A stretch of DNA of 64,000 nt. It comes from Myxococcales bacterium (lineage in GTDB: Bacteria > Myxococcota_A > UBA9042). The stretch lies in contig JBBISH010000010.1 in the NCBI GenBank assembly GCA_037441385.1, positions 25,615 to 89,614 on the forward strand, written 5' to 3'. A program made the position numbers and the translations under genes. Below the pieces are notes generated by a model that did no database searches, had not been told where the DNA came from, and saw nothing but the letters and a program-made list of their open reading frames with translations. Shown one piece after another: positions 1-64,000 of this stretch (its first letter is position 1; each line of letters starts with the position of its first letter).

Positions 1-197
1 TTGCTTGCGTTCACTGGACTTTCCTGTGGTCGGCGATGGCCTGTCGCGACGGTGCGCGGAAAATGGGGCGCGGAGTATGGGGCGCCCTTGGGTTGGTCAC
101 AAGCGAGGGGCCTCGCTGGGGCCGCCTTGCGTTGTCAGCCTGCGGCGACCGGTCCACAATAGCCTATGCGCTGTAGCCTTGTCGGGCTCGGTGCGCC

Positions 198-1340
198 GTG
201 GAGGCTGCCATTTCTCGCACGCCCAAGCCGCTGACCGCGACCGAGGTGCCGGCGCCCCCCGGACAGCCGCAATTGTGGCAGTTGAGTGGCGCGCTGGACG
301 CCGGCACGGCCGCCGATCTGCAGCGCCGCTTGAGCCGACAACTCCATAAACAGGCTGGAACTTTGCAGATTGACCTGCGCGGCTTGACCGACCTGGACGC
401 CGCCGGTGCCGCCACCCTGGTGGACCTGTGGCGTTTGGGGCAGGCGCGCGGCGTGGACGTGCAGGTGGCGGGCGCAGAGTCGTCGATCCTAGAGAAGCTC
501 CAGCAATTTCAGGTGTCGCCGTCGCTGGCGCCCGAGCCGCCGCCGGTGGGCACGTTCGAGGCCCTGGGCGACGCGGCGTGGGCCAACGCGCTGGCGCTGC
601 GCGACTTTATCGTGCTGGCCGCGGACGTGACCGTGGGCTCGGTCGAGGCCCTGCTGCGGCCGCACCGGCTGCGCTGGGGCGCCCTGGCGCAACAGGCGAG
701 CCTGATGGGGTCGCAAGCCCTTGGGATCGTGGGGCTGATCACCTTCCTCATCGGCCTGACCCTGGCCTTCCAGTCGGCCTACCAACTGCGCCAGTTTGGT
801 GCGGCCATCTATGTGGCCACGCTGACCGCGATCTCGATGGTGCGCGAGATGGGGCCGCTGATCACGGCGATCTTGGTGGCCGGCCGATCGGGGTCGTCGA
901 TCACCTCGGAAGTCGCGACCATGAAGGTGGGCGAAGAGATCGACGCCCTGCACGTCATGGGCATCCCGTTTGTCGATTTTGTCGCCGTGCCCAAGCTGCT
1001 GGCGATGCTGATCACCGTGCCGCTGCTCACGGTGTTGGCCGATGTGCTGGGCATCCTGGGCGGCTGGATCGTGGGCATGGTGTACCTGGACTTGGCGCCG
1101 CGGCCCTACCTGCAAAAGACCGTGGACGCGCTGGTGGCCAAGGACCTGGCGACGGGCCTGTTCAAAAGCGCGGTGTTTGCCTGGGGGATCGCGCTGATCG
1201 GCCTGTACTACGGCGCCGGCGTGCGCGGCGGAGCGCAAGAGGTCGGGCGCGCCACCACCGCCTCGGTCGTCAGCGGCATCTTCTTCATCATCGTGGCCGA
1301 CAGCCTGTTCTCGATTTTGTTTTACGTGGTACTGGGATGA
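198..1340 (+). CDS. mlaE: MlaE-family ABC permease with N-terminal STAS-like domain
   Basis: REMGPLITAILVAGRSGS...EEIDAL MlaE signature, several TM helices, N-terminal IDLRGLTDLDAAG STAS motif; GTG start uncertain. Confidence 0.9.
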   Translation: MEAAISRTPKPLTATEVPAPPGQPQLWQLSGALDAGTAADLQRRLSRQLHKQAGTLQIDLRGLTDLDAAGAATLVDLWRLGQARGVDVQVAGAESSILEKLQQFQVSPSLAPEPPPVGTFEALGDAAWANALALRDFIVLAADVTVGSVEALLRPHRLRWGALAQQASLMGSQALGIVGLITFLIGLTLAFQSAYQLRQFGAAIYVATLTAISMVREMGPLITAILVAGRSGSSITSEVATMKVGEEIDALHVMGIPFVDFVAVPKLLAMLITVPLLTVLADVLGILGGWIVGMVYLDLAPRPYLQKTVDALVAKDLATGLFKSAVFAWGIALIGLYYGAGVRGGAQEVGRATTASVVSGIFFIIVADSLFSILFYVVLG

Positions 1341-2149
1341 CCGACCTCTCCCCCGCCCTTGAGGTCCGCGACCTGGTGGTCCGCTACGGCGAGCGCACCG
1401 TCTTGGCCGGCGTGGACATGAGCGTGCCGGCGGGCGAGATCCGCGTGATTCTGGGCGGCAGCGGCTCGGGCAAAAGCACGCTGCTCAAGGGGATCCTGGG
1501 CCTGACCGACCTCAGCGGCGGCGAGGTCAACCTGCTGGGGCAGCCGATGGTGGGGCTGCCCGAGTCCGAGCGGCGCCGGTTGATGCAGCGCGTGGGCGTG
1601 TTGTTCCAGAACGGAGCGCTGTTCGGTTCGCTGACCGTGGGCGAGAACGTGGCCCTGCCGCTGCGCGAGCACCGCCGGCTGCCCGAGGGCGCGATCCGCG
1701 AGCTGGTGCGCAGCAAGCTGGCGCAGGTGTCGATGAGCCACGCCGAACACCTGTATCCGTCTGAGCTTTCGGGCGGCATGAAGAAGCGCGCCGGCCTGGC
1801 GCGGGCCCTGGCGCTGGACCCCGAGGTGCTGTTCTGCGACGAGCCGTCGGCCGGCCTGGATCCGCAAACCTCGCTGAATCTAGACAACTTGCTGCTGCAG
1901 CTGCGCGACCGCCTGGGCGTGACCGTGGTCATCGTCACCCACGAACTGGCGAGTATTGAAGGAATCGCCGATTCGCTCATCATGATCGGTGCCGGCCGCG
2001 TCATCGCCGAGGGACCGGTGGCCGAAGTGCGCCGGCGCGGGATCCCGCAAGTCGACGACTTCTTTGCCCGCATGGTCAAGGCCGATGCGCAGGCGACGGT
2101 GAGTGCGGCCGCGCTGCTGGGGCTTCAGCCCGACCGCGGAGGTGCCTAG
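1337..2149 (+). CDS. mlaF: MlaF/Mkl-family ABC ATP-binding protein
   Basis: Walker A GGSGSGKS, LSGGMKKR signature, DEPSAGLDP, VTH; ATGA overlap with upstream stop. Confidence 0.92.
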   Translation: MTDLSPALEVRDLVVRYGERTVLAGVDMSVPAGEIRVILGGSGSGKSTLLKGILGLTDLSGGEVNLLGQPMVGLPESERRRLMQRVGVLFQNGALFGSLTVGENVALPLREHRRLPEGAIRELVRSKLAQVSMSHAEHLYPSELSGGMKKRAGLARALALDPEVLFCDEPSAGLDPQTSLNLDNLLLQLRDRLGVTVVIVTHELASIEGIADSLIMIGAGRVIAEGPVAEVRRRGIPQVDDFFARMVKADAQATVSAAALLGLQPDRGGA

Positions 2150-3126
2150 TGGCCAGTTTGACCAAGGGACAAAAAGTCCGCCTGGGGGTGTTCGTCGCCA
2201 CCGGCTTGGTCGTGCTGATCGCCGCGGTGGTGGTGCTGGCCGGGCGCAAGTTCACCGAGCAGTTGGACACGTATTCGATCCGCTACTCGAACAAAGCCGC
2301 GTCGTTCTCTGGACTTTCGGTGGGCAGCGACGTGACCTACAGCGGCATCAAGATCGGCCGAGTCGAGAGCTTGGCGGTCGCCCGCGACGACGTCTCGGTC
2401 ATCGAGGTGGGCATCTCGGTGGCGCACGGCACGCCGATCGCCGTCGACTCGACCGCCAGCCTGGGCAGCCAAGGCATCACGGGCATGAAGTACATCGACA
2501 TTTCGCGCGGTTCGCAGAAGGTCAAGCTGCGCCAGCCCGGCGAGCGCATCCCACCCGGCGAGTCGATGATCGACAACCTGAGCGCGCGCGCCCAGTCGAT
2601 CGGCGAACGGTTGGATGCGCTGCTGGTGAACCTGCAGGCGATGACCGGCACCAGCCAGCAAAAGAGCCTGGACAAGGTGTTCGAGCGGGTCGACAGCGTG
2701 CTGGCCGAGACCCATGGCATCCTCTTCGACAACCGGCCGACGATCGCGGCGATTCTGCAAAATGCGCAGCAAGTGACCGAGGATATGACCACAATCTCGC
2801 ACAACCTGGCCCAGGTCTCGCGGACCGCGGTGGCGGTGACCGAGCGCGCCGATCGGGTGATGGCCAACCTGGAGACCGCGAGCCATGAGCTCAAGCAAGC
2901 TGCCGCGCCGCAAGGTGAAGTGGCGGTGGCCGTGGGCAAAGTGGCCAAGCTGGTCGATGGCCTGAACATGGTGGTGGTGCGCAGTCAGGGCGACATCGAC
3001 GTGACCTTGCGGCACCTGCGCGACGCGGCCGCCGACCTGCGCGATTTTGCCCAGGCCGTCAAAGACAACCCCACCCTGCTGATGTTCACCAGCGAACAGG
3101 GCAGCGACCGGCGGATCGGCAAATGA
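2149..3126 (+). CDS. MCE/MlaD-family protein with long C-terminal helical region
   Basis: N-terminal TM helix, GLSVGSDVTYSGIKIGRV MCE motif, QGITGMKYIDI, coiled-coil tail ending NPTLL. Confidence 0.9.
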   Translation: MASLTKGQKVRLGVFVATGLVVLIAAVVVLAGRKFTEQLDTYSIRYSNKAASFSGLSVGSDVTYSGIKIGRVESLAVARDDVSVIEVGISVAHGTPIAVDSTASLGSQGITGMKYIDISRGSQKVKLRQPGERIPPGESMIDNLSARAQSIGERLDALLVNLQAMTGTSQQKSLDKVFERVDSVLAETHGILFDNRPTIAAILQNAQQVTEDMTTISHNLAQVSRTAVAVTERADRVMANLETASHELKQAAAPQGEVAVAVGKVAKLVDGLNMVVVRSQGDIDVTLRHLRDAAADLRDFAQAVKDNPTLLMFTSEQGSDRRIGK

Positions 3127-5402
3127 AGAAGTCTAGCCTTTCCTTGCTGTTATGGCCTCTGGCGCTGCTCGCGCTCAGCGGCTGCTGGGGCACCACTACG
3201 GCCGAGCAGCGGTTCTACACCCTCAGCCTGCCGCAAGCTTCGGCGCCAGCGCGCGGTCGCCACAACGCCGAGGTGTGGGTCAAAGAGGTCGAGATCGCGC
3301 CGGTCTACAACCGCCCGCAGATCGTGTTCCGTTTTTCGCCGCAAGAGCTGCAGTTCTTTGGGCAGCACCGCTGGGCCGATCGGCCTTCGCGCATGGTGGG
3401 GCAGTTGCTAGAGCGATCGCTGACCACCTCGGGCGTGTTCAGCAGCGTGGTGTCGCGCCTGGGCACGGTGCCGCCGCAGTACGTGCTCGACTCCAGCGTG
3501 GAAGCCATCGAGGAGCTGGAGGGCGGCAACCTGTGGTACGCGCACCTGGCGATGACCTTCCGCCTGTCGCGCTTTGACGACAACCGCGCCGTGTGGCAGT
3601 TCAGCTTTGACGAGCGCCGCCCGCTGAATCGCCAGGATCTGGGCCTGGTTGCGCGTGCTCTGTCCGAGATCTTGGACGAGCAGCTGCGCCTGGCCCTGCA
3701 GCAGATGGAAGGCGCGTTGGACGGCAAACCGCCGCCCGAAGTGAAGCCCGACAGCAAGCCGGGGCCCGACACCAAACCGGTGCCCAGCGCGGCCAGTCCG
3801 CCCAAAGCCGCGGTGGACCAGCCAGCCGGCGCCGGGGCCAAATTCGACGGCACCAACGGCACCGACGTCAATTGGCGCACCAGCGCCCAGTACCACAGCG
3901 ACACCACTACCATCCCCGCCGGCCAAGGCGCGCTGTTCTTGCCCTCGCTTAGCCTGAAGGCGGAGCGGGAACCGCTTGTGACCGTTCAGCAAAACGGCAA
4001 GGTCGTCGGTAGCGGCGGCATGGGGCGGCGCATCGTGCTGCCGCCGGGTCAGTACGACGTGTCGTTTGGCTCGGGGCCGGCGGCGCAGCACCTGACGCGG
4101 TCGGTGCAGGTGCAAGAGGGGCGCACCAGCGTGGTCGTCCCGGACTGGGCCGCGCTGGACGTCAGCGTGGTGAATGCGAAATTCATCCCATTTCTAGGCA
4201 CGTACGAGATCATTCGCATGGACGATCGCGAGTACATGGGCGTGGGCTACGGCGTGGACGAAGAGCTGGGGCAGCGCGCGCAGGTGTGGGTGCTGCGCCC
4301 GGGGCTCTACAAGATCGTGCAATCCGGCTCGACTTACCGCGCCCGCACCAACTTTGCCACCGTGCAGCTGTTGCCGGGCATGGCCGTGCCGTACTTGCTG
4401 GTCCAAGACGAAACCAGCCGCGACTTTCTGGGCGCCGGCGTGGCCGAGCCCGATGCCGCTCGCTGGACGGACAGCCGCCCCGACCAGGATGGCGCCTGGC
4501 GTTTTCGCACGTCGCTGGGCGGAAGCGTCTTGCTGGGCAATCGGACCGAGGGCTACTCCAGCGCACCGGTGGGCAGCAGCCTGGGCATCGACGTGTTCTT
4601 GGACAACCGCCTGACCTACACCTCGGATCCCCACGTGTGGACGACTCGGCTCGAGATCGAAGAAGGCCAGTCGTTGCAGCCAACCATTGGCGCGGACAAC
4701 AAACCGGGCAATCTGCTGGACGGGCGCCTGCAGTCGGTCAAGGACCGGGTGTACTTCAATTCGATCTATATCTATCAGTTCTTGCCTTGGGTTGGCCCGT
4801 ATCTGCGGGTCGGCGGCGAGACCACCTTGGTGGATCAACAGACCTACTTCGAGAAGCCGACGCAAGTGGTGGTGCAGAACACCAGTGGCGCCACCATCGC
4901 GAGCCACAGCGGCGTGGACGGCAAGGGCGAGACCAGTTTTGTCTTGAGCGGTCCGCTGACTCCCGTGCAGCTCAAGCAGGGCGCGGGCGTGAATTTCCGC
5001 GTGCTGCACAATACGGCGGTGGACCTGGACCTGCGGGCGGGCTTGGGTTCGCGGCAGTACCTGGCCCGCAGCCAGTTGGTGGCCAAAGACGACCCGAACA
5101 CGCCGAGTTTCGAGGTGCGCGAGGTGGCCAGCACGGTGCTCACCGGCTTCGAGGCGTCGGCCCTGGGGCAAATGCGGCTGACGCGCTACCTGCAGGGTTC
5201 GACCGAGCTGGACGCGCTGTTGCCATTTGACGGGGTGGCGACCACACAGCTCAACTGGCGCAGCGCCCTCAGTCTTCGCTTGGGCAGCTATGCGTCGCTG
5301 ACCTACACCTTGAACGTGGTGCGCCAGCCCAACGTGCGCCCGGACGTGCCGTGGGCGGTCGAGCAGGGCCTGCAGCTGCGCTTCCACTACGCGCCCATGT
5401 AG
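3123..5402 (+). CDS. PqiC/ABC-auxiliary-like lipoprotein fused to PEGA-like segment and probable C-terminal outer-membrane beta-barrel
   Basis: Lipobox LSGC; YNRPQIVF...HRWADRPSRMV PqiC-like motif; Pro/Lys linker; amphipathic beta-strand pattern in last ~300 aa ending GLQLRFHY; ATGA overlap. Confidence 0.7.
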   Translation: MKKSSLSLLLWPLALLALSGCWGTTTAEQRFYTLSLPQASAPARGRHNAEVWVKEVEIAPVYNRPQIVFRFSPQELQFFGQHRWADRPSRMVGQLLERSLTTSGVFSSVVSRLGTVPPQYVLDSSVEAIEELEGGNLWYAHLAMTFRLSRFDDNRAVWQFSFDERRPLNRQDLGLVARALSEILDEQLRLALQQMEGALDGKPPPEVKPDSKPGPDTKPVPSAASPPKAAVDQPAGAGAKFDGTNGTDVNWRTSAQYHSDTTTIPAGQGALFLPSLSLKAEREPLVTVQQNGKVVGSGGMGRRIVLPPGQYDVSFGSGPAAQHLTRSVQVQEGRTSVVVPDWAALDVSVVNAKFIPFLGTYEIIRMDDREYMGVGYGVDEELGQRAQVWVLRPGLYKIVQSGSTYRARTNFATVQLLPGMAVPYLLVQDETSRDFLGAGVAEPDAARWTDSRPDQDGAWRFRTSLGGSVLLGNRTEGYSSAPVGSSLGIDVFLDNRLTYTSDPHVWTTRLEIEEGQSLQPTIGADNKPGNLLDGRLQSVKDRVYFNSIYIYQFLPWVGPYLRVGGETTLVDQQTYFEKPTQVVVQNTSGATIASHSGVDGKGETSFVLSGPLTPVQLKQGAGVNFRVLHNTAVDLDLRAGLGSRQYLARSQLVAKDDPNTPSFEVREVASTVLTGFEASALGQMRLTRYLQGSTELDALLPFDGVATTQLNWRSALSLRLGSYASLTYTLNVVRQPNVRPDVPWAVEQGLQLRFHYAPM

Positions 5403-5468
5403 GAGGCGTCGCGCCCGCGTCGGTTGCCACGCCAGGCAAATCGGGGCAAGCTGCCGGACGAGGATGCC

Positions 5469-7562
5469 ATGCAGCAAGACCCCGAACGCCGGGACGCCAG
5501 CGCGGTGGACGAGCCAGCTCCGCTTGTGGGCAGCGCTTTGGGGCCGTTCGCGCGGTTCCTGGTGCGACAGCCGCTCGGCGTCAAGTTTGCCTTGGCTTTT
5601 GGCTCGTTGGTGGCTCTGGTCGCCCTGACCGGTGTGGTGGCAGCGCGCGGATTGGTGGGGGTGCGGCAGAGCATCGACCGCGCCGAGCACTTGGCCGGCG
5701 CCTGGCTCAAGCCCGCCCGCGATGCGCGCCTCAGTCATTTGCAGGCCTTGCAGGCCCAGCGCGAGTTCCTGCTGTTGGCGCCCCAGTGGGGGGCTGACCT
5801 TGCGGGAGCGCGGCTGCTGGACGGCCAGCGCCTGCAAGTGGCGCAACCGCGCCCCGAAGACCATTGGGCCTCGACCACGGGCGCCACCCATGCCGACCTC
5901 GTCCAAGACGCCGCCGAGGCGGCCGCGCGGGCCTGCGAGGCGGTGACGCCGTTGGACTTGGCCGAGTACGGGTTGGCCGGCGACGCGGCCGCGAAGGCGG
6001 ACCTGCAGCGCTGGCAAAATCGCTGTCAGGCCGGCCTAGTACGCGAGTTGGCTCAGCTCACGGTCTTGGCCAATACGGCGGCGCGGGCCCTGGATGCCGC
6101 CGGCTTGGAGGGCAGCGACACGGCCGGTCAGCCGGTTCGGCGCGGTACGTGGGGGCGTTTGGTGCAGGATCTTGGCGAGTTGGACGTGTACCTGGCCGCC
6201 GATGCCACGGGCGCCGCCGCGGCGGGTCCGGGGTCGGTGGCGCTCGCCGGCCTGCGCATGGCGGTCTACGACTTTGCCCACCAGCGCGGGCGAAGCTGGC
6301 CGGTCGCCATGCCCGAGGCCCCGACCCAAACCGGTGAGGCGGGTTGCGCCGTACAACCTATCGAAACATCAACTGGTTTGCAGCAATCCACGCAGCGCCT
6401 GCGGGCCTCGCTCGCGACGCTGGAAGGGCAGGTACGCGGCAGCGGCGTCGCTCGCGAGCGGGCCGTGGCGACGTTCCGGGTCCACTTGGGTGAGCTGCTG
6501 GACCGCGACGACAAGGCGCGCGCGGCGGTGGCGAACTGGGTGTGCCAGGCGGCGCAACTCCGCGACGACTTGGATCAACTTCACGACGCGGCGCGCGGAC
6601 CGGTCGAGCGGGTGCGCGCGCAGGCGGCGGCTCAGCCAGGTGAGACCTTTGGCTACGTCAGCTTCTTTACGCTGCTGATCATCTTGGTGGGCGCGGCCTT
6701 GGCCTACGCCTTGGCCACCAACCTGCGCCGGCCGATCCGCTCGCTGGTGCAGGCCGCCGAGCAGGTGGCCAAAGGGGATCTCAAGGCGCAGGCGCTTACC
6801 TTTGGCGACGACGAAATTGGTCGCCTGGCCCAGACCTTCAACCGCATGACGGCCCAGCTGGACGTGCAGACCCGCGAGCTGAAGCGGCACATGCGCGAGG
6901 TCGAGCAGGAGCGGCAGCGTTCCGAGCACTTGCTGCTCAACATCTTGCCGGCGCCGATCGCCGAACGGCTCAAGCTCAACGAGCGGCCCATCGCCGACGC
7001 TTTTGACGAGGCCACCGTCGTCTTTGCCGATGTGGTGGGCTACACGACCTTGGCTGCGCGGCTAGAGCCCCAGCAAGTGGTCAACTTCTTGGGCAAGATC
7101 TTCTCGCGCTTTGACGAGCTGGCGGCCGAGCACGGCGTGGAGAAGATCAAGACCATCGGCGACGCCTACATGGTGGCCAGCGGTCTGCCGCAGCGGACGC
7201 CGGATCACTGCCAGCGCGCCGCGCGGATGGCGCTCGGCATGCTGCAGGTCCTAGAAGAGCTGAACCCGCAATTCCCGCAGCCGCTGCAGCTGCGGATCGG
7301 CCTGCACACCGGTCCGGTGGTGGCCGGCGTGATCGGCGAGCGGAAATTCCTGTACGACCTGTGGGGCGACGCCGTGAACATTGCGAGTCGCATGGAGAGC
7401 CATGGCGAGCCAGGCGCCATCCAGGTCACCTCGTCCAGCCAGACTCTGCTGCAGCACGAGTTTGTCTTGGAGCCGCGCGGCGAAATTACCGTGAAGGGGC
7501 GCGGCGTCATGCAGACTTGGTGGCTGCGCGCTGAGCGGCTTCGGCCGGCGGCGGCCGACTAG
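5469..7562 (+). CDS. Membrane-bound class III adenylate cyclase (TM-periplasmic-TM-HAMP-cyclase)
   Basis: HAMP DEIGRLAQTFNRM; FADVVGYT, KIKTIGDAYM, YDLWGDAVNIASRME (Lys/Asp pair typical of ATP specificity); start uncertain. Confidence 0.9.
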   Translation: MQQDPERRDASAVDEPAPLVGSALGPFARFLVRQPLGVKFALAFGSLVALVALTGVVAARGLVGVRQSIDRAEHLAGAWLKPARDARLSHLQALQAQREFLLLAPQWGADLAGARLLDGQRLQVAQPRPEDHWASTTGATHADLVQDAAEAAARACEAVTPLDLAEYGLAGDAAAKADLQRWQNRCQAGLVRELAQLTVLANTAARALDAAGLEGSDTAGQPVRRGTWGRLVQDLGELDVYLAADATGAAAAGPGSVALAGLRMAVYDFAHQRGRSWPVAMPEAPTQTGEAGCAVQPIETSTGLQQSTQRLRASLATLEGQVRGSGVARERAVATFRVHLGELLDRDDKARAAVANWVCQAAQLRDDLDQLHDAARGPVERVRAQAAAQPGETFGYVSFFTLLIILVGAALAYALATNLRRPIRSLVQAAEQVAKGDLKAQALTFGDDEIGRLAQTFNRMTAQLDVQTRELKRHMREVEQERQRSEHLLLNILPAPIAERLKLNERPIADAFDEATVVFADVVGYTTLAARLEPQQVVNFLGKIFSRFDELAAEHGVEKIKTIGDAYMVASGLPQRTPDHCQRAARMALGMLQVLEELNPQFPQPLQLRIGLHTGPVVAGVIGERKFLYDLWGDAVNIASRMESHGEPGAIQVTSSSQTLLQHEFVLEPRGEITVKGRGVMQTWWLRAERLRPAAAD

Positions 7563-9310
7563 TCTTTGGGCCACGGCTCGGGTGGTTTGCTCACCGGCGT
7601 CTGCTGCGCCGCCTTCTGCAAGTTGGCGATGAACATGGCCACGTACTTCATGTCGTCGGCGATGTCGGGATCTGGCTTGGCCTGACCACTTAGCCACTTG
7701 GTCACGGCAGGTTGCAGCGCCAACAGCACGCCCTGGGCGGCTCCGGGGTCGTTGTCCAGCGCCAGCGCGCAGGCCATCTGGAAGGCGGCCAGCACGTTGA
7801 GCATCACAAAGCCCTTTTCGACCGTGGGATGGGTGAAAAGGCCGCCGTCGGGGATCTGGGCGCCGGGGTAGAGTGCGCCGACCACGGCCACCGTTTGGGT
7901 CGCCACGGCGCCCGTCTTGGGGTGCTTCCACGTCAGCGTCAGTTCGGTGACGCCTTTGTCCTGCACGCCCGGCAGCGGCACCAGCTCGATGAGGATGGCC
8001 CCGCCGCCGCCGCGCCGACCCTCGCCGGTGCCGGGCAAGGGTTCGCCGGCCGAGAGGCGCCCCGCCAGGAACAACGTGGGGATGCTGATGACCCCGCCGT
8101 CGCTGCCGCCTTGCCAGCCGTGGGTGCCGTACACCGATTTGAGGACATAGCCGCCGCCCACCTTGACCGCAATGTGCACGTCCAGCGCCACCGGCACCAA
8201 GAAGGTCTTGACCTCTTCGGTAAAGACCTCTTTGACTCCCGCAGGCTTGTCCAAGAAGTAGAACTGACCCGCGCCGACTTCGGCCAAGTCCGCCAGCACA
8301 GCCGCCGCCGCGTTGCCGCCCACGCCGATGGTGGTCAGGCCGATGCCCAGCTTGGCGTAGCTGGCGGCCATGCTGATCAGCTTGGCCGGCGCCTGCAGCC
8401 CCGTCGTCGAAGCGCCGTCCGAGAGCAACACCACCCGCGCCTCTCGCCCCGGCTGGTGCAGGCCGCTCGCCAGCTGGAATGCCTGAAAAAGCCCTGAAAA
8501 CAGGTCTGTTTGTCCGCCGGCTTTCAGTTGCAGGATCGCCTTTTCCACCTGCGCCTTCTCGGCCAGGGGCACCCCCGCCGCCAGCACGACCGCGGCGTCG
8601 GCAAAGCCCACCAGCGACACGGTATCGCCGGGTTGCAGCTGGTCCAGCATCTGCTGCAGCCCCTGCTGAACCTGGGCAATCGGCTCGCCTTGCATCGAGT
8701 TCGACGTGTCGATGGCCAGCACCAAGTCCAGCGGCGGCCGCAGCTGCTCTTCGATCTTGATCGGCGTGTTCAGGCCAATTTGCACCAGGGTACAGGTGCT
8801 TCCCGTGATCATGTTGCCCATCACCCCCAGCAGCGCGTGCATGCACATGTCCTGGCCGCAGAGCGGATCGGGGTAGTCCAGCTTGTGCTCGGCAAAGAAA
8901 CCCAGGTCGTCCAGCGCCGCGGGTTTGGGGATGCCGCCGGCCTCCAAGATGGCGCGGAACAGGCCAAAATCCTGTGCGCCCGCCTGACTCAGGCCGGTGT
9001 TGCCGATGCTGTCGGGCGGCACGGCCGCGCCGTCTTCGCCCACCAGCATGTCCTTGCCGGTGCTGCTGTCGGCCGCGCTGGCGTCGGCTGTGCTGGTATC
9101 GCTGCCGCCGGTGAACACCAGACCCGTGTCTGCCATCCCGCTGCTGTCGCCGCTGGCCGTGTCGCTGGTGCTGGTGGCGCCCCCAGCATTGGACGAGCCG
9201 GAGCCGAACGGGGTGGGCACTGGATTGACCACGCAGGCCTGCGCGCCCAGCGCCAGCAGCACCCACAGCCAGCCCATGCTCCACAACTGGCGAACTGTGC
9301 TCCCTTTCAT
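7559..9310 (-). CDS. VWA-domain (YfbK-like) lipoprotein
   Basis: Lipobox AQAC, Ser/Thr/Asp linker, MIDAS DTSNSM, VVLLSDG, TTIGVG. Confidence 0.85.
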   Translation of the reverse strand: MKGSTVRQLWSMGWLWVLLALGAQACVVNPVPTPFGSGSSNAGGATSTSDTASGDSSGMADTGLVFTGGSDTSTADASAADSSTGKDMLVGEDGAAVPPDSIGNTGLSQAGAQDFGLFRAILEAGGIPKPAALDDLGFFAEHKLDYPDPLCGQDMCMHALLGVMGNMITGSTCTLVQIGLNTPIKIEEQLRPPLDLVLAIDTSNSMQGEPIAQVQQGLQQMLDQLQPGDTVSLVGFADAAVVLAAGVPLAEKAQVEKAILQLKAGGQTDLFSGLFQAFQLASGLHQPGREARVVLLSDGASTTGLQAPAKLISMAASYAKLGIGLTTIGVGGNAAAAVLADLAEVGAGQFYFLDKPAGVKEVFTEEVKTFLVPVALDVHIAVKVGGGYVLKSVYGTHGWQGGSDGGVISIPTLFLAGRLSAGEPLPGTGEGRRGGGGAILIELVPLPGVQDKGVTELTLTWKHPKTGAVATQTVAVVGALYPGAQIPDGGLFTHPTVEKGFVMLNVLAAFQMACALALDNDPGAAQGVLLALQPAVTKWLSGQAKPDPDIADDMKYVAMFIANLQKAAQQTPVSKPPEPWPKD

Positions 9311-10521
9311 GGCTCCCCTCCCTCGCTGTAGACGGACTCGACCCAGCGGCCCATCCCCGGTGCCCCTGCGCAGGCAGCATTGCGCACGGGTACGTCAAAG
9401 GCGCGCACGATTCTCAACTTTCCTAGTCCCGCAGCCGCGCCCTGGCCGGCTACCAGGCTGACGGTGGCGCCCTCGCCGCTCACTTGCACGGCCAGCGGTT
9501 CCAGCGCGCTGCCGCAGCTGTCGTGGCCCACCCCGCAGGCGGGTTGCGGCGCGATCTTGGCGGTCGCCTTGCCAAAATAGACCACGTCTTGGCCGCGTCC
9601 CGCCCGCAGTCGCTTGCCAGAACTGCCAAGTAAATCCACACCTTGAATCGGACCCAGGTTGTGGCCGCCTTGCAGCGGGCTGGCAAAGAAGTCGTCGCCA
9701 GGCACAAACGGCATCGCCCCAGGCGGCAGGCACACCGTCCAGTTGTGGATGCCGGTCTTGCCCAGCCACTGCAGCACGTGGCAGCCATTGGGAGCCGTGG
9801 CCAGGTCGAGCACGGTGCCGTCGCCGCTCGGCAGCGGCTCGGTCCACTCCAGCGCGTCGCCCGCTTGGCCAAAAGCACAGCCCGGCGGGGTGGCGGCCGG
9901 CTGGAGCGGCGGGGCCGCATACACCGCGGGGTGATTAGACAAGTGTGGGCCATCGCTAAGGATTTGCACCTGGACCAGGCGATTCGGCAGCCCACCCGCC
10001 ACCGTCGAGGGCATGGACAGCCCAGGGTAGTCGGCGGTTTTCCAGAACAGCAGGGCCATCGGCAGCGCCCCGCCGTCGACCAGCAGCGCCCCGCAGGCAT
10101 CTTTGCCCTTGTCGAGCGAGGTCACGGCAAACGCCCGCCCCGACTGCACTTGCCATATCTGCGCCGGGGCAAACAAGTTGCGCGACAGCCACTGAGTTGG
10201 CGCGCTGGCCACCGCCGTGCAATCGAGCTGCACCGTTGCGAGCAGGGGTCGCACCCGCAGCACCAGCGTGCTCGGCGTGGCGTTGCCGATGGCCAGCGCG
10301 CCAAAAACAGGCGGGAATTGATTAGGGTTGCGCTGCACGGGCGGCACGTCGGGTTGCCACGGGTTGCCGCTGTCGTGCGGTGCCCCGTTGGCATCCTTCA
10401 CGCCGTCCAGCACGGCATCCGGCGTGTCCCCGCCGTCGGGCGCGTCGGGCCATTGGGGCGTGTAGCGCCATTCGCAGCCACAAAGGGCCAGCGCGGCCAG
10501 AACAACCCATCGTTTCTGCAT
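9307..10521 (-). CDS. Hypothetical Cys-containing lipoprotein
   Basis: Lipobox LCGC, AGGAGG upstream, 4-bp overlap with next gene. Confidence 0.75.
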   Translation of the reverse strand: MQKRWVVLAALALCGCEWRYTPQWPDAPDGGDTPDAVLDGVKDANGAPHDSGNPWQPDVPPVQRNPNQFPPVFGALAIGNATPSTLVLRVRPLLATVQLDCTAVASAPTQWLSRNLFAPAQIWQVQSGRAFAVTSLDKGKDACGALLVDGGALPMALLFWKTADYPGLSMPSTVAGGLPNRLVQVQILSDGPHLSNHPAVYAAPPLQPAATPPGCAFGQAGDALEWTEPLPSGDGTVLDLATAPNGCHVLQWLGKTGIHNWTVCLPPGAMPFVPGDDFFASPLQGGHNLGPIQGVDLLGSSGKRLRAGRGQDVVYFGKATAKIAPQPACGVGHDSCGSALEPLAVQVSGEGATVSLVAGQGAAAGLGKLRIVRAFDVPVRNAACAGAPGMGRWVESVYSEGGEP

Positions 10522-10531
10522 CTTGCCCCTC

Positions 10532-13500
10532 CTACTTGAACCACACTTCGCCCAGCGTGACCACCTGCTTCTTGGTCTTGAGCACCGCGGTGACGCCTTG
10601 GGTCGTCTGGTCTGGCTGACCCAGGTGGGTTTGGATGGTGGCGTTGATGAAGATCAGCGGGTTCTGCTGCACGCTGGTGCTGTCGTAATAGCTCGCCTGG
10701 ATCAAGTACTTGCCGGGGATGACCTGCTTGGCCTCGAACCGCTCGGGACCATAGCCGCCGGTCAAATCATCCAGCAACTGGCCGCCGGACTTCAGGATCT
10801 TGTGGCTGTAGTAGCACTTCTCGCCCAGCGGATCGGTGACCCACAGGTCGATGTCGGTGGCGTCGACGTTCCAGGTCAGGGTGACCCGCAGTTGGCCGGT
10901 GGGGGCCAGCAGGTACAGCTCGGACATGCGCTGGGTCAAGAAGTTGCTGATGGCGGGCTTGGCGCCGCTGGCCAAGACGCTGGCGGCAAACAGGGCGTAT
11001 TCTTCGCCGATCACCGTCTTCAAGCTCTTGAACTTGTTGTCCCAGGTCCCGGCCAGCGCCGCTTCGTAGAGCATGGCCGTGACCACGGGTCGGCTGAGCC
11101 CAATAGCCCCGGCCAGGTCGCGGTACGACTGCGGCTCGAACGGCCGCTTTTCCAGCACGTTCAGCAGGATGCCCGCGGCCAGCGGTCCCTCGTCCCACGC
11201 CTTGAGCTGGTAGCCGATGAGGCGCGCATACTCGGGGTCGCCGCTGAGGTTTTCCACCGGGGTCGACAGGGCGCGAATCGCGGCGCCGGTCTTGCCGGCC
11301 GTGCGCCGGGCGTCGGCTTCTTGGAACCACGGCAGCGGATCGAACGCGTCGACTTGGGCTTGCTTGGTCAGCGCTAGATAGCTGGCCGGCACCTCGCCCG
11401 CTTTGACCAGCGGGATCGGCGTAGTCGAGTCGGGCAGTTGCAGCTCGCCCTGCGGCGCCAGCGCCTGCAACTGGGCGTAGAACTGGCCGCCATTCAGCTC
11501 CGCCAGCTTCGACGTCGACTTGTAGTTCTGCAGCACGGCATCCAGGCGGTTCCAGGTGGTCCAGGCCTGGGCCGCCACCTTGTCCGCTAGACCCAGCAGC
11601 GCCGACAAGTCCGCATCTGCCAAAGCCTTGCTCTCGTCCACGATGTTGTACTTGGCGTACGCGGCCTCGCTCTCGAGCACCAGGAAGCTGGCCGCCGCGC
11701 TGGCCACGCGGAAGTGCTGCGACAGGGCCAGGGTCAGCTTTTCCAGTTTGGGGTCGTGGGCATCCGCCAGCAGCGCCACCGCGATCTCGGCCCACGCGCG
11801 CGGCGCCAACTGGCCCTTGGGCTGCAGATCCACTGCAAACTCCAAGGTCTTGGCGCCCAGGCCCGGCACGGTGCCGCTCACAATCACCTTGGCCGGTCCA
11901 AACTTGGTCACTCGCGCCGCCAACTGCAGCGAGCCACCGCTGAACAAGGTCGCCTGGCGGCCCGCCACCACCAAGTCCGCCAATTGCGCCCCCAGGGCAC
12001 CGTCGCCGACCACCTGCACCGAGTCGATGTGCAGCCCGGCGCCGTGGTGGGCCGTGGCGCAGGCCAGCACCGGATCGCCGCCCTCGCAGTTGAAAACGGC
12101 GCCCGATGACTGGACAAGTGCTTGATAAAGCGCACTGTTCTCAGAGCCGACGCCAATGCGGTAGCTGAAGAACCGCGCCTGCCACGGGGTCTCGCTTTGG
12201 TAGCGACCCAGCAGCGACGACAGGCCCACGTCGCCCCAATTCAGCGACCCGTCCGACAGCACGAACACGTCCAAGGTCTTATCGGCCGGCAGCGGCATCG
12301 GCGGCTTGGTGAGCGCGCGCAGGGCCGCGCCAAAATCCGTAGCCCCTTCCAGCACTAGGCCATCCAAGGCGTTCTTGGCCGCCTGCCGCCCCTCGGGCGT
12401 ATTGGGCAGCCAGGCCGCGCCCAGCCAGCGCGCCCCCACGTCAAAGGTGATGATCTGGAACTCCGTGATCTTGGGCGATTGCGCCAGCACACCCTCCAGC
12501 AACTTCATGCTCGACGCAAAGCGCTGGTGCTCGGACCGCGACGTATCGAGCAGGAACACCGCGCGCGGACTGTAGTTGTCGCCCGAGGTCAGCTCGTCGA
12601 GGATCGGTTGCAGGCGGATGTGGCTGTAGCCATGGCCGGTGGTGGGATCGGTGCCGGTGAGCACATCGACCTCGGTGGCGGCCGTGGCCAGGTCCCAGGC
12701 CAGCACCCCGCCTGCCAGCGGTCCGTCCAGGGCCACCTTGGCTACGCTGGCGGTCTTGCTGTCCTTGTTGACCACGCTGTCCAGATTGCCCACCCAAGTC
12801 ACGGCGCCGTTGGCGTCTTTCTTGGTCACGGAGGTGAACTCGAAGTGCTTGACTTGTCCGGACTTACTCGCCAGGTCCGTCTTGGGCACCGCGTAGGTGT
12901 AGCGGAGCTTGCCCTTGACCCGCGGCAGCGTCTGTTCGTAGGCGATGAGCACGCGGTTGTAGCCGTTGGCGGCAATGGGATAGACCTTGGCCTCAAAGGT
13001 GTTGGCGCCCACCACCTCGCCCAGCGCCGGATCGATTTTCTTGGCGATCTCGCCCTCGTAGGCCTGGGTCGCCTGCACCTGTCCGGCGATCTTCGCTTCG
13101 TGCAGCGTGCCCCACTGGCTCTGGTCGGCAAAGTTGGCGGTGTCCTCGGCCGACGTGGTCGCGACACTTTCGTCGTCCTTGCCCAGCAGCGGATCGCCTG
13201 GGCCAAAGAACTGGGGCGTCACCTTGGGTTGCCCAGCAAACATCGCGTAGTACGACACGCTGCTGTCGGGCGGCAGGTTGTAGCGGAACGTCCCTTGGAC
13301 CGTCTGGCTGGTCGGGTTGCGGTAGATGTGATCGACCAACGTGCGGGCGCGCAGGCCCTCGATCTGCACCGTCACCCGCACATCCACCAGCTCCAGCTTG
13401 CCTTGGCCGCCGATCGACACCTGGGCGAAGCTCGCGGCTTCCACAAGCTGGTTCCACACTTGCGCAGTCTGTTCGGCTTCACTGGGCACTGCGGCGCCCA

Positions 13501-13795
13501 TGTCGGCGCTGGCGTCCCAGCTGACGCTGTCCTGGGCCACGCTGGTGTCCGGCCCGTAGTTCCACGTTCCGGAGGAGTCGGCGGCGGACGTGTCCATACC
13601 GCCCCAGGTGGTGGTGTCCTTGGCCGTGCTCCAACCGCCGGACGCCAAGTCGGCCATGGCGGTGTCGCCCCCGGCGCTGGTGTCGGTCGTCGTGGACCAG
13701 CCCGTAGCGTTCGCGCCGGAGCTGCTGCCGGTGTCGCTGCAGCCCGAAGCCCAGGCGATCAGCGCGAATATGGCAATCCAGTGACGCTTATGCAT
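10532..13795 (-). CDS. VIT + VWA lipoprotein with TPR-like region and DUF2135/YfaP-like C-terminus
   Basis: GGAGG RBS before MHKRHW; lipobox ASGC; VIT RARTLVDHIYRN; LLDTSRS and VLSDG; LRVTLTWN..DIDLWVTDP..DDLTGGYGPE. Confidence 0.85.
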   Translation of the reverse strand: MHKRHWIAIFALIAWASGCSDTGSSSGANATGWSTTTDTSAGGDTAMADLASGGWSTAKDTTTWGGMDTSAADSSGTWNYGPDTSVAQDSVSWDASADMGAAVPSEAEQTAQVWNQLVEAASFAQVSIGGQGKLELVDVRVTVQIEGLRARTLVDHIYRNPTSQTVQGTFRYNLPPDSSVSYYAMFAGQPKVTPQFFGPGDPLLGKDDESVATTSAEDTANFADQSQWGTLHEAKIAGQVQATQAYEGEIAKKIDPALGEVVGANTFEAKVYPIAANGYNRVLIAYEQTLPRVKGKLRYTYAVPKTDLASKSGQVKHFEFTSVTKKDANGAVTWVGNLDSVVNKDSKTASVAKVALDGPLAGGVLAWDLATAATEVDVLTGTDPTTGHGYSHIRLQPILDELTSGDNYSPRAVFLLDTSRSEHQRFASSMKLLEGVLAQSPKITEFQIITFDVGARWLGAAWLPNTPEGRQAAKNALDGLVLEGATDFGAALRALTKPPMPLPADKTLDVFVLSDGSLNWGDVGLSSLLGRYQSETPWQARFFSYRIGVGSENSALYQALVQSSGAVFNCEGGDPVLACATAHHGAGLHIDSVQVVGDGALGAQLADLVVAGRQATLFSGGSLQLAARVTKFGPAKVIVSGTVPGLGAKTLEFAVDLQPKGQLAPRAWAEIAVALLADAHDPKLEKLTLALSQHFRVASAAASFLVLESEAAYAKYNIVDESKALADADLSALLGLADKVAAQAWTTWNRLDAVLQNYKSTSKLAELNGGQFYAQLQALAPQGELQLPDSTTPIPLVKAGEVPASYLALTKQAQVDAFDPLPWFQEADARRTAGKTGAAIRALSTPVENLSGDPEYARLIGYQLKAWDEGPLAAGILLNVLEKRPFEPQSYRDLAGAIGLSRPVVTAMLYEAALAGTWDNKFKSLKTVIGEEYALFAASVLASGAKPAISNFLTQRMSELYLLAPTGQLRVTLTWNVDATDIDLWVTDPLGEKCYYSHKILKSGGQLLDDLTGGYGPERFEAKQVIPGKYLIQASYYDSTSVQQNPLIFINATIQTHLGQPDQTTQGVTAVLKTKKQVVTLGEVWFK

Positions 13796-13859
13796 GACTT
13801 CCTCCCTGGGGGGCCGGGCGCGCGGGCGCCGGCGGCAGACGACGTGTGCCGTCCCAGTA

Positions 13860-13875
13860 CGCAAAGAGCGTGCCA
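13860..13875 (-). promoter_or_regulatory. sigma54 (-24/-12) promoter for the VIT/VWA operon
   Basis: Minus strand TGGCACG-CTCT-TTGCG matches TGGCACG-N4-TTGC, about 65 bp upstream of the ATG at 13795. Confidence 0.75.
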
Positions 13876-14120
13876 GCCGAGCTTCATTGCTAAGTCGTGC
13901 AAATAAATAGGAAGTTTGCTGGAAACCGCCGATTCGCGGTGTTGAGAAACGCGGCATGTCGAAAAATACAACACTTGCGCGTGTAGATTTTTGCTGCACT
14001 CCGCTGTGGTTGGGCGACTTGGCCCAGCCATGGCCGTGGCCTGGGCCTGGCTTGCGCAACCGCCGGCCTTGGATGGGCAAAGCACGGACCCCTGCTCGGG
14101 ATTCGCCCGCGCCCTGCGGA

Positions 14121-16172
14121 CTACCGGAGCCGGTCGAGCTCGGCCCTGCGTCGCCGCAGCCAGATCGCCGTCGCCACCGCCAGCAGCAGGGCCGCCACCT
14201 GCGCCTGCGGCGAACGCAGCACGCCCAAACCACCGCCATAGACCTTGCCGGTCAGGGTTGCGTCGCTGGGTGGCGGCTGCCAGCCGGTGGCCGGCTTCAA
14301 GACGGTGCCCGCCGGCAGCGACGGGAAACCGGGCTTGGCGCCGGCAATGGCCGTGTCGACCAGGTCGACCTGGGTGGGAGCGACCGGCTTGGCGCCCGCC
14401 ACCTCGTCCAGCAACTCGACCTGCAAGGCCGCCGGCGCCGAAGAGAATCGCGAATCCAGCAGCAGGCCGCCGTTCACCGTCAGCCAGCTGCCCAGGTCCG
14501 GCACCGTCACGCGAACCCGGTTCGACGGATACCAACCATCGGTGCAGGCGTAGTTGGCCCGGACCGTGTGCTCGTTGTCCACGTTGGGCAGCTTGGAATC
14601 AAAGGCGAATTGCGGATCGCGGTCCATCTCTTCGGGCGAGATGAACAGCGCCAGGCGAGTCAGCGTGCGCTGTTGCTGGAGCGCCGCGAGCATCGGCGCG
14701 ATCGCCGCCGTTTCCGGAGGTGGCGGCGGCAGATACGCGGCCATCCGCTGGACCAGCAGCTTGCCCTGGACGGGCAGATCGTAGAGCAGCCCATCGTAGG
14801 CCCGCAGCCCGGTCTTGAGCTTGAGGTAGACGTCCACGGGGTTTTTCTGCTGCTTCAGGGTCGCCGCCAGATGCACCACCGGCTCCAGGATCGCCACGCT
14901 GGCCGCGTCGATCGGCACGTCGTACTGCTGTAGAAACGCGGTAAGGCCCGCCAGATTCTCCACTTTGGCCAGATCGCCGGCCGCTGACCGTGGCAGGCGG
15001 AGCGCCGGACCAGGCTCGTACAGTCCCAGCTGGTCGCCGTACTGCGAGCGCCGCTGTGCCATTTCGAGGAGGCTGGGCACCTGCAAGCTGTTGATCGGCC
15101 CCGAGAATTCGGTGGTGAACGCATGCCCGCCGGCCTCGTCGATCGCCGCCGACAGCACCTGCTGGTAGTTGCTGGCGCCGCCCAACCAGTTGAGCCGCAC
15201 CGGGTTCGGCGTGACGTGCAGCGTGTTCTTGGGCAGGGCCCGCGCCGGACCCGCCAGGAACACCACCACCGACGTGTCTTGCACCGCGGCGATCGAGGTC
15301 AGCCGCAGCGGCACGCAGGCCTCTACCGTGGGCATTTCCAGGGCAATCGGCTTGATCTCTTGCACGCCGGTCGGGTTGGCCAAGCGCACCGCCAAGAACA
15401 CGTCGCCCTTGGCCACATGCGCCGCGATGATCGGCCCAGCTTCGGCCGGCACCGCGTAGCCGTTGCTGTTCAGCCACGCAGTCAGCGCTTTGGGGTCTTT
15501 GCTGTCGATGACGACGTAGTCGTACGGGCCGGTCTGGTCGTGCGCTTTCAGTTGCACTTTGGACGAGCGCTTCAGGTCGCTCTCGTCGGCTTGCGCCGCC
15601 GCTGGGTAGCCGCCGGCGCCCGAGGTGTAGCTCTCTTGGCTGCTGACCGAGTACCCCGCGCCGCTAGAAGTCAGGCTGCCGCCACCGCAACCGCCAGCGT
15701 AGGCCACGTCTTGCGATTCGGGCCGAGGCGGAGCGCTCCTGCTGGTCCCGATCCGCGAATCGGCCCGGCCGGGGCTCTTCGCGGGCGGCTGCCAGTATTC
15801 GCAGTTCTCGTCGCTGCCCTGCTGCACCTGGAAGCGGGGCAGCGTCGCTAGGTCCAGCCGGTCGAACAGCCACGACTCGCCCACGCCCACCTTGGGCACC
15901 TTGGGCAGTGGCAGCACCCAAGCAAACGCCGAGGACGGCCCGTTGTAGCGAATCTCGATCCAAACCCGCGTCACGCCGTGTTCGGGGTCGGCGACGAACA
16001 GCACGCGCTCGCCCACCTGCTGGATGGGTGCCGGAGCCGGGGTGGCGCTGGCGCCCATGTCGGGACCAAAGCAGCCACCGCAAGCCCAGGCTGGCGCGGG
16101 GAGTCCCCCAATCACGGTCGTGGCCAGGGCCAGGCCCAGGGTCGACCTGGCAAGAATTCGGCGCAGGATCAT
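14121..16172 (-). CDS. DUF2330-family secreted protein with C-terminal membrane anchor
   Basis: AAGGAGG RBS; signal peptide AWA-CGGCF; FAWVLPLP, GPYDYVVI, WLNSNGY, PLRLTSIAA; hydrophobic tail followed by RRRR. Confidence 0.85.
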   Translation of the reverse strand: MILRRILARSTLGLALATTVIGGLPAPAWACGGCFGPDMGASATPAPAPIQQVGERVLFVADPEHGVTRVWIEIRYNGPSSAFAWVLPLPKVPKVGVGESWLFDRLDLATLPRFQVQQGSDENCEYWQPPAKSPGRADSRIGTSRSAPPRPESQDVAYAGGCGGGSLTSSGAGYSVSSQESYTSGAGGYPAAAQADESDLKRSSKVQLKAHDQTGPYDYVVIDSKDPKALTAWLNSNGYAVPAEAGPIIAAHVAKGDVFLAVRLANPTGVQEIKPIALEMPTVEACVPLRLTSIAAVQDTSVVVFLAGPARALPKNTLHVTPNPVRLNWLGGASNYQQVLSAAIDEAGGHAFTTEFSGPINSLQVPSLLEMAQRRSQYGDQLGLYEPGPALRLPRSAAGDLAKVENLAGLTAFLQQYDVPIDAASVAILEPVVHLAATLKQQKNPVDVYLKLKTGLRAYDGLLYDLPVQGKLLVQRMAAYLPPPPPETAAIAPMLAALQQQRTLTRLALFISPEEMDRDPQFAFDSKLPNVDNEHTVRANYACTDGWYPSNRVRVTVPDLGSWLTVNGGLLLDSRFSSAPAALQVELLDEVAGAKPVAPTQVDLVDTAIAGAKPGFPSLPAGTVLKPATGWQPPPSDATLTGKVYGGGLGVLRSPQAQVAALLLAVATAIWLRRRRAELDRLR

Positions 16173-16292
16173 GGACGCCTCCTTGGGGATCATGAAGTTC
16201 TCTGTGACTTTTGCGACCACCCGGCGCCGTGTCAAATGGCGCGCTCCGCAGCATGACATTTTGATCCGACTGTACACACCCAGCCGAAATCA

Positions 16293-16357
16293 TACGGATT
16301 CCGTCTAGATCGGCTGGTGAATTCCGGCAATTCTTCGGGCCCGAACCGGGGTTCGTA
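16293..16357 (+). mobile_element. Short (65 bp) internally deleted copy of the 132-bp repeat
   Basis: TACGG...GGCAATTCTTCGGGCCCGAACCGGGG-TTCGTA: 5' half joined directly to the 3' terminus. Confidence 0.6.
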
Positions 16358-16442
16358 TCAGAGCGAGTTCTAGCGAGCTGGGCGGCCGCAACTCCTGGGC
16401 GCACTGCGTCCCTGGGGGAGCGGAACGGCTTGCCTGCCCTCC

Positions 16443-16574
16443 TACGCGCCCCACCTGATTCGCGCCTACACGGCTTTTCTGACCCGCCCTGCAACTGGCG
16501 AGAATCAGGCGGGGACCCCGGTTCGGGCCCGAAAAATCGCCCGTGTTTTCGATCCGATTCGGATGGAACTGGGA
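16443..16574 (-). mobile_element. 132-bp MITE/ERIC-like dispersed repeat, full copy
   Basis: Gapless reverse-complement match to 28624-28755. Confidence 0.8.
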
Positions 16575-16653
16575 TCAGCCGTCCGGGGCACTTGCCTGGC
16601 AAAACCAGCAAGATATTCTCGCACTCGCCGGTGATCCGGTTGCGAGAGTCGTC

Positions 16654-16869
16654 ATGCCCCACGCTTGGATGCGCAAGCTCCTGGTCGCGCTGCTGACCGC
16701 CGGCACGCTGGCCGCGCCCATCGAAGCCCGCGCCGACCTGAAAAAGGCCTGGAGCGAGGTCAAGGCTTCGGCCAAGTCCGGCAAGGACAAGGTGAAGCAG
16801 AAGACCAAGAAAGTGCTGAAAAAGGCCAAGGAAAAGGCCAAGAAGGTCAAGAAGGCCGTGGTGGACTAG
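16654..16869 (+). CDS. Small secreted Lys-rich protein
   Basis: Signal peptide MRKLLVALL...ARA then K/A-rich helix; GC3-biased codons; start 16654 or 16669. Confidence 0.65.
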   Translation: MPHAWMRKLLVALLTAGTLAAPIEARADLKKAWSEVKASAKSGKDKVKQKTKKVLKKAKEKAKKVKKAVVD

Positions 16870-16875
16870 AAGGGG

Positions 16876-17916
16876 CTACATGCACGGGCCGGCGACAATG
16901 AGCTTGCCGCTGCAGTTGGAGTACCACCCCTCGGACGAGGTGCCGACGCCTTCGCATAGTGCGCTGCAATTCTTGCACTGATCCCATGCGGGGAAACCGC
17001 CCGCCGTGTAGATGGGCGTCATGCTGCAACTATCGAACCAGCCTTCGCTCTTTGAGCCGATCGCGCCGCAGATCGGCTCGCAAACCATCGATGCGTCGCT
17101 GCCAGCGTCGTAGGGCGGCACGTCGTAGCCGCCGCTGTCGTAGCTGCCGGCGTCGTAGCTGCTGCCGTCACTGCCCCAGGCGTCGCTGCTGGCGCAGGTG
17201 CCGCAGCCAAACTGGCTGACTTCGTTCACGCAGGTAGAGTCCCAGGCGGTGTTGCAGCAGTATATGTCCTTGCTGCAGACGCAACTCGCGATGGCGCCAT
17301 CGCTGCAACTGGGGGCGCCGCTTTGACAGCAGCTGTGGGCGCTCGCGTCTGGCGGTACGTCCGGCCAAACGTCGTTGCCGTTCAGGTCGTAGCTGGCGTC
17401 GCCCTGCCAGGTGTCGGAGGGCCACGTGTCGGAGGGCCACGTGTCGTAGGACCCCGAGTCGTAGGGCCACGTCTCGTAGGGCCAGGTGTCGTACGAGCCC
17501 GTGTCGTAGGATCCTGTGTCGTAGGGCCAGGTTTCACCCTGCCACGCGTCGCCCTGCCACGTGTCGTACGGTTTGGGGGCGTCCTCGCTGTTGGCGTCCC
17601 AGGGGTTGCCGTCTTGCAGGACCACGTCGGCCGAGCCGCTATCGTAGCCGCCGCTGTCCCAAACCGTGGAATCCGTGCTGCCGGCGTCGGAGCCTTGGCC
17701 GTCGCTGCCCAGGCTGTCCTCGCTCAGCGTGTCTGGGGTGGCGCCGCCGTCGCCGCTGGGGGTGGCGTCGCCGGCCAGACCTGCGCCGTCCTCGCTTTGA
17801 TAGGGGTAGTAACCGCCATTGCTTACGTTGACACCGCAGCCGACCGCCGCCACCGCGAGCGCCAGCAGTGCGGCGTGGGACAGCCAGGACAGGGGGTTCC
17901 AGGGAGCGCTACGCAT
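16876..17916 (-). CDS. Lipoprotein with acidic (Y/S)DTW(P)/YDxGS pentapeptide repeats and Cys-rich C-terminal domains
   Basis: Lipobox AVGC; repeats around 17400-17570; C..D.YCC..AWD..C domain and twin C..(I/V)G..SEGW(F/Y) motif. Confidence 0.8.
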   Translation of the reverse strand: MRSAPWNPLSWLSHAALLALAVAAVGCGVNVSNGGYYPYQSEDGAGLAGDATPSGDGGATPDTLSEDSLGSDGQGSDAGSTDSTVWDSGGYDSGSADVVLQDGNPWDANSEDAPKPYDTWQGDAWQGETWPYDTGSYDTGSYDTWPYETWPYDSGSYDTWPSDTWPSDTWQGDASYDLNGNDVWPDVPPDASAHSCCQSGAPSCSDGAIASCVCSKDIYCCNTAWDSTCVNEVSQFGCGTCASSDAWGSDGSSYDAGSYDSGGYDVPPYDAGSDASMVCEPICGAIGSKSEGWFDSCSMTPIYTAGGFPAWDQCKNCSALCEGVGTSSEGWYSNCSGKLIVAGPCM

Positions 17917-18079
17917 CGGTTACCTCGGCAGGCCGGTCCATCGGTGCCGACGGCAGTGTAGCACAACCGCGCCTTGTTGGTGGGCGACGTCCTCGCCGCG
18001 CCGATGCAGCGTGCTATCTTGGGCGTGGCGGGTGCAGCAAGCCGCGGTCGATGCCAGGTCCGCGGCGCAAAGGTGCGCC

Positions 18080-19408
18080 ATGACCCGCAACAAAATCTTG
18101 ATCCTGGGCGCCGCCGGCCGCGACTTCCACAACTTCAACATGGTCTATCGCCACGATCCGGCTTGCGAGGTGGTCGGCTTTACCGCCGCGCAAATCCCTG
18201 GAATCGACACGCGGATCTACCCGGCCGAGCTGAGCGGTCCGCTCTACCCTACCGGTCTGCCGATTTGGCCCGAGCGCGATTTTGAGGCGCGTGTGCGCGA
18301 ACTGGAGGTGGACACCGTGGTCTTGGCCTATTCGGACCTGGCCCACGCCGAGGTGATGCACCTGGCCTCGCGGGCGCTGGCGGCTGGCGCGAATTTCCAG
18401 CTGTTGGGGCCGCGGCACACCATGGTTCGGGCTGAGCGGCCCGTGATCGCCGTGTGCGCGGTTCGGACCGGCTGCGGCAAGTCGCAGACCACTCGCTTTG
18501 TTGCGGACCGCTTGCGCGAGCACGGCAAAAAGGCCGTGATCGTGCGGCATCCCATGCCCTACGGCGACCTGGCCGCCCAAGCGGTGCAGCGCCTGGCCAG
18601 CTATGCCGACCTTGAGCGCCACGCCTGCACCATCGAAGAGCGCGAAGAGTACGAACTGCACATCGATCGCGGCTACGTGGTGTATGCCGGCGTGGACTAC
18701 CAGGCCATCGTGCGCCGCGCCACGCAAGAGTGCGACGTGTTGCTCTGGGACGGCGGCAACAACGACTTGCCGTTTGTCCAACCAGACTTGTGGGTGACCG
18801 TGGCCGATCCCCTGCGCCCTGGGCACGAGACGGAATTCTATCCCGGCGAAGCCAACTTGCGGGCCGCGGACGTGGTCGTCGTGGCCAAGGCGACCGATGC
18901 GCCTGCGGACCAGGTGCAAGCAGTGCGGAGGGCCGCTCAGCGGGCCAATCCCAGCGCCACGGTCCTGAGCGCTGGGTCGCGTCTGGTGGTGCCCGACGGC
19001 GAGCAACTCCGCGGCAAGCGCGTGCTTTTGGTCGACGATGGGCCGACCTTGACCCACGGCGGCATGCCCTTTGGCGCGGCGCAGGTAGCGGCTCTGCGCT
19101 GCGGCGCCGGCGAACTGGCGGATCCGCGGCCGCACGCGGTGGGGTCGATTGCACAGACCTTTAGCAAGTATCCGCACTTGCAGCATACGTTGCCGGCCAT
19201 GGGCTACAGCGCGAGCCAGGTGGCCGAGCTCGAGGCGACCATCGCGGCCACCCCGTGCGATGTGGTGGTGTACGCGACCCCAATCGATCTGGGGCGGCTG
19301 CTGCGGCTGACCAAGGCGGCGGTGCGGGTGCAGTACGAGTACGAGGAGCTGGAGCAGCCCGGCCTGGGCGGGATTATCGATGATTTTGCCCGACTTTTGC
19401 ACAGTTGA
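18080..19408 (+). CDS. Cyclic 2,3-diphosphoglycerate synthetase-like P-loop protein (predicted GTPase, COG2403-type)
   Basis: GAAGRDFHNFN, AVRTGCGKSQT, RHPMPYG, TIEEREEYE, DGGNND, DGPTLTHGGM. Confidence 0.85.
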   Translation: MTRNKILILGAAGRDFHNFNMVYRHDPACEVVGFTAAQIPGIDTRIYPAELSGPLYPTGLPIWPERDFEARVRELEVDTVVLAYSDLAHAEVMHLASRALAAGANFQLLGPRHTMVRAERPVIAVCAVRTGCGKSQTTRFVADRLREHGKKAVIVRHPMPYGDLAAQAVQRLASYADLERHACTIEEREEYELHIDRGYVVYAGVDYQAIVRRATQECDVLLWDGGNNDLPFVQPDLWVTVADPLRPGHETEFYPGEANLRAADVVVVAKATDAPADQVQAVRRAAQRANPSATVLSAGSRLVVPDGEQLRGKRVLLVDDGPTLTHGGMPFGAAQVAALRCGAGELADPRPHAVGSIAQTFSKYPHLQHTLPAMGYSASQVAELEATIAATPCDVVVYATPIDLGRLLRLTKAAVRVQYEYEELEQPGLGGIIDDFARLLHS

Positions 19409-19435
19409 GCCGGGTGCGCAGGGCCGCTTGCCGCA

Positions 19436-20590
19436 CTACTCCAGGTTGCGACCGTCGACCTCGGCGCCCCGCGCCAGCCAACGCTCGGCGGCCCGCTGCC
19501 CGGCGGTGTACATGGCCAGCATCGCGTTGCGCTCAAAGTACAGGTACGACCCGGCGTCGAAGGGCTCGGCCTCGTCGGGGCGGATGGCGCGCAACAGTTC
19601 GATCTCGCGCAGCCTGGGGTCACCGTGGCGGCGGGCCAATTCGTTGCGATCCAGCAGCAGCTTGCGGTCGGTGTTGTAGGCGTTCTCCAGGAACGTGTCG
19701 GCCAGGCGCTCGATGGCATTGCCCATGGTTTTGACGGGTTGTGGGGCATGGTTGGGCGGCATCGTCACCAGCACCGGCACGATCTGCCGCGCGCCCAGGG
19801 CCACCGCCGGCGCCAGCGGCGTATTGACCAGCACACCGCCGTCCCACAGCGTCTGCGTGCCCACCTCTACGGGATTGAACAGGATCGGGATCGACGCGCT
19901 GGCCAAAATCATGTCCAGCGACAGCGCCGGCTCGTAGCGGTAGTGGCCCGACGCGGTAATCGCCTTGTCTGGCTTGTGGTTGACGATGCGCACGACCTTG
20001 CCGGTCTGGATGTCGACCGTGTTGATGGCCAGCCGCACGGGCGTATCGCGCAGCTCGCGGGCGCCGATGGCCTTGGCAATCCGCTCGCGCACCAATTCGG
20101 TCGAAAACAGGTACGAGGTCTGGATGCCCGCGAGCAAGCTCGACAGGTTGTCAAAGCGTGCGGTCATCAGGAATTCCAGCAGCATCGCCAAACGGCCGCT
20201 TTCGCGGTACCAGCTGTGCTTGCGGACCAGATCCACGGCGACCAGGGCCTCGCGGCGGCGCAGCGACAGGCTGCGGGTCGGCTCGCGGACGGCCAAGCGC
20301 AGCAACTCGCGGCCCAGCGAGCGAAAGAACTCCTCGTTGGCCTTCACCGGCGGTCGGTCGGCAAGATCCAGCCAAAAGTCCAGGATTTGTGCCGGCTTCA
20401 GGCCTGCGGCGATCAGCGCACCATTCAGCGCGCCGGCCGATGTGCCGCTGATGACGTCGGGCTGGCGGCCCAGTCCGCGCGAGTCGACGTACAGGGTGTG
20501 CCAGACGCCGGCTTGGAATGCGCCGCGCGCGCCGCCGCCCGACAGGACGAGGCCGATGGGTTTTTCTGGGTGGAGGGCAAAGCGGTTCAT
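19436..20590 (-). CDS. Patatin-like phospholipase
   Basis: GGGARG, GTSAG nucleophile motif, SASIP, DGG. Confidence 0.9.
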   Translation of the reverse strand: MNRFALHPEKPIGLVLSGGGARGAFQAGVWHTLYVDSRGLGRQPDVISGTSAGALNGALIAAGLKPAQILDFWLDLADRPPVKANEEFFRSLGRELLRLAVREPTRSLSLRRREALVAVDLVRKHSWYRESGRLAMLLEFLMTARFDNLSSLLAGIQTSYLFSTELVRERIAKAIGARELRDTPVRLAINTVDIQTGKVVRIVNHKPDKAITASGHYRYEPALSLDMILASASIPILFNPVEVGTQTLWDGGVLVNTPLAPAVALGARQIVPVLVTMPPNHAPQPVKTMGNAIERLADTFLENAYNTDRKLLLDRNELARRHGDPRLREIELLRAIRPDEAEPFDAGSYLYFERNAMLAMYTAGQRAAERWLARGAEVDGRNLE

Positions 20591-20802
20591 ACCGTGGTTA
20601 TAGCGCGCAAGCGCGCCACGGCAACTTTCCTGGCTTGGCCGGTCCGGCTGAGCGGTCGGGCGGCTGGGGCTGGCGACGACCACACAACCATGGCAATTGC
20701 GGCGCAACGCCAATTGACGGGTCCTGCGCCGATGCTACAGTGATTGGCGGGCGTTGGGCGCCTGGGCCAAGCGGCCCGCGGCGGCAGTCCGGCGCCACAA
20801 AG

Positions 20803-20854
20803 GGTCGCAATAAACGGTCGCAATAAACGGTCGCAATAAAGGGTCGCAACGAAG
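20803..20854. repeat. 13-bp tandem repeat x4 (GGTCGCAATAAAC)
   Basis: Two exact and two slightly diverged units between the divergent patatin and kinase genes. Confidence 0.9.
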
Positions 20855-21050
20855 GGTTAGTGCAGAATCGAGTTCTTTTTTGCGGACGGCTGCTTCCTGC
20901 TAGGTGGGTCACGAGTGTCCGCCCCGTCAACGCGTCGCACCGCTACACAAGCATGCGAACGATCACGAAATTCCAACATCGCCCCAACGCGGGCGGGTCT
21001 TTTTGACCCATTGGCCAATTGCAGTGGCGAACTCCTCATCCGATGATGCG

Positions 21051-22640
21051 ATGGCTTCTTTGGTCGGCAAGCGCTTCGGCCGCTACGAGGTCGAAGAGAA
21101 GATTGCGTCCGGCGGCATGGCCGAGGTTTGGCGCGCGCGCCTGACTGGCAGCGCCGGCTTCGAGAAGCAGGTCGCGCTGAAGATGCTGCATCCCGAGCTG
21201 TGCGAGATCGAAGACTTGGTGCAGTTGTTCATCGGCGAAGCGGCGATGGCGGCCGAGATCAACCACCCCAACGTGGTCCAGGTATTCGACTTTGGCTGTG
21301 CCGACGGGCGCTACTTCATGGCCATGGAGTACGTTGCCGGCTGGTCGCTGCGGCGTCTGCTGCAGTCGATCCAGCAGACCCCCGAGCGGCGCTTGCCGTA
21401 TTGGGCCCTGCTGGAGGTGGCGCTGCATGTCTGCGAAGGCCTTGAGCATATTCACGCTTTTCACGACAGCCACGGCAAGCCGATGGGCCTGGTGCACCGC
21501 GACGTCTCGCCCGAGAACGTCATGATCTCGTGGACGGGCGCGGTCAAGCTCATTGATTTTGGCGTGGCACGGGTGGTCGAGGCAGCTGGCAAAGCCAGCG
21601 GGCCGGTGACGGGCAAGCCGCGCTACATGGCGCCCGAGCAGGCGCTGGGTCTGGATCTAGACGCCCGCGCCGACGTGTTTTCGCTGGGCGTGGTGCTGTT
21701 TGCCTGCGCCACGGGCCGCCTGCCGTTTTCGGGACCCGATGCCCAGCAAGTGATGGAGGCGGTGGTGCAGGGCGACCGCCTGCCAGTGACGATGCTCAAC
21801 CCCAGGGCGCACCCGGCCTTGGTGGACCTGATCGATCAGGCCATGACGACCGACCGCGGCGAGCGGACGCCCAGCACGGCCGTGTTGCGCGAGCACCTGC
21901 TGCTGTGGGCCCACGCGGCTGGCCTGGACCCTACGATGCGGCAGTTGGGCCAGTTGCTGGCCGCCTTGGCGCACGCCGACGACGAACTGCCGGCGGCCCT
22001 CCACGGGCAAGTGCAGGGCAAGTCACTGTCCGTCTTGCTAGACGATTGGGCCAACCATCACCCGCCGTGGGCGGCGCCGACCGCCTGGAGCGGCGGAGCC
22101 GAGCCCGCCGCCCCTGGGGCTGCCCGTGTCGGGGCGGATTTGGCCGACTCGGATCGGAGCCCCGCGCCCTTCTCTGGACCCGGCGTGGGATCTTCGTCTG
22201 ATTCTCGCCCATTGCAGAACGGGTCAGAGAAACCGTACCGGGCTGAATCGGCTGGGGTGCGCGTCAGTGGCAGCTTTGAACCGCGCAGCTACCACCAGAC
22301 CAACACCAACCTGGGCCCGGCCAGTCGGCCGTACGCCACGCCGCCGCCGCAGGTCGTGCATCCCCAGCCCGCGGCCGCTCTGTATGTGGACGAAGTCGAC
22401 CTGTTCCTAGAGATTTGCGAGACAAAGCCGCCAGTTCAGGGGCACGAGCCCGCGCCGGAGTCCATCGCACCGGTGTCCATCGCGCCGGTGTCCATCGCGC
22501 CGGAGTCCATCGCACCGGAGTCCATCGCACCGGTGCGCCCCGATGGGATCGCTGAACCCCTTGCGGGGGCCGACGTTCTGGACATCGAGGTCGAAGGAGG
22601 CCTTGTCCTCGATCTTGTGTTGGCGCCCGACGCGGCCTAG
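21051..22640 (+). CDS. Hanks-type Ser/Thr protein kinase with low-complexity C-tail
   Basis: GGMAEV, VALK, HRDVSPENV, DFG, YMAPE, DVFSLG. Confidence 0.92.
   Translation: MASLVGKRFGRYEVEEKIASGGMAEVWRARLTGSAGFEKQVALKMLHPELCEIEDLVQLFIGEAAMAAEINHPNVVQVFDFGCADGRYFMAMEYVAGWSLRRLLQSIQQTPERRLPYWALLEVALHVCEGLEHIHAFHDSHGKPMGLVHRDVSPENVMISWTGAVKLIDFGVARVVEAAGKASGPVTGKPRYMAPEQALGLDLDARADVFSLGVVLFACATGRLPFSGPDAQQVMEAVVQGDRLPVTMLNPRAHPALVDLIDQAMTTDRGERTPSTAVLREHLLLWAHAAGLDPTMRQLGQLLAALAHADDELPAALHGQVQGKSLSVLLDDWANHHPPWAAPTAWSGGAEPAAPGAARVGADLADSDRSPAPFSGPGVGSSSDSRPLQNGSEKPYRAESAGVRVSGSFEPRSYHQTNTNLGPASRPYATPPPQVVHPQPAAALYVDEVDLFLEICETKPPVQGHEPAPESIAPVSIAPVSIAPESIAPESIAPVRPDGIAEPLAGADVLDIEVEGGLVLDLVLAPDAA
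22132..22263 (+). mobile_element. Diverged 132-bp repeat copy in-frame within the kinase CDS
   Basis: Gapless alignment to 28624-28755; 52 of 65 nt identical in the 3' half by hand count. Confidence 0.75.
22452..22535 (+). repeat. 15-bp coding tandem repeat, AP(E/V)SI x5
   Basis: GC(G/A)CCGG(A/T)GTCCATC units. Confidence 0.9.
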
Positions 22641-22663
22641 AGACTCGACCAATCGTGGACTTC

Positions 22664-22814
22664 TACGCACCCCACCGGATTCGCGCCTGTAGGGCTTTCT
22701 GACCCGTTCTGACCCGTTCTGACCCGTTCTGCAACTGGCGAGAATCAGGCGGGGCCCCCGGACCGGGCCCGAAAGATTGCCCGTGTTTTCGATCCGATTC
22801 GGACGGAACTGGTA
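22664..22814 (-). mobile_element. 132-bp repeat copy with internal triplication of a 10-mer
   Basis: Reverse match with TA ends; GACCCGTTCT present three times. Confidence 0.8.
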
Positions 22815-22883
22815 TTCCACCCCCGACGACGCATCGACTGCGGCGGCGAGGGACCCTGAGTGCAGACCGGAGTTGCCGCTGAA

Positions 22884-22900
22884 GTGACAATTATTGTCAC
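22884..22900. promoter_or_regulatory. Perfect 8-1-8 palindrome, candidate activator binding site
   Basis: GTGACAAT-T-ATTGTCAC, AT-rich in a GC-rich background. Confidence 0.5.
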
Positions 22901-22980
22901 AATGGTCGACGCACTTTGGCGGTGGCGGTCGCTGGCGGATCCCTCTGCGGGCGCGAGGCCGTGACGATGGCCTCCACGGA

Positions 22981-23094
22981 GACCCACCCCACCTCATTCG
23001 CGGCTGTACGGGTTCTATGACCCGTTCTGCAACGGGCGAAAATCAGGCGGGGACTCCGGTTCTGATCTGGAGAAATGCGCGGGTTGCCGATTCG
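22981..23094 (-). mobile_element. Degenerate copy of the 132-bp repeat
   Basis: CCCCACCTCATTCGCG...GACCCGTTCTGCAAC...AATCAGGCGGGGAC matches the reverse consensus; one end decayed. Confidence 0.7.
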
Positions 23095-23128
23095 CGGAAC
23101 GTTTCCGGGAGGAGTCGCCGCTTGGGAA

Positions 23129-23144
23129 TGGCACGACATTTGCA
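23129..23144 (+). promoter_or_regulatory. sigma54 (-24/-12) promoter
   Basis: TGGCACG-ACAT-TTGCA, perfect consensus, upstream of the CDS at 23279. Confidence 0.75.
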
Positions 23145-23278
23145 TCCGCAGGCACATCAGGTGCTCAGGGCGAACGGCGACTCCCGGAAGTTGGGCGGGG
23201 CGAATCCTGGCCAAGCGAGTTTGGGGGTCAGGCGACGGCGCGCCTCCGGCGCACTTTGCGGGGCCCACGAGGTGAATC

Positions 23279-25132
23279 ATGGCATCGGGCAAAGCACACG
23301 CCGGCCGGGGCGCCTGGACCTTGCGGTGGATCATAGCGCTTGCGCTGGCTGCGGGTTGCAGCGACGCGAAGCCGCAGGCGCTGCCGCCGGATCCCCAAGA
23401 AGAAGAAGAGATCAAGGATTTTGACCTGCAGCCTGGGCCCTACGACGCAAAGTCAGCCGATGGCGCCGAGGTGGCCTCGTGCACGTTCGAGGCAAAGAAT
23501 ACCATCATCGACGGGGACTTCAGCCCAGGCGAGTGGCCCTGCCATGTGCCCATGCAGGGCAAGTTTGGCTTTCTGTACGTGCGGTTAGAGGGCTATCAGC
23601 TGCATGTGCTGAACGACTGGTTGCTGCGCGACGACGGGCCCGTTACGCCAGACATGTACAACCTGTTCTTGTTCTCGACCGGCGGCGGGGTGCAAGCGTG
23701 GCAGCTCAAGGTGTTTGGCGACAACCACGTCGAGGCGACCTTGAACGGCCAGCCGATCCCCCTTGCCATCGGCGCCAGCGGCTTCCACGCCTCGCCCAAC
23801 AGCCCAACAGACCACACGATCTTTGAATTCCTGTTGGGGAACGAGAAGAACCCGGTCCTGGGTGGCGCCGCCTACTTCTCTGAGAAGGACCCAAGCAACG
23901 GCAACAACGACCCAGCGGGGACCTTGGTGCAAGAGCCGACCGTGTTCGCCGTCGTGGTGTTCGATGACGGGTCGACCGTGCCCCAGACGGCAGAAGGTCC
24001 CGTGCTGATTTCATTTTCGTCGGGCGTGGTAGAGCCCAGTAGCGATGTGATGGCCTTGGGTGCGGGGCTCGGCGCCACGGCGGGCCAGGTTCGCGTGCAG
24101 AACAAGGCTGGCAAGCTGCTCGCTTGGGCAGACTCTGGCCTGGCGTTTCGCGCGCCATCCGCAGAGGGGGACTACGTCATCGAGGCCGTGACCGCAGGCG
24201 GAGTCACCAGCAATGCCTTGACGTTACAGGTCAAGAATCAGCCGCTGACCGACTGCACTGCCCAGACCGCGGGTCGACCCTGTGACGATGGGGACCCCTG
24301 CACCGTCGGCGCCAAGTGCAACGATCAGGGGCAGTGTGTCGCCAGCAACTTGGCGTGCGACGATGACAATGCCTGCACCACCGGCGACCAGTGCAGCAAG
24401 GGCGCGTGCCAGGGCAGCGGAATGCTTGCCTGCAACGATAATCTACCTTGCATGACCGAAGGTTGCGACCCAACCAAGGGCTGCGTGTTCACCCTGACCC
24501 CCGGCGCGCCGTGCCAAGACGGCGATGCGTGCACGGTGGGTGATTCCTGCACCACGGCGGGCACTTGCGCAGGCAAACCCGGGCCCGGCTGCGACGACGG
24601 CAACCCGTGTACGACCGATACCTGCGACCCCAAGCTGGGCTGCGTGCACACGCCGCTGGCCAACGGCGCGCCGTGCGCCGATGGCAACGCCTGCACCCAC
24701 AGCGACAGCTGCACCAACGGCACCTGCAAGGGAATCCCCAAGACCTTGCCCGCCGCGCCGCCGTGCCACAAAGCCGTCTGCGACCCCAACACGGGCGCGC
24801 TCAGCACGCTGGCCTTGTCGGGAACCCCCTGCGCGGACAACCAACTCTGCACCGACCCCGACCTGTGCGTCGAGGGTGCGTGCTTTGGCACCCCCATCAG
24901 CTGCGACGACGGCAACCCGTGCACGGCCGACACCTGCATCCCCGCCAGCGGCGTCTGCGTCCACCAGCCGCTGGCCGAGCAGGCGGTGTGCGACGACGGC
25001 AACGCCTGCACCGTGCAAGAAACCTGCACTCAGACCAAGTGCGTGGGCAAGGTGCTGGTCTGCGACGACGGCGACGCCACCACCAAGGATGCGTGCTGGC
25101 CCGCCGTGGGCTGTGTGTTTTCGCCCAAGTAG
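23279..25132 (+). CDS. Lipoprotein with IPT/TIG-like domain and Cys-rich CDDGNPCT (Dictyostelium-type) repeats
   Basis: Lipobox AAGC; repeated CxDGNxCTxDxC units across the C-terminal half. Confidence 0.85.
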   Translation: MASGKAHAGRGAWTLRWIIALALAAGCSDAKPQALPPDPQEEEEIKDFDLQPGPYDAKSADGAEVASCTFEAKNTIIDGDFSPGEWPCHVPMQGKFGFLYVRLEGYQLHVLNDWLLRDDGPVTPDMYNLFLFSTGGGVQAWQLKVFGDNHVEATLNGQPIPLAIGASGFHASPNSPTDHTIFEFLLGNEKNPVLGGAAYFSEKDPSNGNNDPAGTLVQEPTVFAVVVFDDGSTVPQTAEGPVLISFSSGVVEPSSDVMALGAGLGATAGQVRVQNKAGKLLAWADSGLAFRAPSAEGDYVIEAVTAGGVTSNALTLQVKNQPLTDCTAQTAGRPCDDGDPCTVGAKCNDQGQCVASNLACDDDNACTTGDQCSKGACQGSGMLACNDNLPCMTEGCDPTKGCVFTLTPGAPCQDGDACTVGDSCTTAGTCAGKPGPGCDDGNPCTTDTCDPKLGCVHTPLANGAPCADGNACTHSDSCTNGTCKGIPKTLPAAPPCHKAVCDPNTGALSTLALSGTPCADNQLCTDPDLCVEGACFGTPISCDDGNPCTADTCIPASGVCVHQPLAEQAVCDDGNACTVQETCTQTKCVGKVLVCDDGDATTKDACWPAVGCVFSPK

Positions 25133-25692
25133 CGGGGCTCTCGGCGCGTTCCATTCGGGGCCATGGGTGCGGGGAGATAGGGGCCGGAGCGGGAACGAGG
25201 GCCCCGACGTGCCCGAAGGGATGGGCGAGTCCAGTGGAACTGATCGCCCTGAGATTGTCTCATCGCAATCCCTGGAACGCATAGAGATATCAGCTAGTTC
25301 GGGGGAGCCCAGCCGCTGAAGCAGCGGGCGATCATGACGCCGTCCTTCTCCAAGGACGGCTGGGTCGAGGACGCGATAGTGCTGGTTAGTTCAGTGCTTC
25401 CGCGCTCGCGCGCACCCACGATGAGCGGAACCCAGACGTCGGCGTAGGCCGATGGCGTGAAGCCGGCCCGTTCAAGGGCCGGGGTTCCATGGAACATCAG
25501 GAACTTGCCAAGTCCGTGCGCGACGTGGGCGGCAGTCCGGGCGGCCCGCGTGGGTGCCGTGGAGTTCCGTGGTAGGCATCCGGTATGGCAGGGCGTGCCC
25601 GCGCTTCTTTCGACTGTTGCGTTTGCTGCGTTTGGATGGTATCGTGTACTTTGCGGCTGTCGACCTCAGGCAGCCCATCATCGAGGTCCTAC

Positions 25693-26142
25693 ATGGTTCA
25701 AGCCGCCACCGCCGCCCGCGCCGGCCGCCGAGTGCGCAACGACGTCGCCAAGACGGCCATGGAAGCCCAGCAGACCATCGAGGCCTTGGGCGACGCCAAG
25801 GACGTTCGGCTTGCTTTTGGCCAGCAAACGCAAGTTCCGCTTCCGGATCCGATCCTGCACGTGCTGGTCACGGCCTTGCGGGAGCTCGCCAAGGGCAAGC
25901 AGGTGTCCGTGGTCGCGGATGAAGCGGAGATGACCACGCAGCAGGCTGCCGATCTGCTGCTGGTTTCGCGACCTTACCTGATCAGCCTGTTGGAAGCGGG
26001 CCAGATTCCGTACCGCAAGGTCGGGACCAAGCGGCGAATTTTGGCTGCCGACGTGCTGGCCTACAAGGCCAAGGAACGGGTTCGGCGGCGGAAGCTTCTG
26101 GACGAACTTTCAGCGGAATCCCAGCAGCTTGGACTGGACTGA
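25693..26142 (+). CDS. Excisionase-like HTH DNA-binding protein, putative antitoxin
   Basis: MTTQQAADLLLVSRPYLISLLEAGQIPYRKVGTKRRI; acidic tail LDELSAESQQLG; GAGG RBS. Confidence 0.85.
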   Translation: MVQAATAARAGRRVRNDVAKTAMEAQQTIEALGDAKDVRLAFGQQTQVPLPDPILHVLVTALRELAKGKQVSVVADEAEMTTQQAADLLLVSRPYLISLLEAGQIPYRKVGTKRRILAADVLAYKAKERVRRRKLLDELSAESQQLGLD

Positions 26143-26145
26143 ACC

Positions 26146-26724
26146 GTGCCGCCCTTCGTACCGCAGATCGCGGTGTTGGACGCGTGTGTGCTGTACCCGG
26201 CGACATTGCGGGACTTCCTGTTGCGCTTGGCAGACGAGGATGCCTTCATTCCGAAGTGGTCAGATGAAATCGTTGGTGAATTCGTCCGGGGCGTCCTTCG
26301 GGATCGACACGCCGTCAGTCCCGAACGCCTGCAACGCACGGTTGGACTCATGAACGAGGTGTTCCCAGACGCACGGGTCACCGGCTACAACAAGTGGATC
26401 AAGACGATCACGTTGCCAGACCCAGACGACCGGCACGTGCTGGCAGTGGCCATCAAAGCGAAGGCGACCGCGATCGTCACCCTGAACCTGAAGGATTTCC
26501 CAGCTTCTATACTGGCCGGCCATGGAATCGTGGCGGTTCATCCCGATGCGTTCGTGGTGGGCCTTCTGCAATCGGCCCTTGACATGGTGGAGCGTGCGTT
26601 CGTCGCACAGCGGTTGTCCTTGAAGAATCCGCCGGTGACGATGTGGGACCTGTTGGCCAAGTTGGAGCAGCAGGGGTTGCAGGACAGCGTGCGGCTGCTG
26701 CGGGGGCGGGTGGCTGAGGAGTAG
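26146..26724 (+). CDS. PIN-domain protein, putative toxin RNase
   Basis: AVLDACVLYP, LPDPDDRHVLAVA, IVTLNLKDFP. Confidence 0.88.
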   Translation: MPPFVPQIAVLDACVLYPATLRDFLLRLADEDAFIPKWSDEIVGEFVRGVLRDRHAVSPERLQRTVGLMNEVFPDARVTGYNKWIKTITLPDPDDRHVLAVAIKAKATAIVTLNLKDFPASILAGHGIVAVHPDAFVVGLLQSALDMVERAFVAQRLSLKNPPVTMWDLLAKLEQQGLQDSVRLLRGRVAEE

Positions 26725-26727
26725 TTG

Positions 26728-27555
26728 ATGTCGTCCCTGACCCCAGTGGAGAAACGCGTCTTCGAAGAACTGCTCGGCATGAGTAGCGGCTATGTGTTTG
26801 ATTTCACGGACAGGACCTTCGCATCCTTCTTCCGAGACGTGGCGAACATCGACATCGACAATGACATGTATTGCCGGGAGGGCAATTCGAAGGCCCGAAG
26901 AATGCGGTTGTTCTGGGAAATTGAACCAGACGCAGTCGTCGGCGTCGTGCTTTCCGAAATTCTGAAGCTGAGAGCCCTGGCGCTCAAAGACACGGAGCGA
27001 ATCTTGTTGACCGCGTGCCAAACGGCTGCGGACCGATTGTTGGGCAGGAAATCTACGCCAGTTCAGGCAGTTCAATCTGAGGCCGAATTCCTGCAACTCG
27101 ACTTCGGAGCCGCTTCCGTCGCAGCCCTGCCAATCGAAGCATCGTGGATTCCAATACTTGAACACAGGCTGGCGGAAGCCGAACGGTGCGTGCGGGTAGA
27201 GGCCTGGTTGTCGGTGGTCATCCTGTGCGGCAGCGTGCTTGAGGCGGCTCTGCTTGGCACGGCACTACAGCACCCAAGGGACTTCAACGAATCAACACTC
27301 AGCCCGAAGGACAGGTCCGGCAAGGTCTTGCCGCTCCACGACTGGAAGCTTGCCCATCTTGTCGATGTTGCCCACGACTGCCGGCACTTGAAGGTTGACG
27401 TCCGAAAATTCAGTCATACTCTTAGGGAATTTCGCAACTACGTGCATCCGTTGCTGCAGTTGACGTCCGGCTTCAGCCCCGACAAGCACACGGCGTTGAT
27501 CTGCATGCAGGTGCTAAAGGCGGCCATCGCCGATTTGGCAGGTGAACGAGCGTGA
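26728..27555 (+). CDS. Abi-like N-terminal domain plus HEPN-like C-terminal domain, putative defence protein
   Basis: GMSSGYVFDF...SKARRMR N-terminus; EA..C......ILCGSVLE helix and LREFRNYVHP R..H motif; weak GC3 bias. Confidence 0.6.
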   Translation: MSSLTPVEKRVFEELLGMSSGYVFDFTDRTFASFFRDVANIDIDNDMYCREGNSKARRMRLFWEIEPDAVVGVVLSEILKLRALALKDTERILLTACQTAADRLLGRKSTPVQAVQSEAEFLQLDFGAASVAALPIEASWIPILEHRLAEAERCVRVEAWLSVVILCGSVLEAALLGTALQHPRDFNESTLSPKDRSGKVLPLHDWKLAHLVDVAHDCRHLKVDVRKFSHTLREFRNYVHPLLQLTSGFSPDKHTALICMQVLKAAIADLAGERA

Positions 27556-27819
27556 CCGACGGCGTGTCACCATTTCGCATTCTGCTTTGAGCCAATCCAG
27601 CCGCCCTATCCACAGGGGAACCCCATTAGGTGCCGCGTGCCCCCAAGCGAATACGTGCTGTTCCCGAGACAGGCGTACCCGGACCTTGACATGGGCAGCC
27701 GGGACTAGCAGGAGTGGCAGACGACGCCGGTCAACCTCCACCCCACTTTCTGGCCACGCTGTCCGCACGCGCTACCATCGCCGGGCCGGGCCCCCAAGCC
27801 CGCTGGACACCGCGCGACC

Positions 27820-28623
27820 GTGCCGCAACTCCCTGCCCTGGATAAGCTTCTGCCCCTGGCCCCGTGGCTCTGCCTGGCCCTGCTGCTGCCGCTGACCCAG
27901 CTGCTGGCGGCGTGGAGCAAGCGCCAGGTGGTACGCGCCCTGGGCTGGTGGGGCGTGCCTCTGACCACCGGCTGGCTGGGCGTGCCGGTGCACGAGGCCT
28001 CGCACCTGCTGGCCGCCAAGTTGTTGGGCCGAGAAGTGGTGCGCGTGCGCTGGTTTGCCCCGGACGCCGACTCGGGCAGCCTGGGCGGGGTGGAGTGGCG
28101 GCCGGGTCAAGGGCCGTTGGCGTGGCTGGCGATCTTGACGGTGGGTGTGGCGCCCCTGGCGGGCGGGACGCTGGCGCTGCGCGGACTGCTGCTAGGCGCG
28201 GCGCTGGCTACGGATCTGCCCGTGCCAGCGATGCCGCAAGGCGCGGATGGGGCGGCCTGGCAGGCAGCCGGGCTGGCGCTGCTGCACTGGGCGCAGGCGG
28301 CGACGGCGGCGCTCTGGAGCAGGCAAGATCCGTTGGCGTGGAGCGCCGTTTTGGGCTGGTGGGCGGTGGTCAGCGTGGCGGCGCACCTGACGCCGTCGCG
28401 GCCGGACCTGCAGGGCGCTTGGCGCGGGGCCCTGCTAGTTGCGGCGCTTGTCGCTGTGGCGGTTGCGGGGCTCCAGGCGGCGCAAATCCCCTGGCAGGAC
28501 CCGGTGATGCACGCTGTCCGCGCGACGACATGGTGGCTCGCGCCGGGCCTGCTGCTCGCCCTGCCGGCGACGGTCACGGTGGGATTGACGGCAACGCTGT
28601 TGGCGCGCCTGCGCGGCCAGTGA
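27820..28623 (+). CDS. Membrane protein with HExxH motif (M50-like metalloprotease)
   Basis: GVPVHEASH, GSLGGV, GVAPL, LTPSRPD; hydrophobic. Confidence 0.7.
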   Translation: MPQLPALDKLLPLAPWLCLALLLPLTQLLAAWSKRQVVRALGWWGVPLTTGWLGVPVHEASHLLAAKLLGREVVRVRWFAPDADSGSLGGVEWRPGQGPLAWLAILTVGVAPLAGGTLALRGLLLGAALATDLPVPAMPQGADGAAWQAAGLALLHWAQAATAALWSRQDPLAWSAVLGWWAVVSVAAHLTPSRPDLQGAWRGALLVAALVAVAVAGLQAAQIPWQDPVMHAVRATTWWLAPGLLLALPATVTVGLTATLLARLRGQ

Positions 28624-28755
28624 TACCAATTCCGTCCGAATCGGATCGAAAACTCGGGCAATTCTTCGGGCCCGAACCGGGGTCCCCGCCTGATTCTCGC
28701 CAGTTGCAGAACGGGTCAGAAAAGCCGTACACGCGCGAATCAGGTGGGGTGCGTA
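28624..28755 (+). mobile_element. 132-bp MITE/ERIC-like repeat, reference copy
   Basis: TA...TA ends, starts right after a TGA; inverted repeat CCCCGCCTGATTCTCGC / GCGCGAATCAGGTGGGG in the 3' half. Confidence 0.85.
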
Positions 28756-28864
28756 TGACTCCGCGCAGCTGCGATCCGTGGTATGGTCCGCCGGCCAGCC
28801 CAGCCGCCCCTTGGTGTGGGCAAGCCGAGCGGCTCTGGGCCCTGGCCACACAAAGGAGCACCCG

Positions 28865-29443
28865 ATGCACACTGGAGTTTTTCGCCTTGGCCTGGTTGCC
28901 GTTCTGGCTGGCGCGGTCGGCTTGATGGCGGCCCCGACGGCGGCGGCGCCGCAGGCGGTCGCTTGTGGCAAGGGCGTAACCATCCGCTACGATGCGGCCG
29001 CCTGGCAGCCCGTGGCCGATCCGGGACCCGCTGACGGTCCGTGCGAGCTGGCCCTGAACTCCACGCCCACGGCCGGCACGACCCTGCGCTTTGTCACGCT
29101 CAAGGCCACCGCCAAAGAGCTCCCCAAGCTCAAGAAGATGAAGGGCGAGGAGCGCATCGCCCTGCTGGCCAATCAGGTCGCCGGTGGGGCCGCCAGCCCG
29201 CCGCAAGACTTGGAGGTGGCGGGGCCGTACAGCGTGGGCTTTGCCATGGCGCGCGGCCCCGGCGGCGCCACCAGCTACCTGCAGATCGCCAGCACCTTGT
29301 ACGACAAAGCCATGCTGTACGTGGTGTTGGAGCAGCAGCTACCGCAGGTCGACCCCGCGCCGCGCTACGACAAGGACGCCGCTCGCCGGACCTTGCTGGG
29401 CTTCTTGGCTGGCGTGCAGCTGGCGGCGCCGACCAAGAAGTAG
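28865..29443 (+). CDS. Hypothetical secreted protein
   Basis: AAGGAG RBS, signal peptide, GC3 bias. Confidence 0.75.
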   Translation: MHTGVFRLGLVAVLAGAVGLMAAPTAAAPQAVACGKGVTIRYDAAAWQPVADPGPADGPCELALNSTPTAGTTLRFVTLKATAKELPKLKKMKGEERIALLANQVAGGAASPPQDLEVAGPYSVGFAMARGPGGATSYLQIASTLYDKAMLYVVLEQQLPQVDPAPRYDKDAARRTLLGFLAGVQLAAPTKK

Positions 29444-29461
29444 GCGAGCGCTTTCAGGTCT

Positions 29462-29884
29462 TTACCACGTGCCGCTGTTCGGCATCGACAGCCACGGCTC
29501 CGCGGGCGCCAGGGCCGCGCCCCGCTGCAGCAGCTCCACCGAGATGGCGTCCGGCGAGCGCACAAAGGCCATCCGCCCGTCGCGCGGCGGCCGGGCAATC
29601 GTCACGCCGTGGGCCTGCAAGTGGGCGCAAAGCTGGTAGATATCGTCGGTCTCCAGGGCGATGTGGCCAAAGTTGCGCCCCGCGGTGTAGGGCTCACTTT
29701 GGTCCCAGTTCCAGGTCAGCTCAAGCTCGGCGTCGTCGCCCGGCGCGCCGGTGCCCAAAAAGACCAGGGTAAATCGGCCATTCGGGTAGTCGCTGCGGCG
29801 CAGCTCGCGCAGGCCCAGCAGTTGGAAGAAGTGCAGCGCGGCCGGCAGGTCCAGCACGCGGATCATGGTGTGCAAGAAGCGCAT
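29462..29884 (-). CDS. gloA: Lactoylglutathione lyase (glyoxalase I, VOC family)
   Basis: [50 protein letters not shown]. Confidence 0.9.
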
Positions 29885-29902
29885 TTGAACTCCAACCCGC
29901 GG

Positions 29903-30589
29903 CTAGAACGACCATCCGTACGAGAACTGCAGCCACGGCAGCACCCGCGCCCGCGACACCTCGGGCCCCAAGGCAAAGTGCCGCGAGGTGCAGGTGCCGG
30001 CGCCGGGCGCGCCCTCCGTCACCGTGTCCACGCCGTCGCACAGCGCCGCCTGGCTGGTGGCCGTGTTCAGCATCCCGCCCGCGGCCACGCGGATCAGACC
30101 GCCCCAGCCCCAGCGCACCTCCCACGCCGCGCCGGCGTGCAGCCACAGGGTGTAGAACACGTCCGAATCCGTAACGACCACGCTGTCTTTGCGCGGCACG
30201 GCCATGCCCACGGGCTTGCCGATGAGGCCGAGCGACGGCCCACCCTGCAGCACCAGCGCGTGGCGCAGGGAGCCAAAGATCGGCAGGTAGTACTTACCCT
30301 GCACCGCGATTTGCGTCCCGGTCGAGCCCAACCCGCCGCCCAGTTCCACCGCCCACAGCGACTTGGGCAGCGTATAACCCACGGACATACCAAAGAAACC
30401 CGTGGGTGCGCCCATGCCGCCGTCAAAGGTGATCGCCACCGGTCGGTTCACGAAGTTGGGGTAGGCCAGCGCAGCCTCGTCCGCCGCTTGGGCTGAGGCA
30501 CCGGGCAAGCTCGTCGTCAGCGCCGCGGCCAGCCAAGCCAGGCGGGCCAGATGACGCGAAATCTGCGGCCGCACAGGGTGATTCTGCAT
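29903..30589 (-). CDS. Hypothetical small outer-membrane beta-barrel protein
   Basis: Signal peptide AQA, Gly/aromatic beta-strands, C-terminal YGWSF. Confidence 0.65.
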   Translation of the reverse strand: MQNHPVRPQISRHLARLAWLAAALTTSLPGASAQAADEAALAYPNFVNRPVAITFDGGMGAPTGFFGMSVGYTLPKSLWAVELGGGLGSTGTQIAVQGKYYLPIFGSLRHALVLQGGPSLGLIGKPVGMAVPRKDSVVVTDSDVFYTLWLHAGAAWEVRWGWGGLIRVAAGGMLNTATSQAALCDGVDTVTEGAPGAGTCTSRHFALGPEVSRARVLPWLQFSYGWSF

Positions 30590-30815
30590 CTCGCCGTCCC
30601 GGGCCGCGTGGCGGCGGCCGTCGTGCAGGCTACGCACGCTCGCCGGCCGGAGCAAGCCGGGGACGGTCGGTCTGTATGCCACAGGATTGTCTTGCCGGCA
30701 CCGGCTGGCCTCGCCGCTGATTCGGCCGCGCCGCATACTTGCCACGCGCGCACGTGGACGGACTGCGATCGCCTTCGATCGCCGCCGCAGTGCGCCCAAC
30801 CCCAAGGAGGTTCCG

Positions 30816-31649
30816 ATGTTCAAGCTCCTGTCGTCGATCGCGCTGGCGACTCTGGTGGGCGTGCTGGCCGCGCCGGCTGCGGCGGTCGAGGGCGACGGCG
30901 CGGGCTGCAGCGACCATCCCCTTTTCAGCCGGATGCCCAGCTACCTCATTCAACGCTGCGAGACGCGGGCCTTTGACCAGCACAGCTTCTGGGATGCCAA
31001 GCGCGCCGAGGTCAAGGTCGAAGGCAAGCTGTACGAGATCCGCTACGCGCGCGTGCCGGGCAGCGCCGACGTCACCCGCCTGCAGATCCAGCGCAACTAC
31101 CAGGCCGCGATCAGCAAGATCGGCGGCAGCCATTTGTCGACCGACGACGACGGCAACAGCTATCTGCGCCTGACCAAAGACGGCAAGGAACTGTGGGTGC
31201 ACGTGGCGGCCTACATCCCCGACGAGTGGATGTTGACCATCGTGGAGCGCGAGGCGATGAAGCAAGACGTGGTCGCCGATGCGGCGGCACTGGCGGGCGG
31301 ACTGCGCGGCGAGGGCCACGTGGCGGTGTACGGCCTCTTGTTCGACACGGGCAAGGCCGAACTGAAGCCGGCGTCCGATGCCGCGCTGGTCGAGGTGGCC
31401 AAGTTGCTCAAGGCGGACATGGGGTTGCGTCTGCACGTCGTCGGCCACACCGACAACGTCGGCGAGTTCGAGGCCAATCAGAAACTCTCGCAAGCGCGCG
31501 CGGCGGCGGTCGTGGCCGCCTTGGTCGGCAAGCACGGCATCGCGGCGGCGCGGCTGCAGGCCCACGGCGTGGGATCGTTGGCGCCCGTGGCCAGCAACGA
31601 CAGCGAGGCCGGCCGGGCCAAGAACCGCCGGGTCGAGCTGGTCAAGTAG
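30816..31649 (+). CDS. OmpA-family peptidoglycan-binding protein (DUF4892-like N-terminus)
   Basis: AAGGAGG RBS; DHPLFSRMP; FDTGK, VVGHTD, NQKLSQARA, NRRVELV. Confidence 0.9.
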   Translation: MFKLLSSIALATLVGVLAAPAAAVEGDGAGCSDHPLFSRMPSYLIQRCETRAFDQHSFWDAKRAEVKVEGKLYEIRYARVPGSADVTRLQIQRNYQAAISKIGGSHLSTDDDGNSYLRLTKDGKELWVHVAAYIPDEWMLTIVEREAMKQDVVADAAALAGGLRGEGHVAVYGLLFDTGKAELKPASDAALVEVAKLLKADMGLRLHVVGHTDNVGEFEANQKLSQARAAAVVAALVGKHGIAAARLQAHGVGSLAPVASNDSEAGRAKNRRVELVK

Positions 31650-31689
31650 CTGCGAGCCTCACGTAACCACAGACGATTCAACGAACGGG

Positions 31690-32259
31690 CTACTGCGGAC
31701 TCCGCCGCGCCTTGATCTTGCGCAGCGCCGCTTCGACCCGTGGTCGTTCCCGCACGGACTCCACCGAATTGTCCGCAGTGAACTGCCAGGTGCCGGGCCC
31801 ACCCATCAGCATCACGATGCGCGCCGGCTCCTTGGGCGGACGGTCGTACGGGTACGACGGCGAATACTCGCGGTAGATCGGGATCTTGTTCACGCCCTCG
31901 ACGTAGTAGCGCCGGTGCACGTCTAGGTGCATTTGCCACTCGGCCGCGTCCAACTCTAGCACTTGGCCGACCAGGGCCGGCGCGCCCAGCAGCACCTCTT
32001 GCACCAGCCAGCGCTGCCGATGGCGCTTGTATGGCGGATACTTCTCTGGATCTGGGTGCTTGCCGTTTGGCGTGATGTCGATGGCGTCGACGCGCTGGCT
32101 GGGCGTGGCGGGCACGGCGAGCACCACGGCGGACGAAGCCTCGAGCACCACTTCCAGCGGCATGTCTTCGCGGCCTTGGCTGGCCTGGACGGAGGCTGGC
32201 TCGACCGCGGCCAGGGTCAGCAAGACAGCGGCGGCGAGCAGGTGGCGGTGCAGGGGCAT
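31690..32259 (-). CDS. Hypothetical secreted protein
   Basis: GAGG RBS before MPLHRHLL, signal peptide; the longer ORF-track extension is a shadow. Confidence 0.7.
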   Translation of the reverse strand: MPLHRHLLAAAVLLTLAAVEPASVQASQGREDMPLEVVLEASSAVVLAVPATPSQRVDAIDITPNGKHPDPEKYPPYKRHRQRWLVQEVLLGAPALVGQVLELDAAEWQMHLDVHRRYYVEGVNKIPIYREYSPSYPYDRPPKEPARIVMLMGGPGTWQFTADNSVESVRERPRVEAALRKIKARRSPQ

Positions 32260-32607
32260 GGAAACCTCGGATGGTGCAAGGTGACGGTTGGGGAGTATAG
32301 CCGATTTTGCAGGGGGTGCACGCTGGGCCGGGTCGGAAATGTCCGCGCGTCTCGCCGGTTCAGGCTCAGGTTCAGGTTCGGGCCCCGCGGCGCGCCCCCC
32401 TTTGCCTACTGAAAAGGCTAGTACTACAAACCATTCGAGAGGCCCAACCCTGAACGAACTTCGGGTCTGTAATTCTAGCTGACTCCGCGGGACACGCTCC
32501 CATGACTGCAATGCCCCCCGAGCCGGTCTGGTTTTCGACCGCTCTGTGCTATGCTCGCTACGAAATCGGCTGGCTCGCTCGCCGTGCAAAGCCCAGAGGC
32601 CCCCACC

Positions 32608-32970
32608 ATGATTGAAGAATTTATTGACCTGAACGCGCTTCGCGGCCAATACGCCATGCGGCCCGCCTTTGTGATCCGACTGCTGACGCTCATGCACAAG
32701 AGCCATGCCGAGACCCCGGCTCGCCTCCGCATGGCCGTGGATACGGCCGACCTCGCTACCCTGGCGGCCGAGGCGCATCGCCTCAAGGGCGTGCTGGGGA
32801 ACCTCTACGCGACCCCGAAGCTGCTGTGCATCATCGAGATCGAGCGGCTGGCCAAGGCGGGGGACTCGGCCGCGTTGCCGCAAGCCGCCGCCTATGCCCA
32901 AACGCTCGACGCGTTCCTGGCGGCGCTCGACAGCTACGTGGCCGATCAGGGTCCGCAAGCCGCTTCGTAG
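32608..32970 (+). CDS. Stand-alone Hpt phosphotransfer protein
   Basis: AHRLKGVLGNL motif, helical. Confidence 0.8.
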   Translation: MIEEFIDLNALRGQYAMRPAFVIRLLTLMHKSHAETPARLRMAVDTADLATLAAEAHRLKGVLGNLYATPKLLCIIEIERLAKAGDSAALPQAAAYAQTLDAFLAALDSYVADQGPQAAS

Positions 32971-33478
32971 GCAAAGAATTTCAAGGATTGCCAAAGGGGG
33001 CGCGCAGCGACCGATCTCCTGCAATGCCTCGCCGTACGATCGTCGCGGTTCGGGGCCGACCCAAACGAATCGGGCCTTTGGCGGGCCGCCAAACTCCACA
33101 AGCTGACCGAATTCGAAGATCAAGGTCAGGGTCGGCAACGAGCGATTTCTTGGCTCGGCAACCCCGGCGTCGCCCATAGAAGTCGTTGAAAAGGCCAGGA
33201 AGACGTCGACGTTGACGGCGGTTTGTGACCGGCGTAGGCTCAATTAACCGGGTCGGAATGTCCGGTCCAGGTCGGGAATGCTGACGTGCGGTGGCATGGC
33301 CAGGGGGGGCATGCAGAACCCGCTCAACTTCGCTGCAGATTCGCGCTGTCCTTTCTCGGGCCGGTCCTGGTCAGAGTGCAGGCACCACCGGTGACTGCCC
33401 AGTCCAGGCCGCCCGGAGGCTGGCGCGAAAGGCACTTGCCAACCCAAATCCACCGGGGAATCCGGGCGCTCGATCACC

Positions 33479-35749
33479 ATGAAATCAAACTCGATCGAAA
33501 TCTTCCCGTGGGACGACAATTTCAATACTGGCTTGCCCCAGATCGACGAACAGCATCGCCAGCTTGTGCATTTGCTCAATCTGTTGGCAAGTCACGTGGC
33601 GTACAGCGCGGACGCGCGCGTCTTGGGGCAGATCTTCGACCAGCTGACTGAGCACGCAACCCAGCACTTTGCGGTCGAGGAAGCCCTGTGGCACGAGCTG
33701 CTTGCGGGGGATATCGCCGAGCAGGAGCACCGCGCCACCCACCAGACCATGGCGCAGCAAGTTGCCGACTTTCGGGGCTTGCTGGGCGGGCGACCACTCC
33801 AAGAAGTTGCCGAAGAGATTCTCCGTTTCTTGGCCAATTGGCTGGCCTCGCACATCTTGGACAGCGACCGCTACCTCGCCACTTTGGTGTTGGCTTGCCG
33901 CCAGGGGCTGTCGCGCGAGGCCGCCGAGATGCGCGCTCAGGAGCAGACGACCGGCGCCGGGCGAGAGCTTGCCTCAGCCATTCGCTCCATCTACGCAACG
34001 TTGGCGGCCAACACGCTGCACCTGATGCACGAGCTGGCCGAACATCGCAAGGACAAGCAGGAATTGCTGCTTTCGCGCACGGCGCTGCAAGCAAGCGAGG
34101 CCAACCTTCAGGCCTTCTTCGATACGGTGGATGATCTGCTGTTCGTGTTCGACCAGTCCGGTCGAATTCTCCAGATCAACCAGGCGGCTGTGCGGCGACT
34201 GGGCTATCCTGCGTGCCAGCTGATCGGCCGCGAAGCGGTCGAATTGCACCCGCAAGAGCGGCGCGACGAGGCCAGGCGCATCACCGCGGACCTCCTCGCC
34301 GGCACGTGCGAGGTCTGTCACATCCCGCTGCAAACGGCGAACGGCGAGCTGATCCCGGTAGAGACGCGACTCGCCCAAGGTCTGTGGAACGGCCAACCGG
34401 CGGTGTTTGGTGTGAGCCGCGACGTCAGCGAGCGGGACCGGGTCCAACGGCTTGCCGCCAAACAAGCCCGGCTGCTCGAACAGTACTTTGACCACGCCCT
34501 GATCGCCCTGGCGCTGCTGGACCGCAACTTCAATTTTGTCCGGGTCAACGCCGTCTATGCCCAGGCCGATGACCGCGATGTGGCGGATTTTCCTGGTCAC
34601 AACCACTTCGACTTCTACCCCTCGGAAGCCAGGGACCTGTTCGAAGCGGCGGTTCGGACCAAGCAGCCGTTCCAGTCCAAGGCGCGGCCCTTTGAGTATG
34701 CGGACCATCCCGAGCGCGGCGTGTCGTATTGGGACATTGCGCTGATGCCGCTTTTGGATCCCCACGGCGAGGTGGAGCACCTGCTGCTGTCGCTGCACGA
34801 TGTGACCGAGCAGAAACGCGCGGAGCAGGTGGCCAGGCAAAGCGCGGCGCGGTACCGCAGCTTGGTGGATCACCTGCCTATGCTGGTCTGGCAGAAGGAT
34901 GTCGACGGGGTCTTTGTCACGTGCAATCGCGGATATGCCGCGGCCTTTGGCCGGGAGCCCGAGGACATGGTCGGCCACACCGATCGCGATTTCTACTCCG
35001 CCGATTTGGCAGAGCAATTCCGCGTGACCGACCAACGGGTCATGGAGGACGGCTCGACTGACGTCTTTGAGGGGCCCTGGATGTTGCGTGGGGAGCTGCG
35101 CTGGCTGCGGTCGACCAAGCTGCGTTTGATCGACGATCAGGGCAAGGTTTACGGCACCTTGGGCTTTGCTCAGGATCTCACCGATCGCAAAGAGCAAGAA
35201 GTCGAGCGCGATCAGACCCTGGCGCTGCTGCAGACCGTGATCGAGCACGTGCCAGTACGCATCTTCTGGAAGGATCGCAAGCTGAACTACTTGGGCTGCA
35301 ACCCACTTTTTGCCCGCGACGCCGGTCGGCAGCGCCCCGCCGACATGGTCGGTCAAGACGACCTTCATATGGGCTGGGCTCACGAAGCCGAACTGTATCG
35401 GGCCGACGATCGCCACGTGATCGAGACGGGCACGGCTCGCATCAATTTCGAGGAGCCCCAGACCAGGCCCGATGGCTCGACCGTTTGGCTGCGCACCTCC
35501 AAAGTGCCCCTGCGCGACGGCAAGGGTGACGTCTTTGGCGTGTTGGGCCTGTACGACGACATCACGGCGCAAAAGCAGGCTGAGGAACAGATGCGTAGTC
35601 AATTCGACGAGTTGCGTCGCTGGCAAGATGTGATGCTCGACCGCGAGGAACGCATCTTGGATGTGAAGCGCGAGGTCAACGAACTGCTGGCGCGCCTTGG
35701 CGAACCGCCTCGCTATGCCAGCGCCGTGGACGGAAAGGACGAGCCATGA
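33479..35749 (+). CDS. Bacteriohemerythrin + 4 PAS/PAC sensor with coiled-coil tail and no catalytic output
   Basis: W...FNTG...[26 protein letters not shown] di-iron ligands; four PAS ending RDVS/HDVT/QDLT/DDIT. Confidence 0.88.
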
Positions 35750-38700
35750 CGGCCCACGCGCCTGCCGCAGACCCAGGTCAACGGGCGGACACCCCGTGCA
35801 GCATCCACGACTTGCTGGACCTCGACCGTCTGCGCAGCGCGTTCGAGCGCTTTGAGCGCGTCACGGGACTGGCTGTATCCCTAGAGGATCATCCGGCCGG
35901 GAACGTCGTGATCGCCACCGGCGCGCGCGGGCCCATGCAATGCGCTGTGCCGATTGTCCTTGCCGGCACGCAGCTGGCCAACTTGGTCACCAGCCAACCG
36001 CTGGCGCGCGCCACCTCTGTTCAAAGCCAAGGCCCGCGCGACGGGTGGCAGAAAGAGGCCACTGACTTCTTGCGCGACATGGCGCAGGTGCTGATCGAGC
36101 AGTGCCAAAACACGTTGAATCAGAACAGGAAGATCGCCGATCAAGAGCGAGCGACCGCGGCGTTGCGCAGTGCCGAAGAGAAGTACCACTTCTTGGTCGA
36201 AAACGTGAACGACGCCGTGTTGGTGCACGGGGTTGAAGAGGATGGCAGCCCGGGGCCGTTCTTCATGGTCAACGAGCCGGCCTGCCAACTGCTCGGCCAT
36301 ACCCGCGAGGAACTGGCGCAGTTGACGCCGAGCGAGCTGAACGACCCGGCGCACCTTGGGCACATCCCCGAGGTGATGCAGCAACTCCACTCTACCGGCC
36401 ACGCCCTGTTCGAGACGGTGGTCGTGCGCAAGGGCGGGCAGCGCATTCCCGTCGAGATCAACACCCGGCTGTTCGCGATGTACCAGCCGCCGCGGATCTT
36501 GTCGGTCATGCGCGACATCAGCGACCGCAAGCGCACCGAGGAGGCGCTGCACTGGGCCAAGGCCGAGTCGGACCGGATGCGCCGCAGCGCGTTGTCGATG
36601 CTGGAGGATCAGCGCCGCGCCGACCAAGAGATTCGCCGGTTGCTGGCCGAGGCCGGCGAGCGCGAGTTCTTCCTTCGGCAAAGCCAGCAAGTGGGGCAGA
36701 TCGGTGGCTGGCGGGCCGATCCCGTGCGCAACACCTCGACGTGGACCGAGGGCGTGTACGAAATCGTGGAGATGCCCACCCACTACGAGCCCGACCTGGC
36801 CACCGCGCTGAACGTCTACCTGCCCGAGTCGCGGGCCAAGGTGGTCGCGAACTTGCACCAGACGCTGGCGACCGGCGAGCCCTTCAGTATCCGCGTCCAG
36901 GTGCGGGGTGCCCGATCGCAAACCGACAAGTGGACCGAGCTGCGCGGTCAGGCGCATCGCGATGCCAAGGGCGCCATCGACTATGTCATGGGCACCATCC
37001 AGGACGTTACGGAGCGCCAGCAAATCGAAGACCGGCTACAAGAGAACCTGGCTTTCAACGCCTCGCTCATCCAGACCATGGTGGATGGCATTGCGGTCTA
37101 CCGCGGCATCACGACCGCTCCGTACGTCGAATTCTCGGTGTGGAATCCGGCGATGGAGAAGCTCACCGGCTACAGCATCGATGACATCAATCGGCTGGGC
37201 TGGTACCAAACCGTCTATAGCGATCCCGAGGTGCAAGAGCGAGCCAAGAACCGCATGGAGCGCATGCGCCTGGGCGACAACCTGGACCACGAGGAATGGA
37301 CCATCACCCGCAAGGACGGCGCCAAACGCACGGTAGAAATCACCACGATTGTGCTTGCCCCGGTCGGCGACACCGCGCATAGCATGGCGGTGATGCGCGA
37401 CATGACCGACCGCCGCCGCATCGAGACGGAACTGGCCAAGTACCGCCACAACCTGGAAGAACTGGTGGCCAAGCGCACGGCCGAACTGGCCCAGAACCAG
37501 TTCGCCCTGGACCGCGTGGGCATCGCCGTCGCCTGGAGCGATACGACGACCGGGCACTTTATCTACGCCAACGACGAAATGTGCCGCTTGCTGGGCTATG
37601 ATCGCGACGCCCTGTTGCTGCTGAATGTCTTTGACGTCGATGCGCAATTCCCGCCCGCCGCCATGCCGGCCCTTGCTGCCGACATGCGGGCCAGTCAGTC
37701 GGTCGTCCACGTCGAGTCGACGATGCGCCGCAAAGATGGCAGTACGTTCCCCGCTGAGATTACGGTCTACCTTAGTCAACGGGCCGACAGCGGCGAGTGC
37801 TTCATCGCCTTTATCCGCGACATCAGCGAACGCAAGCGGGTCGAGCAGAAACTCACCGAGGCCAAGCAAGCGGCCGAAGCCGCCACCATTGCCAAGAGCG
37901 CCTTCCTGGCCAACATGAGCCACGAGATTCGGACCCCGCTCAACGGGATCCTGGGCATGGCGCACTTGATTCGGCGCGGCGGGCTGACGCCCGAGCAGAC
38001 CCGACGCATGGACACCCTGCAGTCGTCCAGCGACCTTTTGCTCAACATCATCAACGCGATCCTCGAACTCTCGAAGATCGAGGCCGGCAAGTTTGAATTG
38101 GACGAAGCCGGCGTCCGGCTGGAAAGCTTGGTCCACAACGTCGCATCGATCCTGTACGAGCGCGTCCAGGCCAAGCACCTGGAATTGCGCATCGAGATTG
38201 GCAACCTGCCGGCCAACTTGCTGGGCGATGCCACCCGCATCCAGCAGGCCCTGCTCAACTTTGGCAGCAACGCGGTCAAGTTCACCGAGTCCGGCACCAT
38301 TTGGCTACGGGCTGGGCAGGTCGAGGCCGACGACACCAGCGCCCTGATCCGCTTCGAGGTGCAGGACACGGGCATTGGCATCGCTCCAGAGGTGCAAGAC
38401 CGGCTGTTCTCGTCGTTCGAGCAGGCCGACTCGTCCTCGACCCGCAAGTACGGTGGCACCGGTCTGGGCCTGGCGATCACCCGCAAGATCGCCGAGTTGA
38501 TGGGCGGCGCGGTTGGTGCATCCAGTACCCCCGGCGTGGGCAGCACCTTCTGGTTCACCGTCCGGCTCAAGAAAGGCACGGCGGCCATGGCCGCAGCGGT
38601 GGCCGTGCACGACACGCAGGCCGCCGAAATCCTGCGCCACACTTGTCTGGGCGCCCGGATCCTGGTGGCCGAGGACGAGTTGGTCAATCAAGAGATTGCC

Positions 38701-39027
38701 GAGGTGATGCTGACGGACGTCGGCTTGGTCGTCGATGTGGCCGGAGACGGTGCCGAGGCCCTGGCGCTGGCCAAGCAGAACGACTATGCCTTGATTCTCA
38801 TGGACATGCAGATGCCAAGATTGGATGGCATCCAGGCCACCATGCAGATTCGCCAGCTTGCGAATCATCGCGAGACCCCGATCCTGGCGATGACGGCCAA
38901 TGCCTTTGCCGAAGACAAAGAGCGCTGCTTTGGCGCCGGCATGAACGCCTTTATCGCCAAGCCGGTGCGGCCCGAAGTCCTCTATGCCACGTTGCTCGAG
39001 TGGTTGGAGCGATCCCCGCCGCCTTGA
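35746..39027 (+). CDS. Hybrid histidine kinase (degenerate PocR-like, 4 PAS, HisKA, HATPase, REC)
   Basis: [44 protein letters not shown] overlap. Confidence 0.92.
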
Positions 39028-39159
39028 TACCAGTTCCGTCCGAATCGGATCGAAAACTCGGGCAATTCTTCGGGCCCGAACCGGGGTCCCCGCCTGATTC
39101 TCGCCGGTTGCAGACCGGGTCAGAGAAGCCGTACGGGCGTGAATCAGACGGGGTTCGTA
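39028..39159 (+). mobile_element. 132-bp repeat, full copy directly after the kinase stop
   Basis: Near-identical to 28624-28755, TA ends. Confidence 0.85.
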
Positions 39160-39408
39160 TAAGGCTACCGCTGGTTCCTGTCTATTCGCTGGGAAGTCGC
39201 CTGTTCTATGCCTGCGGACGGAGCTCGCGCATCACCGTCTTTGGCCCGCGAACCCCAAGGACGCGTGGTACGGGTGTGACAAACGGGCGCGGCCACCCCC
39301 TGGCCCGGATTGGCCTGCGGGTCTAGGTTGCCCGTGAGTTGCGATGCCGATTCCCCCAATCGGCTCAAAAAAACGGATGCAGTTCGTCGGATCCCAACCA
39401 GGCTCCCC

Positions 39409-39540
39409 TACCCGTTCCGTTCGAATCGGATCGAAAACTCGGGCAATTTTTCGGGCCCGAACCGGGGTCCCCGCCTGATTCTCGCTAGTTGAAGGGAGTG
39501 TCAAAAAGGCCTTGCAGGCGCGGATCCGGTGGGGTGTGCA
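39409..39540 (+). mobile_element. 132-bp repeat, diverged full-length copy
   Basis: Gapless match, 3' part diverged. Confidence 0.8.
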
Positions 39541-39577
39541 CGGGTGGGCCGGTCCCACCCGAGGACGGGAGGCAGCG

Positions 39578-41800
39578 ATGGCGGTGGCACACGGCAAGCC
39601 GACTGCGGATGCTGCTTCCGCTTTGCGCGGCGCTCCGACCTGGACGGGGACGGCCGCGGCCGTGGCCCTGCTTGCCGTGGGCGGCGCGGGGCTGGCGACG
39701 CTGCCGGCGACCTTGTCGGCCGCGTGGCTTGGCGCTTGGCTAGGCCTGGTCGCGTTGGCGGCGGCCTTGGCGTGGCGGCTGCGGACCGTGCACCGGGCGA
39801 CCGAGACGCGCGGCGACTATGGAAAATTCTTCAACAATGCTTCGGATCTGATGGGCATCGCCGAACCCAACGGCTCGTTCAAAAGCGTCAATCGGGCCTT
39901 TGTCGAGGCGCTGGGTTACAGCGAGGCCGAGCTTTTGACCAAGCCATTCATCGAGTTCGTCCATCCCGACGACCGCCAGGCGACCGTGGACGAAATGCAG
40001 CGTCAGCTACGGATTGGCTATACCGCAGCCTTTGAGAATCGCTACCTCTGCAAAGACGGATCGGTGCGGTGGCTGCTGTGGCACGCGACCGTCAACCGCG
40101 AGGAAGGCGTGACCTATGCGGTGGCGCGCGACATCACCGCTCGCAAACAGGGCGAGCAGGCCCTGCAACAAGCTGCCCGCTATGCGCGGAGTCTGATCGA
40201 GGCCAGCTTGGACCCCCTGGTGACGATCAGCCCCGAGGGGCGGATCACCGACGTCAACCGGGCCACCGAAGAGGTGACCGGCCGTACCCGCACCGAGCTG
40301 GTAGGCAGCGATTTTTGCGACTATTTCACGGAGCCCGAGCGCGCGCGCCAGGGCTATCGCCAAGTGTTCTCGCACGGCCGGGTGGTCGACTATCCGCTGG
40401 CGATCCTGCACACGAACGGAACGGTGACCAACGTGCTGTACAACGCCGTGGTCTATCGCAACGAACGGGGCGAGGTCGAAGGCGTGTTTGCCGCAGCCCG
40501 CGACGTGACCGAGCGGCTGCGCGTCGAGGCCGAGCTGGCGCGGCACCGCTTTCATCTGGAAGAGATGGTGCGCGACCGCACCGCCGAGCTGTTGCACGCC
40601 AAAGAAGCGGCCGAGGCGGCCAACGTGGCCAAAAGCACCTTCTTGGCCAACATGAGTCACGAGATCCGCACGCCGCTCAACGCCATCTTGGGCATGGCGC
40701 ACCTGATCGAGCGAACGCCGCTGACCGCCGAGCAACGCGAGCGGCTGATCAAGCTGGTGGCCGCCGGGCGGCACTTGACCGAGTTGATCAACGCGATCTT
40801 GGACTTGTCGAAGATCGAGGCGCAGAAGCTGGTGCTGAACGAGGGGCCGATGCACGTCGCGGCGATTGCCGCTAACGTCGCGTCGATGTTGCAGGAGTCG
40901 GCGCGGGCCAAGGGCTTGCGGCTCGAGGTGAGTTCCGTTGACCTGCCGCAGACGCTGGTGGGCGACGCCACGCGCATCGAGCAGGCGCTGCTCAACTACG
41001 TGAGCAATGCCATCAAGTTCACCGAGAAGGGCAGTGTGCACATCCGCGCCAAGCTCGCTCGCGAGACCGCCGACTACGCCGTCGTGCGCTTTGAGGTGCA
41101 AGACACAGGCATCGGCGTTGATGCGGCGACGGCCGAGCGGCTGTTCTTGCCCTTCTACCAGGCCGATAGCTCGATGACCCGCAAGTTTGGCGGCACCGGG
41201 CTGGGCCTGGCCATCACCCGGCGGCTGGCCGAGTTGATGGGCGGCGAGGCGGGGATGACCAGCCAAGTGGGCGTGGGTAGTACGTTTTGGTTTACGGCGC
41301 AGCTGAAGAAAGGCACCGACCTGGCGCGGGATACGGTGCCGGCGCCGCGCGGTCAGGCCGAGCAACGGCTGCGCACCGAGTTCTTGGGCACGCGAGTGCT
41401 GGTGGTCGAAGACGACGCGGTCAATCAAGAAGTGGCGCGCTCGATGCTCCGCGATGCCGGGTTGGCGGTGGACGTGGCGAGCGACGGCAAGGCTGGGGCC
41501 GAACTGGCGATGGCGGGCGACTACGCGCTGGTCCTGATGGACATGCAGATGCCGGTGATGAGTGGCCTGGAAGCGACCCGGCTGCTGCGCGCCAAGTGGC
41601 CCAAGGGCACTCTGCCGGTCGTGGCCATGACCGCCAACGCGTTTGTCGAGGACCGCCAGCAATGCATCGACGCCGGTATGGACGACTTTGTCGCCAAGCC
41701 TTTTGAACCAGAACAGATTTTCTCGACCGTCGTGCGCTGGCTGGGGCCGCGGAGCCAAGCCCAGACCTCTCAAGCCCAGACCTCTCAAGCCCAGACCTGA
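39578..41800 (+). CDS. Membrane-anchored hybrid histidine kinase (2 TM, 2 PAS, HisKA, HATPase, REC)
   Basis: [43 protein letters not shown]. Confidence 0.92.
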   Translation: MAVAHGKPTADAASALRGAPTWTGTAAAVALLAVGGAGLATLPATLSAAWLGAWLGLVALAAALAWRLRTVHRATETRGDYGKFFNNASDLMGIAEPNGSFKSVNRAFVEALGYSEAELLTKPFIEFVHPDDRQATVDEMQRQLRIGYTAAFENRYLCKDGSVRWLLWHATVNREEGVTYAVARDITARKQGEQALQQAARYARSLIEASLDPLVTISPEGRITDVNRATEEVTGRTRTELVGSDFCDYFTEPERARQGYRQVFSHGRVVDYPLAILHTNGTVTNVLYNAVVYRNERGEVEGVFAAARDVTERLRVEAELARHRFHLEEMVRDRTAELLHAKEAAEAANVAKSTFLANMSHEIRTPLNAILGMAHLIERTPLTAEQRERLIKLVAAGRHLTELINAILDLSKIEAQKLVLNEGPMHVAAIAANVASMLQESARAKGLRLEVSSVDLPQTLVGDATRIEQALLNYVSNAIKFTEKGSVHIRAKLARETADYAVVRFEVQDTGIGVDAATAERLFLPFYQADSSMTRKFGGTGLGLAITRRLAELMGGEAGMTSQVGVGSTFWFTAQLKKGTDLARDTVPAPRGQAEQRLRTEFLGTRVLVVEDDAVNQEVARSMLRDAGLAVDVASDGKAGAELAMAGDYALVLMDMQMPVMSGLEATRLLRAKWPKGTLPVVAMTANAFVEDRQQCIDAGMDDFVAKPFEPEQIFSTVVRWLGPRSQAQTSQAQTSQAQT
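41753..41797 (+). repeat. 15-bp coding tandem repeat, SQAQT x3
   Basis: (TCT/AGC)CAAGCCCAGACC x3 immediately before the stop. Confidence 0.9.
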
Positions 41801-41932
41801 TACGCCCTCCGCCTGATTCGCGCCTGTATGCCTTCTTTGACCTGTTGTGCAACTGGCGAGAATCAGGCGGGGACCCCGGTTCGAGCCCGGAGAATTGCCG
41901 GAGATTTCGAGCCGATTCAGGCGAATTCCGTA
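41801..41932 (-). mobile_element. 132-bp repeat, full reverse copy directly after the stop
   Basis: TACG...CGTA ends, gapless match. Confidence 0.8.
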
Positions 41933-42007
41933 TAGGTCCGGGCGCAGAAAATGCCCCCCAACGCCGCCGGACCAGACGCGCCAGCGGCGTGGGGGGCGCC
42001 GAAGGGA

Positions 42008-43429
42008 CTACTTGGCCGGGGCCGGGGCCGCGTCCGCCTTCTTGCCCAGGAACCACTGGTGGTCGGGGCTGGCCAGCACCGCGTCGAGCTTGACTCCCAG
42101 GGCCTTGGCGGCGTCGGCCTTGCCCTTGTCCGCCGAGCCGCTGAACTTCTCGATTAATTCCCGCAGCAGCGGCACGTAGTGGCCGTAGAAATTGCGGGCC
42201 ACCTCGTAGGTGCCGTGCCAGTGCGTGTAGTCGGGCGCCATCATCGCGGCACCGTGGCGGGCGCGGCGACCTTCGTGGTGCCAGATCTCGTACCAGACGT
42301 AGTCGATCATCTGCGAGAAGCCGGGGCCCAGCAACGGCTTGGCGGCGTTGTACAGCTCCAGGCCGGGCTTGCCGAACTTGTCGTTGTACAGGGTCACGCT
42401 GGCGTCGTATTGGGTGTAGAAGCTGTCGGCCCACGCCTCGTTGTGGCAGGCGGTGCACACGTCTTTCATGGCCTTGCGGCGCGCTTCCCAGCCGACCTTG
42501 CCGCCGGGCAGGCCCATCTTGGCATCCGCGACCTCGGGCCGCACCGACAGGACCGGGCGGTTGTTCCAGCTGATGCGCATGCCAATGTCGTGAGTGACGC
42601 CCTGCTTGCGGGTCGCGGACATGTGGCAGGTGGCGCAGGTGGGCGCGGCCGAGTAGTCCTCGCCGACGATCCACTTGGGGGAGTCCAGGTTCATCTTGCC
42701 CACGTTGGCGGCAAAGGCGATGCCGTGCTTGCTCTCTTCGTAGATCTCCTTTTGCGGGTGATCCGGGCCCAGGTGGCACTTGCCGCAGGTGTTGGGGTGG
42801 CGGGCCTGCGCGGCCGAGAAGTCGTGGCGCATGTGGCAGGCCGCGCACGAGCCCTCGCTGCCGTCGGGGTTCAGCCGGCCCACGCCGCTGTTGGGCCACG
42901 AGGCCACGTCGAGCTTGCCGTCCTTGACCTTGACCGTCGAGCCGTGGCACTGCCAGCAACCGTTGACGGCTGCAGCGGAATTGCCGCCGGGGAAGCCTGG
43001 CGTCTTGAAGCCGCGGTTGCCCTCGACCACTTCGGCCAGGGTGTTGTCCAGCGAGCCGATGATCTGCCCGGCCTTGCTGTGGCGCGATCCAGCAAATTCA
43101 GCAACTTCGCGGGCGTGGCAGCGGCTGCAGTCCTTGGGCGTGACCAGCACGGCGATGGTAAAGCCGTTGTGGTCCAGCGCGTCGGCGTCGCTCTTTTCGG
43201 CGCGGTGGCACTCGTAGCAGCCCACGTTGGCGCGGTAGTGCTTGCTCTGGCCCCACTGCTGGTACTGGGCCGGCGAGTCGTCTTTGTGGCAGCCGAGGCA
43301 CTCCTTGGTCTCGGCGCTGATCGAAGTGGGCAGGCCGCTCGTGACGGCCGGGCTGTGCGCTGGCGCCGGCGGGGCGGCGAGGGCAGTGCTGGTCAAACAA
43401 CTCATGAACAATACTAGCAGGGCTCGCAT
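42008..43429 (-). CDS. Octaheme cytochrome c, hydroxylamine oxidoreductase (HAO) family
   Basis: Eight CxxCH (CLGCH, CYECH, CSRCH, CWQCH, CAACH, CGKCH, CATCH, CTACH); GPDHPQ.EIY.ESKHG, HHEGRRAR, PDYTHWHG; signal peptide. Confidence 0.88.
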   Translation of the reverse strand: MRALLVLFMSCLTSTALAAPPAPAHSPAVTSGLPTSISAETKECLGCHKDDSPAQYQQWGQSKHYRANVGCYECHRAEKSDADALDHNGFTIAVLVTPKDCSRCHAREVAEFAGSRHSKAGQIIGSLDNTLAEVVEGNRGFKTPGFPGGNSAAAVNGCWQCHGSTVKVKDGKLDVASWPNSGVGRLNPDGSEGSCAACHMRHDFSAAQARHPNTCGKCHLGPDHPQKEIYEESKHGIAFAANVGKMNLDSPKWIVGEDYSAAPTCATCHMSATRKQGVTHDIGMRISWNNRPVLSVRPEVADAKMGLPGGKVGWEARRKAMKDVCTACHNEAWADSFYTQYDASVTLYNDKFGKPGLELYNAAKPLLGPGFSQMIDYVWYEIWHHEGRRARHGAAMMAPDYTHWHGTYEVARNFYGHYVPLLRELIEKFSGSADKGKADAAKALGVKLDAVLASPDHQWFLGKKADAAPAPAK

Positions 43430-43445
43430 GGTTTCCCTCCTTGGA

Positions 43446-44765
43446 CTAGAAAGCCGTGTTCAGCGTCAGGGCGCCAAAGTGCTCGGTGGTCAGCTCGACG
43501 GTGTCGGCGTACTTCTTGATCGAGCGCATCGCCTCGCCCGGCAGGAACATACCGTAGATCGCGTACAAAGACGCGCCCGGAGCGAATTTCCAGGTGGCGC
43601 GCACGTCCAGCTCCTGGCCCAGATCGGTCTTGGGCTGGACATCCTTGGCGTCGGTCAGCGCCTTGCCGGCCAGGGCGTGGCTGGCAAAGATGTGGAAGTC
43701 CGCGCCCACGCTCAGGTCCTTGAGCGGGCTGGCGGCCACGGTCACCCCAATGTCGCGCAGGCCGCGGTTGGCGGTGTGCTTGGGGATGTTCAAGAACATG
43801 TCCACTTCGCCGTAGTACTTGTGATTGGTGGCGTACAGGGTGTCAAAGGCGTTCTCGGCGTTGCCATCGCCCGACAGTTCGTCGAACACCAGGCCGATCG
43901 TGGGGGTCGCCGCCACCGGCAGGGCATACGCCAACCGCGCACCGGCCATCCATGCGCTGATGTCCTTGGCGCCGGTGTGGCCAAACTGATCATAAAATTC
44001 AGCGGTATAGCTAAGTCCGGCCACCTTGCCGTCGGCGTAGAGGCCCGCGGTGTGGCGCAACTCGTTGGCCGCCGGCACGACGCTGTCGTTCTTGCGGGCC
44101 AGCCACAGCAGCGACACCCGCGCCGCGTCGCTCACGGCGTAGCGTCCGTGCAGGCCACCAAACCAGATGTCGCCCGCCGACACGCCCACGTGGCCATCGG
44201 CGTCGCCCATGTCGCGTTCGGTCAGAACCGTAGCAATCGCACTCACATCCAGCGGACCTTCGTTCCAGCGCAGCCGGGTACCGTCAAAGCGGCGCGCCCG
44301 TTGGGTCCAGTCCACGGCGCCCACCAGCCGCTGGCTGTCCAGGTTGATCTCCTGGCGGCCGGCCTGCAGGGTAAGTTGCGGCATCCCCAGCGGAATCAGG
44401 GCATACGCCTCGTGAATGTCCAGGCCCAGCGCCGAGCTGGCTTGCGTGCCGCCGCCCAGCGGATCGGTCTCTTCGCCCCACACGCGCGTATCCTGCAACC
44501 GCAAGACTAGCTTGGGGCCGCCGGCCCGCTCGGCGGTGACGCCCAGCCGGGCCCGGTGCGACAGCCACTCACGTTCGATGGCGTCGGTGCCTTTGACGTC
44601 TTTGCCACTGTCGAACTGGCCGCGCAGGCGGTACTGTCCGTCAAAGCTGAGCCGCCAATCAGACGACTCGATAGTCGGATGACCATCCGCGAAGACAGCG
44701 CTGGCAAAGGTGGCGTTTGCGGCAAGCGCCAGGAGCAGGAGCCGGGCGTTCTTAGAAGTGTTCAT
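43446..44765 (-). CDS. Alginate-export (AlgE-like) family outer-membrane porin
   Basis: Signal peptide; GQYRLRG, LQDTRVWG, GRQEI..DSQRLVGA.DW...RRFDG, ATNHKYYG.VD, LGQELD; C-terminal Phe. Confidence 0.85.
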   Translation of the reverse strand: MNTSKNARLLLLALAANATFASAVFADGHPTIESSDWRLSFDGQYRLRGQFDSGKDVKGTDAIEREWLSHRARLGVTAERAGGPKLVLRLQDTRVWGEETDPLGGGTQASSALGLDIHEAYALIPLGMPQLTLQAGRQEINLDSQRLVGAVDWTQRARRFDGTRLRWNEGPLDVSAIATVLTERDMGDADGHVGVSAGDIWFGGLHGRYAVSDAARVSLLWLARKNDSVVPAANELRHTAGLYADGKVAGLSYTAEFYDQFGHTGAKDISAWMAGARLAYALPVAATPTIGLVFDELSGDGNAENAFDTLYATNHKYYGEVDMFLNIPKHTANRGLRDIGVTVAASPLKDLSVGADFHIFASHALAGKALTDAKDVQPKTDLGQELDVRATWKFAPGASLYAIYGMFLPGEAMRSIKKYADTVELTTEHFGALTLNTAF

Positions 44766-44914
44766 AAATATCCTTGGTTCTGATTCGACAGAAGCTGCCC
44801 AGCTCTCCCTCCGGGCTACCGGCATGCTCGCGCTGGCGCGCCGCGGAGGCAAGAAGTCAACGGATATCTGACTCCATAGTGTGTCACAGAATTGTCAGAA
44901 GGGGCGCCCGGAAG

Positions 44915-44928
44915 TTGACGTGCATCAC
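44915..44928. promoter_or_regulatory. Imperfect Crp/Fnr-type box on the porin side
   Basis: TTGAC-GTGC-ATCAC. Confidence 0.4.
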
Positions 44929-45134
44929 CCAGCATCACCCAGCGCGGTCGGGGCTTCGCCGCACCATTGCCGCGAATCGCTCGCGAATCAGCAGCCTGCC
45001 CCGGGGCCCTCTATGTCCGGATGGATATGCGGAGTTCAATGCTTTGTCATAAAGCCGTGACACAACGACACGCAAGTCAATCGAGCGTGATTCTTGTCTG
45101 TTGCGTTGAAGCGACTGCCACCGACTTGGGGAAT

Positions 45135-45170
45135 TTGATTTTCGACAAGACGTGGCTTGATTTTGATCAA
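45135..45170. promoter_or_regulatory. Tandem Fnr-type boxes upstream of the giant cytochrome
   Basis: Perfect TTGAT-TTTG-ATCAA at 45157-45170 and imperfect TTGAT-TTTC-GACAA at 45135-45148 (22 bp offset). Confidence 0.7.
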
Positions 45171-45312
45171 GGTGCGACTGTACGTGACAGAGCATGTTGC
45201 GTATGCGGCCTCACTCGGGGGAGATCGGGCCGCGATCCATGCCCTCCTCCTCACGTGTCGGCCAGCCGCGCCCCAGCCCCCGCTGAGCCGCAGCCCCGAC
45301 GCGGAGTGCACC

Positions 45313-48300
45313 ATGCACCGTCCATCGCTGACTTCCATGTTGAGTCTCGTGAACTCCCGTTCACCTCTCAGGGCTTACCTGGCGTTCGTGTGTGCCCTGG
45401 CGTTGGCGGCAAGCCAGGCCGGCTGCGGCGACAACGTAGCCAGCGACGGCACGGGCCAAGGTGCCAAGGCCGACGCCAAGGACGACTCCAGCGTGGGTCT
45501 TTCGGACGCCCAAGGTGACGCAGAAGACGGCGGCACGGGCGATGTCAACAAAAGCGATGGCTTGGAAAGCGATGGCGCCGCCACGGACGGTGCTGCCAGC
45601 GATGGCACTGTCAACGACGGCCTGGTGGGCGATGGCCAGACTGCCGATGAGCAAGATACGGACGCCGCAACGGACGACGCTCAGGCCGACGCGCCTGACC
45701 AACTCGACGGCGACGACGCCAGCGACACCGAAGACGCGGACGACGGCAAGGACGGCGTAGGCCCGCTGCCCGACCTGCCGATCTGGCCGGATACGGCCGT
45801 GGACGATCAAACCCAGCAGCCCGACGAGGCCGTTGCCGATGCCGATGCCGCCGCCCCCAGCGACATCGAGCCCGTGGACGCGACCGTGGCCGACAGCGTA
45901 GACGACGTGGTGCCCCCCGACGCCGCGGCCGATACCAGCGCCAACGACACCACCGGTGCCGATACGACGAGCGATACGGCCGCCCAAGACGTCGGCAGCG
46001 ATGCCAAGCCCTGGGAACCGCCGCCGGCCGAGTGGGAGCCGGTGTGCTTCTACTGCCACGGCGATGCCGCCCTGAAATCCCCGTCGCCGCCTGTGGATAC
46101 CAAGGGTCAAAGCGACCCCAAAGAACATGGCGTGGGTGCGCACGCGTCGCACGTCGGCGTCGCCAACTGGCACAAGACTGTGGCCTGCAACGAGTGCCAC
46201 AAGGTGCCCAAGGTCTTCTTGGACCCCGCGACGCCCACCCACCTCAACGGAGCGACGGATCTGATCTGGGGGCCGCTGGCCAAGCAGGGTGACTACAATT
46301 TTGGCGACCTGGCCTGCAGCAACACCTACTGCCACGGCACCACGCTCAAGGCGGACTTTGGTGGTGAAACCACCGTCCGCAAGCCGACCTGGACCACCCT
46401 GGACGGCAGCCAAGAGGCCTGCGGCAACGCGTGCCACACCAATCCGCCCGGAGGCAACCACCCGCCCGGTAAGGCCTGCCAGCTGTGCCACACCGCCGCC
46501 ATCAAGAGCTACGACTCGGCCACCAAGACCGCGGTCTGGGCCAACGCCAACCTGCACATCGACGGCAAAGTCGACGTGGAATTGGGCGCCACCTGCACGA
46601 GCTGCCACGGCGACCCGGCCACCAAGAACCCCGCGCCGCCGCTGGGCACCAAGGGCGAGACCAAGACCACCGACGTCGCCGTGGGCGCCCACGCGCAACA
46701 CCTGGCCGGCGGCAACTGGCACCGCGCCGTGCAGTGCAACGACTGCCACGTCGTGCCTGTGCAAATCCCCCACGCCAACGGCAGCGTCGAGCTGACCTGG
46801 AGCGCGGTCGCCGTCGCCAGCGGCAGCGTCGCCACCTTTGACGGTCAGACCGCGGCGTGCGCCAACACGTGGTGCCACGGCGGCAATCAAGTGGGCGCCA
46901 AGGCGGGCGGCACCATCAACACCAAGCCCATCTGGAACAAGGTCGACGGCAGCCAGGATGCCTGCGGCACCACTTGCCATACCAACCCGCCCGGCGGCAT
47001 GCACCCCAAGGCCAGCAATTGCGCAGCCTGCCACGGCCCCGTGATCGCCAGCTACGACGCCAACACCGGTGTGGCCAGCTGGGCCAACGCCAACCTGCAC
47101 ATCGACGGCAAGATCGACACCGCCAACCTGACTTGCACCACCTGCCATGGCGACGAAGCGACCAAGAACCCCGCGCCGCCCAAGGGCACCCAGGGCGAGA
47201 CGGCGACCACCACCGCCGCCGTCGGCGCCCACGCCGCCCACTTGGGCGCCAGCACCTGGCACCGCGCCGGCGAGTGCACCGACTGCCACACGCTGCCCAC
47301 CGACCCGATGCACGCCAACGACAAGGTGGAGCTGACCTGGGGCGCGCTGGCCAAGACCAGCGGCGCCAAGCCGGACTTCGACCCCACCAAGCTGACTTGC
47401 AACGCCGCCTACTGCCACGGCGCCACGCTGGAGCCCGCCAAGACCGGCGGCGCGGTGATGCGCCAGCCCACCTGGAACAAGGTCGACGGCAGCCAGGCCG
47501 CTTGTGGCACAACGTGTCACACCAACCCGCCCGGCGCCGGCCACCCCACCAGCACGGCTTGCGGCACCTGCCACGGCGACGTCGTCAAGAGCTACGACCC
47601 GGCCAATGGCCAGACCAACTGGAACAACGCGGCCTTGCACATCGACGGCAAGCTGCAGATCGCCAGCATGGACTGCACCACTTGCCACGGCGACAAGGTG
47701 ACCAACAACCCCGCGCCGCCCAAGGGCACCAAGGGCGAGACCGCTACCACCGCCCGCGCCGTCGGCGCCCACGCCTCGCACTTGACGGCCACGGACTGGC
47801 ACCGCGACACCCAGTGCACCGATTGCCACAGCGTGCCCAAGAGCACCCTGCACAGCGACGGCATCGTGGATCTGGTCTGGGGCAGCGTAGCGCAAACTGG
47901 CGGCGCCCAGACCACTTGGGACACCACCAAGCTGCAATGCTCGGGCAACTACTGCCACGGCGCCACGTTGCTGCCGGCCAAGGTCGGCGGCACCAAGCTG
48001 GCCGCCCCCACCTGGACCACCGTGGACAACAGCCAAGACAAGTGCGGGTCGACCTGCCACACCAACCCGCCCGGCGGCAAGCACGCCCAGGTCGACAACT
48101 GCCAGGCCTGCCACGGCGAAGTCATCAAGACCTGGGACCCGGTTGCCGGCACCGCCACTTGGCAGAACGGCAAGCTCCACGTCGACGGCACCGTCCAGGT
48201 CACCGGCGCCGACTGCACCACCTGCCACGGTGACGCCGCCACCAAGAACCCCGCGCCGCCCAAGGGCACCAAGGGCGAGACCGCCACCACCACCGCCGCC

Positions 48301-51300
48301 GTCGGCGCCCACGCCGCGCACTTGGCGACCAGCACCTGGCACCGGGGCGGCCAGTGCACCGACTGCCACGCCATCCCCACCTCGACCAGCCACGCCGACG
48401 ATAAGATCGACTTTGCCTGGGGTTCGCTGACTCAGACCGGCGGCACCAGCACCAACTTTGACCTGACGGCGCTCAGCTGCACCGGCTCGTACTGCCACGG
48501 CGCCACCCTGGGCCCGGCCAAGAGCGGCGGCAGCATCATGGTCAAGCCGACCTGGAACAAGGTCGACGGCAGCCAGGCCGCTTGTGGCACAACGTGTCAC
48601 ACCAATCCGCCGGGCGGCACTCACTCGCCCAGCACGGCCTGCGCCACCTGCCACGTCGACGTCATCAAGAGCTACGACCCCGCCACCGGCCAGGCCACCT
48701 GGACCAACGCCAACCTGCACGTAGACGGCAAGGTGGAAGTGGCCGGCATGGACTGCACCACCTGCCACGGCGACACCACCACCAAGAACCCCGCGCCGCC
48801 CAAGGGCACCAAGGGCGAGACGGCCACCACCACCCGCGCAGTCGGCGCCCACGCCTCGCACTTGACGGCGACCGATTGGCACCGCGACACGCTCTGCACC
48901 GACTGCCACAGCGTGCCCAGCAGCAACATGCACAGCAACAACGTGGTCGACCTGGCCTGGGGCACCGTCGCCCAGACCGGTGGCGCCAAGACCACTTGGG
49001 ACACCACCAAGCTGCAGTGCTCGGGCAACTACTGCCACGGCGCCACCCTGGCTCCGGCCAAGACCGGCGGCAGCAAGCTGGCCGCGCCCACCTGGACGAC
49101 GGTGGACAACAGTCAGGACAAGTGCGGCTCGACTTGCCACACCAACCCGCCCGGCGGCGGACACGCCCAGGTCGACAACTGCCAGGCCTGCCACGGCGAA
49201 GTCATCAAGGCCTGGAATCCGACCACCGGCGTCGCCACCTGGCAGAACGGCAAGCTCCACGTCGACGGCACCGTCCAGGTCAGCAGCGCCGACTGCACCA
49301 CCTGCCACGGCGACCCGGCCACCAACAACCCCGCGCCGCCCAAGGGCACCAAGGGCGAGACGGCCACCACGGCCGGCGCTGTGGGCGCGCACACCGCGCA
49401 CCTGAGCAGCAGCAGCTGGCACCGCACCGGCCAGTGCACCGATTGTCACGCGGTGCCCAGCTCGGTCAACCACGCCAACAACGTCTTGGATCTGGCTTGG
49501 GGTACGCTGACCCAGACCAGCGGCGCCAACACCAATTTCGAGCCGTCTACGCTGGGCTGCACCGGTTCGTACTGCCACGGCGCCACCCTGCTGCCGGCCA
49601 AGACCGGCGGCACCACCCTGGCCAAGCCGATCTGGAACAAGGTCGACGGCACCCAGGCCGCCTGCGGCTCGACCTGCCACACCAACCCGCCCGGCGGCAG
49701 CCACCCGACCAGCACGGCCTGCGCCACCTGCCACGGCGCCAGCATCAAGACCTTTGACGCCGCCACCGGCCAGGCCACTTGGACCAACGCGAGCTTGCAC
49801 GTCAACGGCAAGGTCGAGCTGTCGCAACTGAACTGCACCAGCTGCCACGGTGACCCAGTCACCGGCGCCGCCAACCCGCCGCTGGGCACGCAAGGGCAGA
49901 CCCAGACGACGCAAAAGGCCGTGGGCGCCCACCAGGCCCACTTGGGCAGTGGCGGCTGGCACCGCGCCGGCCAGTGCGCCGACTGCCACACCGTGCCCAC
50001 GTCGATGACTCACACCGACGGCAAGGTCGACTTGGCCTGGAGCACCCTGGCCCAGACCGGCACGGCCAACCCAACGTGGGACACCAACGCCGCCACCTGC
50101 AGCGGCAACTACTGCCACGGCAGCACCCTGGCGGCGGCCAAGCCGGGCGGACAGATCCAGCGCACGCCCACCTGGACCAAGGTCGATGGCACGCAAGACG
50201 CATGTGGCACAACGTGTCACACCAACCCGCCCGGCGGCAGCCACCCGCAGAGCAGCACCTGCAACCTGTGCCACGACGCCGTGATCACCAGCTTTGACGC
50301 CGCCAAGAACACCGCGGTGTGGAAGAACCCGCTGCTGCACATCAACGGCAACGTCGAGATCAAGACGCTGGACTGCACTACGTGCCACGGCGACGCGACC
50401 AGCAAGAACCCGGCGCCGCCCGTGGACACGCTGGGCAACACCGCCACCACCGCCGCTGGCGTGGGCGCGCACGCTCAGCACCTGGGCACCAGCACCTGGC
50501 ACCGCGCCGGTCAGTGCGCCGACTGCCACAGCGTGCCCACCTCGAACCTGCACGCCAACGGCGCGCTCGACCTGACCTGGGGCAGCGTGCCGCTCAGCGA
50601 CGCCGCCAAGCCGGCCTTTGACCAGCCGACGTTGACTTGCACCGGCTCGTACTGCCACGGCACCACCCTGATGGGCGCCAAGAGCGGCGGCGGCACCAAC
50701 CGCCAGCCGATTTGGAATGTGGTCAACGGTACTTACGACGCCTGCGGCAGCACCTGCCACACCAACCCGCCCGGCGGCACCCACCCGGCCAGCTCGGCCT
50801 GCGCCACCTGCCACCCGGCCACCATCGCCGCCTACAACGCCACCACCAACGTCGCCACCTTTAAGGACGCCACGTTGCACATCAATGGCACGGTCGACGT
50901 GGTGAACCTGACCTGCACGACCTGCCACGGCGACGCGGCCAGCAACAACCCCGCGCCACCGCTGGGCACCAAGGGCGAGACCGCCACCACCACCAAGGCC
51001 GTGGGCGCCCACACTCAGCACGGCGGCACCAGCACTTGGCACCGCGACGTGGCCTGCACCGACTGCCATGCCGTCCCCGCCGCCATGACCCACAGCAACG
51101 GCAGCGTGGATCTGAGCTGGAGCAGCGTGGCCAGCGCCGACTTGGCGGTCCCGGCCTGGAACGGCACGACCACCACCTGCTCGGGCAACTACTGCCACGG
51201 CGCCACTTTGCTGGGCGCCAAGAGCGGCGGCACCGTGATGCGCACGCCCAACTGGACCAAGGTCGATGGCACCCAGGACGCGTGCGGCGTCACCTGTCAC

Positions 51301-54300
51301 ACCCTGCCACCTGGCGGCACGCACCCGCAAAATACCCAGTGCGCCACCTGCCATACCACCGTGATCGCCAGCAACGACCCCGCGACCACCCCGGTCAAGT
51401 GGGCCGACCGCAAGCTCCACATCGACGGCAAGATCGACGTGGGCACCCTGACTTGCACCAGCTGCCACGGCGACAAGGTGAGCAACAACCCGGCGCCGCC
51501 CGTCGGCACCAAGGGCGAGACGGCCACCACCACCGTCGCCGTCGGCGCGCACGCCCAGCACCTGGGCGCCAGCAGCTCGCACCGCGCCGGCCAGTGCACC
51601 GACTGCCACGTGGTCCCCGTCTCGCTGCAGCACGGCAACGGCACCGCCGACATCGCCTGGGGCACGCTGCCCAAGACGGCCAGCCAGACGCCCACGTGGG
51701 ACAAGACCACGGCCACTTGCGCCAGCAACTACTGCCACGGCACCAGCCTGGAACCGGCCAAGGCGGGCGGCGCCATCATGCGCACACCGGCGTGGACCAA
51801 GGTCGACGGCAGCCAGGGCAAGTGCGGCAGCACCTGCCACACCAACCCGCCCGGCGGCCCGCACCCCACCAGCGACAAGTGCAGCATGTGCCACGGCGCC
51901 GTCATCAGCGGCTACGACGCGGTGGCGGGCACGGCGACCTGGAAGGATCCGGGCCTGCACGTGGACGGCACCCTGCAGCTGACCACGCTGACCTGCACCA
52001 GCTGCCACGGTACCGCCAGCACCAACGACCCGATGCCGCCCAAGGGCACCCTGGGCGAGACGGCCACCACCACCAAGGCCGTGGGCGCGCACAAGCAGCA
52101 CATGGGCTCCAGCGCCTGGCACCGCGCCGGCGTGTGCACCGACTGCCACACCGTCCCCACCTCGCAGACCCACACCAACAACGTGGTGGATCTGACGTGG
52201 GGCAGCGTTGCCACTTCGGGCACGGCCACGCCGGCTTGGAACACCACCACCGCTACCTGCTCGGGCAACTGGTGCCACGGCGGCAAGCTGCCGGGCGCCA
52301 ACGCCGGCGGCACGGTGATGCAGACGCCCAAGTGGACCCAGGTCGACGGCAGCCAGGCGGCTTGTGGCACAACGTGTCACACCAACCCGCCCGGCGGCAC
52401 GCACCCGCAGAGCAACAACTGCAACCTGTGCCACGCTGGCGTGATCACCAGCTACGACGCCACCAACAAGACGGCGGTGTGGAAGAATGCCGACTTGCAC
52501 GTCAACGGCAGCGTCGACGTGGTGGGCATGAGCTGCACCAGCTGCCACGGCGACGCCGTAGCCAACGACCCGTCGCCGCCGCTGGGCACCAAGGGCGAGA
52601 CCCTGACCACCCAAGTCGCCGTCGGCGCCCACGCCCAGCACATGGGCCCGTCGACCTGGCGCGGCGCGGTGCTCTGCAGCGATTGCCACACGGTGCCCAC
52701 GTCGATGACCCACACCAACGGCACCGTCGACGTGACCTTCAGCGGCCTGGCCGTAGCCAACGCCGCGAGCCCCACCTGGAGCAAGAGCACCGTGACCTGC
52801 AGCAACGCCTACTGCCACGGCGCCACCCTGCTTCCGGCGGCCACCGGCGGCACGGTCAACCACAACCCGCTGTGGACCAAGGTGGACGGCAGCCAAGACG
52901 CCTGCGGCAGCACCTGCCACACCAACCCGCCCGGCGGCACGCACCCGCCCAACACCGCCTGCAACCTGTGCCACAATCAGGTGATCAGCGGCTACGACGC
53001 GGTGGCCAAGACGGCGACCTGGGCCGACCCCACCTTGCACATCAACGGCAAGGTCGAGGTCAAGACCCTGACCTGCACCAGCTGCCACGGCGACGCCGTC
53101 GCCAACAACCCAGCGCCGCCGCTGGGCACCAAGGGCGAGACCAAGACCAGCGACGCCGCCGTGGGCGCCCACAGCCAGCACTTGACCGCCAGCACCTGGC
53201 ACCGCAACGGCCAGTGCACCGATTGCCACAGCGTGCCCGCCTCGGTTGGCCACTCCAATGGCAACGTCGACTTTAGCTGGGGCGGTACGTCGGCGCTCAA
53301 CGGCGCCAACCCGCAGTTCGTCGCCAGCAACTTGACCTGCACCGGCGCCTACTGCCACGGCAACACGCTGTACGGGCCCAAGACCGGCGGCACCGTGGCG
53401 CGCACGCCGGTGTGGACCACCGTCAACGGCAGCTGGGACGCCTGTGGCACCACGTGTCACACGCTGCCGCCGGCGACGCCGCACCCGCAAAACGAGAACT
53501 GCGCGCAGTGCCACGGCGCGGTGATCAAGTCGATCGTCATGGGCACACCGCCCACGGTGGTGTGGCAGGATGCCCAGTTGCACATCGACGGCAAGATCGA
53601 CACCGGCACCGTGACCTGCACTAGCTGCCACGGCGACAAGGTGGCCAACAACCCGGCGCCGCCCATTGGCAGCAAGGGCGAGACCCAGACCACCCAGAAG
53701 GCCGTGGGCGCTCACGCCGCGCACTTGGGCGTCAACTCGACCTGGCACCGCGACGGCCAGTGCACCGACTGCCACACGGTCCCGGTCTCGATGACCCACG
53801 CCAACGGCACCAGCGACCTGAACTGGAGCGCGCCCAGCAACGCCGGCAACCTGACGCCGAGCTACGCGATCGACGCCAAGTGCAGCAACAACTGGTGCCA
53901 CGGCTCGGGCCTGGGCGCGGCCAAGACGGGCGGCACCATCAACCGCACACCGCTGTGGACCCAGGTCGACGGCACGCAGGACGCCTGCGGCACCACGTGT
54001 CACACCAACCCGCCCGGCGGCAGCCACGTGGCCCACACCGACTGCAGCATCTGCCACACCGCGGTGGTCGCGGCCTTCAACCCGGCCAACAACGCCACCA
54101 CCTGGAAGGACCGCACGCTGCACGTCAATGGCGTCAAAGAGTCGAACAAGTACCACGACTTGAGCGGCTGGACCACGCCGAAGTTTGGCACCAACCACCA
54201 CGGCAGCAACTACTTTGTGCGCAATCAGCAGCGCGACGAGCACAACGTGAGTTGCACGCAGTGCCACGGCGCCGACCTGCTGGGCGGCACGGTGGGCGTG

Positions 54301-55011
54301 TCGTGCGCCAACAGCAGCTGCCACGGCGGCGACTGGAAGGCCTGCGACTTCTGCCACGGCGTCAAGGGCAGCAGCAACGCCCCGCCCGTCGGCGTGGCCA
54401 ACGAGCAAGCTGCGGCCACGAACACCCTTGGCGTGGGTCGCCACACGGCACACTTGACGGCATCGCCCACCCACGTGGCCTTTGCCTGCACCACCTGCCA
54501 CACCGTCCCGGCCGCGGGCGACATCGCCCACGCCATGCAGTACGTGTACTCGGCGGATCTGACCACCGCCGGCCACCACGGCGACGTCACCTTTACTGCC
54601 GGTGCGGCCAACGGCATGACGTTCAACGTGGCCGCCACCACGGGCACGCCGGCCACCGCCCGCGGCACCTGCGTGGGCACCTGCCACAGCAACGGCCGCG
54701 GCGGCGCCCCGGTGGTGACCCCGTACTGGGCCGGCGGCACCTGGACCAAGGGCAGCTGCGGCACCTGCCACGCCGCCGCGCCCACCACGGGCGAGCACAG
54801 CAAGCACGCGCAAGAGGGCTTGGGCTGCGTCAATTGCCACCCGTCGGCCGCGGCTTCGACCCACTTGAACGGCACCCGCGACGTGTTGACCACCATCGTG
54901 CCGCCTACGGGCTCGGGCTCGGTCACCTCGGCGGCCGCCAGCGGCAACTGCACCACCCGCCGCTGCAGCGGCACCTGCCACGGCATGAACCACAACAGCT
55001 TGTGCTGGTAG
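45313..55011 (+). CDS. Giant multiheme c-type cytochrome lipoprotein (CxxxxCH/CxxCH repeat family), 83 heme motifs
   Basis: GGAG RBS; lipobox QAGC; acidic linker; 15 modules each CxxCH-CxxCH-CxxxxCH-CxxxCH-CxxCH plus 8 C-terminal motifs; alternative start at 45337. Confidence 0.92.
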   Translation: MHRPSLTSMLSLVNSRSPLRAYLAFVCALALAASQAGCGDNVASDGTGQGAKADAKDDSSVGLSDAQGDAEDGGTGDVNKSDGLESDGAATDGAASDGTVNDGLVGDGQTADEQDTDAATDDAQADAPDQLDGDDASDTEDADDGKDGVGPLPDLPIWPDTAVDDQTQQPDEAVADADAAAPSDIEPVDATVADSVDDVVPPDAAADTSANDTTGADTTSDTAAQDVGSDAKPWEPPPAEWEPVCFYCHGDAALKSPSPPVDTKGQSDPKEHGVGAHASHVGVANWHKTVACNECHKVPKVFLDPATPTHLNGATDLIWGPLAKQGDYNFGDLACSNTYCHGTTLKADFGGETTVRKPTWTTLDGSQEACGNACHTNPPGGNHPPGKACQLCHTAAIKSYDSATKTAVWANANLHIDGKVDVELGATCTSCHGDPATKNPAPPLGTKGETKTTDVAVGAHAQHLAGGNWHRAVQCNDCHVVPVQIPHANGSVELTWSAVAVASGSVATFDGQTAACANTWCHGGNQVGAKAGGTINTKPIWNKVDGSQDACGTTCHTNPPGGMHPKASNCAACHGPVIASYDANTGVASWANANLHIDGKIDTANLTCTTCHGDEATKNPAPPKGTQGETATTTAAVGAHAAHLGASTWHRAGECTDCHTLPTDPMHANDKVELTWGALAKTSGAKPDFDPTKLTCNAAYCHGATLEPAKTGGAVMRQPTWNKVDGSQAACGTTCHTNPPGAGHPTSTACGTCHGDVVKSYDPANGQTNWNNAALHIDGKLQIASMDCTTCHGDKVTNNPAPPKGTKGETATTARAVGAHASHLTATDWHRDTQCTDCHSVPKSTLHSDGIVDLVWGSVAQTGGAQTTWDTTKLQCSGNYCHGATLLPAKVGGTKLAAPTWTTVDNSQDKCGSTCHTNPPGGKHAQVDNCQACHGEVIKTWDPVAGTATWQNGKLHVDGTVQVTGADCTTCHGDAATKNPAPPKGTKGETATTTAAVGAHAAHLATSTWHRGGQCTDCHAIPTSTSHADDKIDFAWGSLTQTGGTSTNFDLTALSCTGSYCHGATLGPAKSGGSIMVKPTWNKVDGSQAACGTTCHTNPPGGTHSPSTACATCHVDVIKSYDPATGQATWTNANLHVDGKVEVAGMDCTTCHGDTTTKNPAPPKGTKGETATTTRAVGAHASHLTATDWHRDTLCTDCHSVPSSNMHSNNVVDLAWGTVAQTGGAKTTWDTTKLQCSGNYCHGATLAPAKTGGSKLAAPTWTTVDNSQDKCGSTCHTNPPGGGHAQVDNCQACHGEVIKAWNPTTGVATWQNGKLHVDGTVQVSSADCTTCHGDPATNNPAPPKGTKGETATTAGAVGAHTAHLSSSSWHRTGQCTDCHAVPSSVNHANNVLDLAWGTLTQTSGANTNFEPSTLGCTGSYCHGATLLPAKTGGTTLAKPIWNKVDGTQAACGSTCHTNPPGGSHPTSTACATCHGASIKTFDAATGQATWTNASLHVNGKVELSQLNCTSCHGDPVTGAANPPLGTQGQTQTTQKAVGAHQAHLGSGGWHRAGQCADCHTVPTSMTHTDGKVDLAWSTLAQTGTANPTWDTNAATCSGNYCHGSTLAAAKPGGQIQRTPTWTKVDGTQDACGTTCHTNPPGGSHPQSSTCNLCHDAVITSFDAAKNTAVWKNPLLHINGNVEIKTLDCTTCHGDATSKNPAPPVDTLGNTATTAAGVGAHAQHLGTSTWHRAGQCADCHSVPTSNLHANGALDLTWGSVPLSDAAKPAFDQPTLTCTGSYCHGTTLMGAKSGGGTNRQPIWNVVNGTYDACGSTCHTNPPGGTHPASSACATCHPATIAAYNATTNVATFKDATLHINGTVDVVNLTCTTCHGDAASNNPAPPLGTKGETATTTKAVGAHTQHGGTSTWHRDVACTDCHAVPAAMTHSNGSVDLSWSSVASADLAVPAWNGTTTTCSGNYCHGATLLGAKSGGTVMRTPNWTKVDGTQDACGVTCHTLPPGGTHPQNTQCATCHTTVIASNDPATTPVKWADRKLHIDGKIDVGTLTCTSCHGDKVSNNPAPPVGTKGETATTTVAVGAHAQHLGASSSHRAGQCTDCHVVPVSLQHGNGTADIAWGTLPKTASQTPTWDKTTATCASNYCHGTSLEPAKAGGAIMRTPAWTKVDGSQGKCGSTCHTNPPGGPHPTSDKCSMCHGAVISGYDAVAGTATWKDPGLHVDGTLQLTTLTCTSCHGTASTNDPMPPKGTLGETATTTKAVGAHKQHMGSSAWHRAGVCTDCHTVPTSQTHTNNVVDLTWGSVATSGTATPAWNTTTATCSGNWCHGGKLPGANAGGTVMQTPKWTQVDGSQAACGTTCHTNPPGGTHPQSNNCNLCHAGVITSYDATNKTAVWKNADLHVNGSVDVVGMSCTSCHGDAVANDPSPPLGTKGETLTTQVAVGAHAQHMGPSTWRGAVLCSDCHTVPTSMTHTNGTVDVTFSGLAVANAASPTWSKSTVTCSNAYCHGATLLPAATGGTVNHNPLWTKVDGSQDACGSTCHTNPPGGTHPPNTACNLCHNQVISGYDAVAKTATWADPTLHINGKVEVKTLTCTSCHGDAVANNPAPPLGTKGETKTSDAAVGAHSQHLTASTWHRNGQCTDCHSVPASVGHSNGNVDFSWGGTSALNGANPQFVASNLTCTGAYCHGNTLYGPKTGGTVARTPVWTTVNGSWDACGTTCHTLPPATPHPQNENCAQCHGAVIKSIVMGTPPTVVWQDAQLHIDGKIDTGTVTCTSCHGDKVANNPAPPIGSKGETQTTQKAVGAHAAHLGVNSTWHRDGQCTDCHTVPVSMTHANGTSDLNWSAPSNAGNLTPSYAIDAKCSNNWCHGSGLGAAKTGGTINRTPLWTQVDGTQDACGTTCHTNPPGGSHVAHTDCSICHTAVVAAFNPANNATTWKDRTLHVNGVKESNKYHDLSGWTTPKFGTNHHGSNYFVRNQQRDEHNVSCTQCHGADLLGGTVGVSCANSSCHGGDWKACDFCHGVKGSSNAPPVGVANEQAAATNTLGVGRHTAHLTASPTHVAFACTTCHTVPAAGDIAHAMQYVYSADLTTAGHHGDVTFTAGAANGMTFNVAATTGTPATARGTCVGTCHSNGRGGAPVVTPYWAGGTWTKGSCGTCHAAAPTTGEHSKHAQEGLGCVNCHPSAAASTHLNGTRDVLTTIVPPTGSGSVTSAAASGNCTTRRCSGTCHGMNHNSLCW
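46045..54135 (+). repeat. 15 tandem ~540-bp coding repeats
   Basis: First CxxCH of modules 2-14 recurs every 540 bp exactly (46594 to 53074); module 1 at 46045, module 15 at 53617. Confidence 0.95.
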
Positions 55012-55037
55012 GCCCTGTGCTTCCCAAGCGGCGTCCG

Positions 55038-55063
55038 GTTGGCAGCTCAAAGGAGCTGCCAAC
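55038..55063. terminator. 11-bp stem hairpin between convergent genes
   Basis: GTTGGCAGCTC-AAAG-GAGCTGCCAAC; no U-tract. Confidence 0.5.
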
Positions 55064-55125
55064 GGGTCCGCTTCGGCGATAGGTGGCGCCGACGGGCCCG
55101 CAATCTATGGAATGGATTTGGGAAT

Positions 55126-55746
55126 CTAGCTGGGCTGACGCCGCGGCAAGGTCGCCGCCACGTACGGCAGCGCCGCCTGCGACGAGGCCTGCAGTACCGG
55201 GTTCGCAAACAGGCGGTCGCGATAGGCCGCCATGAAGTCAGGCACTTCCACGCCTTCGGTCTGCGCGTAGTGCAACGCCACCGCCGCCGCTAGGTCGCCC
55301 AGGGTGATGCTCTCGCCGCACACAAAAGGCCGGCCATCGGCCAGCACGGCCTGCCACACCCCAAATGCCTTGCCCATGGTCGCGACGGTAGCGGCGCGGA
55401 CCTCGGGTTGCTTGTTCCAGAAGAACTTGCCAATCGGATCGAGCAGGTACAGGTCACCCAAGCGATCGAGGTGACGGGCGTGCCGCTCCAGCGAAGGCGG
55501 CAACAGCACCCGCGGGCCAAGCTCCTCAAGGTACTCCAGAATCGACGTGGACTCGAAGATCGCCGAGCCATCGTCCAGTTCGAGCACGGGCATCTTGCCA
55601 AACGGATTGAGGCGCAAGTAGTCGGGCGTCTTCAGCCCGCCGGCCAGCGCATCTACGACCTGCAAAGGGATGGAATCGCCGCGCAAACCCAGGCCAATGG
55701 CCGCCTTGCGCGAGTAAGAGGACAACGGGTGGTAGTGGAGCTTCAT
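55126..55746 (-). CDS. Glutathione S-transferase family protein
   Basis: LNPFGKMPVL, IFESTSILEYL, FVCGESITLGD. Confidence 0.9.
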   Translation of the reverse strand: MKLHYHPLSSYSRKAAIGLGLRGDSIPLQVVDALAGGLKTPDYLRLNPFGKMPVLELDDGSAIFESTSILEYLEELGPRVLLPPSLERHARHLDRLGDLYLLDPIGKFFWNKQPEVRAATVATMGKAFGVWQAVLADGRPFVCGESITLGDLAAAVALHYAQTEGVEVPDFMAAYRDRLFANPVLQASSQAALPYVAATLPRRQPS

Positions 55747-55815
55747 GCGCACATCCGACCCCGGCACTGGGGATTTGTCAAGCCGGGGTCGGAGGTGCGA
55801 GCGCCCGCCGAGCGG

Positions 55816-56283
55816 CTACTTGCCGTGGCAGGCCTTGCACTTGTCGATCGCCGCCTTCTCTGGGATCCCCTTGGCCACGGACTTGTGGCAGTCCAGGCAA
55901 GTCTTGTGGAAGATCACGGTGCCCTTGTCGAAGTCGTCGCCCTTGGCAACCGCCAGCACCGGCGCCTTTTTGCCGCCGAATTCCTTTTGCGGTTGGCCGT
56001 CAGCCACGTGGCAGTCGCCGCAGCCCTTGACATCTTTGACACTTTTGGGCTCACCCTTTTCGGTGTGGTGGCATGTCTTGCAGCCGATCGCTTGGCCCTT
56101 GGCGTCTCTGAACTCCCCGGCGTGCTTGGCGTGGGGGAATTTGACCGCGCCCTTTTTGCCCTTGATCAGGTCGATCTTGATTTCGGCTTTGTCCTTAGGC
56201 ACTTCGGTCGCGAGCGCCACACCCAGGAACGAGCCGAGACCAAAAAGAATCGCGACCAACCATGCGCTGCGCTTGTTCCACAT
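55816..56283 (-). CDS. Tetraheme cytochrome c3 (class III)
   Basis: GGAGG RBS, signal peptide, VKFPHAKH, CKTCHH, CGDCH, FHKTCLDCH, CKACH. Confidence 0.88.
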   Translation of the reverse strand: MWNKRSAWLVAILFGLGSFLGVALATEVPKDKAEIKIDLIKGKKGAVKFPHAKHAGEFRDAKGQAIGCKTCHHTEKGEPKSVKDVKGCGDCHVADGQPQKEFGGKKAPVLAVAKGDDFDKGTVIFHKTCLDCHKSVAKGIPEKAAIDKCKACHGK

Positions 56284-56659
56284 GACCTGAACCTCCGGCG
56301 CGTTTGGGCGCCTGCCTGCCAAGAAAGGGCCCACTTGGGACCCCGCGGGCGGTGTTGAACGGGCCGCCGCGCTTGCTTTCGACAACGCGGCCGGCACGGC
56401 GCGGATTCAGGGCGGCAGGCAGGCAACACAGCAAGAGTACGGCTGGTTGTGACGCAAGCGTGGCGAACAGCGACGCAGGTCAAGTGCCGCGCGATTGGGC
56501 TTGCTCAGCGAGTGCGGCGCGGCTATCCTGCAAGGGTCGCGGGGACTTCCCACCCTGCGGCGCCCCCCAAAGTACTCGTCTATCCCGCCCAAGCCCCCAC
56601 TGCGCCTGCCTATTGCGGCAGCTTGTCGACTTCTCGCCCTCTACCCGCCGAGAAACGCC

Positions 56660-57220
56660 ATGTCCAACATTCGCCCCAGTCTGGTGCACGTCGTTGGCCT
56701 GCATCCGGATTTCAGCCACCTGCTGGTCATTCGTGTGGACTTGGAGCCAACGCCCAGCCCTTTGTGGGTGCGCCTTTTCCACGACTTTCGCCAAGAAGGA
56801 CCAGGGCTGCCCGGCTTTGAACCGGTGATCGACGGCAGCGCGGTGGAGTTGCACCCAAGCGACGAACAGCTCGAGACCTTTTTGCTGGCCCTTGAGCGGC
56901 GGATTCGCCACGTCAACGTGGACCACGCCGCCACCATCGGCCGGGCCGACCCTGTGCGCCCGCTGCGACGACGGCCGACCATCGAGCTGCTCGCCGATGG
57001 CTTTTCGCCCGAGCTGCGCGACCGCATCCTAAAGGCTCGTTCGGCCGCAGAGCGGCTGTCGGGCATGTTCCACGCGCAGGAGTGGGAGCCGCTTGAGGTG
57101 ACCAACCTGGACCGGCCGCCGACGCGCGACACACTCCACGACATCGAGCCGCCGCAACTGCCGCGTGGGCGCAAGCCGCGTCCCGCCCAGCCGACGGGGG
57201 CCGCTGAACCGGCCAAGTAA
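56660..57220 (+). CDS. Hypothetical protein
   Basis: Fills the gap with plausible codon usage; no motif recognised. Confidence 0.6.
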   Translation: MSNIRPSLVHVVGLHPDFSHLLVIRVDLEPTPSPLWVRLFHDFRQEGPGLPGFEPVIDGSAVELHPSDEQLETFLLALERRIRHVNVDHAATIGRADPVRPLRRRPTIELLADGFSPELRDRILKARSAAERLSGMFHAQEWEPLEVTNLDRPPTRDTLHDIEPPQLPRGRKPRPAQPTGAAEPAK

Positions 57221-57232
57221 CGGCACCCATCC

Positions 57233-57292
57233 TGCGGAATCGGCTGAATCGACTCGAAAACCTGCGCCTTGCCCTGGGCCGAACCGGCTCCC
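57233..57292 (+). mobile_element. Degenerate 5' half of the 132-bp repeat
   Basis: CTGAATCGACTCGAAAA...GGGCCGAACCGG, 12 bp after a stop. Confidence 0.35.
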
Positions 57293-57453
57293 GCACCAGA
57301 ACATCGATCAAAAATCTTAGGTTCAGAGCAACGAGACCACTCGCTGACGAAAACTCGTTGATGCTCAGTGGTTCGCAAGCTCGCCCCGTTGGGGACTCGC
57401 CGCTCCAATTGCGGCGGGTGCGGCGCGGCGAAGAACTCAAATTGATCCGCTCT

Positions 57454-58104
57454 CTAGGACTTGCTGGGAACCCGATCGAGCAGCCAGGCCTGGTGCGGCT
57501 GCGGCGCGGACCACAGAAGCTCGGGCAGCGCGTTGTCGACGAGCACACCGGGCGCCAGATCCAAGCCGGCCGCTTGGTAGCACTGACACACGAACGCTGA
57601 GCAGTACACAGCGCGCTGGTCGTCGCGGCCAAAGCGGCGACCCAACTGCCCCTGCTGCAGCGCGAGCCAAGTCGCGAACACTTTGGGGATGCTATAGCGT
57701 GTCCGCGCACCCAGCAGGTTCAGCGCCGCGGCCATGACCTGCTCGGTTTGGGCACCGTCCAGGCCAAAATCCAGCACGGCCACGGTTGGTGCCTCGTCTT
57801 CGGCAGAATACTTGTCCAGGCGATTTTCTTGAACGCCCAGGCGGATGAAGTGGCTGTGCAGGTCCAGGTCACTTTCGAGCAGCCAGTGCTCGCCGTCTTG
57901 CCGGCGGCCCTCGAGCAAGAACGCGTGGCTCCACAAGCTCCACTGGCGCTCTGGGTCCAGACGGCGCTGGCTGCGGCGAATGCGCCGGTCGATCCAGCTG
58001 GCCAAGCCCACCAGCCCCACTCGGCTGGGCGCGGCATAGGCATCAAAGAACTGGCGGTTGCTCCACTCGGGCGGGGCCAACGTGATCGGATGGGGCTGGC
58101 TCAT
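57454..58104 (-). CDS. Permuted papain-like (YiiX/YaeF, NlpC/P60 superfamily) protein
   Basis: WSHA His precedes YCSAFV Cys, later P..L motif. Confidence 0.7.
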   Translation of the reverse strand: MSQPHPITLAPPEWSNRQFFDAYAAPSRVGLVGLASWIDRRIRRSQRRLDPERQWSLWSHAFLLEGRRQDGEHWLLESDLDLHSHFIRLGVQENRLDKYSAEDEAPTVAVLDFGLDGAQTEQVMAAALNLLGARTRYSIPKVFATWLALQQGQLGRRFGRDDQRAVYCSAFVCQCYQAAGLDLAPGVLVDNALPELLWSAPQPHQAWLLDRVPSKS

Positions 58105-58130
58105 GCGGCTGTTCCCAGGGCGGTAGGGGG

Positions 58131-58961
58131 CTACTCGGTGTCGACGCGAAAGCGGCAGCTGCCGACCTCGATCACGTCGCCGGCCCAGAGCTCAAAGCTC
58201 GTCACCACGTCGCCGTTGACGCGCACGGTGCCGAACGAGAGATCGCTGCGCAATTCCCAACTTGCACCGTTCCACGCGATGGTCACCTGGCCGTGAACCA
58301 AGCCCCGCAGCTTGAGCGGCCCGTCGCGGGCGATCGTCAGCGTCTCGCCCTCGACCAGGTCGTGGCGGGTGCCTCCATTGACCCAGTCATCCACGCGGAC
58401 GACGTAGCTGCGCTTGGCGGCCTTGAGGCGGTGGAACGAGTCGCGCACCTCCTCGAGTTCCATGCCCACGGTGGGCTGGCGCCAGCGGGCGTTGTCGAAC
58501 ACCGGCGGCACGTAGGCATCGGCGGCGTGCAGACCCTGGCCGCCACAGCGCGGACACGGGGCGTCGCGGCGGGCAAAGTTGACCATGCCAGTCCATTGGC
58601 AGCTGGGGCAACGCATCTTGACGAAGCGCGCTTGCCCCACCTCTTGCACAGCGCTGCGCGACGCCGACTCGCCAAAGATGAGCAAGTGGTCGCTGCCGAT
58701 AAGGATTTCCGCGCCCTCGGGCAAGAAGACCATGTCGTCGATGAGCTTGCGGTTCACCACGACCGGGTTGGTGTGCGAGGCGCAGGTGATGAACCAGTTG
58801 CCGGTCGGCGCGTCCATGTGGACCACGGCGTGCTGGCGCGACACCGTGGGGCTGTCCAGCACCAGTTCGCAGGTGGGGTCGCGACCAATGCGGAACATTT
58901 TAAGCAAGATGACGGCCTTGCGGGCATCTTGGCCAATTTCGTGAACAGTGATGGTCGGCAC
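58131..58961 (-). CDS. FHA-domain protein with central Zn-ribbon and second FHA-like domain
   Basis: IGR...VSRQHA...N FHA motif; CPSC...CPRC; VRVNG...GDVIEVG tail; GTG start inferred. Confidence 0.8.
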   Translation of the reverse strand: MPTITVHEIGQDARKAVILLKMFRIGRDPTCELVLDSPTVSRQHAVVHMDAPTGNWFITCASHTNPVVVNRKLIDDMVFLPEGAEILIGSDHLLIFGESASRSAVQEVGQARFVKMRCPSCQWTGMVNFARRDAPCPRCGGQGLHAADAYVPPVFDNARWRQPTVGMELEEVRDSFHRLKAAKRSYVVRVDDWVNGGTRHDLVEGETLTIARDGPLKLRGLVHGQVTIAWNGASWELRSDLSFGTVRVNGDVVTSFELWAGDVIEVGSCRFRVDTE

Positions 58962-59117
58962 GGGAACTCCAGGCAGGGGGCGCGGCTGCTCTGCAAAAAA
59001 CAAGCATCTACCCAGGTTGAGGAGCCATGCTGCCCACCTGGGTCGGATCCTGGTCGCGGGCGCGCTGCGCTGGCCCAGCAACCGCACGTTCTTGCGGCAA
59101 AGCGCAGGACGGTTGGG

Positions 59118-59225
59118 CTAGCTGCCCGACTTGCTCGCCTGCTTCTCTTTCTTTTTCTGCTGCTTTTCCTTGGTGGTCAGCTTCGGCTTGTTCGACTTGT
59201 CGGGCTTCTCTTGGCCTTTGGGCAT
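59118..59225 (-). CDS. 35-aa Lys-rich small protein (not in ORF track as such)
   Basis: AAGGAG RBS; MPKGQEKPDKSNKPKLTTKEKQQKKKEKQASKSGS*. Confidence 0.7.
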   Translation of the reverse strand: MPKGQEKPDKSNKPKLTTKEKQQKKKEKQASKSGS

Positions 59226-59389
59226 GGGGCTCTCCTTGGGCGGCGCCCCGGGACTGGGCCCAAGGGGCGCGGCACCCGTAGGATGCCTTTGGCCGCGGCG
59301 GATCGCCAGTGGGGCAAGCGCATTGACCGTGGGGAGTGGAGCGCATAGGCTGCCCGACCCGACGGCGCGGCGTCGCCTTGGCCAACCCG

Positions 59390-60262
59390 ATGCGTGTTTG
59401 CACAGCCTGCGGGCAAGCCCTATCCGGTCCGGAGTGGTGCTGCGGCGCCTGCGGCTGGCGGGCCGGGTTGCGCGACGGTTTTGCCTGCCTGGCTCCCCAA
59501 CTGGCAGATGGCAACGATGGCTACGACGCCAGCTTGTTCCGCGCGTCGGCCCAGCTGCAGTCCCGCAACTTCTGGTTCGTAGGGCGCAATCGCCTGTTGG
59601 CCCAACAGCTCGGCAAGCTGCAGCTGCGCCCGGAGCGGCTGCTCGAGATCGGCTGTGGCACCGGCTTTGTGCTCGGGATGCTGGCCCAGGTGTACCCCAA
59701 AACCGAGTTGTGGGGGAGCGACATCTACACGGAAGGACTGAATTTTGCCGCGCGCGCGGTGCCGCAAGCGCACCTGCTGCAGCTGGATGCGACCCACCTG
59801 CCGTTTCGCGACGAGTTCGACTTGATCGGTGCGTTGGACGTGATCGAGCACCTGGACGACGACCGCCGGGCCCTGGCCCAAATGGCGGCGGCGTTGCGCC
59901 CAGGTGGGCACCTGCTGCTCACGGTGCCGCAGCACCCGGCGCTGTGGAGCCGCATGGACGAATACGCGCACCACAAGCGCCGCTATACCCGCCCGGAACT
60001 GCTGCAGAAGGTGGCCGAGGCTGGTCTGCAGTTGCGCAGCGCGACGTCGTTCGTCAGCCTGCTGGCGCCCGCCATGTGGGCGTCGCGGATCGCGCAGCGG
60101 CACCGCCCGCCCGTGCAAGACGGCATCGACCCGGATCTGCGGATGAATCCCGCCTTGAACCGGGTGCTTCTGGCGGTGATGGGGCTGGAGCGCCGGCTGG
60201 TGGCGCAGGGCCTGGACCTGCCCGTTGGCGGATCGCTGCTGGTGATGGCCCAGCGCCTCTGA
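59390..60262 (+). CDS. Class I SAM-dependent methyltransferase with N-terminal CxxC-CxxC
   Basis: FWFVGRN, LEIGCGTG, DVIEH, LTVP, HKRRY. Confidence 0.88.
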   Translation: MRVCTACGQALSGPEWCCGACGWRAGLRDGFACLAPQLADGNDGYDASLFRASAQLQSRNFWFVGRNRLLAQQLGKLQLRPERLLEIGCGTGFVLGMLAQVYPKTELWGSDIYTEGLNFAARAVPQAHLLQLDATHLPFRDEFDLIGALDVIEHLDDDRRALAQMAAALRPGGHLLLTVPQHPALWSRMDEYAHHKRRYTRPELLQKVAEAGLQLRSATSFVSLLAPAMWASRIAQRHRPPVQDGIDPDLRMNPALNRVLLAVMGLERRLVAQGLDLPVGGSLLVMAQRL

Positions 60263-60385
60263 CGCCCACAAGCTGCCGCAACTACGGTGTTGCCGCCAGC
60301 GGTGGACACTGCCCCAGGGCTCGCCTATCCTTGTGCCGCCGCGGAAGCGACCCAGGCGGGCTATGCCGCCGGACAAGGACGCCGC

Positions 60386-61291
60386 ATGACGCACTTCAAG
60401 GGAATTCTGCTTGCCGGTGGCAAAGGTACGCGTCTCTACCCGGTCACCCAAGTCGCCAGCAAGCAACTGCAGCCGATCTACAACAAGCCGATGATCTACT
60501 ACCCGCTGACGACCTTGCTGGTGGCGGGTGTGCGCGAGGTGCTGATCATCTCGTCGCCCGAAGACATCGGCCGCTTCGAGGCGCTGCTGGGCGACGGCCG
60601 CCGCTGGGGTATCCAGCTGCAATACGCCGTACAGGCCGAGCCCAAGGGCATTGCCCAGGCACTGCAAATTGGCCGCGAGTTTATCGGCAATGACTCGGCC
60701 TTTCTGATGCTGGGCGACAACTTGATCTATGGTCGCCTGGATTTCCTGCGTGCCGCGATGGCCAGCAACGGCGCGGGCGCCACCGTGTTTGCCTACCACG
60801 TCCACAACCCGCAAGAGTATGGCGTGGTCGAGTTCGGTCCCGACGGCAAAGCGCGCTCGCTGGAAGAGAAGCCCAAGCAGCCCAAGTCGAATTGGGCTGT
60901 GCCGGGGCTGTATCTGTACGGGCCGGGTGCGGCGGCCGAGGCCGATGCCGTCACCCCGTCGGCGCGCGGCGAGCTCGAAATCACCGATCTGAACCGGCGC
61001 TACCTACAGCGCGGCCAGCTGACTGCGATGCCCATGGGTCGCGGCATCGCCTGGCTGGACACGGGTACGCCCGAAAGTCTGCTAGAAGCCTCGAATTTTG
61101 TGCACACGATCGAGACGCGGCAGGGCCTGTTCGTCGGCTCGCCCGAAGAAGCGGCCTTCCACATGGGCTACCTGGACGCGGCCGGGCTGGCCAACTGCAT
61201 TGCCAACACGCCAGACGGCCCTTACCGCGCCTACCTGAAGCGGATTTTGGACGGTGCCCACCGCGACCAGGCCGCCGGAGGGCGCGGGTGA
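60386..61291 (+). CDS. rfbA: Glucose-1-phosphate thymidylyltransferase
   Basis: GILLAGGKGTRLYP, SKQL.PIYNKPMIYYPL, LGDN, EEKP, SARGELEITD, WLDTGT. Confidence 0.95.
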   Translation: MTHFKGILLAGGKGTRLYPVTQVASKQLQPIYNKPMIYYPLTTLLVAGVREVLIISSPEDIGRFEALLGDGRRWGIQLQYAVQAEPKGIAQALQIGREFIGNDSAFLMLGDNLIYGRLDFLRAAMASNGAGATVFAYHVHNPQEYGVVEFGPDGKARSLEEKPKQPKSNWAVPGLYLYGPGAAAEADAVTPSARGELEITDLNRRYLQRGQLTAMPMGRGIAWLDTGTPESLLEASNFVHTIETRQGLFVGSPEEAAFHMGYLDAAGLANCIANTPDGPYRAYLKRILDGAHRDQAAGGRG

Positions 61292-62238
61292 GTCCGACGG
61301 CCTCGTGCGAGGTGTCGGTCGTCGTACCGGTGTACGGCGGCGAGGCGACCGTGGCTGAGCTGGCCGCGGGGCTGGCGGCGGCACTGCACGACCGCGACTG
61401 GGAGATCTTGTTCGTGTGTGATCGGCCGCGCGACGGCTCGTGGGCGCAAGTGCAGAAGTTGGCGGCTGAAAACCCGCGGGTGCGGGCGCTGCTTTTTCGG
61501 CGCAACTACGGTCAGCACCCCGCGCTGCTCTGCGGCATCCGTCTGGCGCGCGGCCGCACCGTCGTCACGATGGACGAGGATCTGCAACACAACCCGGCAG
61601 ACGTGCCGGCGCTGGTCGCCTTGGCCGAGCGCGAACAGGCGCTGGTCTACGGCACCTCGGCGCAGTTGCACCACGGCGGCTTTCGCAACCTGGCGTCGCG
61701 CCTGCTCAAGCACTTCTTGGCTCGTTTTCTGGGTGTGGAGTTCGGCCGCAACATGAGCGCGTTCCGCGCGTTTCCCACTCAGGCGCGCGAAGCGTTTGCC
61801 GACTACCGCTCGGCGATGGTCGCCGTGGACGTGCTGTTGAGCTGGGCGGCGCTGCCGGTGCGAGCGCTCCCGTGCGCGCATGCGCCGCGGCGGGCCGGAA
61901 GCTCGGGTTATACGTTCGCTAAGCTGATGAAATTGATGGGGGACATGGTGCTCGGCTTTTCGGTGGCACCGCTGCGGCTGGTGACTTGGTCGGGGCTGCT
62001 GGCGATGCTAGCCGCGTTTGCCATGGCCGCGGTGGTGCTGGTCAATTGGCTGATCCATGGCTCGGCCGTGCCGGGTTTTGCCTTCTTGGGCTTGGCAGTG
62101 ACGCTGCTGGGCGGTGTGCAACTGCTGGCGCTGGGCCTTTTGGGCGAGTACCTGGGGCGGTTGTACGGCAGCGCGCTGGGGCGCCCGCAGTACTTGGTGG
62201 CGGACCGGACTTGGCGCGAGCCCGAGCCGGGCGCATGA
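61288..62238 (+). CDS. GT2 polyprenol-phosphate glycosyltransferase (ArnC/GtrB-like)
   Basis: SVVVPVY, RNYGQHPA, TMDEDLQH, two C-terminal TM helices, GEYLGR; GTGA overlap. Confidence 0.88.
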   Translation: MSPTASCEVSVVVPVYGGEATVAELAAGLAAALHDRDWEILFVCDRPRDGSWAQVQKLAAENPRVRALLFRRNYGQHPALLCGIRLARGRTVVTMDEDLQHNPADVPALVALAEREQALVYGTSAQLHHGGFRNLASRLLKHFLARFLGVEFGRNMSAFRAFPTQAREAFADYRSAMVAVDVLLSWAALPVRALPCAHAPRRAGSSGYTFAKLMKLMGDMVLGFSVAPLRLVTWSGLLAMLAAFAMAAVVLVNWLIHGSAVPGFAFLGLAVTLLGGVQLLALGLLGEYLGRLYGSALGRPQYLVADRTWREPEPGA

Positions 62239-62262
62239 ACTCGCCGGACAACCGGATGTAGC

Positions 62263-63396
62263 TTGCTGCGGTTTCACGAACCCTTTGTAACTGGACGCGA
62301 AAGTGGCTACCTGGCCCAGGTGCTGGCCGGCAGTCATTTCGCTGGCAACGGGCCCTTTGGCAAGCGCGTTCAGGCCTGGCTAGAGCGGCACACCGGCAGT
62401 CCGCACGTCTTGCTGACGCATTCGTGCACCGGCGCGCTGGAAATGGCGGCGCTGCTTGCTGATCTGCAGCCGGGCGACGAAGTGCTGCTGCCGTCGTTCA
62501 CCTTTGTCAGCACCGCCACCGCCTTTGTGCGGGCTGGCGCCAAGCTGGTGTTTTGCGAGGTCGATCCGACCACGATGACGCTGGATCTGGCCGACGTAGA
62601 GCGCCGCCTGACGCCGCGCAGCAAAGTCGTCGTGCCCGTGCACTACGCCGGGTTGAGTTGCGACATGGCCAAGTTGGTGACTTTTGCCAAGCAGCACGGG
62701 CTGCAAGTCATCGAAGACGCTGCGCAAGGCCTGGATGCCTACCGCGACGGCCGCCACCTGGGCACGTGGGGGCGGTTGGGCACGCTGTCGTTCCACGAGA
62801 CCAAGAACGTCCACTGTGGCTTGGGCGGGGCGCTGCTCATCAACGACCCGCCCCTGCTGGAACGAGCTGAGATCATCTGGGAACGCGGTACCAACCGCCA
62901 AAAGATGTTCAAGGGCCTGGTCGACAAGTACAGCTGGGTCGATGTGGGCTCTAGCTTCTACATGACCGAACTGCAGGCCGCGTTTTTGCTGGCGCAGCTA
63001 GAGGCGCTGGCCGACAACACCGCGCTGCGCCTGGGTCAGTGGCACCACTACGCGGAACGCCTGGCCCCGCTGGCCGCCACTGGTCATGTGCAACTGGCCC
63101 GGATGGCCCCCGCTGCCCAAGCCAATGGCCACTGCTTCTTTGTGCTGGCCCGCAACGGCGCCGAAGCGGACGCGCTGCGCGAGCACATGGTCGCCCGCGG
63201 CTTCCAGACCACCATCCACTATGTGCCGCTGCACGCTTCGGAAATGGGCAAGAAGCTGGGCTATGCCGACGGCGACTTGCCCGTCACGCTGGATGCGGCG
63301 GCGCGGCTGTTGCGGTTGCCGCTGCACCACAAGCTGTCGCTGGCGGACGTGGACCACGTGGCGGACGCGATGCTGCAGTTCTTTGGCGCGCGATGA
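62263..63396 (+). CDS. rffA: dTDP-4-amino-4,6-dideoxygalactose transaminase (DegT family)
   Basis: SCTGALEMAA, PSFTFVST, EDAAQG, SFHETKN, GTNR..F.G.VDKYSWVDVGSS, HYVPLH. Confidence 0.85.
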   Translation: MLRFHEPFVTGRESGYLAQVLAGSHFAGNGPFGKRVQAWLERHTGSPHVLLTHSCTGALEMAALLADLQPGDEVLLPSFTFVSTATAFVRAGAKLVFCEVDPTTMTLDLADVERRLTPRSKVVVPVHYAGLSCDMAKLVTFAKQHGLQVIEDAAQGLDAYRDGRHLGTWGRLGTLSFHETKNVHCGLGGALLINDPPLLERAEIIWERGTNRQKMFKGLVDKYSWVDVGSSFYMTELQAAFLLAQLEALADNTALRLGQWHHYAERLAPLAATGHVQLARMAPAAQANGHCFFVLARNGAEADALREHMVARGFQTTIHYVPLHASEMGKKLGYADGDLPVTLDAAARLLRLPLHHKLSLADVDHVADAMLQFFGAR

Positions 63397-63429
63397 GGTA
63401 GCCGTTCAGAGGAACCGCCGCCGCTTCCG

Positions 63430-63486
63430 ACCTGGATGGCTCGGCTGTTCCGCCCTGCAACTGTCGAGAGTCAGGCGGGGTTCGTG
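63430..63486 (-). mobile_element. Degenerate fragment of the 132-bp repeat
   Basis: CTGCAACTGTCGAGAGTCAGGCGGGG resembles the core CTGCAACTGGCGAGAATCAGGCGGGG. Confidence 0.45.
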
Positions 63487-63558
63487 TCAGACGGACTCCG
63501 CGCCACGGAGCGGGTTCCAATCGGCCTTGGTCCGTGCGGTTGGGCAGCTCTGCAGGCG

Positions 63559-63999
63559 CTACGGGCAGATGTCGTTGACGCCAAGCGCCATGGCTCCACA
63601 ACCTTGCGGACATTGGACGGCAATGCCGCTGGACGCACTGCACTTGTGCAGCTTGCCGTCGCTCTTGCAGGTCCAGTACTGGGCACCGGCGTACGACGAA
63701 TTGGCGCAGTTCCATGCAGGGTCCGCGACCGCGCAGAGGTCGTCCTTGCCGGCAGAACGCTTGAAGCAGCCGTAGTTGCCGCACGACTCTTTCTGGGGAA
63801 CGCCACCGACGCAACGGTAGCGCTCGCTGCCCGAGCACGTCCAGTACTGCGCGCCATTGTAGCTCGAGTTGGCGCAGTTCCACGAAACGGCCGGCGGCGT
63901 GGCGCAGTTGCTGCCGCTGTAGCCGCCGCTGCAGGTGCAGAGGCCGTTGGCGGTGTTGCAGGTGCCATGGCCCGAGCAGTTGCCGGGGCAGCTGTAGCT
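63559..63999 (-). CDS. 3' end of a Cys-rich extracellular protein with tenascin-type EGF domain (runs off the window)
   Basis: Hand translation: CPGNCSGHGTCNTANGLCTCSGGYSGSNC, then two WNCANSSY.GAQYWTC repeats, stop at 63559. Confidence 0.8.
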   Translation of the reverse strand, partial: SYSCPGNCSGHGTCNTANGLCTCSGGYSGSNCATPPAVSWNCANSSYNGAQYWTCSGSERYRCVGGVPQKESCGNYGCFKRSAGKDDLCAVADPAWNCANSSYAGAQYWTCKSDGKLHKCSASSGIAVQCPQGCGAMALGVNDICP

Positions 64000-64000
64000 G

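What the first reader, a model, noticed from the sequence alone, without database searches (positions are those of the whole stretch)
45313..55011. 83-motif lipoprotein cytochrome built from 15 tandem pentaheme modules: candidate single-chain electron wire
Seen: a ~3232-aa ORF with a lipobox, ~200-aa acidic tether, 15 modules of ~180 aa (540-bp period) and an 8-motif cap. Each module has the fixed order CxxCH, CxxCH, CxxxxCH, CxxxCH, CxxCH. Hand count gives 50 CxxCH + 17 CxxxCH + 16 CxxxxCH = 83. Most modules also keep about six extra His (GAHxxH, WH, post-heme-2 H, GGxH, LHxxG), enough for bis-His ligation of five hemes. Known: CxxxxCH...CxxCH repeat cytochromes occur in Geobacter and Anaeromyxobacter and are poorly characterised. 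Inference: a surface-anchored, genetically concatenated heme chain for long-range electron transfer or storage, whose length is set by repeat number. A CxxCH-only scan would miss about 40% of the sites.
Basis: partly seen in the sequence, partly recalled or inferred. Interest (0 to 1): 0.9.

Follow-up and report, generated by a model that had tools for sequence, protein, structure and literature searches.

The report
Giant 83-haem lipoprotein cytochrome, known family
This is a real gene for a huge lipid-anchored protein with 83 haem-binding sites arranged in 15 near-identical-length five-haem units, probably an electron-carrying rod outside the cytoplasm, but it belongs to an already named, never tested family whose members range up to about 150 sites.

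Summary
The + strand ORF 45313..55011 encodes 3232 aa with 50 CxxCH, 17 CxxxCH and 16 CxxxxCH motifs, 83 in all. Shuffles of the same protein give 1.6 on average. The parts are a lipoprotein signal (Cys38), a 200-aa Asp-rich tether, 15 modules of 180 aa in the order 2-2-4-3-2, and an 8-motif cap. Each module has exactly 10 Cys and 11 His, and five non-motif His are invariant.

It is not an assembly artefact. Module DNA is only 62-83% alike. Two other genomes carry the same 15 modules, orthologous module by module, and dN/dS is about 0.23.

It is a member of NCBIfam TIGR01904 (16 domains, E 1.7e-84). The module profile hits 2216 protein clusters holding 3 to 31 modules. Among 223 stored relatives, 19 have 83 or more motifs, and the largest has 151. 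Papers already report 87 and 116 motifs per polypeptide. This scan has also met this family on other DNA.

No relative has a solved structure. Gene neighbours are not conserved. Function (a lipid-tethered haem wire or electron store) remains inference. Verdict: a new, large member of a known kind, of moderate to low interest.

The parts
45313..45423 (+). Signal peptide, aa 1-37 (Arg-containing n-region, hydrophobic AYLAFVCALALAA)
   Evidence: Translation. The same layout is seen in 6 of 7 orthologous loci. No signal-peptide predictor was available.
45424..45426 (+). Lipobox Cys38 (SQAG-C, followed by GDN)
   Evidence: Orthologues have LAGC, LAAC, MTGC, SFGC and ILGC followed by GD.
45427..46020 (+). 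Asp-rich low-complexity tether (aa 39-236; 206 aa to the first haem motif; D+E 58, K+R 5; pI about 4)
   Evidence: No Pfam family (protein 4). Acidic tethers of 136-206 aa in the 5 of 7 loci where the script measured one.
46021..46569 (+). Module 1 (183 aa, 5 motifs; the most divergent, 42-48% identical to the others)
46570..47109 (+). Module 2 (180 aa)
47110..47649 (+). Module 3 (180 aa; 68% identical to M5, 62% to M7)
47650..48189 (+). Module 4 (180 aa; 85% identical to M6)
48190..48729 (+). Module 5 (180 aa; 73% identical to M7)
48730..49269 (+). Module 6 (180 aa)
49270..49809 (+). Module 7 (180 aa)
49810..50349 (+). Module 8 (180 aa)
50350..50889 (+). Module 9 (180 aa)
50890..51429 (+). 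Module 10 (180 aa)
51430..51969 (+). Module 11 (180 aa)
51970..52509 (+). Module 12 (180 aa)
52510..53049 (+). Module 13 (180 aa; the only module with WR in place of WH)
53050..53592 (+). Module 14 (181 aa)
53593..54132 (+). Module 15 (180 aa)
54133..55008 (+). C-terminal cap, 292 aa, 8 motifs (order 2,4,2,2,3,2,2,3), 22 His. A non-repeat end domain shared with short paralogues.
   Evidence: It is 59-60% identical to the ends of short proteins in the same genome and its genus. It lies at the C-terminus in all 16 stored proteins that match it strongly.
55009..55011 (+). Stop codon

Best explanation
The gene encodes a c-type multihaem lipoprotein of the CxxxxCH/CxxCH (TIGR01904) family, from an uncultured, probably myxobacterial, groundwater or subsurface bacterium. 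The model is as follows. The protein is exported by Sec, lipidated at Cys38, and loaded with haem in the periplasm by the cell's cytochrome c maturation enzymes. It then hangs from a membrane on a roughly 200-residue Asp-rich flexible tether. Behind the tether lie 15 five-haem modules joined without linkers, ending in a distinct 8-haem cap. Each haem is probably bis-His ligated, because each module has five invariant non-motif His and no conserved Met. With one haem per 36 residues and a fixed module length, the modules probably stack into one continuous haem chain. Electrons would hop along that chain between the cell envelope and a distant acceptor or donor such as a mineral, humic matter or a partner cell. 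Up to 83 electrons could also be stored. Reach is set genetically by the number of modules. Shown here: the sequence anatomy, family membership, purifying selection, and variation of module number among relatives. Inferred: lipidation, haem occupancy, bis-His ligation, chain continuity, cellular location and direction of electron flow.
For: Anatomy and motif counts. TIGR01904 matches in 16 stretches, 277.6 bits against a cut-off of 27. Pfam Cytochrome_C7 scores 192.8 bits. The five invariant distal-ligand candidates H41, H44, H68, H145 and H177 are kept in 84 of 84 two-module rows from 7 genes. Module length is 180 aa in 13 of 15 modules, and spacings of 179-185 recur in the orthologues. Module order is orthologous position by position in two genus-mates: the diagonal is 82-94% against L010 and 71-87% against L009, while off-diagonal values are mostly 40-65%, rising to 84% for the duplicated pairs M4/M6 and M5/M7. 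dN/dS is 0.22 and 0.24 over 2704 codons. A hydrophobic leader ending in Cys-Gly-Asp occurs in 6 of 7 orthologous loci. The genome has four Cytochrom_C_asm (haem-lyase-type) genes. A length series shares the same cap: 2 modules (L015, same genome), then 3, 4, 5, 9, 11, 12, 13, 15 and 19 modules. The module profile finds 2216 representative proteins with 3-31 stretches. Authors of genome surveys propose long-distance transfer or electron storage for such long-tail cytochromes (PMC11492766, PMC7399161, PMC2330069; passages read).
Against: No member of the family has been studied experimentally in anything I found. There is no solved relative by sequence. The better AlphaFold2 model of two modules reached only pLDDT 68 and pTM 0.46, and dips below 50 at the module junction. 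It gave no structural match, so chain continuity across junctions is untested. The lipobox has Gln at -3. Neighbouring genes are conserved in only 1 of 6 other loci, so no partner, porin or secretion route is indicated. A 377-kDa haem-loaded protein would need an export route across the outer membrane that I did not identify. One module (M13) lacks the WH His. Pfam PF09698 itself stays under its gathering score.
Confidence: 0.6

Rival explanations
1. It is an electron store (capacitor) and not a wire. The protein stays in the periplasm or on the inner face of the outer membrane. It buffers up to 83 electrons when acceptors are scarce, and transport over distance is not its role.
For: The Anaeromyxobacter genome paper proposes this role for its 40-motif cytochrome (PMC2330069, passages read), and the Desulfuromonadia survey proposes it too (PMC11492766). 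No outer-membrane export partner is conserved beside the gene. Many bis-His haems would suit storage.
Against: A long flexible acidic tether plus a distinct conserved end cap suggests a directional, extended object rather than a store. Strict conservation of module order and length is not needed for mere capacity. Neither point is decisive.
Confidence: 0.25
2. It is the extracellular arm of a porin-cytochrome conduit formed with the two genes transcribed divergently upstream: the Alginate_exp-type beta-barrel at 43449-44894 and the 8-haem cytochrome at 42011-43459.
For: The barrel and a multihaem cytochrome lie directly upstream. The same pair lies upstream of the orthologue in L010.
Against: The pair is absent beside the orthologues in 5 of 6 other loci. 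L009 has phosphatases. L011 and L014 have fumarase. L012 and L013 have unrelated genes. The 8-haem protein is a hydroxylamine-oxidoreductase-family enzyme by sequence (4qo5 at E 1.9e-54, HAO at E about 1e-22). It is not an MtrA- or OmaB-like conduit cytochrome.
Confidence: 0.05
3. It is an assembly artefact or a decaying pseudogene, with repeats collapsed or expanded by short-read assembly.
For: The genome is a 221-contig metagenome bin. No single Logan contig spans the array. No RNA evidence exists.
Against: Module DNA copies are only 62-83% identical over 300 nt, so short reads can place them. Exact Logan pieces of run X1 bridge the tether/M1 border and 5 of 14 module junctions among the listed rows, though X1 may be the source sample. 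Two other genomes (L009, L010) have the same 15 modules and 83 motifs, and the cluster of P0004 was seen on 6 contigs. The 9.7-kb frame is intact, dN/dS is 0.22-0.24, and all 166 motif Cys are kept.
Confidence: 0.02

Closest known systems
CxxxxCH/CxxCH-domain c-type cytochromes (NCBIfam TIGR01904; Pfam PF09698 GSu_C4xC__C2xCH), named from Geobacter and common in Anaeromyxobacter. Example: the 2081-aa protein of Anaeromyxobacter sp. Fw109-5 (P0031).
   Same: The domain model matches 16 times. P0031 is 39% identical over 60% of the query. It has a lipobox-like leader and 11-12 five-motif modules spaced about 166-170 aa apart. Both have tandem arrays and high haem density.
   Different: In the window's branch the fourth motif of each module is CxxxCH (order 2,2,4,3,2), whereas the wider family has CxxCH there (2,2,4,2,2). 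The window protein has more modules (15) and a long acidic tether. Its specific 8-motif cap matches strongly in 16 of the 223 stored proteins. Pfam's short model stays under threshold. No family member has been characterised in what I found.
Giant multihaem cytochromes of genome surveys: Desulfuromonadia 'cytochromome' (PMC11492766), aquifer bioanode genomes (PMC7399161), peat metagenomes (preprint 10.64898/2026.05.27.727921)
   Same: Single polypeptides with tens of CX2-4CH motifs, predicted to be extracellular or of unknown location. They are discussed as wires or capacitors. The maxima reported are 87, 53 and 116 motifs (passages read).
   Different: Those papers do not describe this 180-aa five-motif module, its cap or the myxobacterial branch, in the passages I read. 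I did not read their supplements.
Polymers of c7-type trihaem domains in Geobacter sulfurreducens (dodecahaem GSU1996 type; recalled, not fetched)
   Same: Works alike in principle: multihaem domains concatenated in one chain to give an elongated haem array. Pfam Cytochrome_C7 matches motifs 3-5 of each module.
   Different: A trihaem unit, 12 haems, periplasmic, no lipid anchor (recalled). The module profile finds no solved c7 protein at E up to 1.
Cytochrome nanowires OmcS / OmcE / OmcZ (recalled; mentioned in PMC11492766)
   Same: A long, insulated chain of closely spaced bis-His haems for electron transfer over tens of nanometres and more.
   Different: Nanowires reach length by non-covalent polymerisation of 4-8-haem subunits. 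Here length would be covalent and fixed by gene length. There is no sequence or fold match.
MtrC/OmcA-type decahaem outer-membrane lipoproteins
   Same: A lipid-anchored multihaem protein proposed to contact external acceptors. There is a weak whole-protein Pfam PF22113 score (36.6 bits against a cut-off of 30, with no single stretch passing).
   Different: No PF22113 hit for a single module. There is no conserved porin and periplasmic decahaem partner. Size and repeat design differ.

Membership tests
TIGR01904 CxxxxCH/CxxCH domain c-type cytochrome (NCBIfam) | Score above the curated cut-off (27 bits) | tested here: met
   Whole protein 277.6 bits, E 1.7e-84, 16 stretches. Single module 45.5 bits. 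The cap scores 24.1 bits, just under the cut-off.
TIGR01904 CxxxxCH/CxxCH domain c-type cytochrome (NCBIfam) | A CxxxxCH motif followed by a CxxCH motif in each domain copy | tested here: met
   In all 15 modules CxxxxCH is followed 35 aa later by CxxxCH and 54 aa later by CxxCH. The intervening CxxxCH is a variant of this branch; relatives have CxxCH there.
TIGR01904 CxxxxCH/CxxCH domain c-type cytochrome (NCBIfam) | Occurs in several tandem copies per protein | tested here: met
   16 stretches here. 3-31 stretches in the 150 listed relatives.
Pfam PF09698 GSu_C4xC__C2xCH | Score above the gathering threshold (21.7 bits) | tested here: not met
   17.1 bits for the whole protein, 18.8 for a module, 21.1 for the cap. 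Many relatives carry the precomputed PF09698 label.
Pfam PF14522 Cytochrome_C7 and related | Score above the gathering threshold (24.8 bits) | tested here: met
   192.8 bits for the whole protein. 30.8 bits for one module, over residues 95-155, which are motifs 3-5.
c7-type trihaem cytochromes with solved structures | Detectable similarity to a solved c7 or c7-polymer structure | tested here: not met
   The profile search of the PDB found only cytochrome c-553 at E 0.22. Foldseek and VIA-align found no match, but the model was of middling quality.
Bacterial lipoprotein | Signal peptide ending in a lipobox with an invariant Cys | tested here: inconclusive
   A hydrophobic leader then [QAG/LAG/LAA/MTG/SFG/ILG]-C-G-D in 6 of 7 orthologous loci, read by eye and by regex. 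Gln at -3 in the window is atypical. No dedicated predictor was available.
Porin-cytochrome conduit (Mtr / Pcc type) | Conserved adjacent genes for an outer-membrane barrel and a periplasmic multihaem cytochrome | tested here: not met
   A barrel and an 8-haem gene lie upstream here and in L010 only. They are absent in L009, L011, L012, L013 and L014. The 8-haem protein is of the HAO family.
Cytochrome nanowire subunits (OmcS/OmcE/OmcZ) | Sequence or fold similarity to a solved filament subunit | tested here: not met
   No PDB sequence hit and no structural hit.
c-type multihaem cytochrome (general) | Covalent haem at each CXnCH site | not testable with these tools
   Needs expression and mass spectrometry. 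The genome does encode four Cytochrom_C_asm-family proteins.

The most novel reading that the evidence does not exclude
The branch that shares this tether and 8-haem cap is a genetically encoded length series of single-chain haem rods. The same genome has a 2-module version and this 15-module version, and relatives have 3 to 19 modules. Module number would act as a ruler for how far from the membrane electrons are delivered. At roughly 1 nm per haem, the 15-module protein would reach some 60-100 nm. That is far beyond the width of the periplasm, and it would be achieved without polymerisation, a covalent alternative to cytochrome nanowires. (The 1 nm figure is scaled from the 27-haem, 350-Angstrom model quoted in PMC11492766, and is an inference.) The Asp-rich tether might in addition bind cations or mineral surfaces.
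Probability: 0.25. Interest if true: 0.6.

Novelty: new member of a known kind. Interest (0 to 1): 0.3.

Why it matters
If the modules form one continuous haem chain, proteins of this branch would be defined-length, single-molecule wires of 2 to 19 or more identical units. That makes them a natural test set for how conductance and redox behaviour scale with length, and a template for bioelectronic materials. Ecologically, they would mark uncultured groundwater Myxococcota as candidates for extracellular electron transfer. The family, its tandem design and even larger members are already in databases and surveys, so the gene adds an example and does not establish a new principle.

Tried and rejected
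Structure:
- The first AlphaFold2 run on two modules with 14 rows gave pLDDT 39.9 and was unusable.
- The second run with 84 rows gave pLDDT 68.4 and pTM 0.46.
- Foldseek against the PDB gave 0 matches at E <= 0.001.
- VIA-align against 48,161 chains gave 0 matches at Z >= 2.
- The model carries no haem and is mostly coil, so these blanks say little.
- PDB sequence searches with the module profile and with the cap found nothing useful.

Expression and assembly:
- No RNA holder was listed for the stretch.
- Logan contigs do not span the array. The 'joints' listed there have short sides of 20-33 letters, which the tool warns are typical of repeats or other organisms, so I did not read them as shorter alleles.
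- Tandem Repeats Finder missed the 540-bp period because it exceeds the tool's 500-bp limit.

Context:
- Consensus promoter and terminator scans at both gene ends found nothing.
- A porin-cytochrome operon reading was rejected for lack of synteny.
- The opposite-strand 3233-aa ORF was rejected as a GC3 mirror frame.
- The Pfam Pcf11_C hit is a Cys/His-pattern coincidence.
- My lipobox regex over the 223 relatives (182 hits) is too loose to count as evidence.
- I did not run complex prediction, because no binding claim is made.

Literature:
- Searches for a characterised member or for this module found surveys only.
- I read passages, not whole papers, and no supplements.

Taxonomy:
- It rests on names attached to homologues, Atlas cluster taxa and earlier unchecked notes. 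It does not rest on a marker-gene tree.
Full report
**The gene.** The window has two ORFs of over 3200 codons on opposite strands at 45.1-55.1 kb. The + strand frame translates to a Cys/His-rich cytochrome. The - strand frame translates to Gly/Ala/Val/Arg-rich sequence without one haem motif. Third-position G+C is 0.92 in the + frame, in a genome of 66% G+C. Only the + strand gene is real. Its first ATG (45313) is followed by a positively charged stretch, a hydrophobic stretch and the sequence SQAG-C-GDN. The protein is 3232 aa and the stop ends at 55011.

**The counts.** A regex count gives 50 CxxCH, 17 CxxxCH and 16 CxxxxCH, 83 in all. A thousand shuffles of the same protein give 1.6 on average and at most 6. 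Of 170 Cys, 166 sit in motifs. The rest are C27 in the leader, C38 in the lipobox and two in the last 20 residues.

**The modules.** The motifs fall into 15 units with the fixed order 2,2,4,3,2 and internal spacings of 47, 41, 35 and 19 aa, then 38 aa to the next unit. Thirteen units are exactly 180 aa, one is 181 and the first is 183. Each unit has exactly 10 Cys and 11 or 12 His. Besides the five motif His, H41 and H44 (GAHxxH), H68, H145 (GGxH) and H177 (LHxxG) are invariant in the 15 modules. They are also invariant in all 84 two-module rows taken from seven orthologous genes. The WH His is kept in at least 90%. Met is sparse and unconserved. Five invariant spare His for five haems fits bis-His ligation. 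This is an inference from sequence.

**The tether and cap.** Between Cys38 and the first motif lie 206 residues with 58 Asp+Glu and 5 Lys+Arg. This region matches no Pfam family. After module 15 comes a 292-aa non-repeat cap with eight motifs and 22 His. The apoprotein is 326 kDa, or about 377 kDa with 83 haems.

**Is the array real?**
- Modules are 42-68% identical as protein, except M4/M6 (85%) and M5/M7 (73%).
- As DNA, copies are 62-83% identical over 300 nt at a 540-bp spacing. These are old repeats that short reads can resolve.
- Two other genomes of the same genus-level group carry genes with the same 15 modules and 83 motifs (L009, L010).
- Every window module has its best match at the same position in those genes: 82-94% to L010 and 71-87% to L009. 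Most other positions score 40-65%, and the duplicated pairs M4/M6 and M5/M7 reach 84%. The array is therefore stable and is not being homogenised.
- dN/dS over 2704 aligned module codons is 0.22 and 0.24.
- Logan contigs of run X1 cover all 30 bins. Among the listed rows, exact pieces bridge the tether/M1 border and 5 of 14 module junctions. No piece spans the array, and X1 may be the source sample.
- L001 and L010 gave identical ORF tables, and I count them once.

**How the array grew.** Against an 11-module orthologue (L011), the ends correspond: M1 to 1, M2 to 2, M10 to 5, M11 to 6, M12 to 8, M13 to 9, M14 to 10 and M15 to 11. The middle modules M3-M9 have no one-to-one partners. Within the window M3, M5 and M7 resemble each other, as do M4 and M6. 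This points to internal duplications of a two-module (1080-bp) unit.

**Family.**
- NCBIfam TIGR01904 (CxxxxCH/CxxCH domain c-type cytochrome) matches in 16 stretches at E 1.7e-84, and a single module scores 45.5 bits against a cut-off of 27.
- Pfam gives Cytochrome_C7 over motifs 3-5 of each module. Its short PF09698 model stays just under threshold.
- A length-restricted homologue search returned 98 proteins of 1777-5656 aa. Many are labelled by their sources as CxxxxCH/CxxCH proteins of Anaeromyxobacter, Myxococcota, Myxococcales or 'Deltaproteobacteria'.
- A profile of the 15 modules, run over 1.84 billion representative proteins, found 2216 proteins at E <= 0.001 and 597 at E <= 1e-30. 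The 150 listed have 3 to 31 matched stretches.
- Among the 223 relatives then held, 19 have 83 or more CX2-4CH motifs and 7 have 100 or more. The largest, P0007 (5264 aa), has 151 motifs in about 30 modules spaced about 172 aa apart. These 223 were chosen by score and length and are not a random sample.
- Most relatives have the order 2,2,4,2,2. The order 2,2,4,3,2 marks the window's own branch, which holds 3, 4, 5, 9, 11, 12, 13, 15 and 19 modules.
- The cap is specific to that branch. The 16 stored proteins that match it strongly all have it at the C-terminus, at lengths from 627 to 3795 aa.
- The window's own genome also encodes a protein with two modules plus the cap (L015, 17 motifs). It has a further lipobox-bearing array that is cut by a contig end (L017).
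- Anaeromyxobacter sp. Fw109-5, an isolate, encodes an 11-12-module relative with a lipobox-like leader (P0031).

**Structure.** No solved structure resembles the module or the cap by sequence. AlphaFold2 on two modules failed with 14 rows (pLDDT 40). It reached pLDDT 68 and pTM 0.46 with 84 rows, mostly coil with short helices at the motifs and a hairpin after motif 5, and dips below 50 at the junction. Neither Foldseek nor VIA-align found a match. Whether the haem chain runs unbroken from module to module, the crux of the wire idea, therefore stays untested. The absence of any linker and the fixed 38-39-aa spacing between the last motif of one module and the first of the next are the only support.

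**Context.** The gene stands alone. Its upstream neighbour is divergent and its downstream neighbour convergent.
- Upstream lie an Alginate_exp-type beta-barrel and an 8-haem cytochrome.
- Downstream lie a glutathione S-transferase and a tetrahaem c3.
- This layout recurs only in L010. The five other orthologous loci have phosphatases, fumarase, PEP carboxykinase and other unrelated genes.
- The 8-haem protein belongs to the hydroxylamine oxidoreductase family.

I therefore reject a porin-cytochrome operon. The genome has four Cytochrom_C_asm-family genes, so haem attachment machinery is present. The cap query found a match in 19 of 41 genomes of the own-plus-relatives set. Giant orthologues with ORFs of 2477 aa or more occur in 7 of those 41.

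**Organism.** The genome is a 6.6-Mb, 221-contig bin, 91% complete. Ser/Thr kinase, FHA and other genes in the window fit a myxobacterium. So do the source names of homologues, the Atlas clusters whose commonest phylum is Myxococcota, and earlier notes of this scan (unchecked). Runs holding related sequence are labelled subsurface, groundwater, freshwater and wastewater metagenomes. Only X1 holds most of the stretch.

**What is in print.** I read passages only.
- The Anaeromyxobacter dehalogenans genome paper noted a cytochrome with 40 haem-binding motifs and proposed a capacitor role (PMC2330069).
- The Desulfuromonadia survey reports a tail up to 87 motifs per polypeptide and names storage and long-distance transfer as possible reasons (PMC11492766).
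- An aquifer study reports up to 53 motifs (PMC7399161).
- A peat preprint reports 3 to 116 motifs (10.64898/2026.05.27.727921).
- A RefSeq-wide scan mentions neighbourhoods with over a hundred motifs (PMC11475568).

None of my five searches turned up an experimental study of a TIGR01904 protein or a description of this five-motif module. This scan has met the family several times on other DNA and judged it ordinary.

**Verdict.** The protein is a large member of a named but untested family, not a unique object. The most likely mechanism is a lipid-tethered, bis-His haem chain whose reach is set by module number, with electron storage as the main rival. Both remain inference. The features worth keeping are the very regular five-haem module with five invariant distal His, the shared tether-and-cap frame that accepts 2 to 19 modules, and the existence of a cultured relative in which the idea can be tested.

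Noticed in passing
window 42011-43459 (-) and 43449-44894 (-): An 8-haem cytochrome of the hydroxylamine oxidoreductase family lies directly downstream of an Alginate_exp-type outer-membrane beta-barrel gene, overlapping it by a few bases. Its best solved match is 4qo5 'hypothetical multiheme protein' at E 1.9e-54, and HAO scores E about 1e-22. The same pair sits beside the orthologue in L010 only. An HAO-like enzyme coupled to a barrel is unexplained.
   Followed up: partly
window 55129-55815 (-) and 55819-56406 (-): A glutathione S-transferase and a tetrahaem class III (c3) cytochrome with a predicted membrane or signal segment lie convergent to the giant gene. The pair is also present in L010.
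   Followed up: no
protein P0007 (5264 aa, from a metagenome contig of 44478 bases): A relative with 151 CX2-4CH motifs in about 30 five-motif modules and a lipobox-like leader. That is more than the largest counts I saw in print (87 and 116). P0017, P0020, P0036, P0015, P0005 and P0019 also exceed 100.
   Followed up: partly
L015:4182-6704 (+), L017:3725-5899 (+), L016:3488-6307 (-) and L016:826-2256 (-) (same genome, other contigs): The same genome holds shorter paralogues. One has two modules plus the same cap (17 motifs). One is an array of at least 3.6 modules cut by the contig end (18 motifs). Two are other multihaem cytochromes with 26 and 13 motifs.
   Followed up: partly
own genome: G000:C17:36614-37228, C43:2020-2610, C20:203-784, C26:13260-13718: Four Cytochrom_C_asm-family genes, one in a 1081-aa open frame and one in a 789-aa frame. 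Several haem lyases could reflect dedicated handling of CxxxCH and CxxxxCH sites. This was not examined.
   Followed up: no
window 35599-39024 (+) and 39479-41797 (+): Two large hybrid histidine kinases with several PAS domains and receiver domains lie just upstream of the barrel/HAO pair. They are possible redox-sensing regulators of the region.
   Followed up: no
window 23276-25129 (+): A 618-aa protein with Dictyostelium-type CTDC repeats (Pfam PF00526, E 7e-23) in a bacterial genome.
   Followed up: no
L014 (G024:C164) N-terminus of the 11-module orthologue: The only one of 7 orthologous loci where no hydrophobic leader plus Cys-Gly-Asp is evident upstream of the tether. The gene also runs off the contig end.
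   Followed up: no
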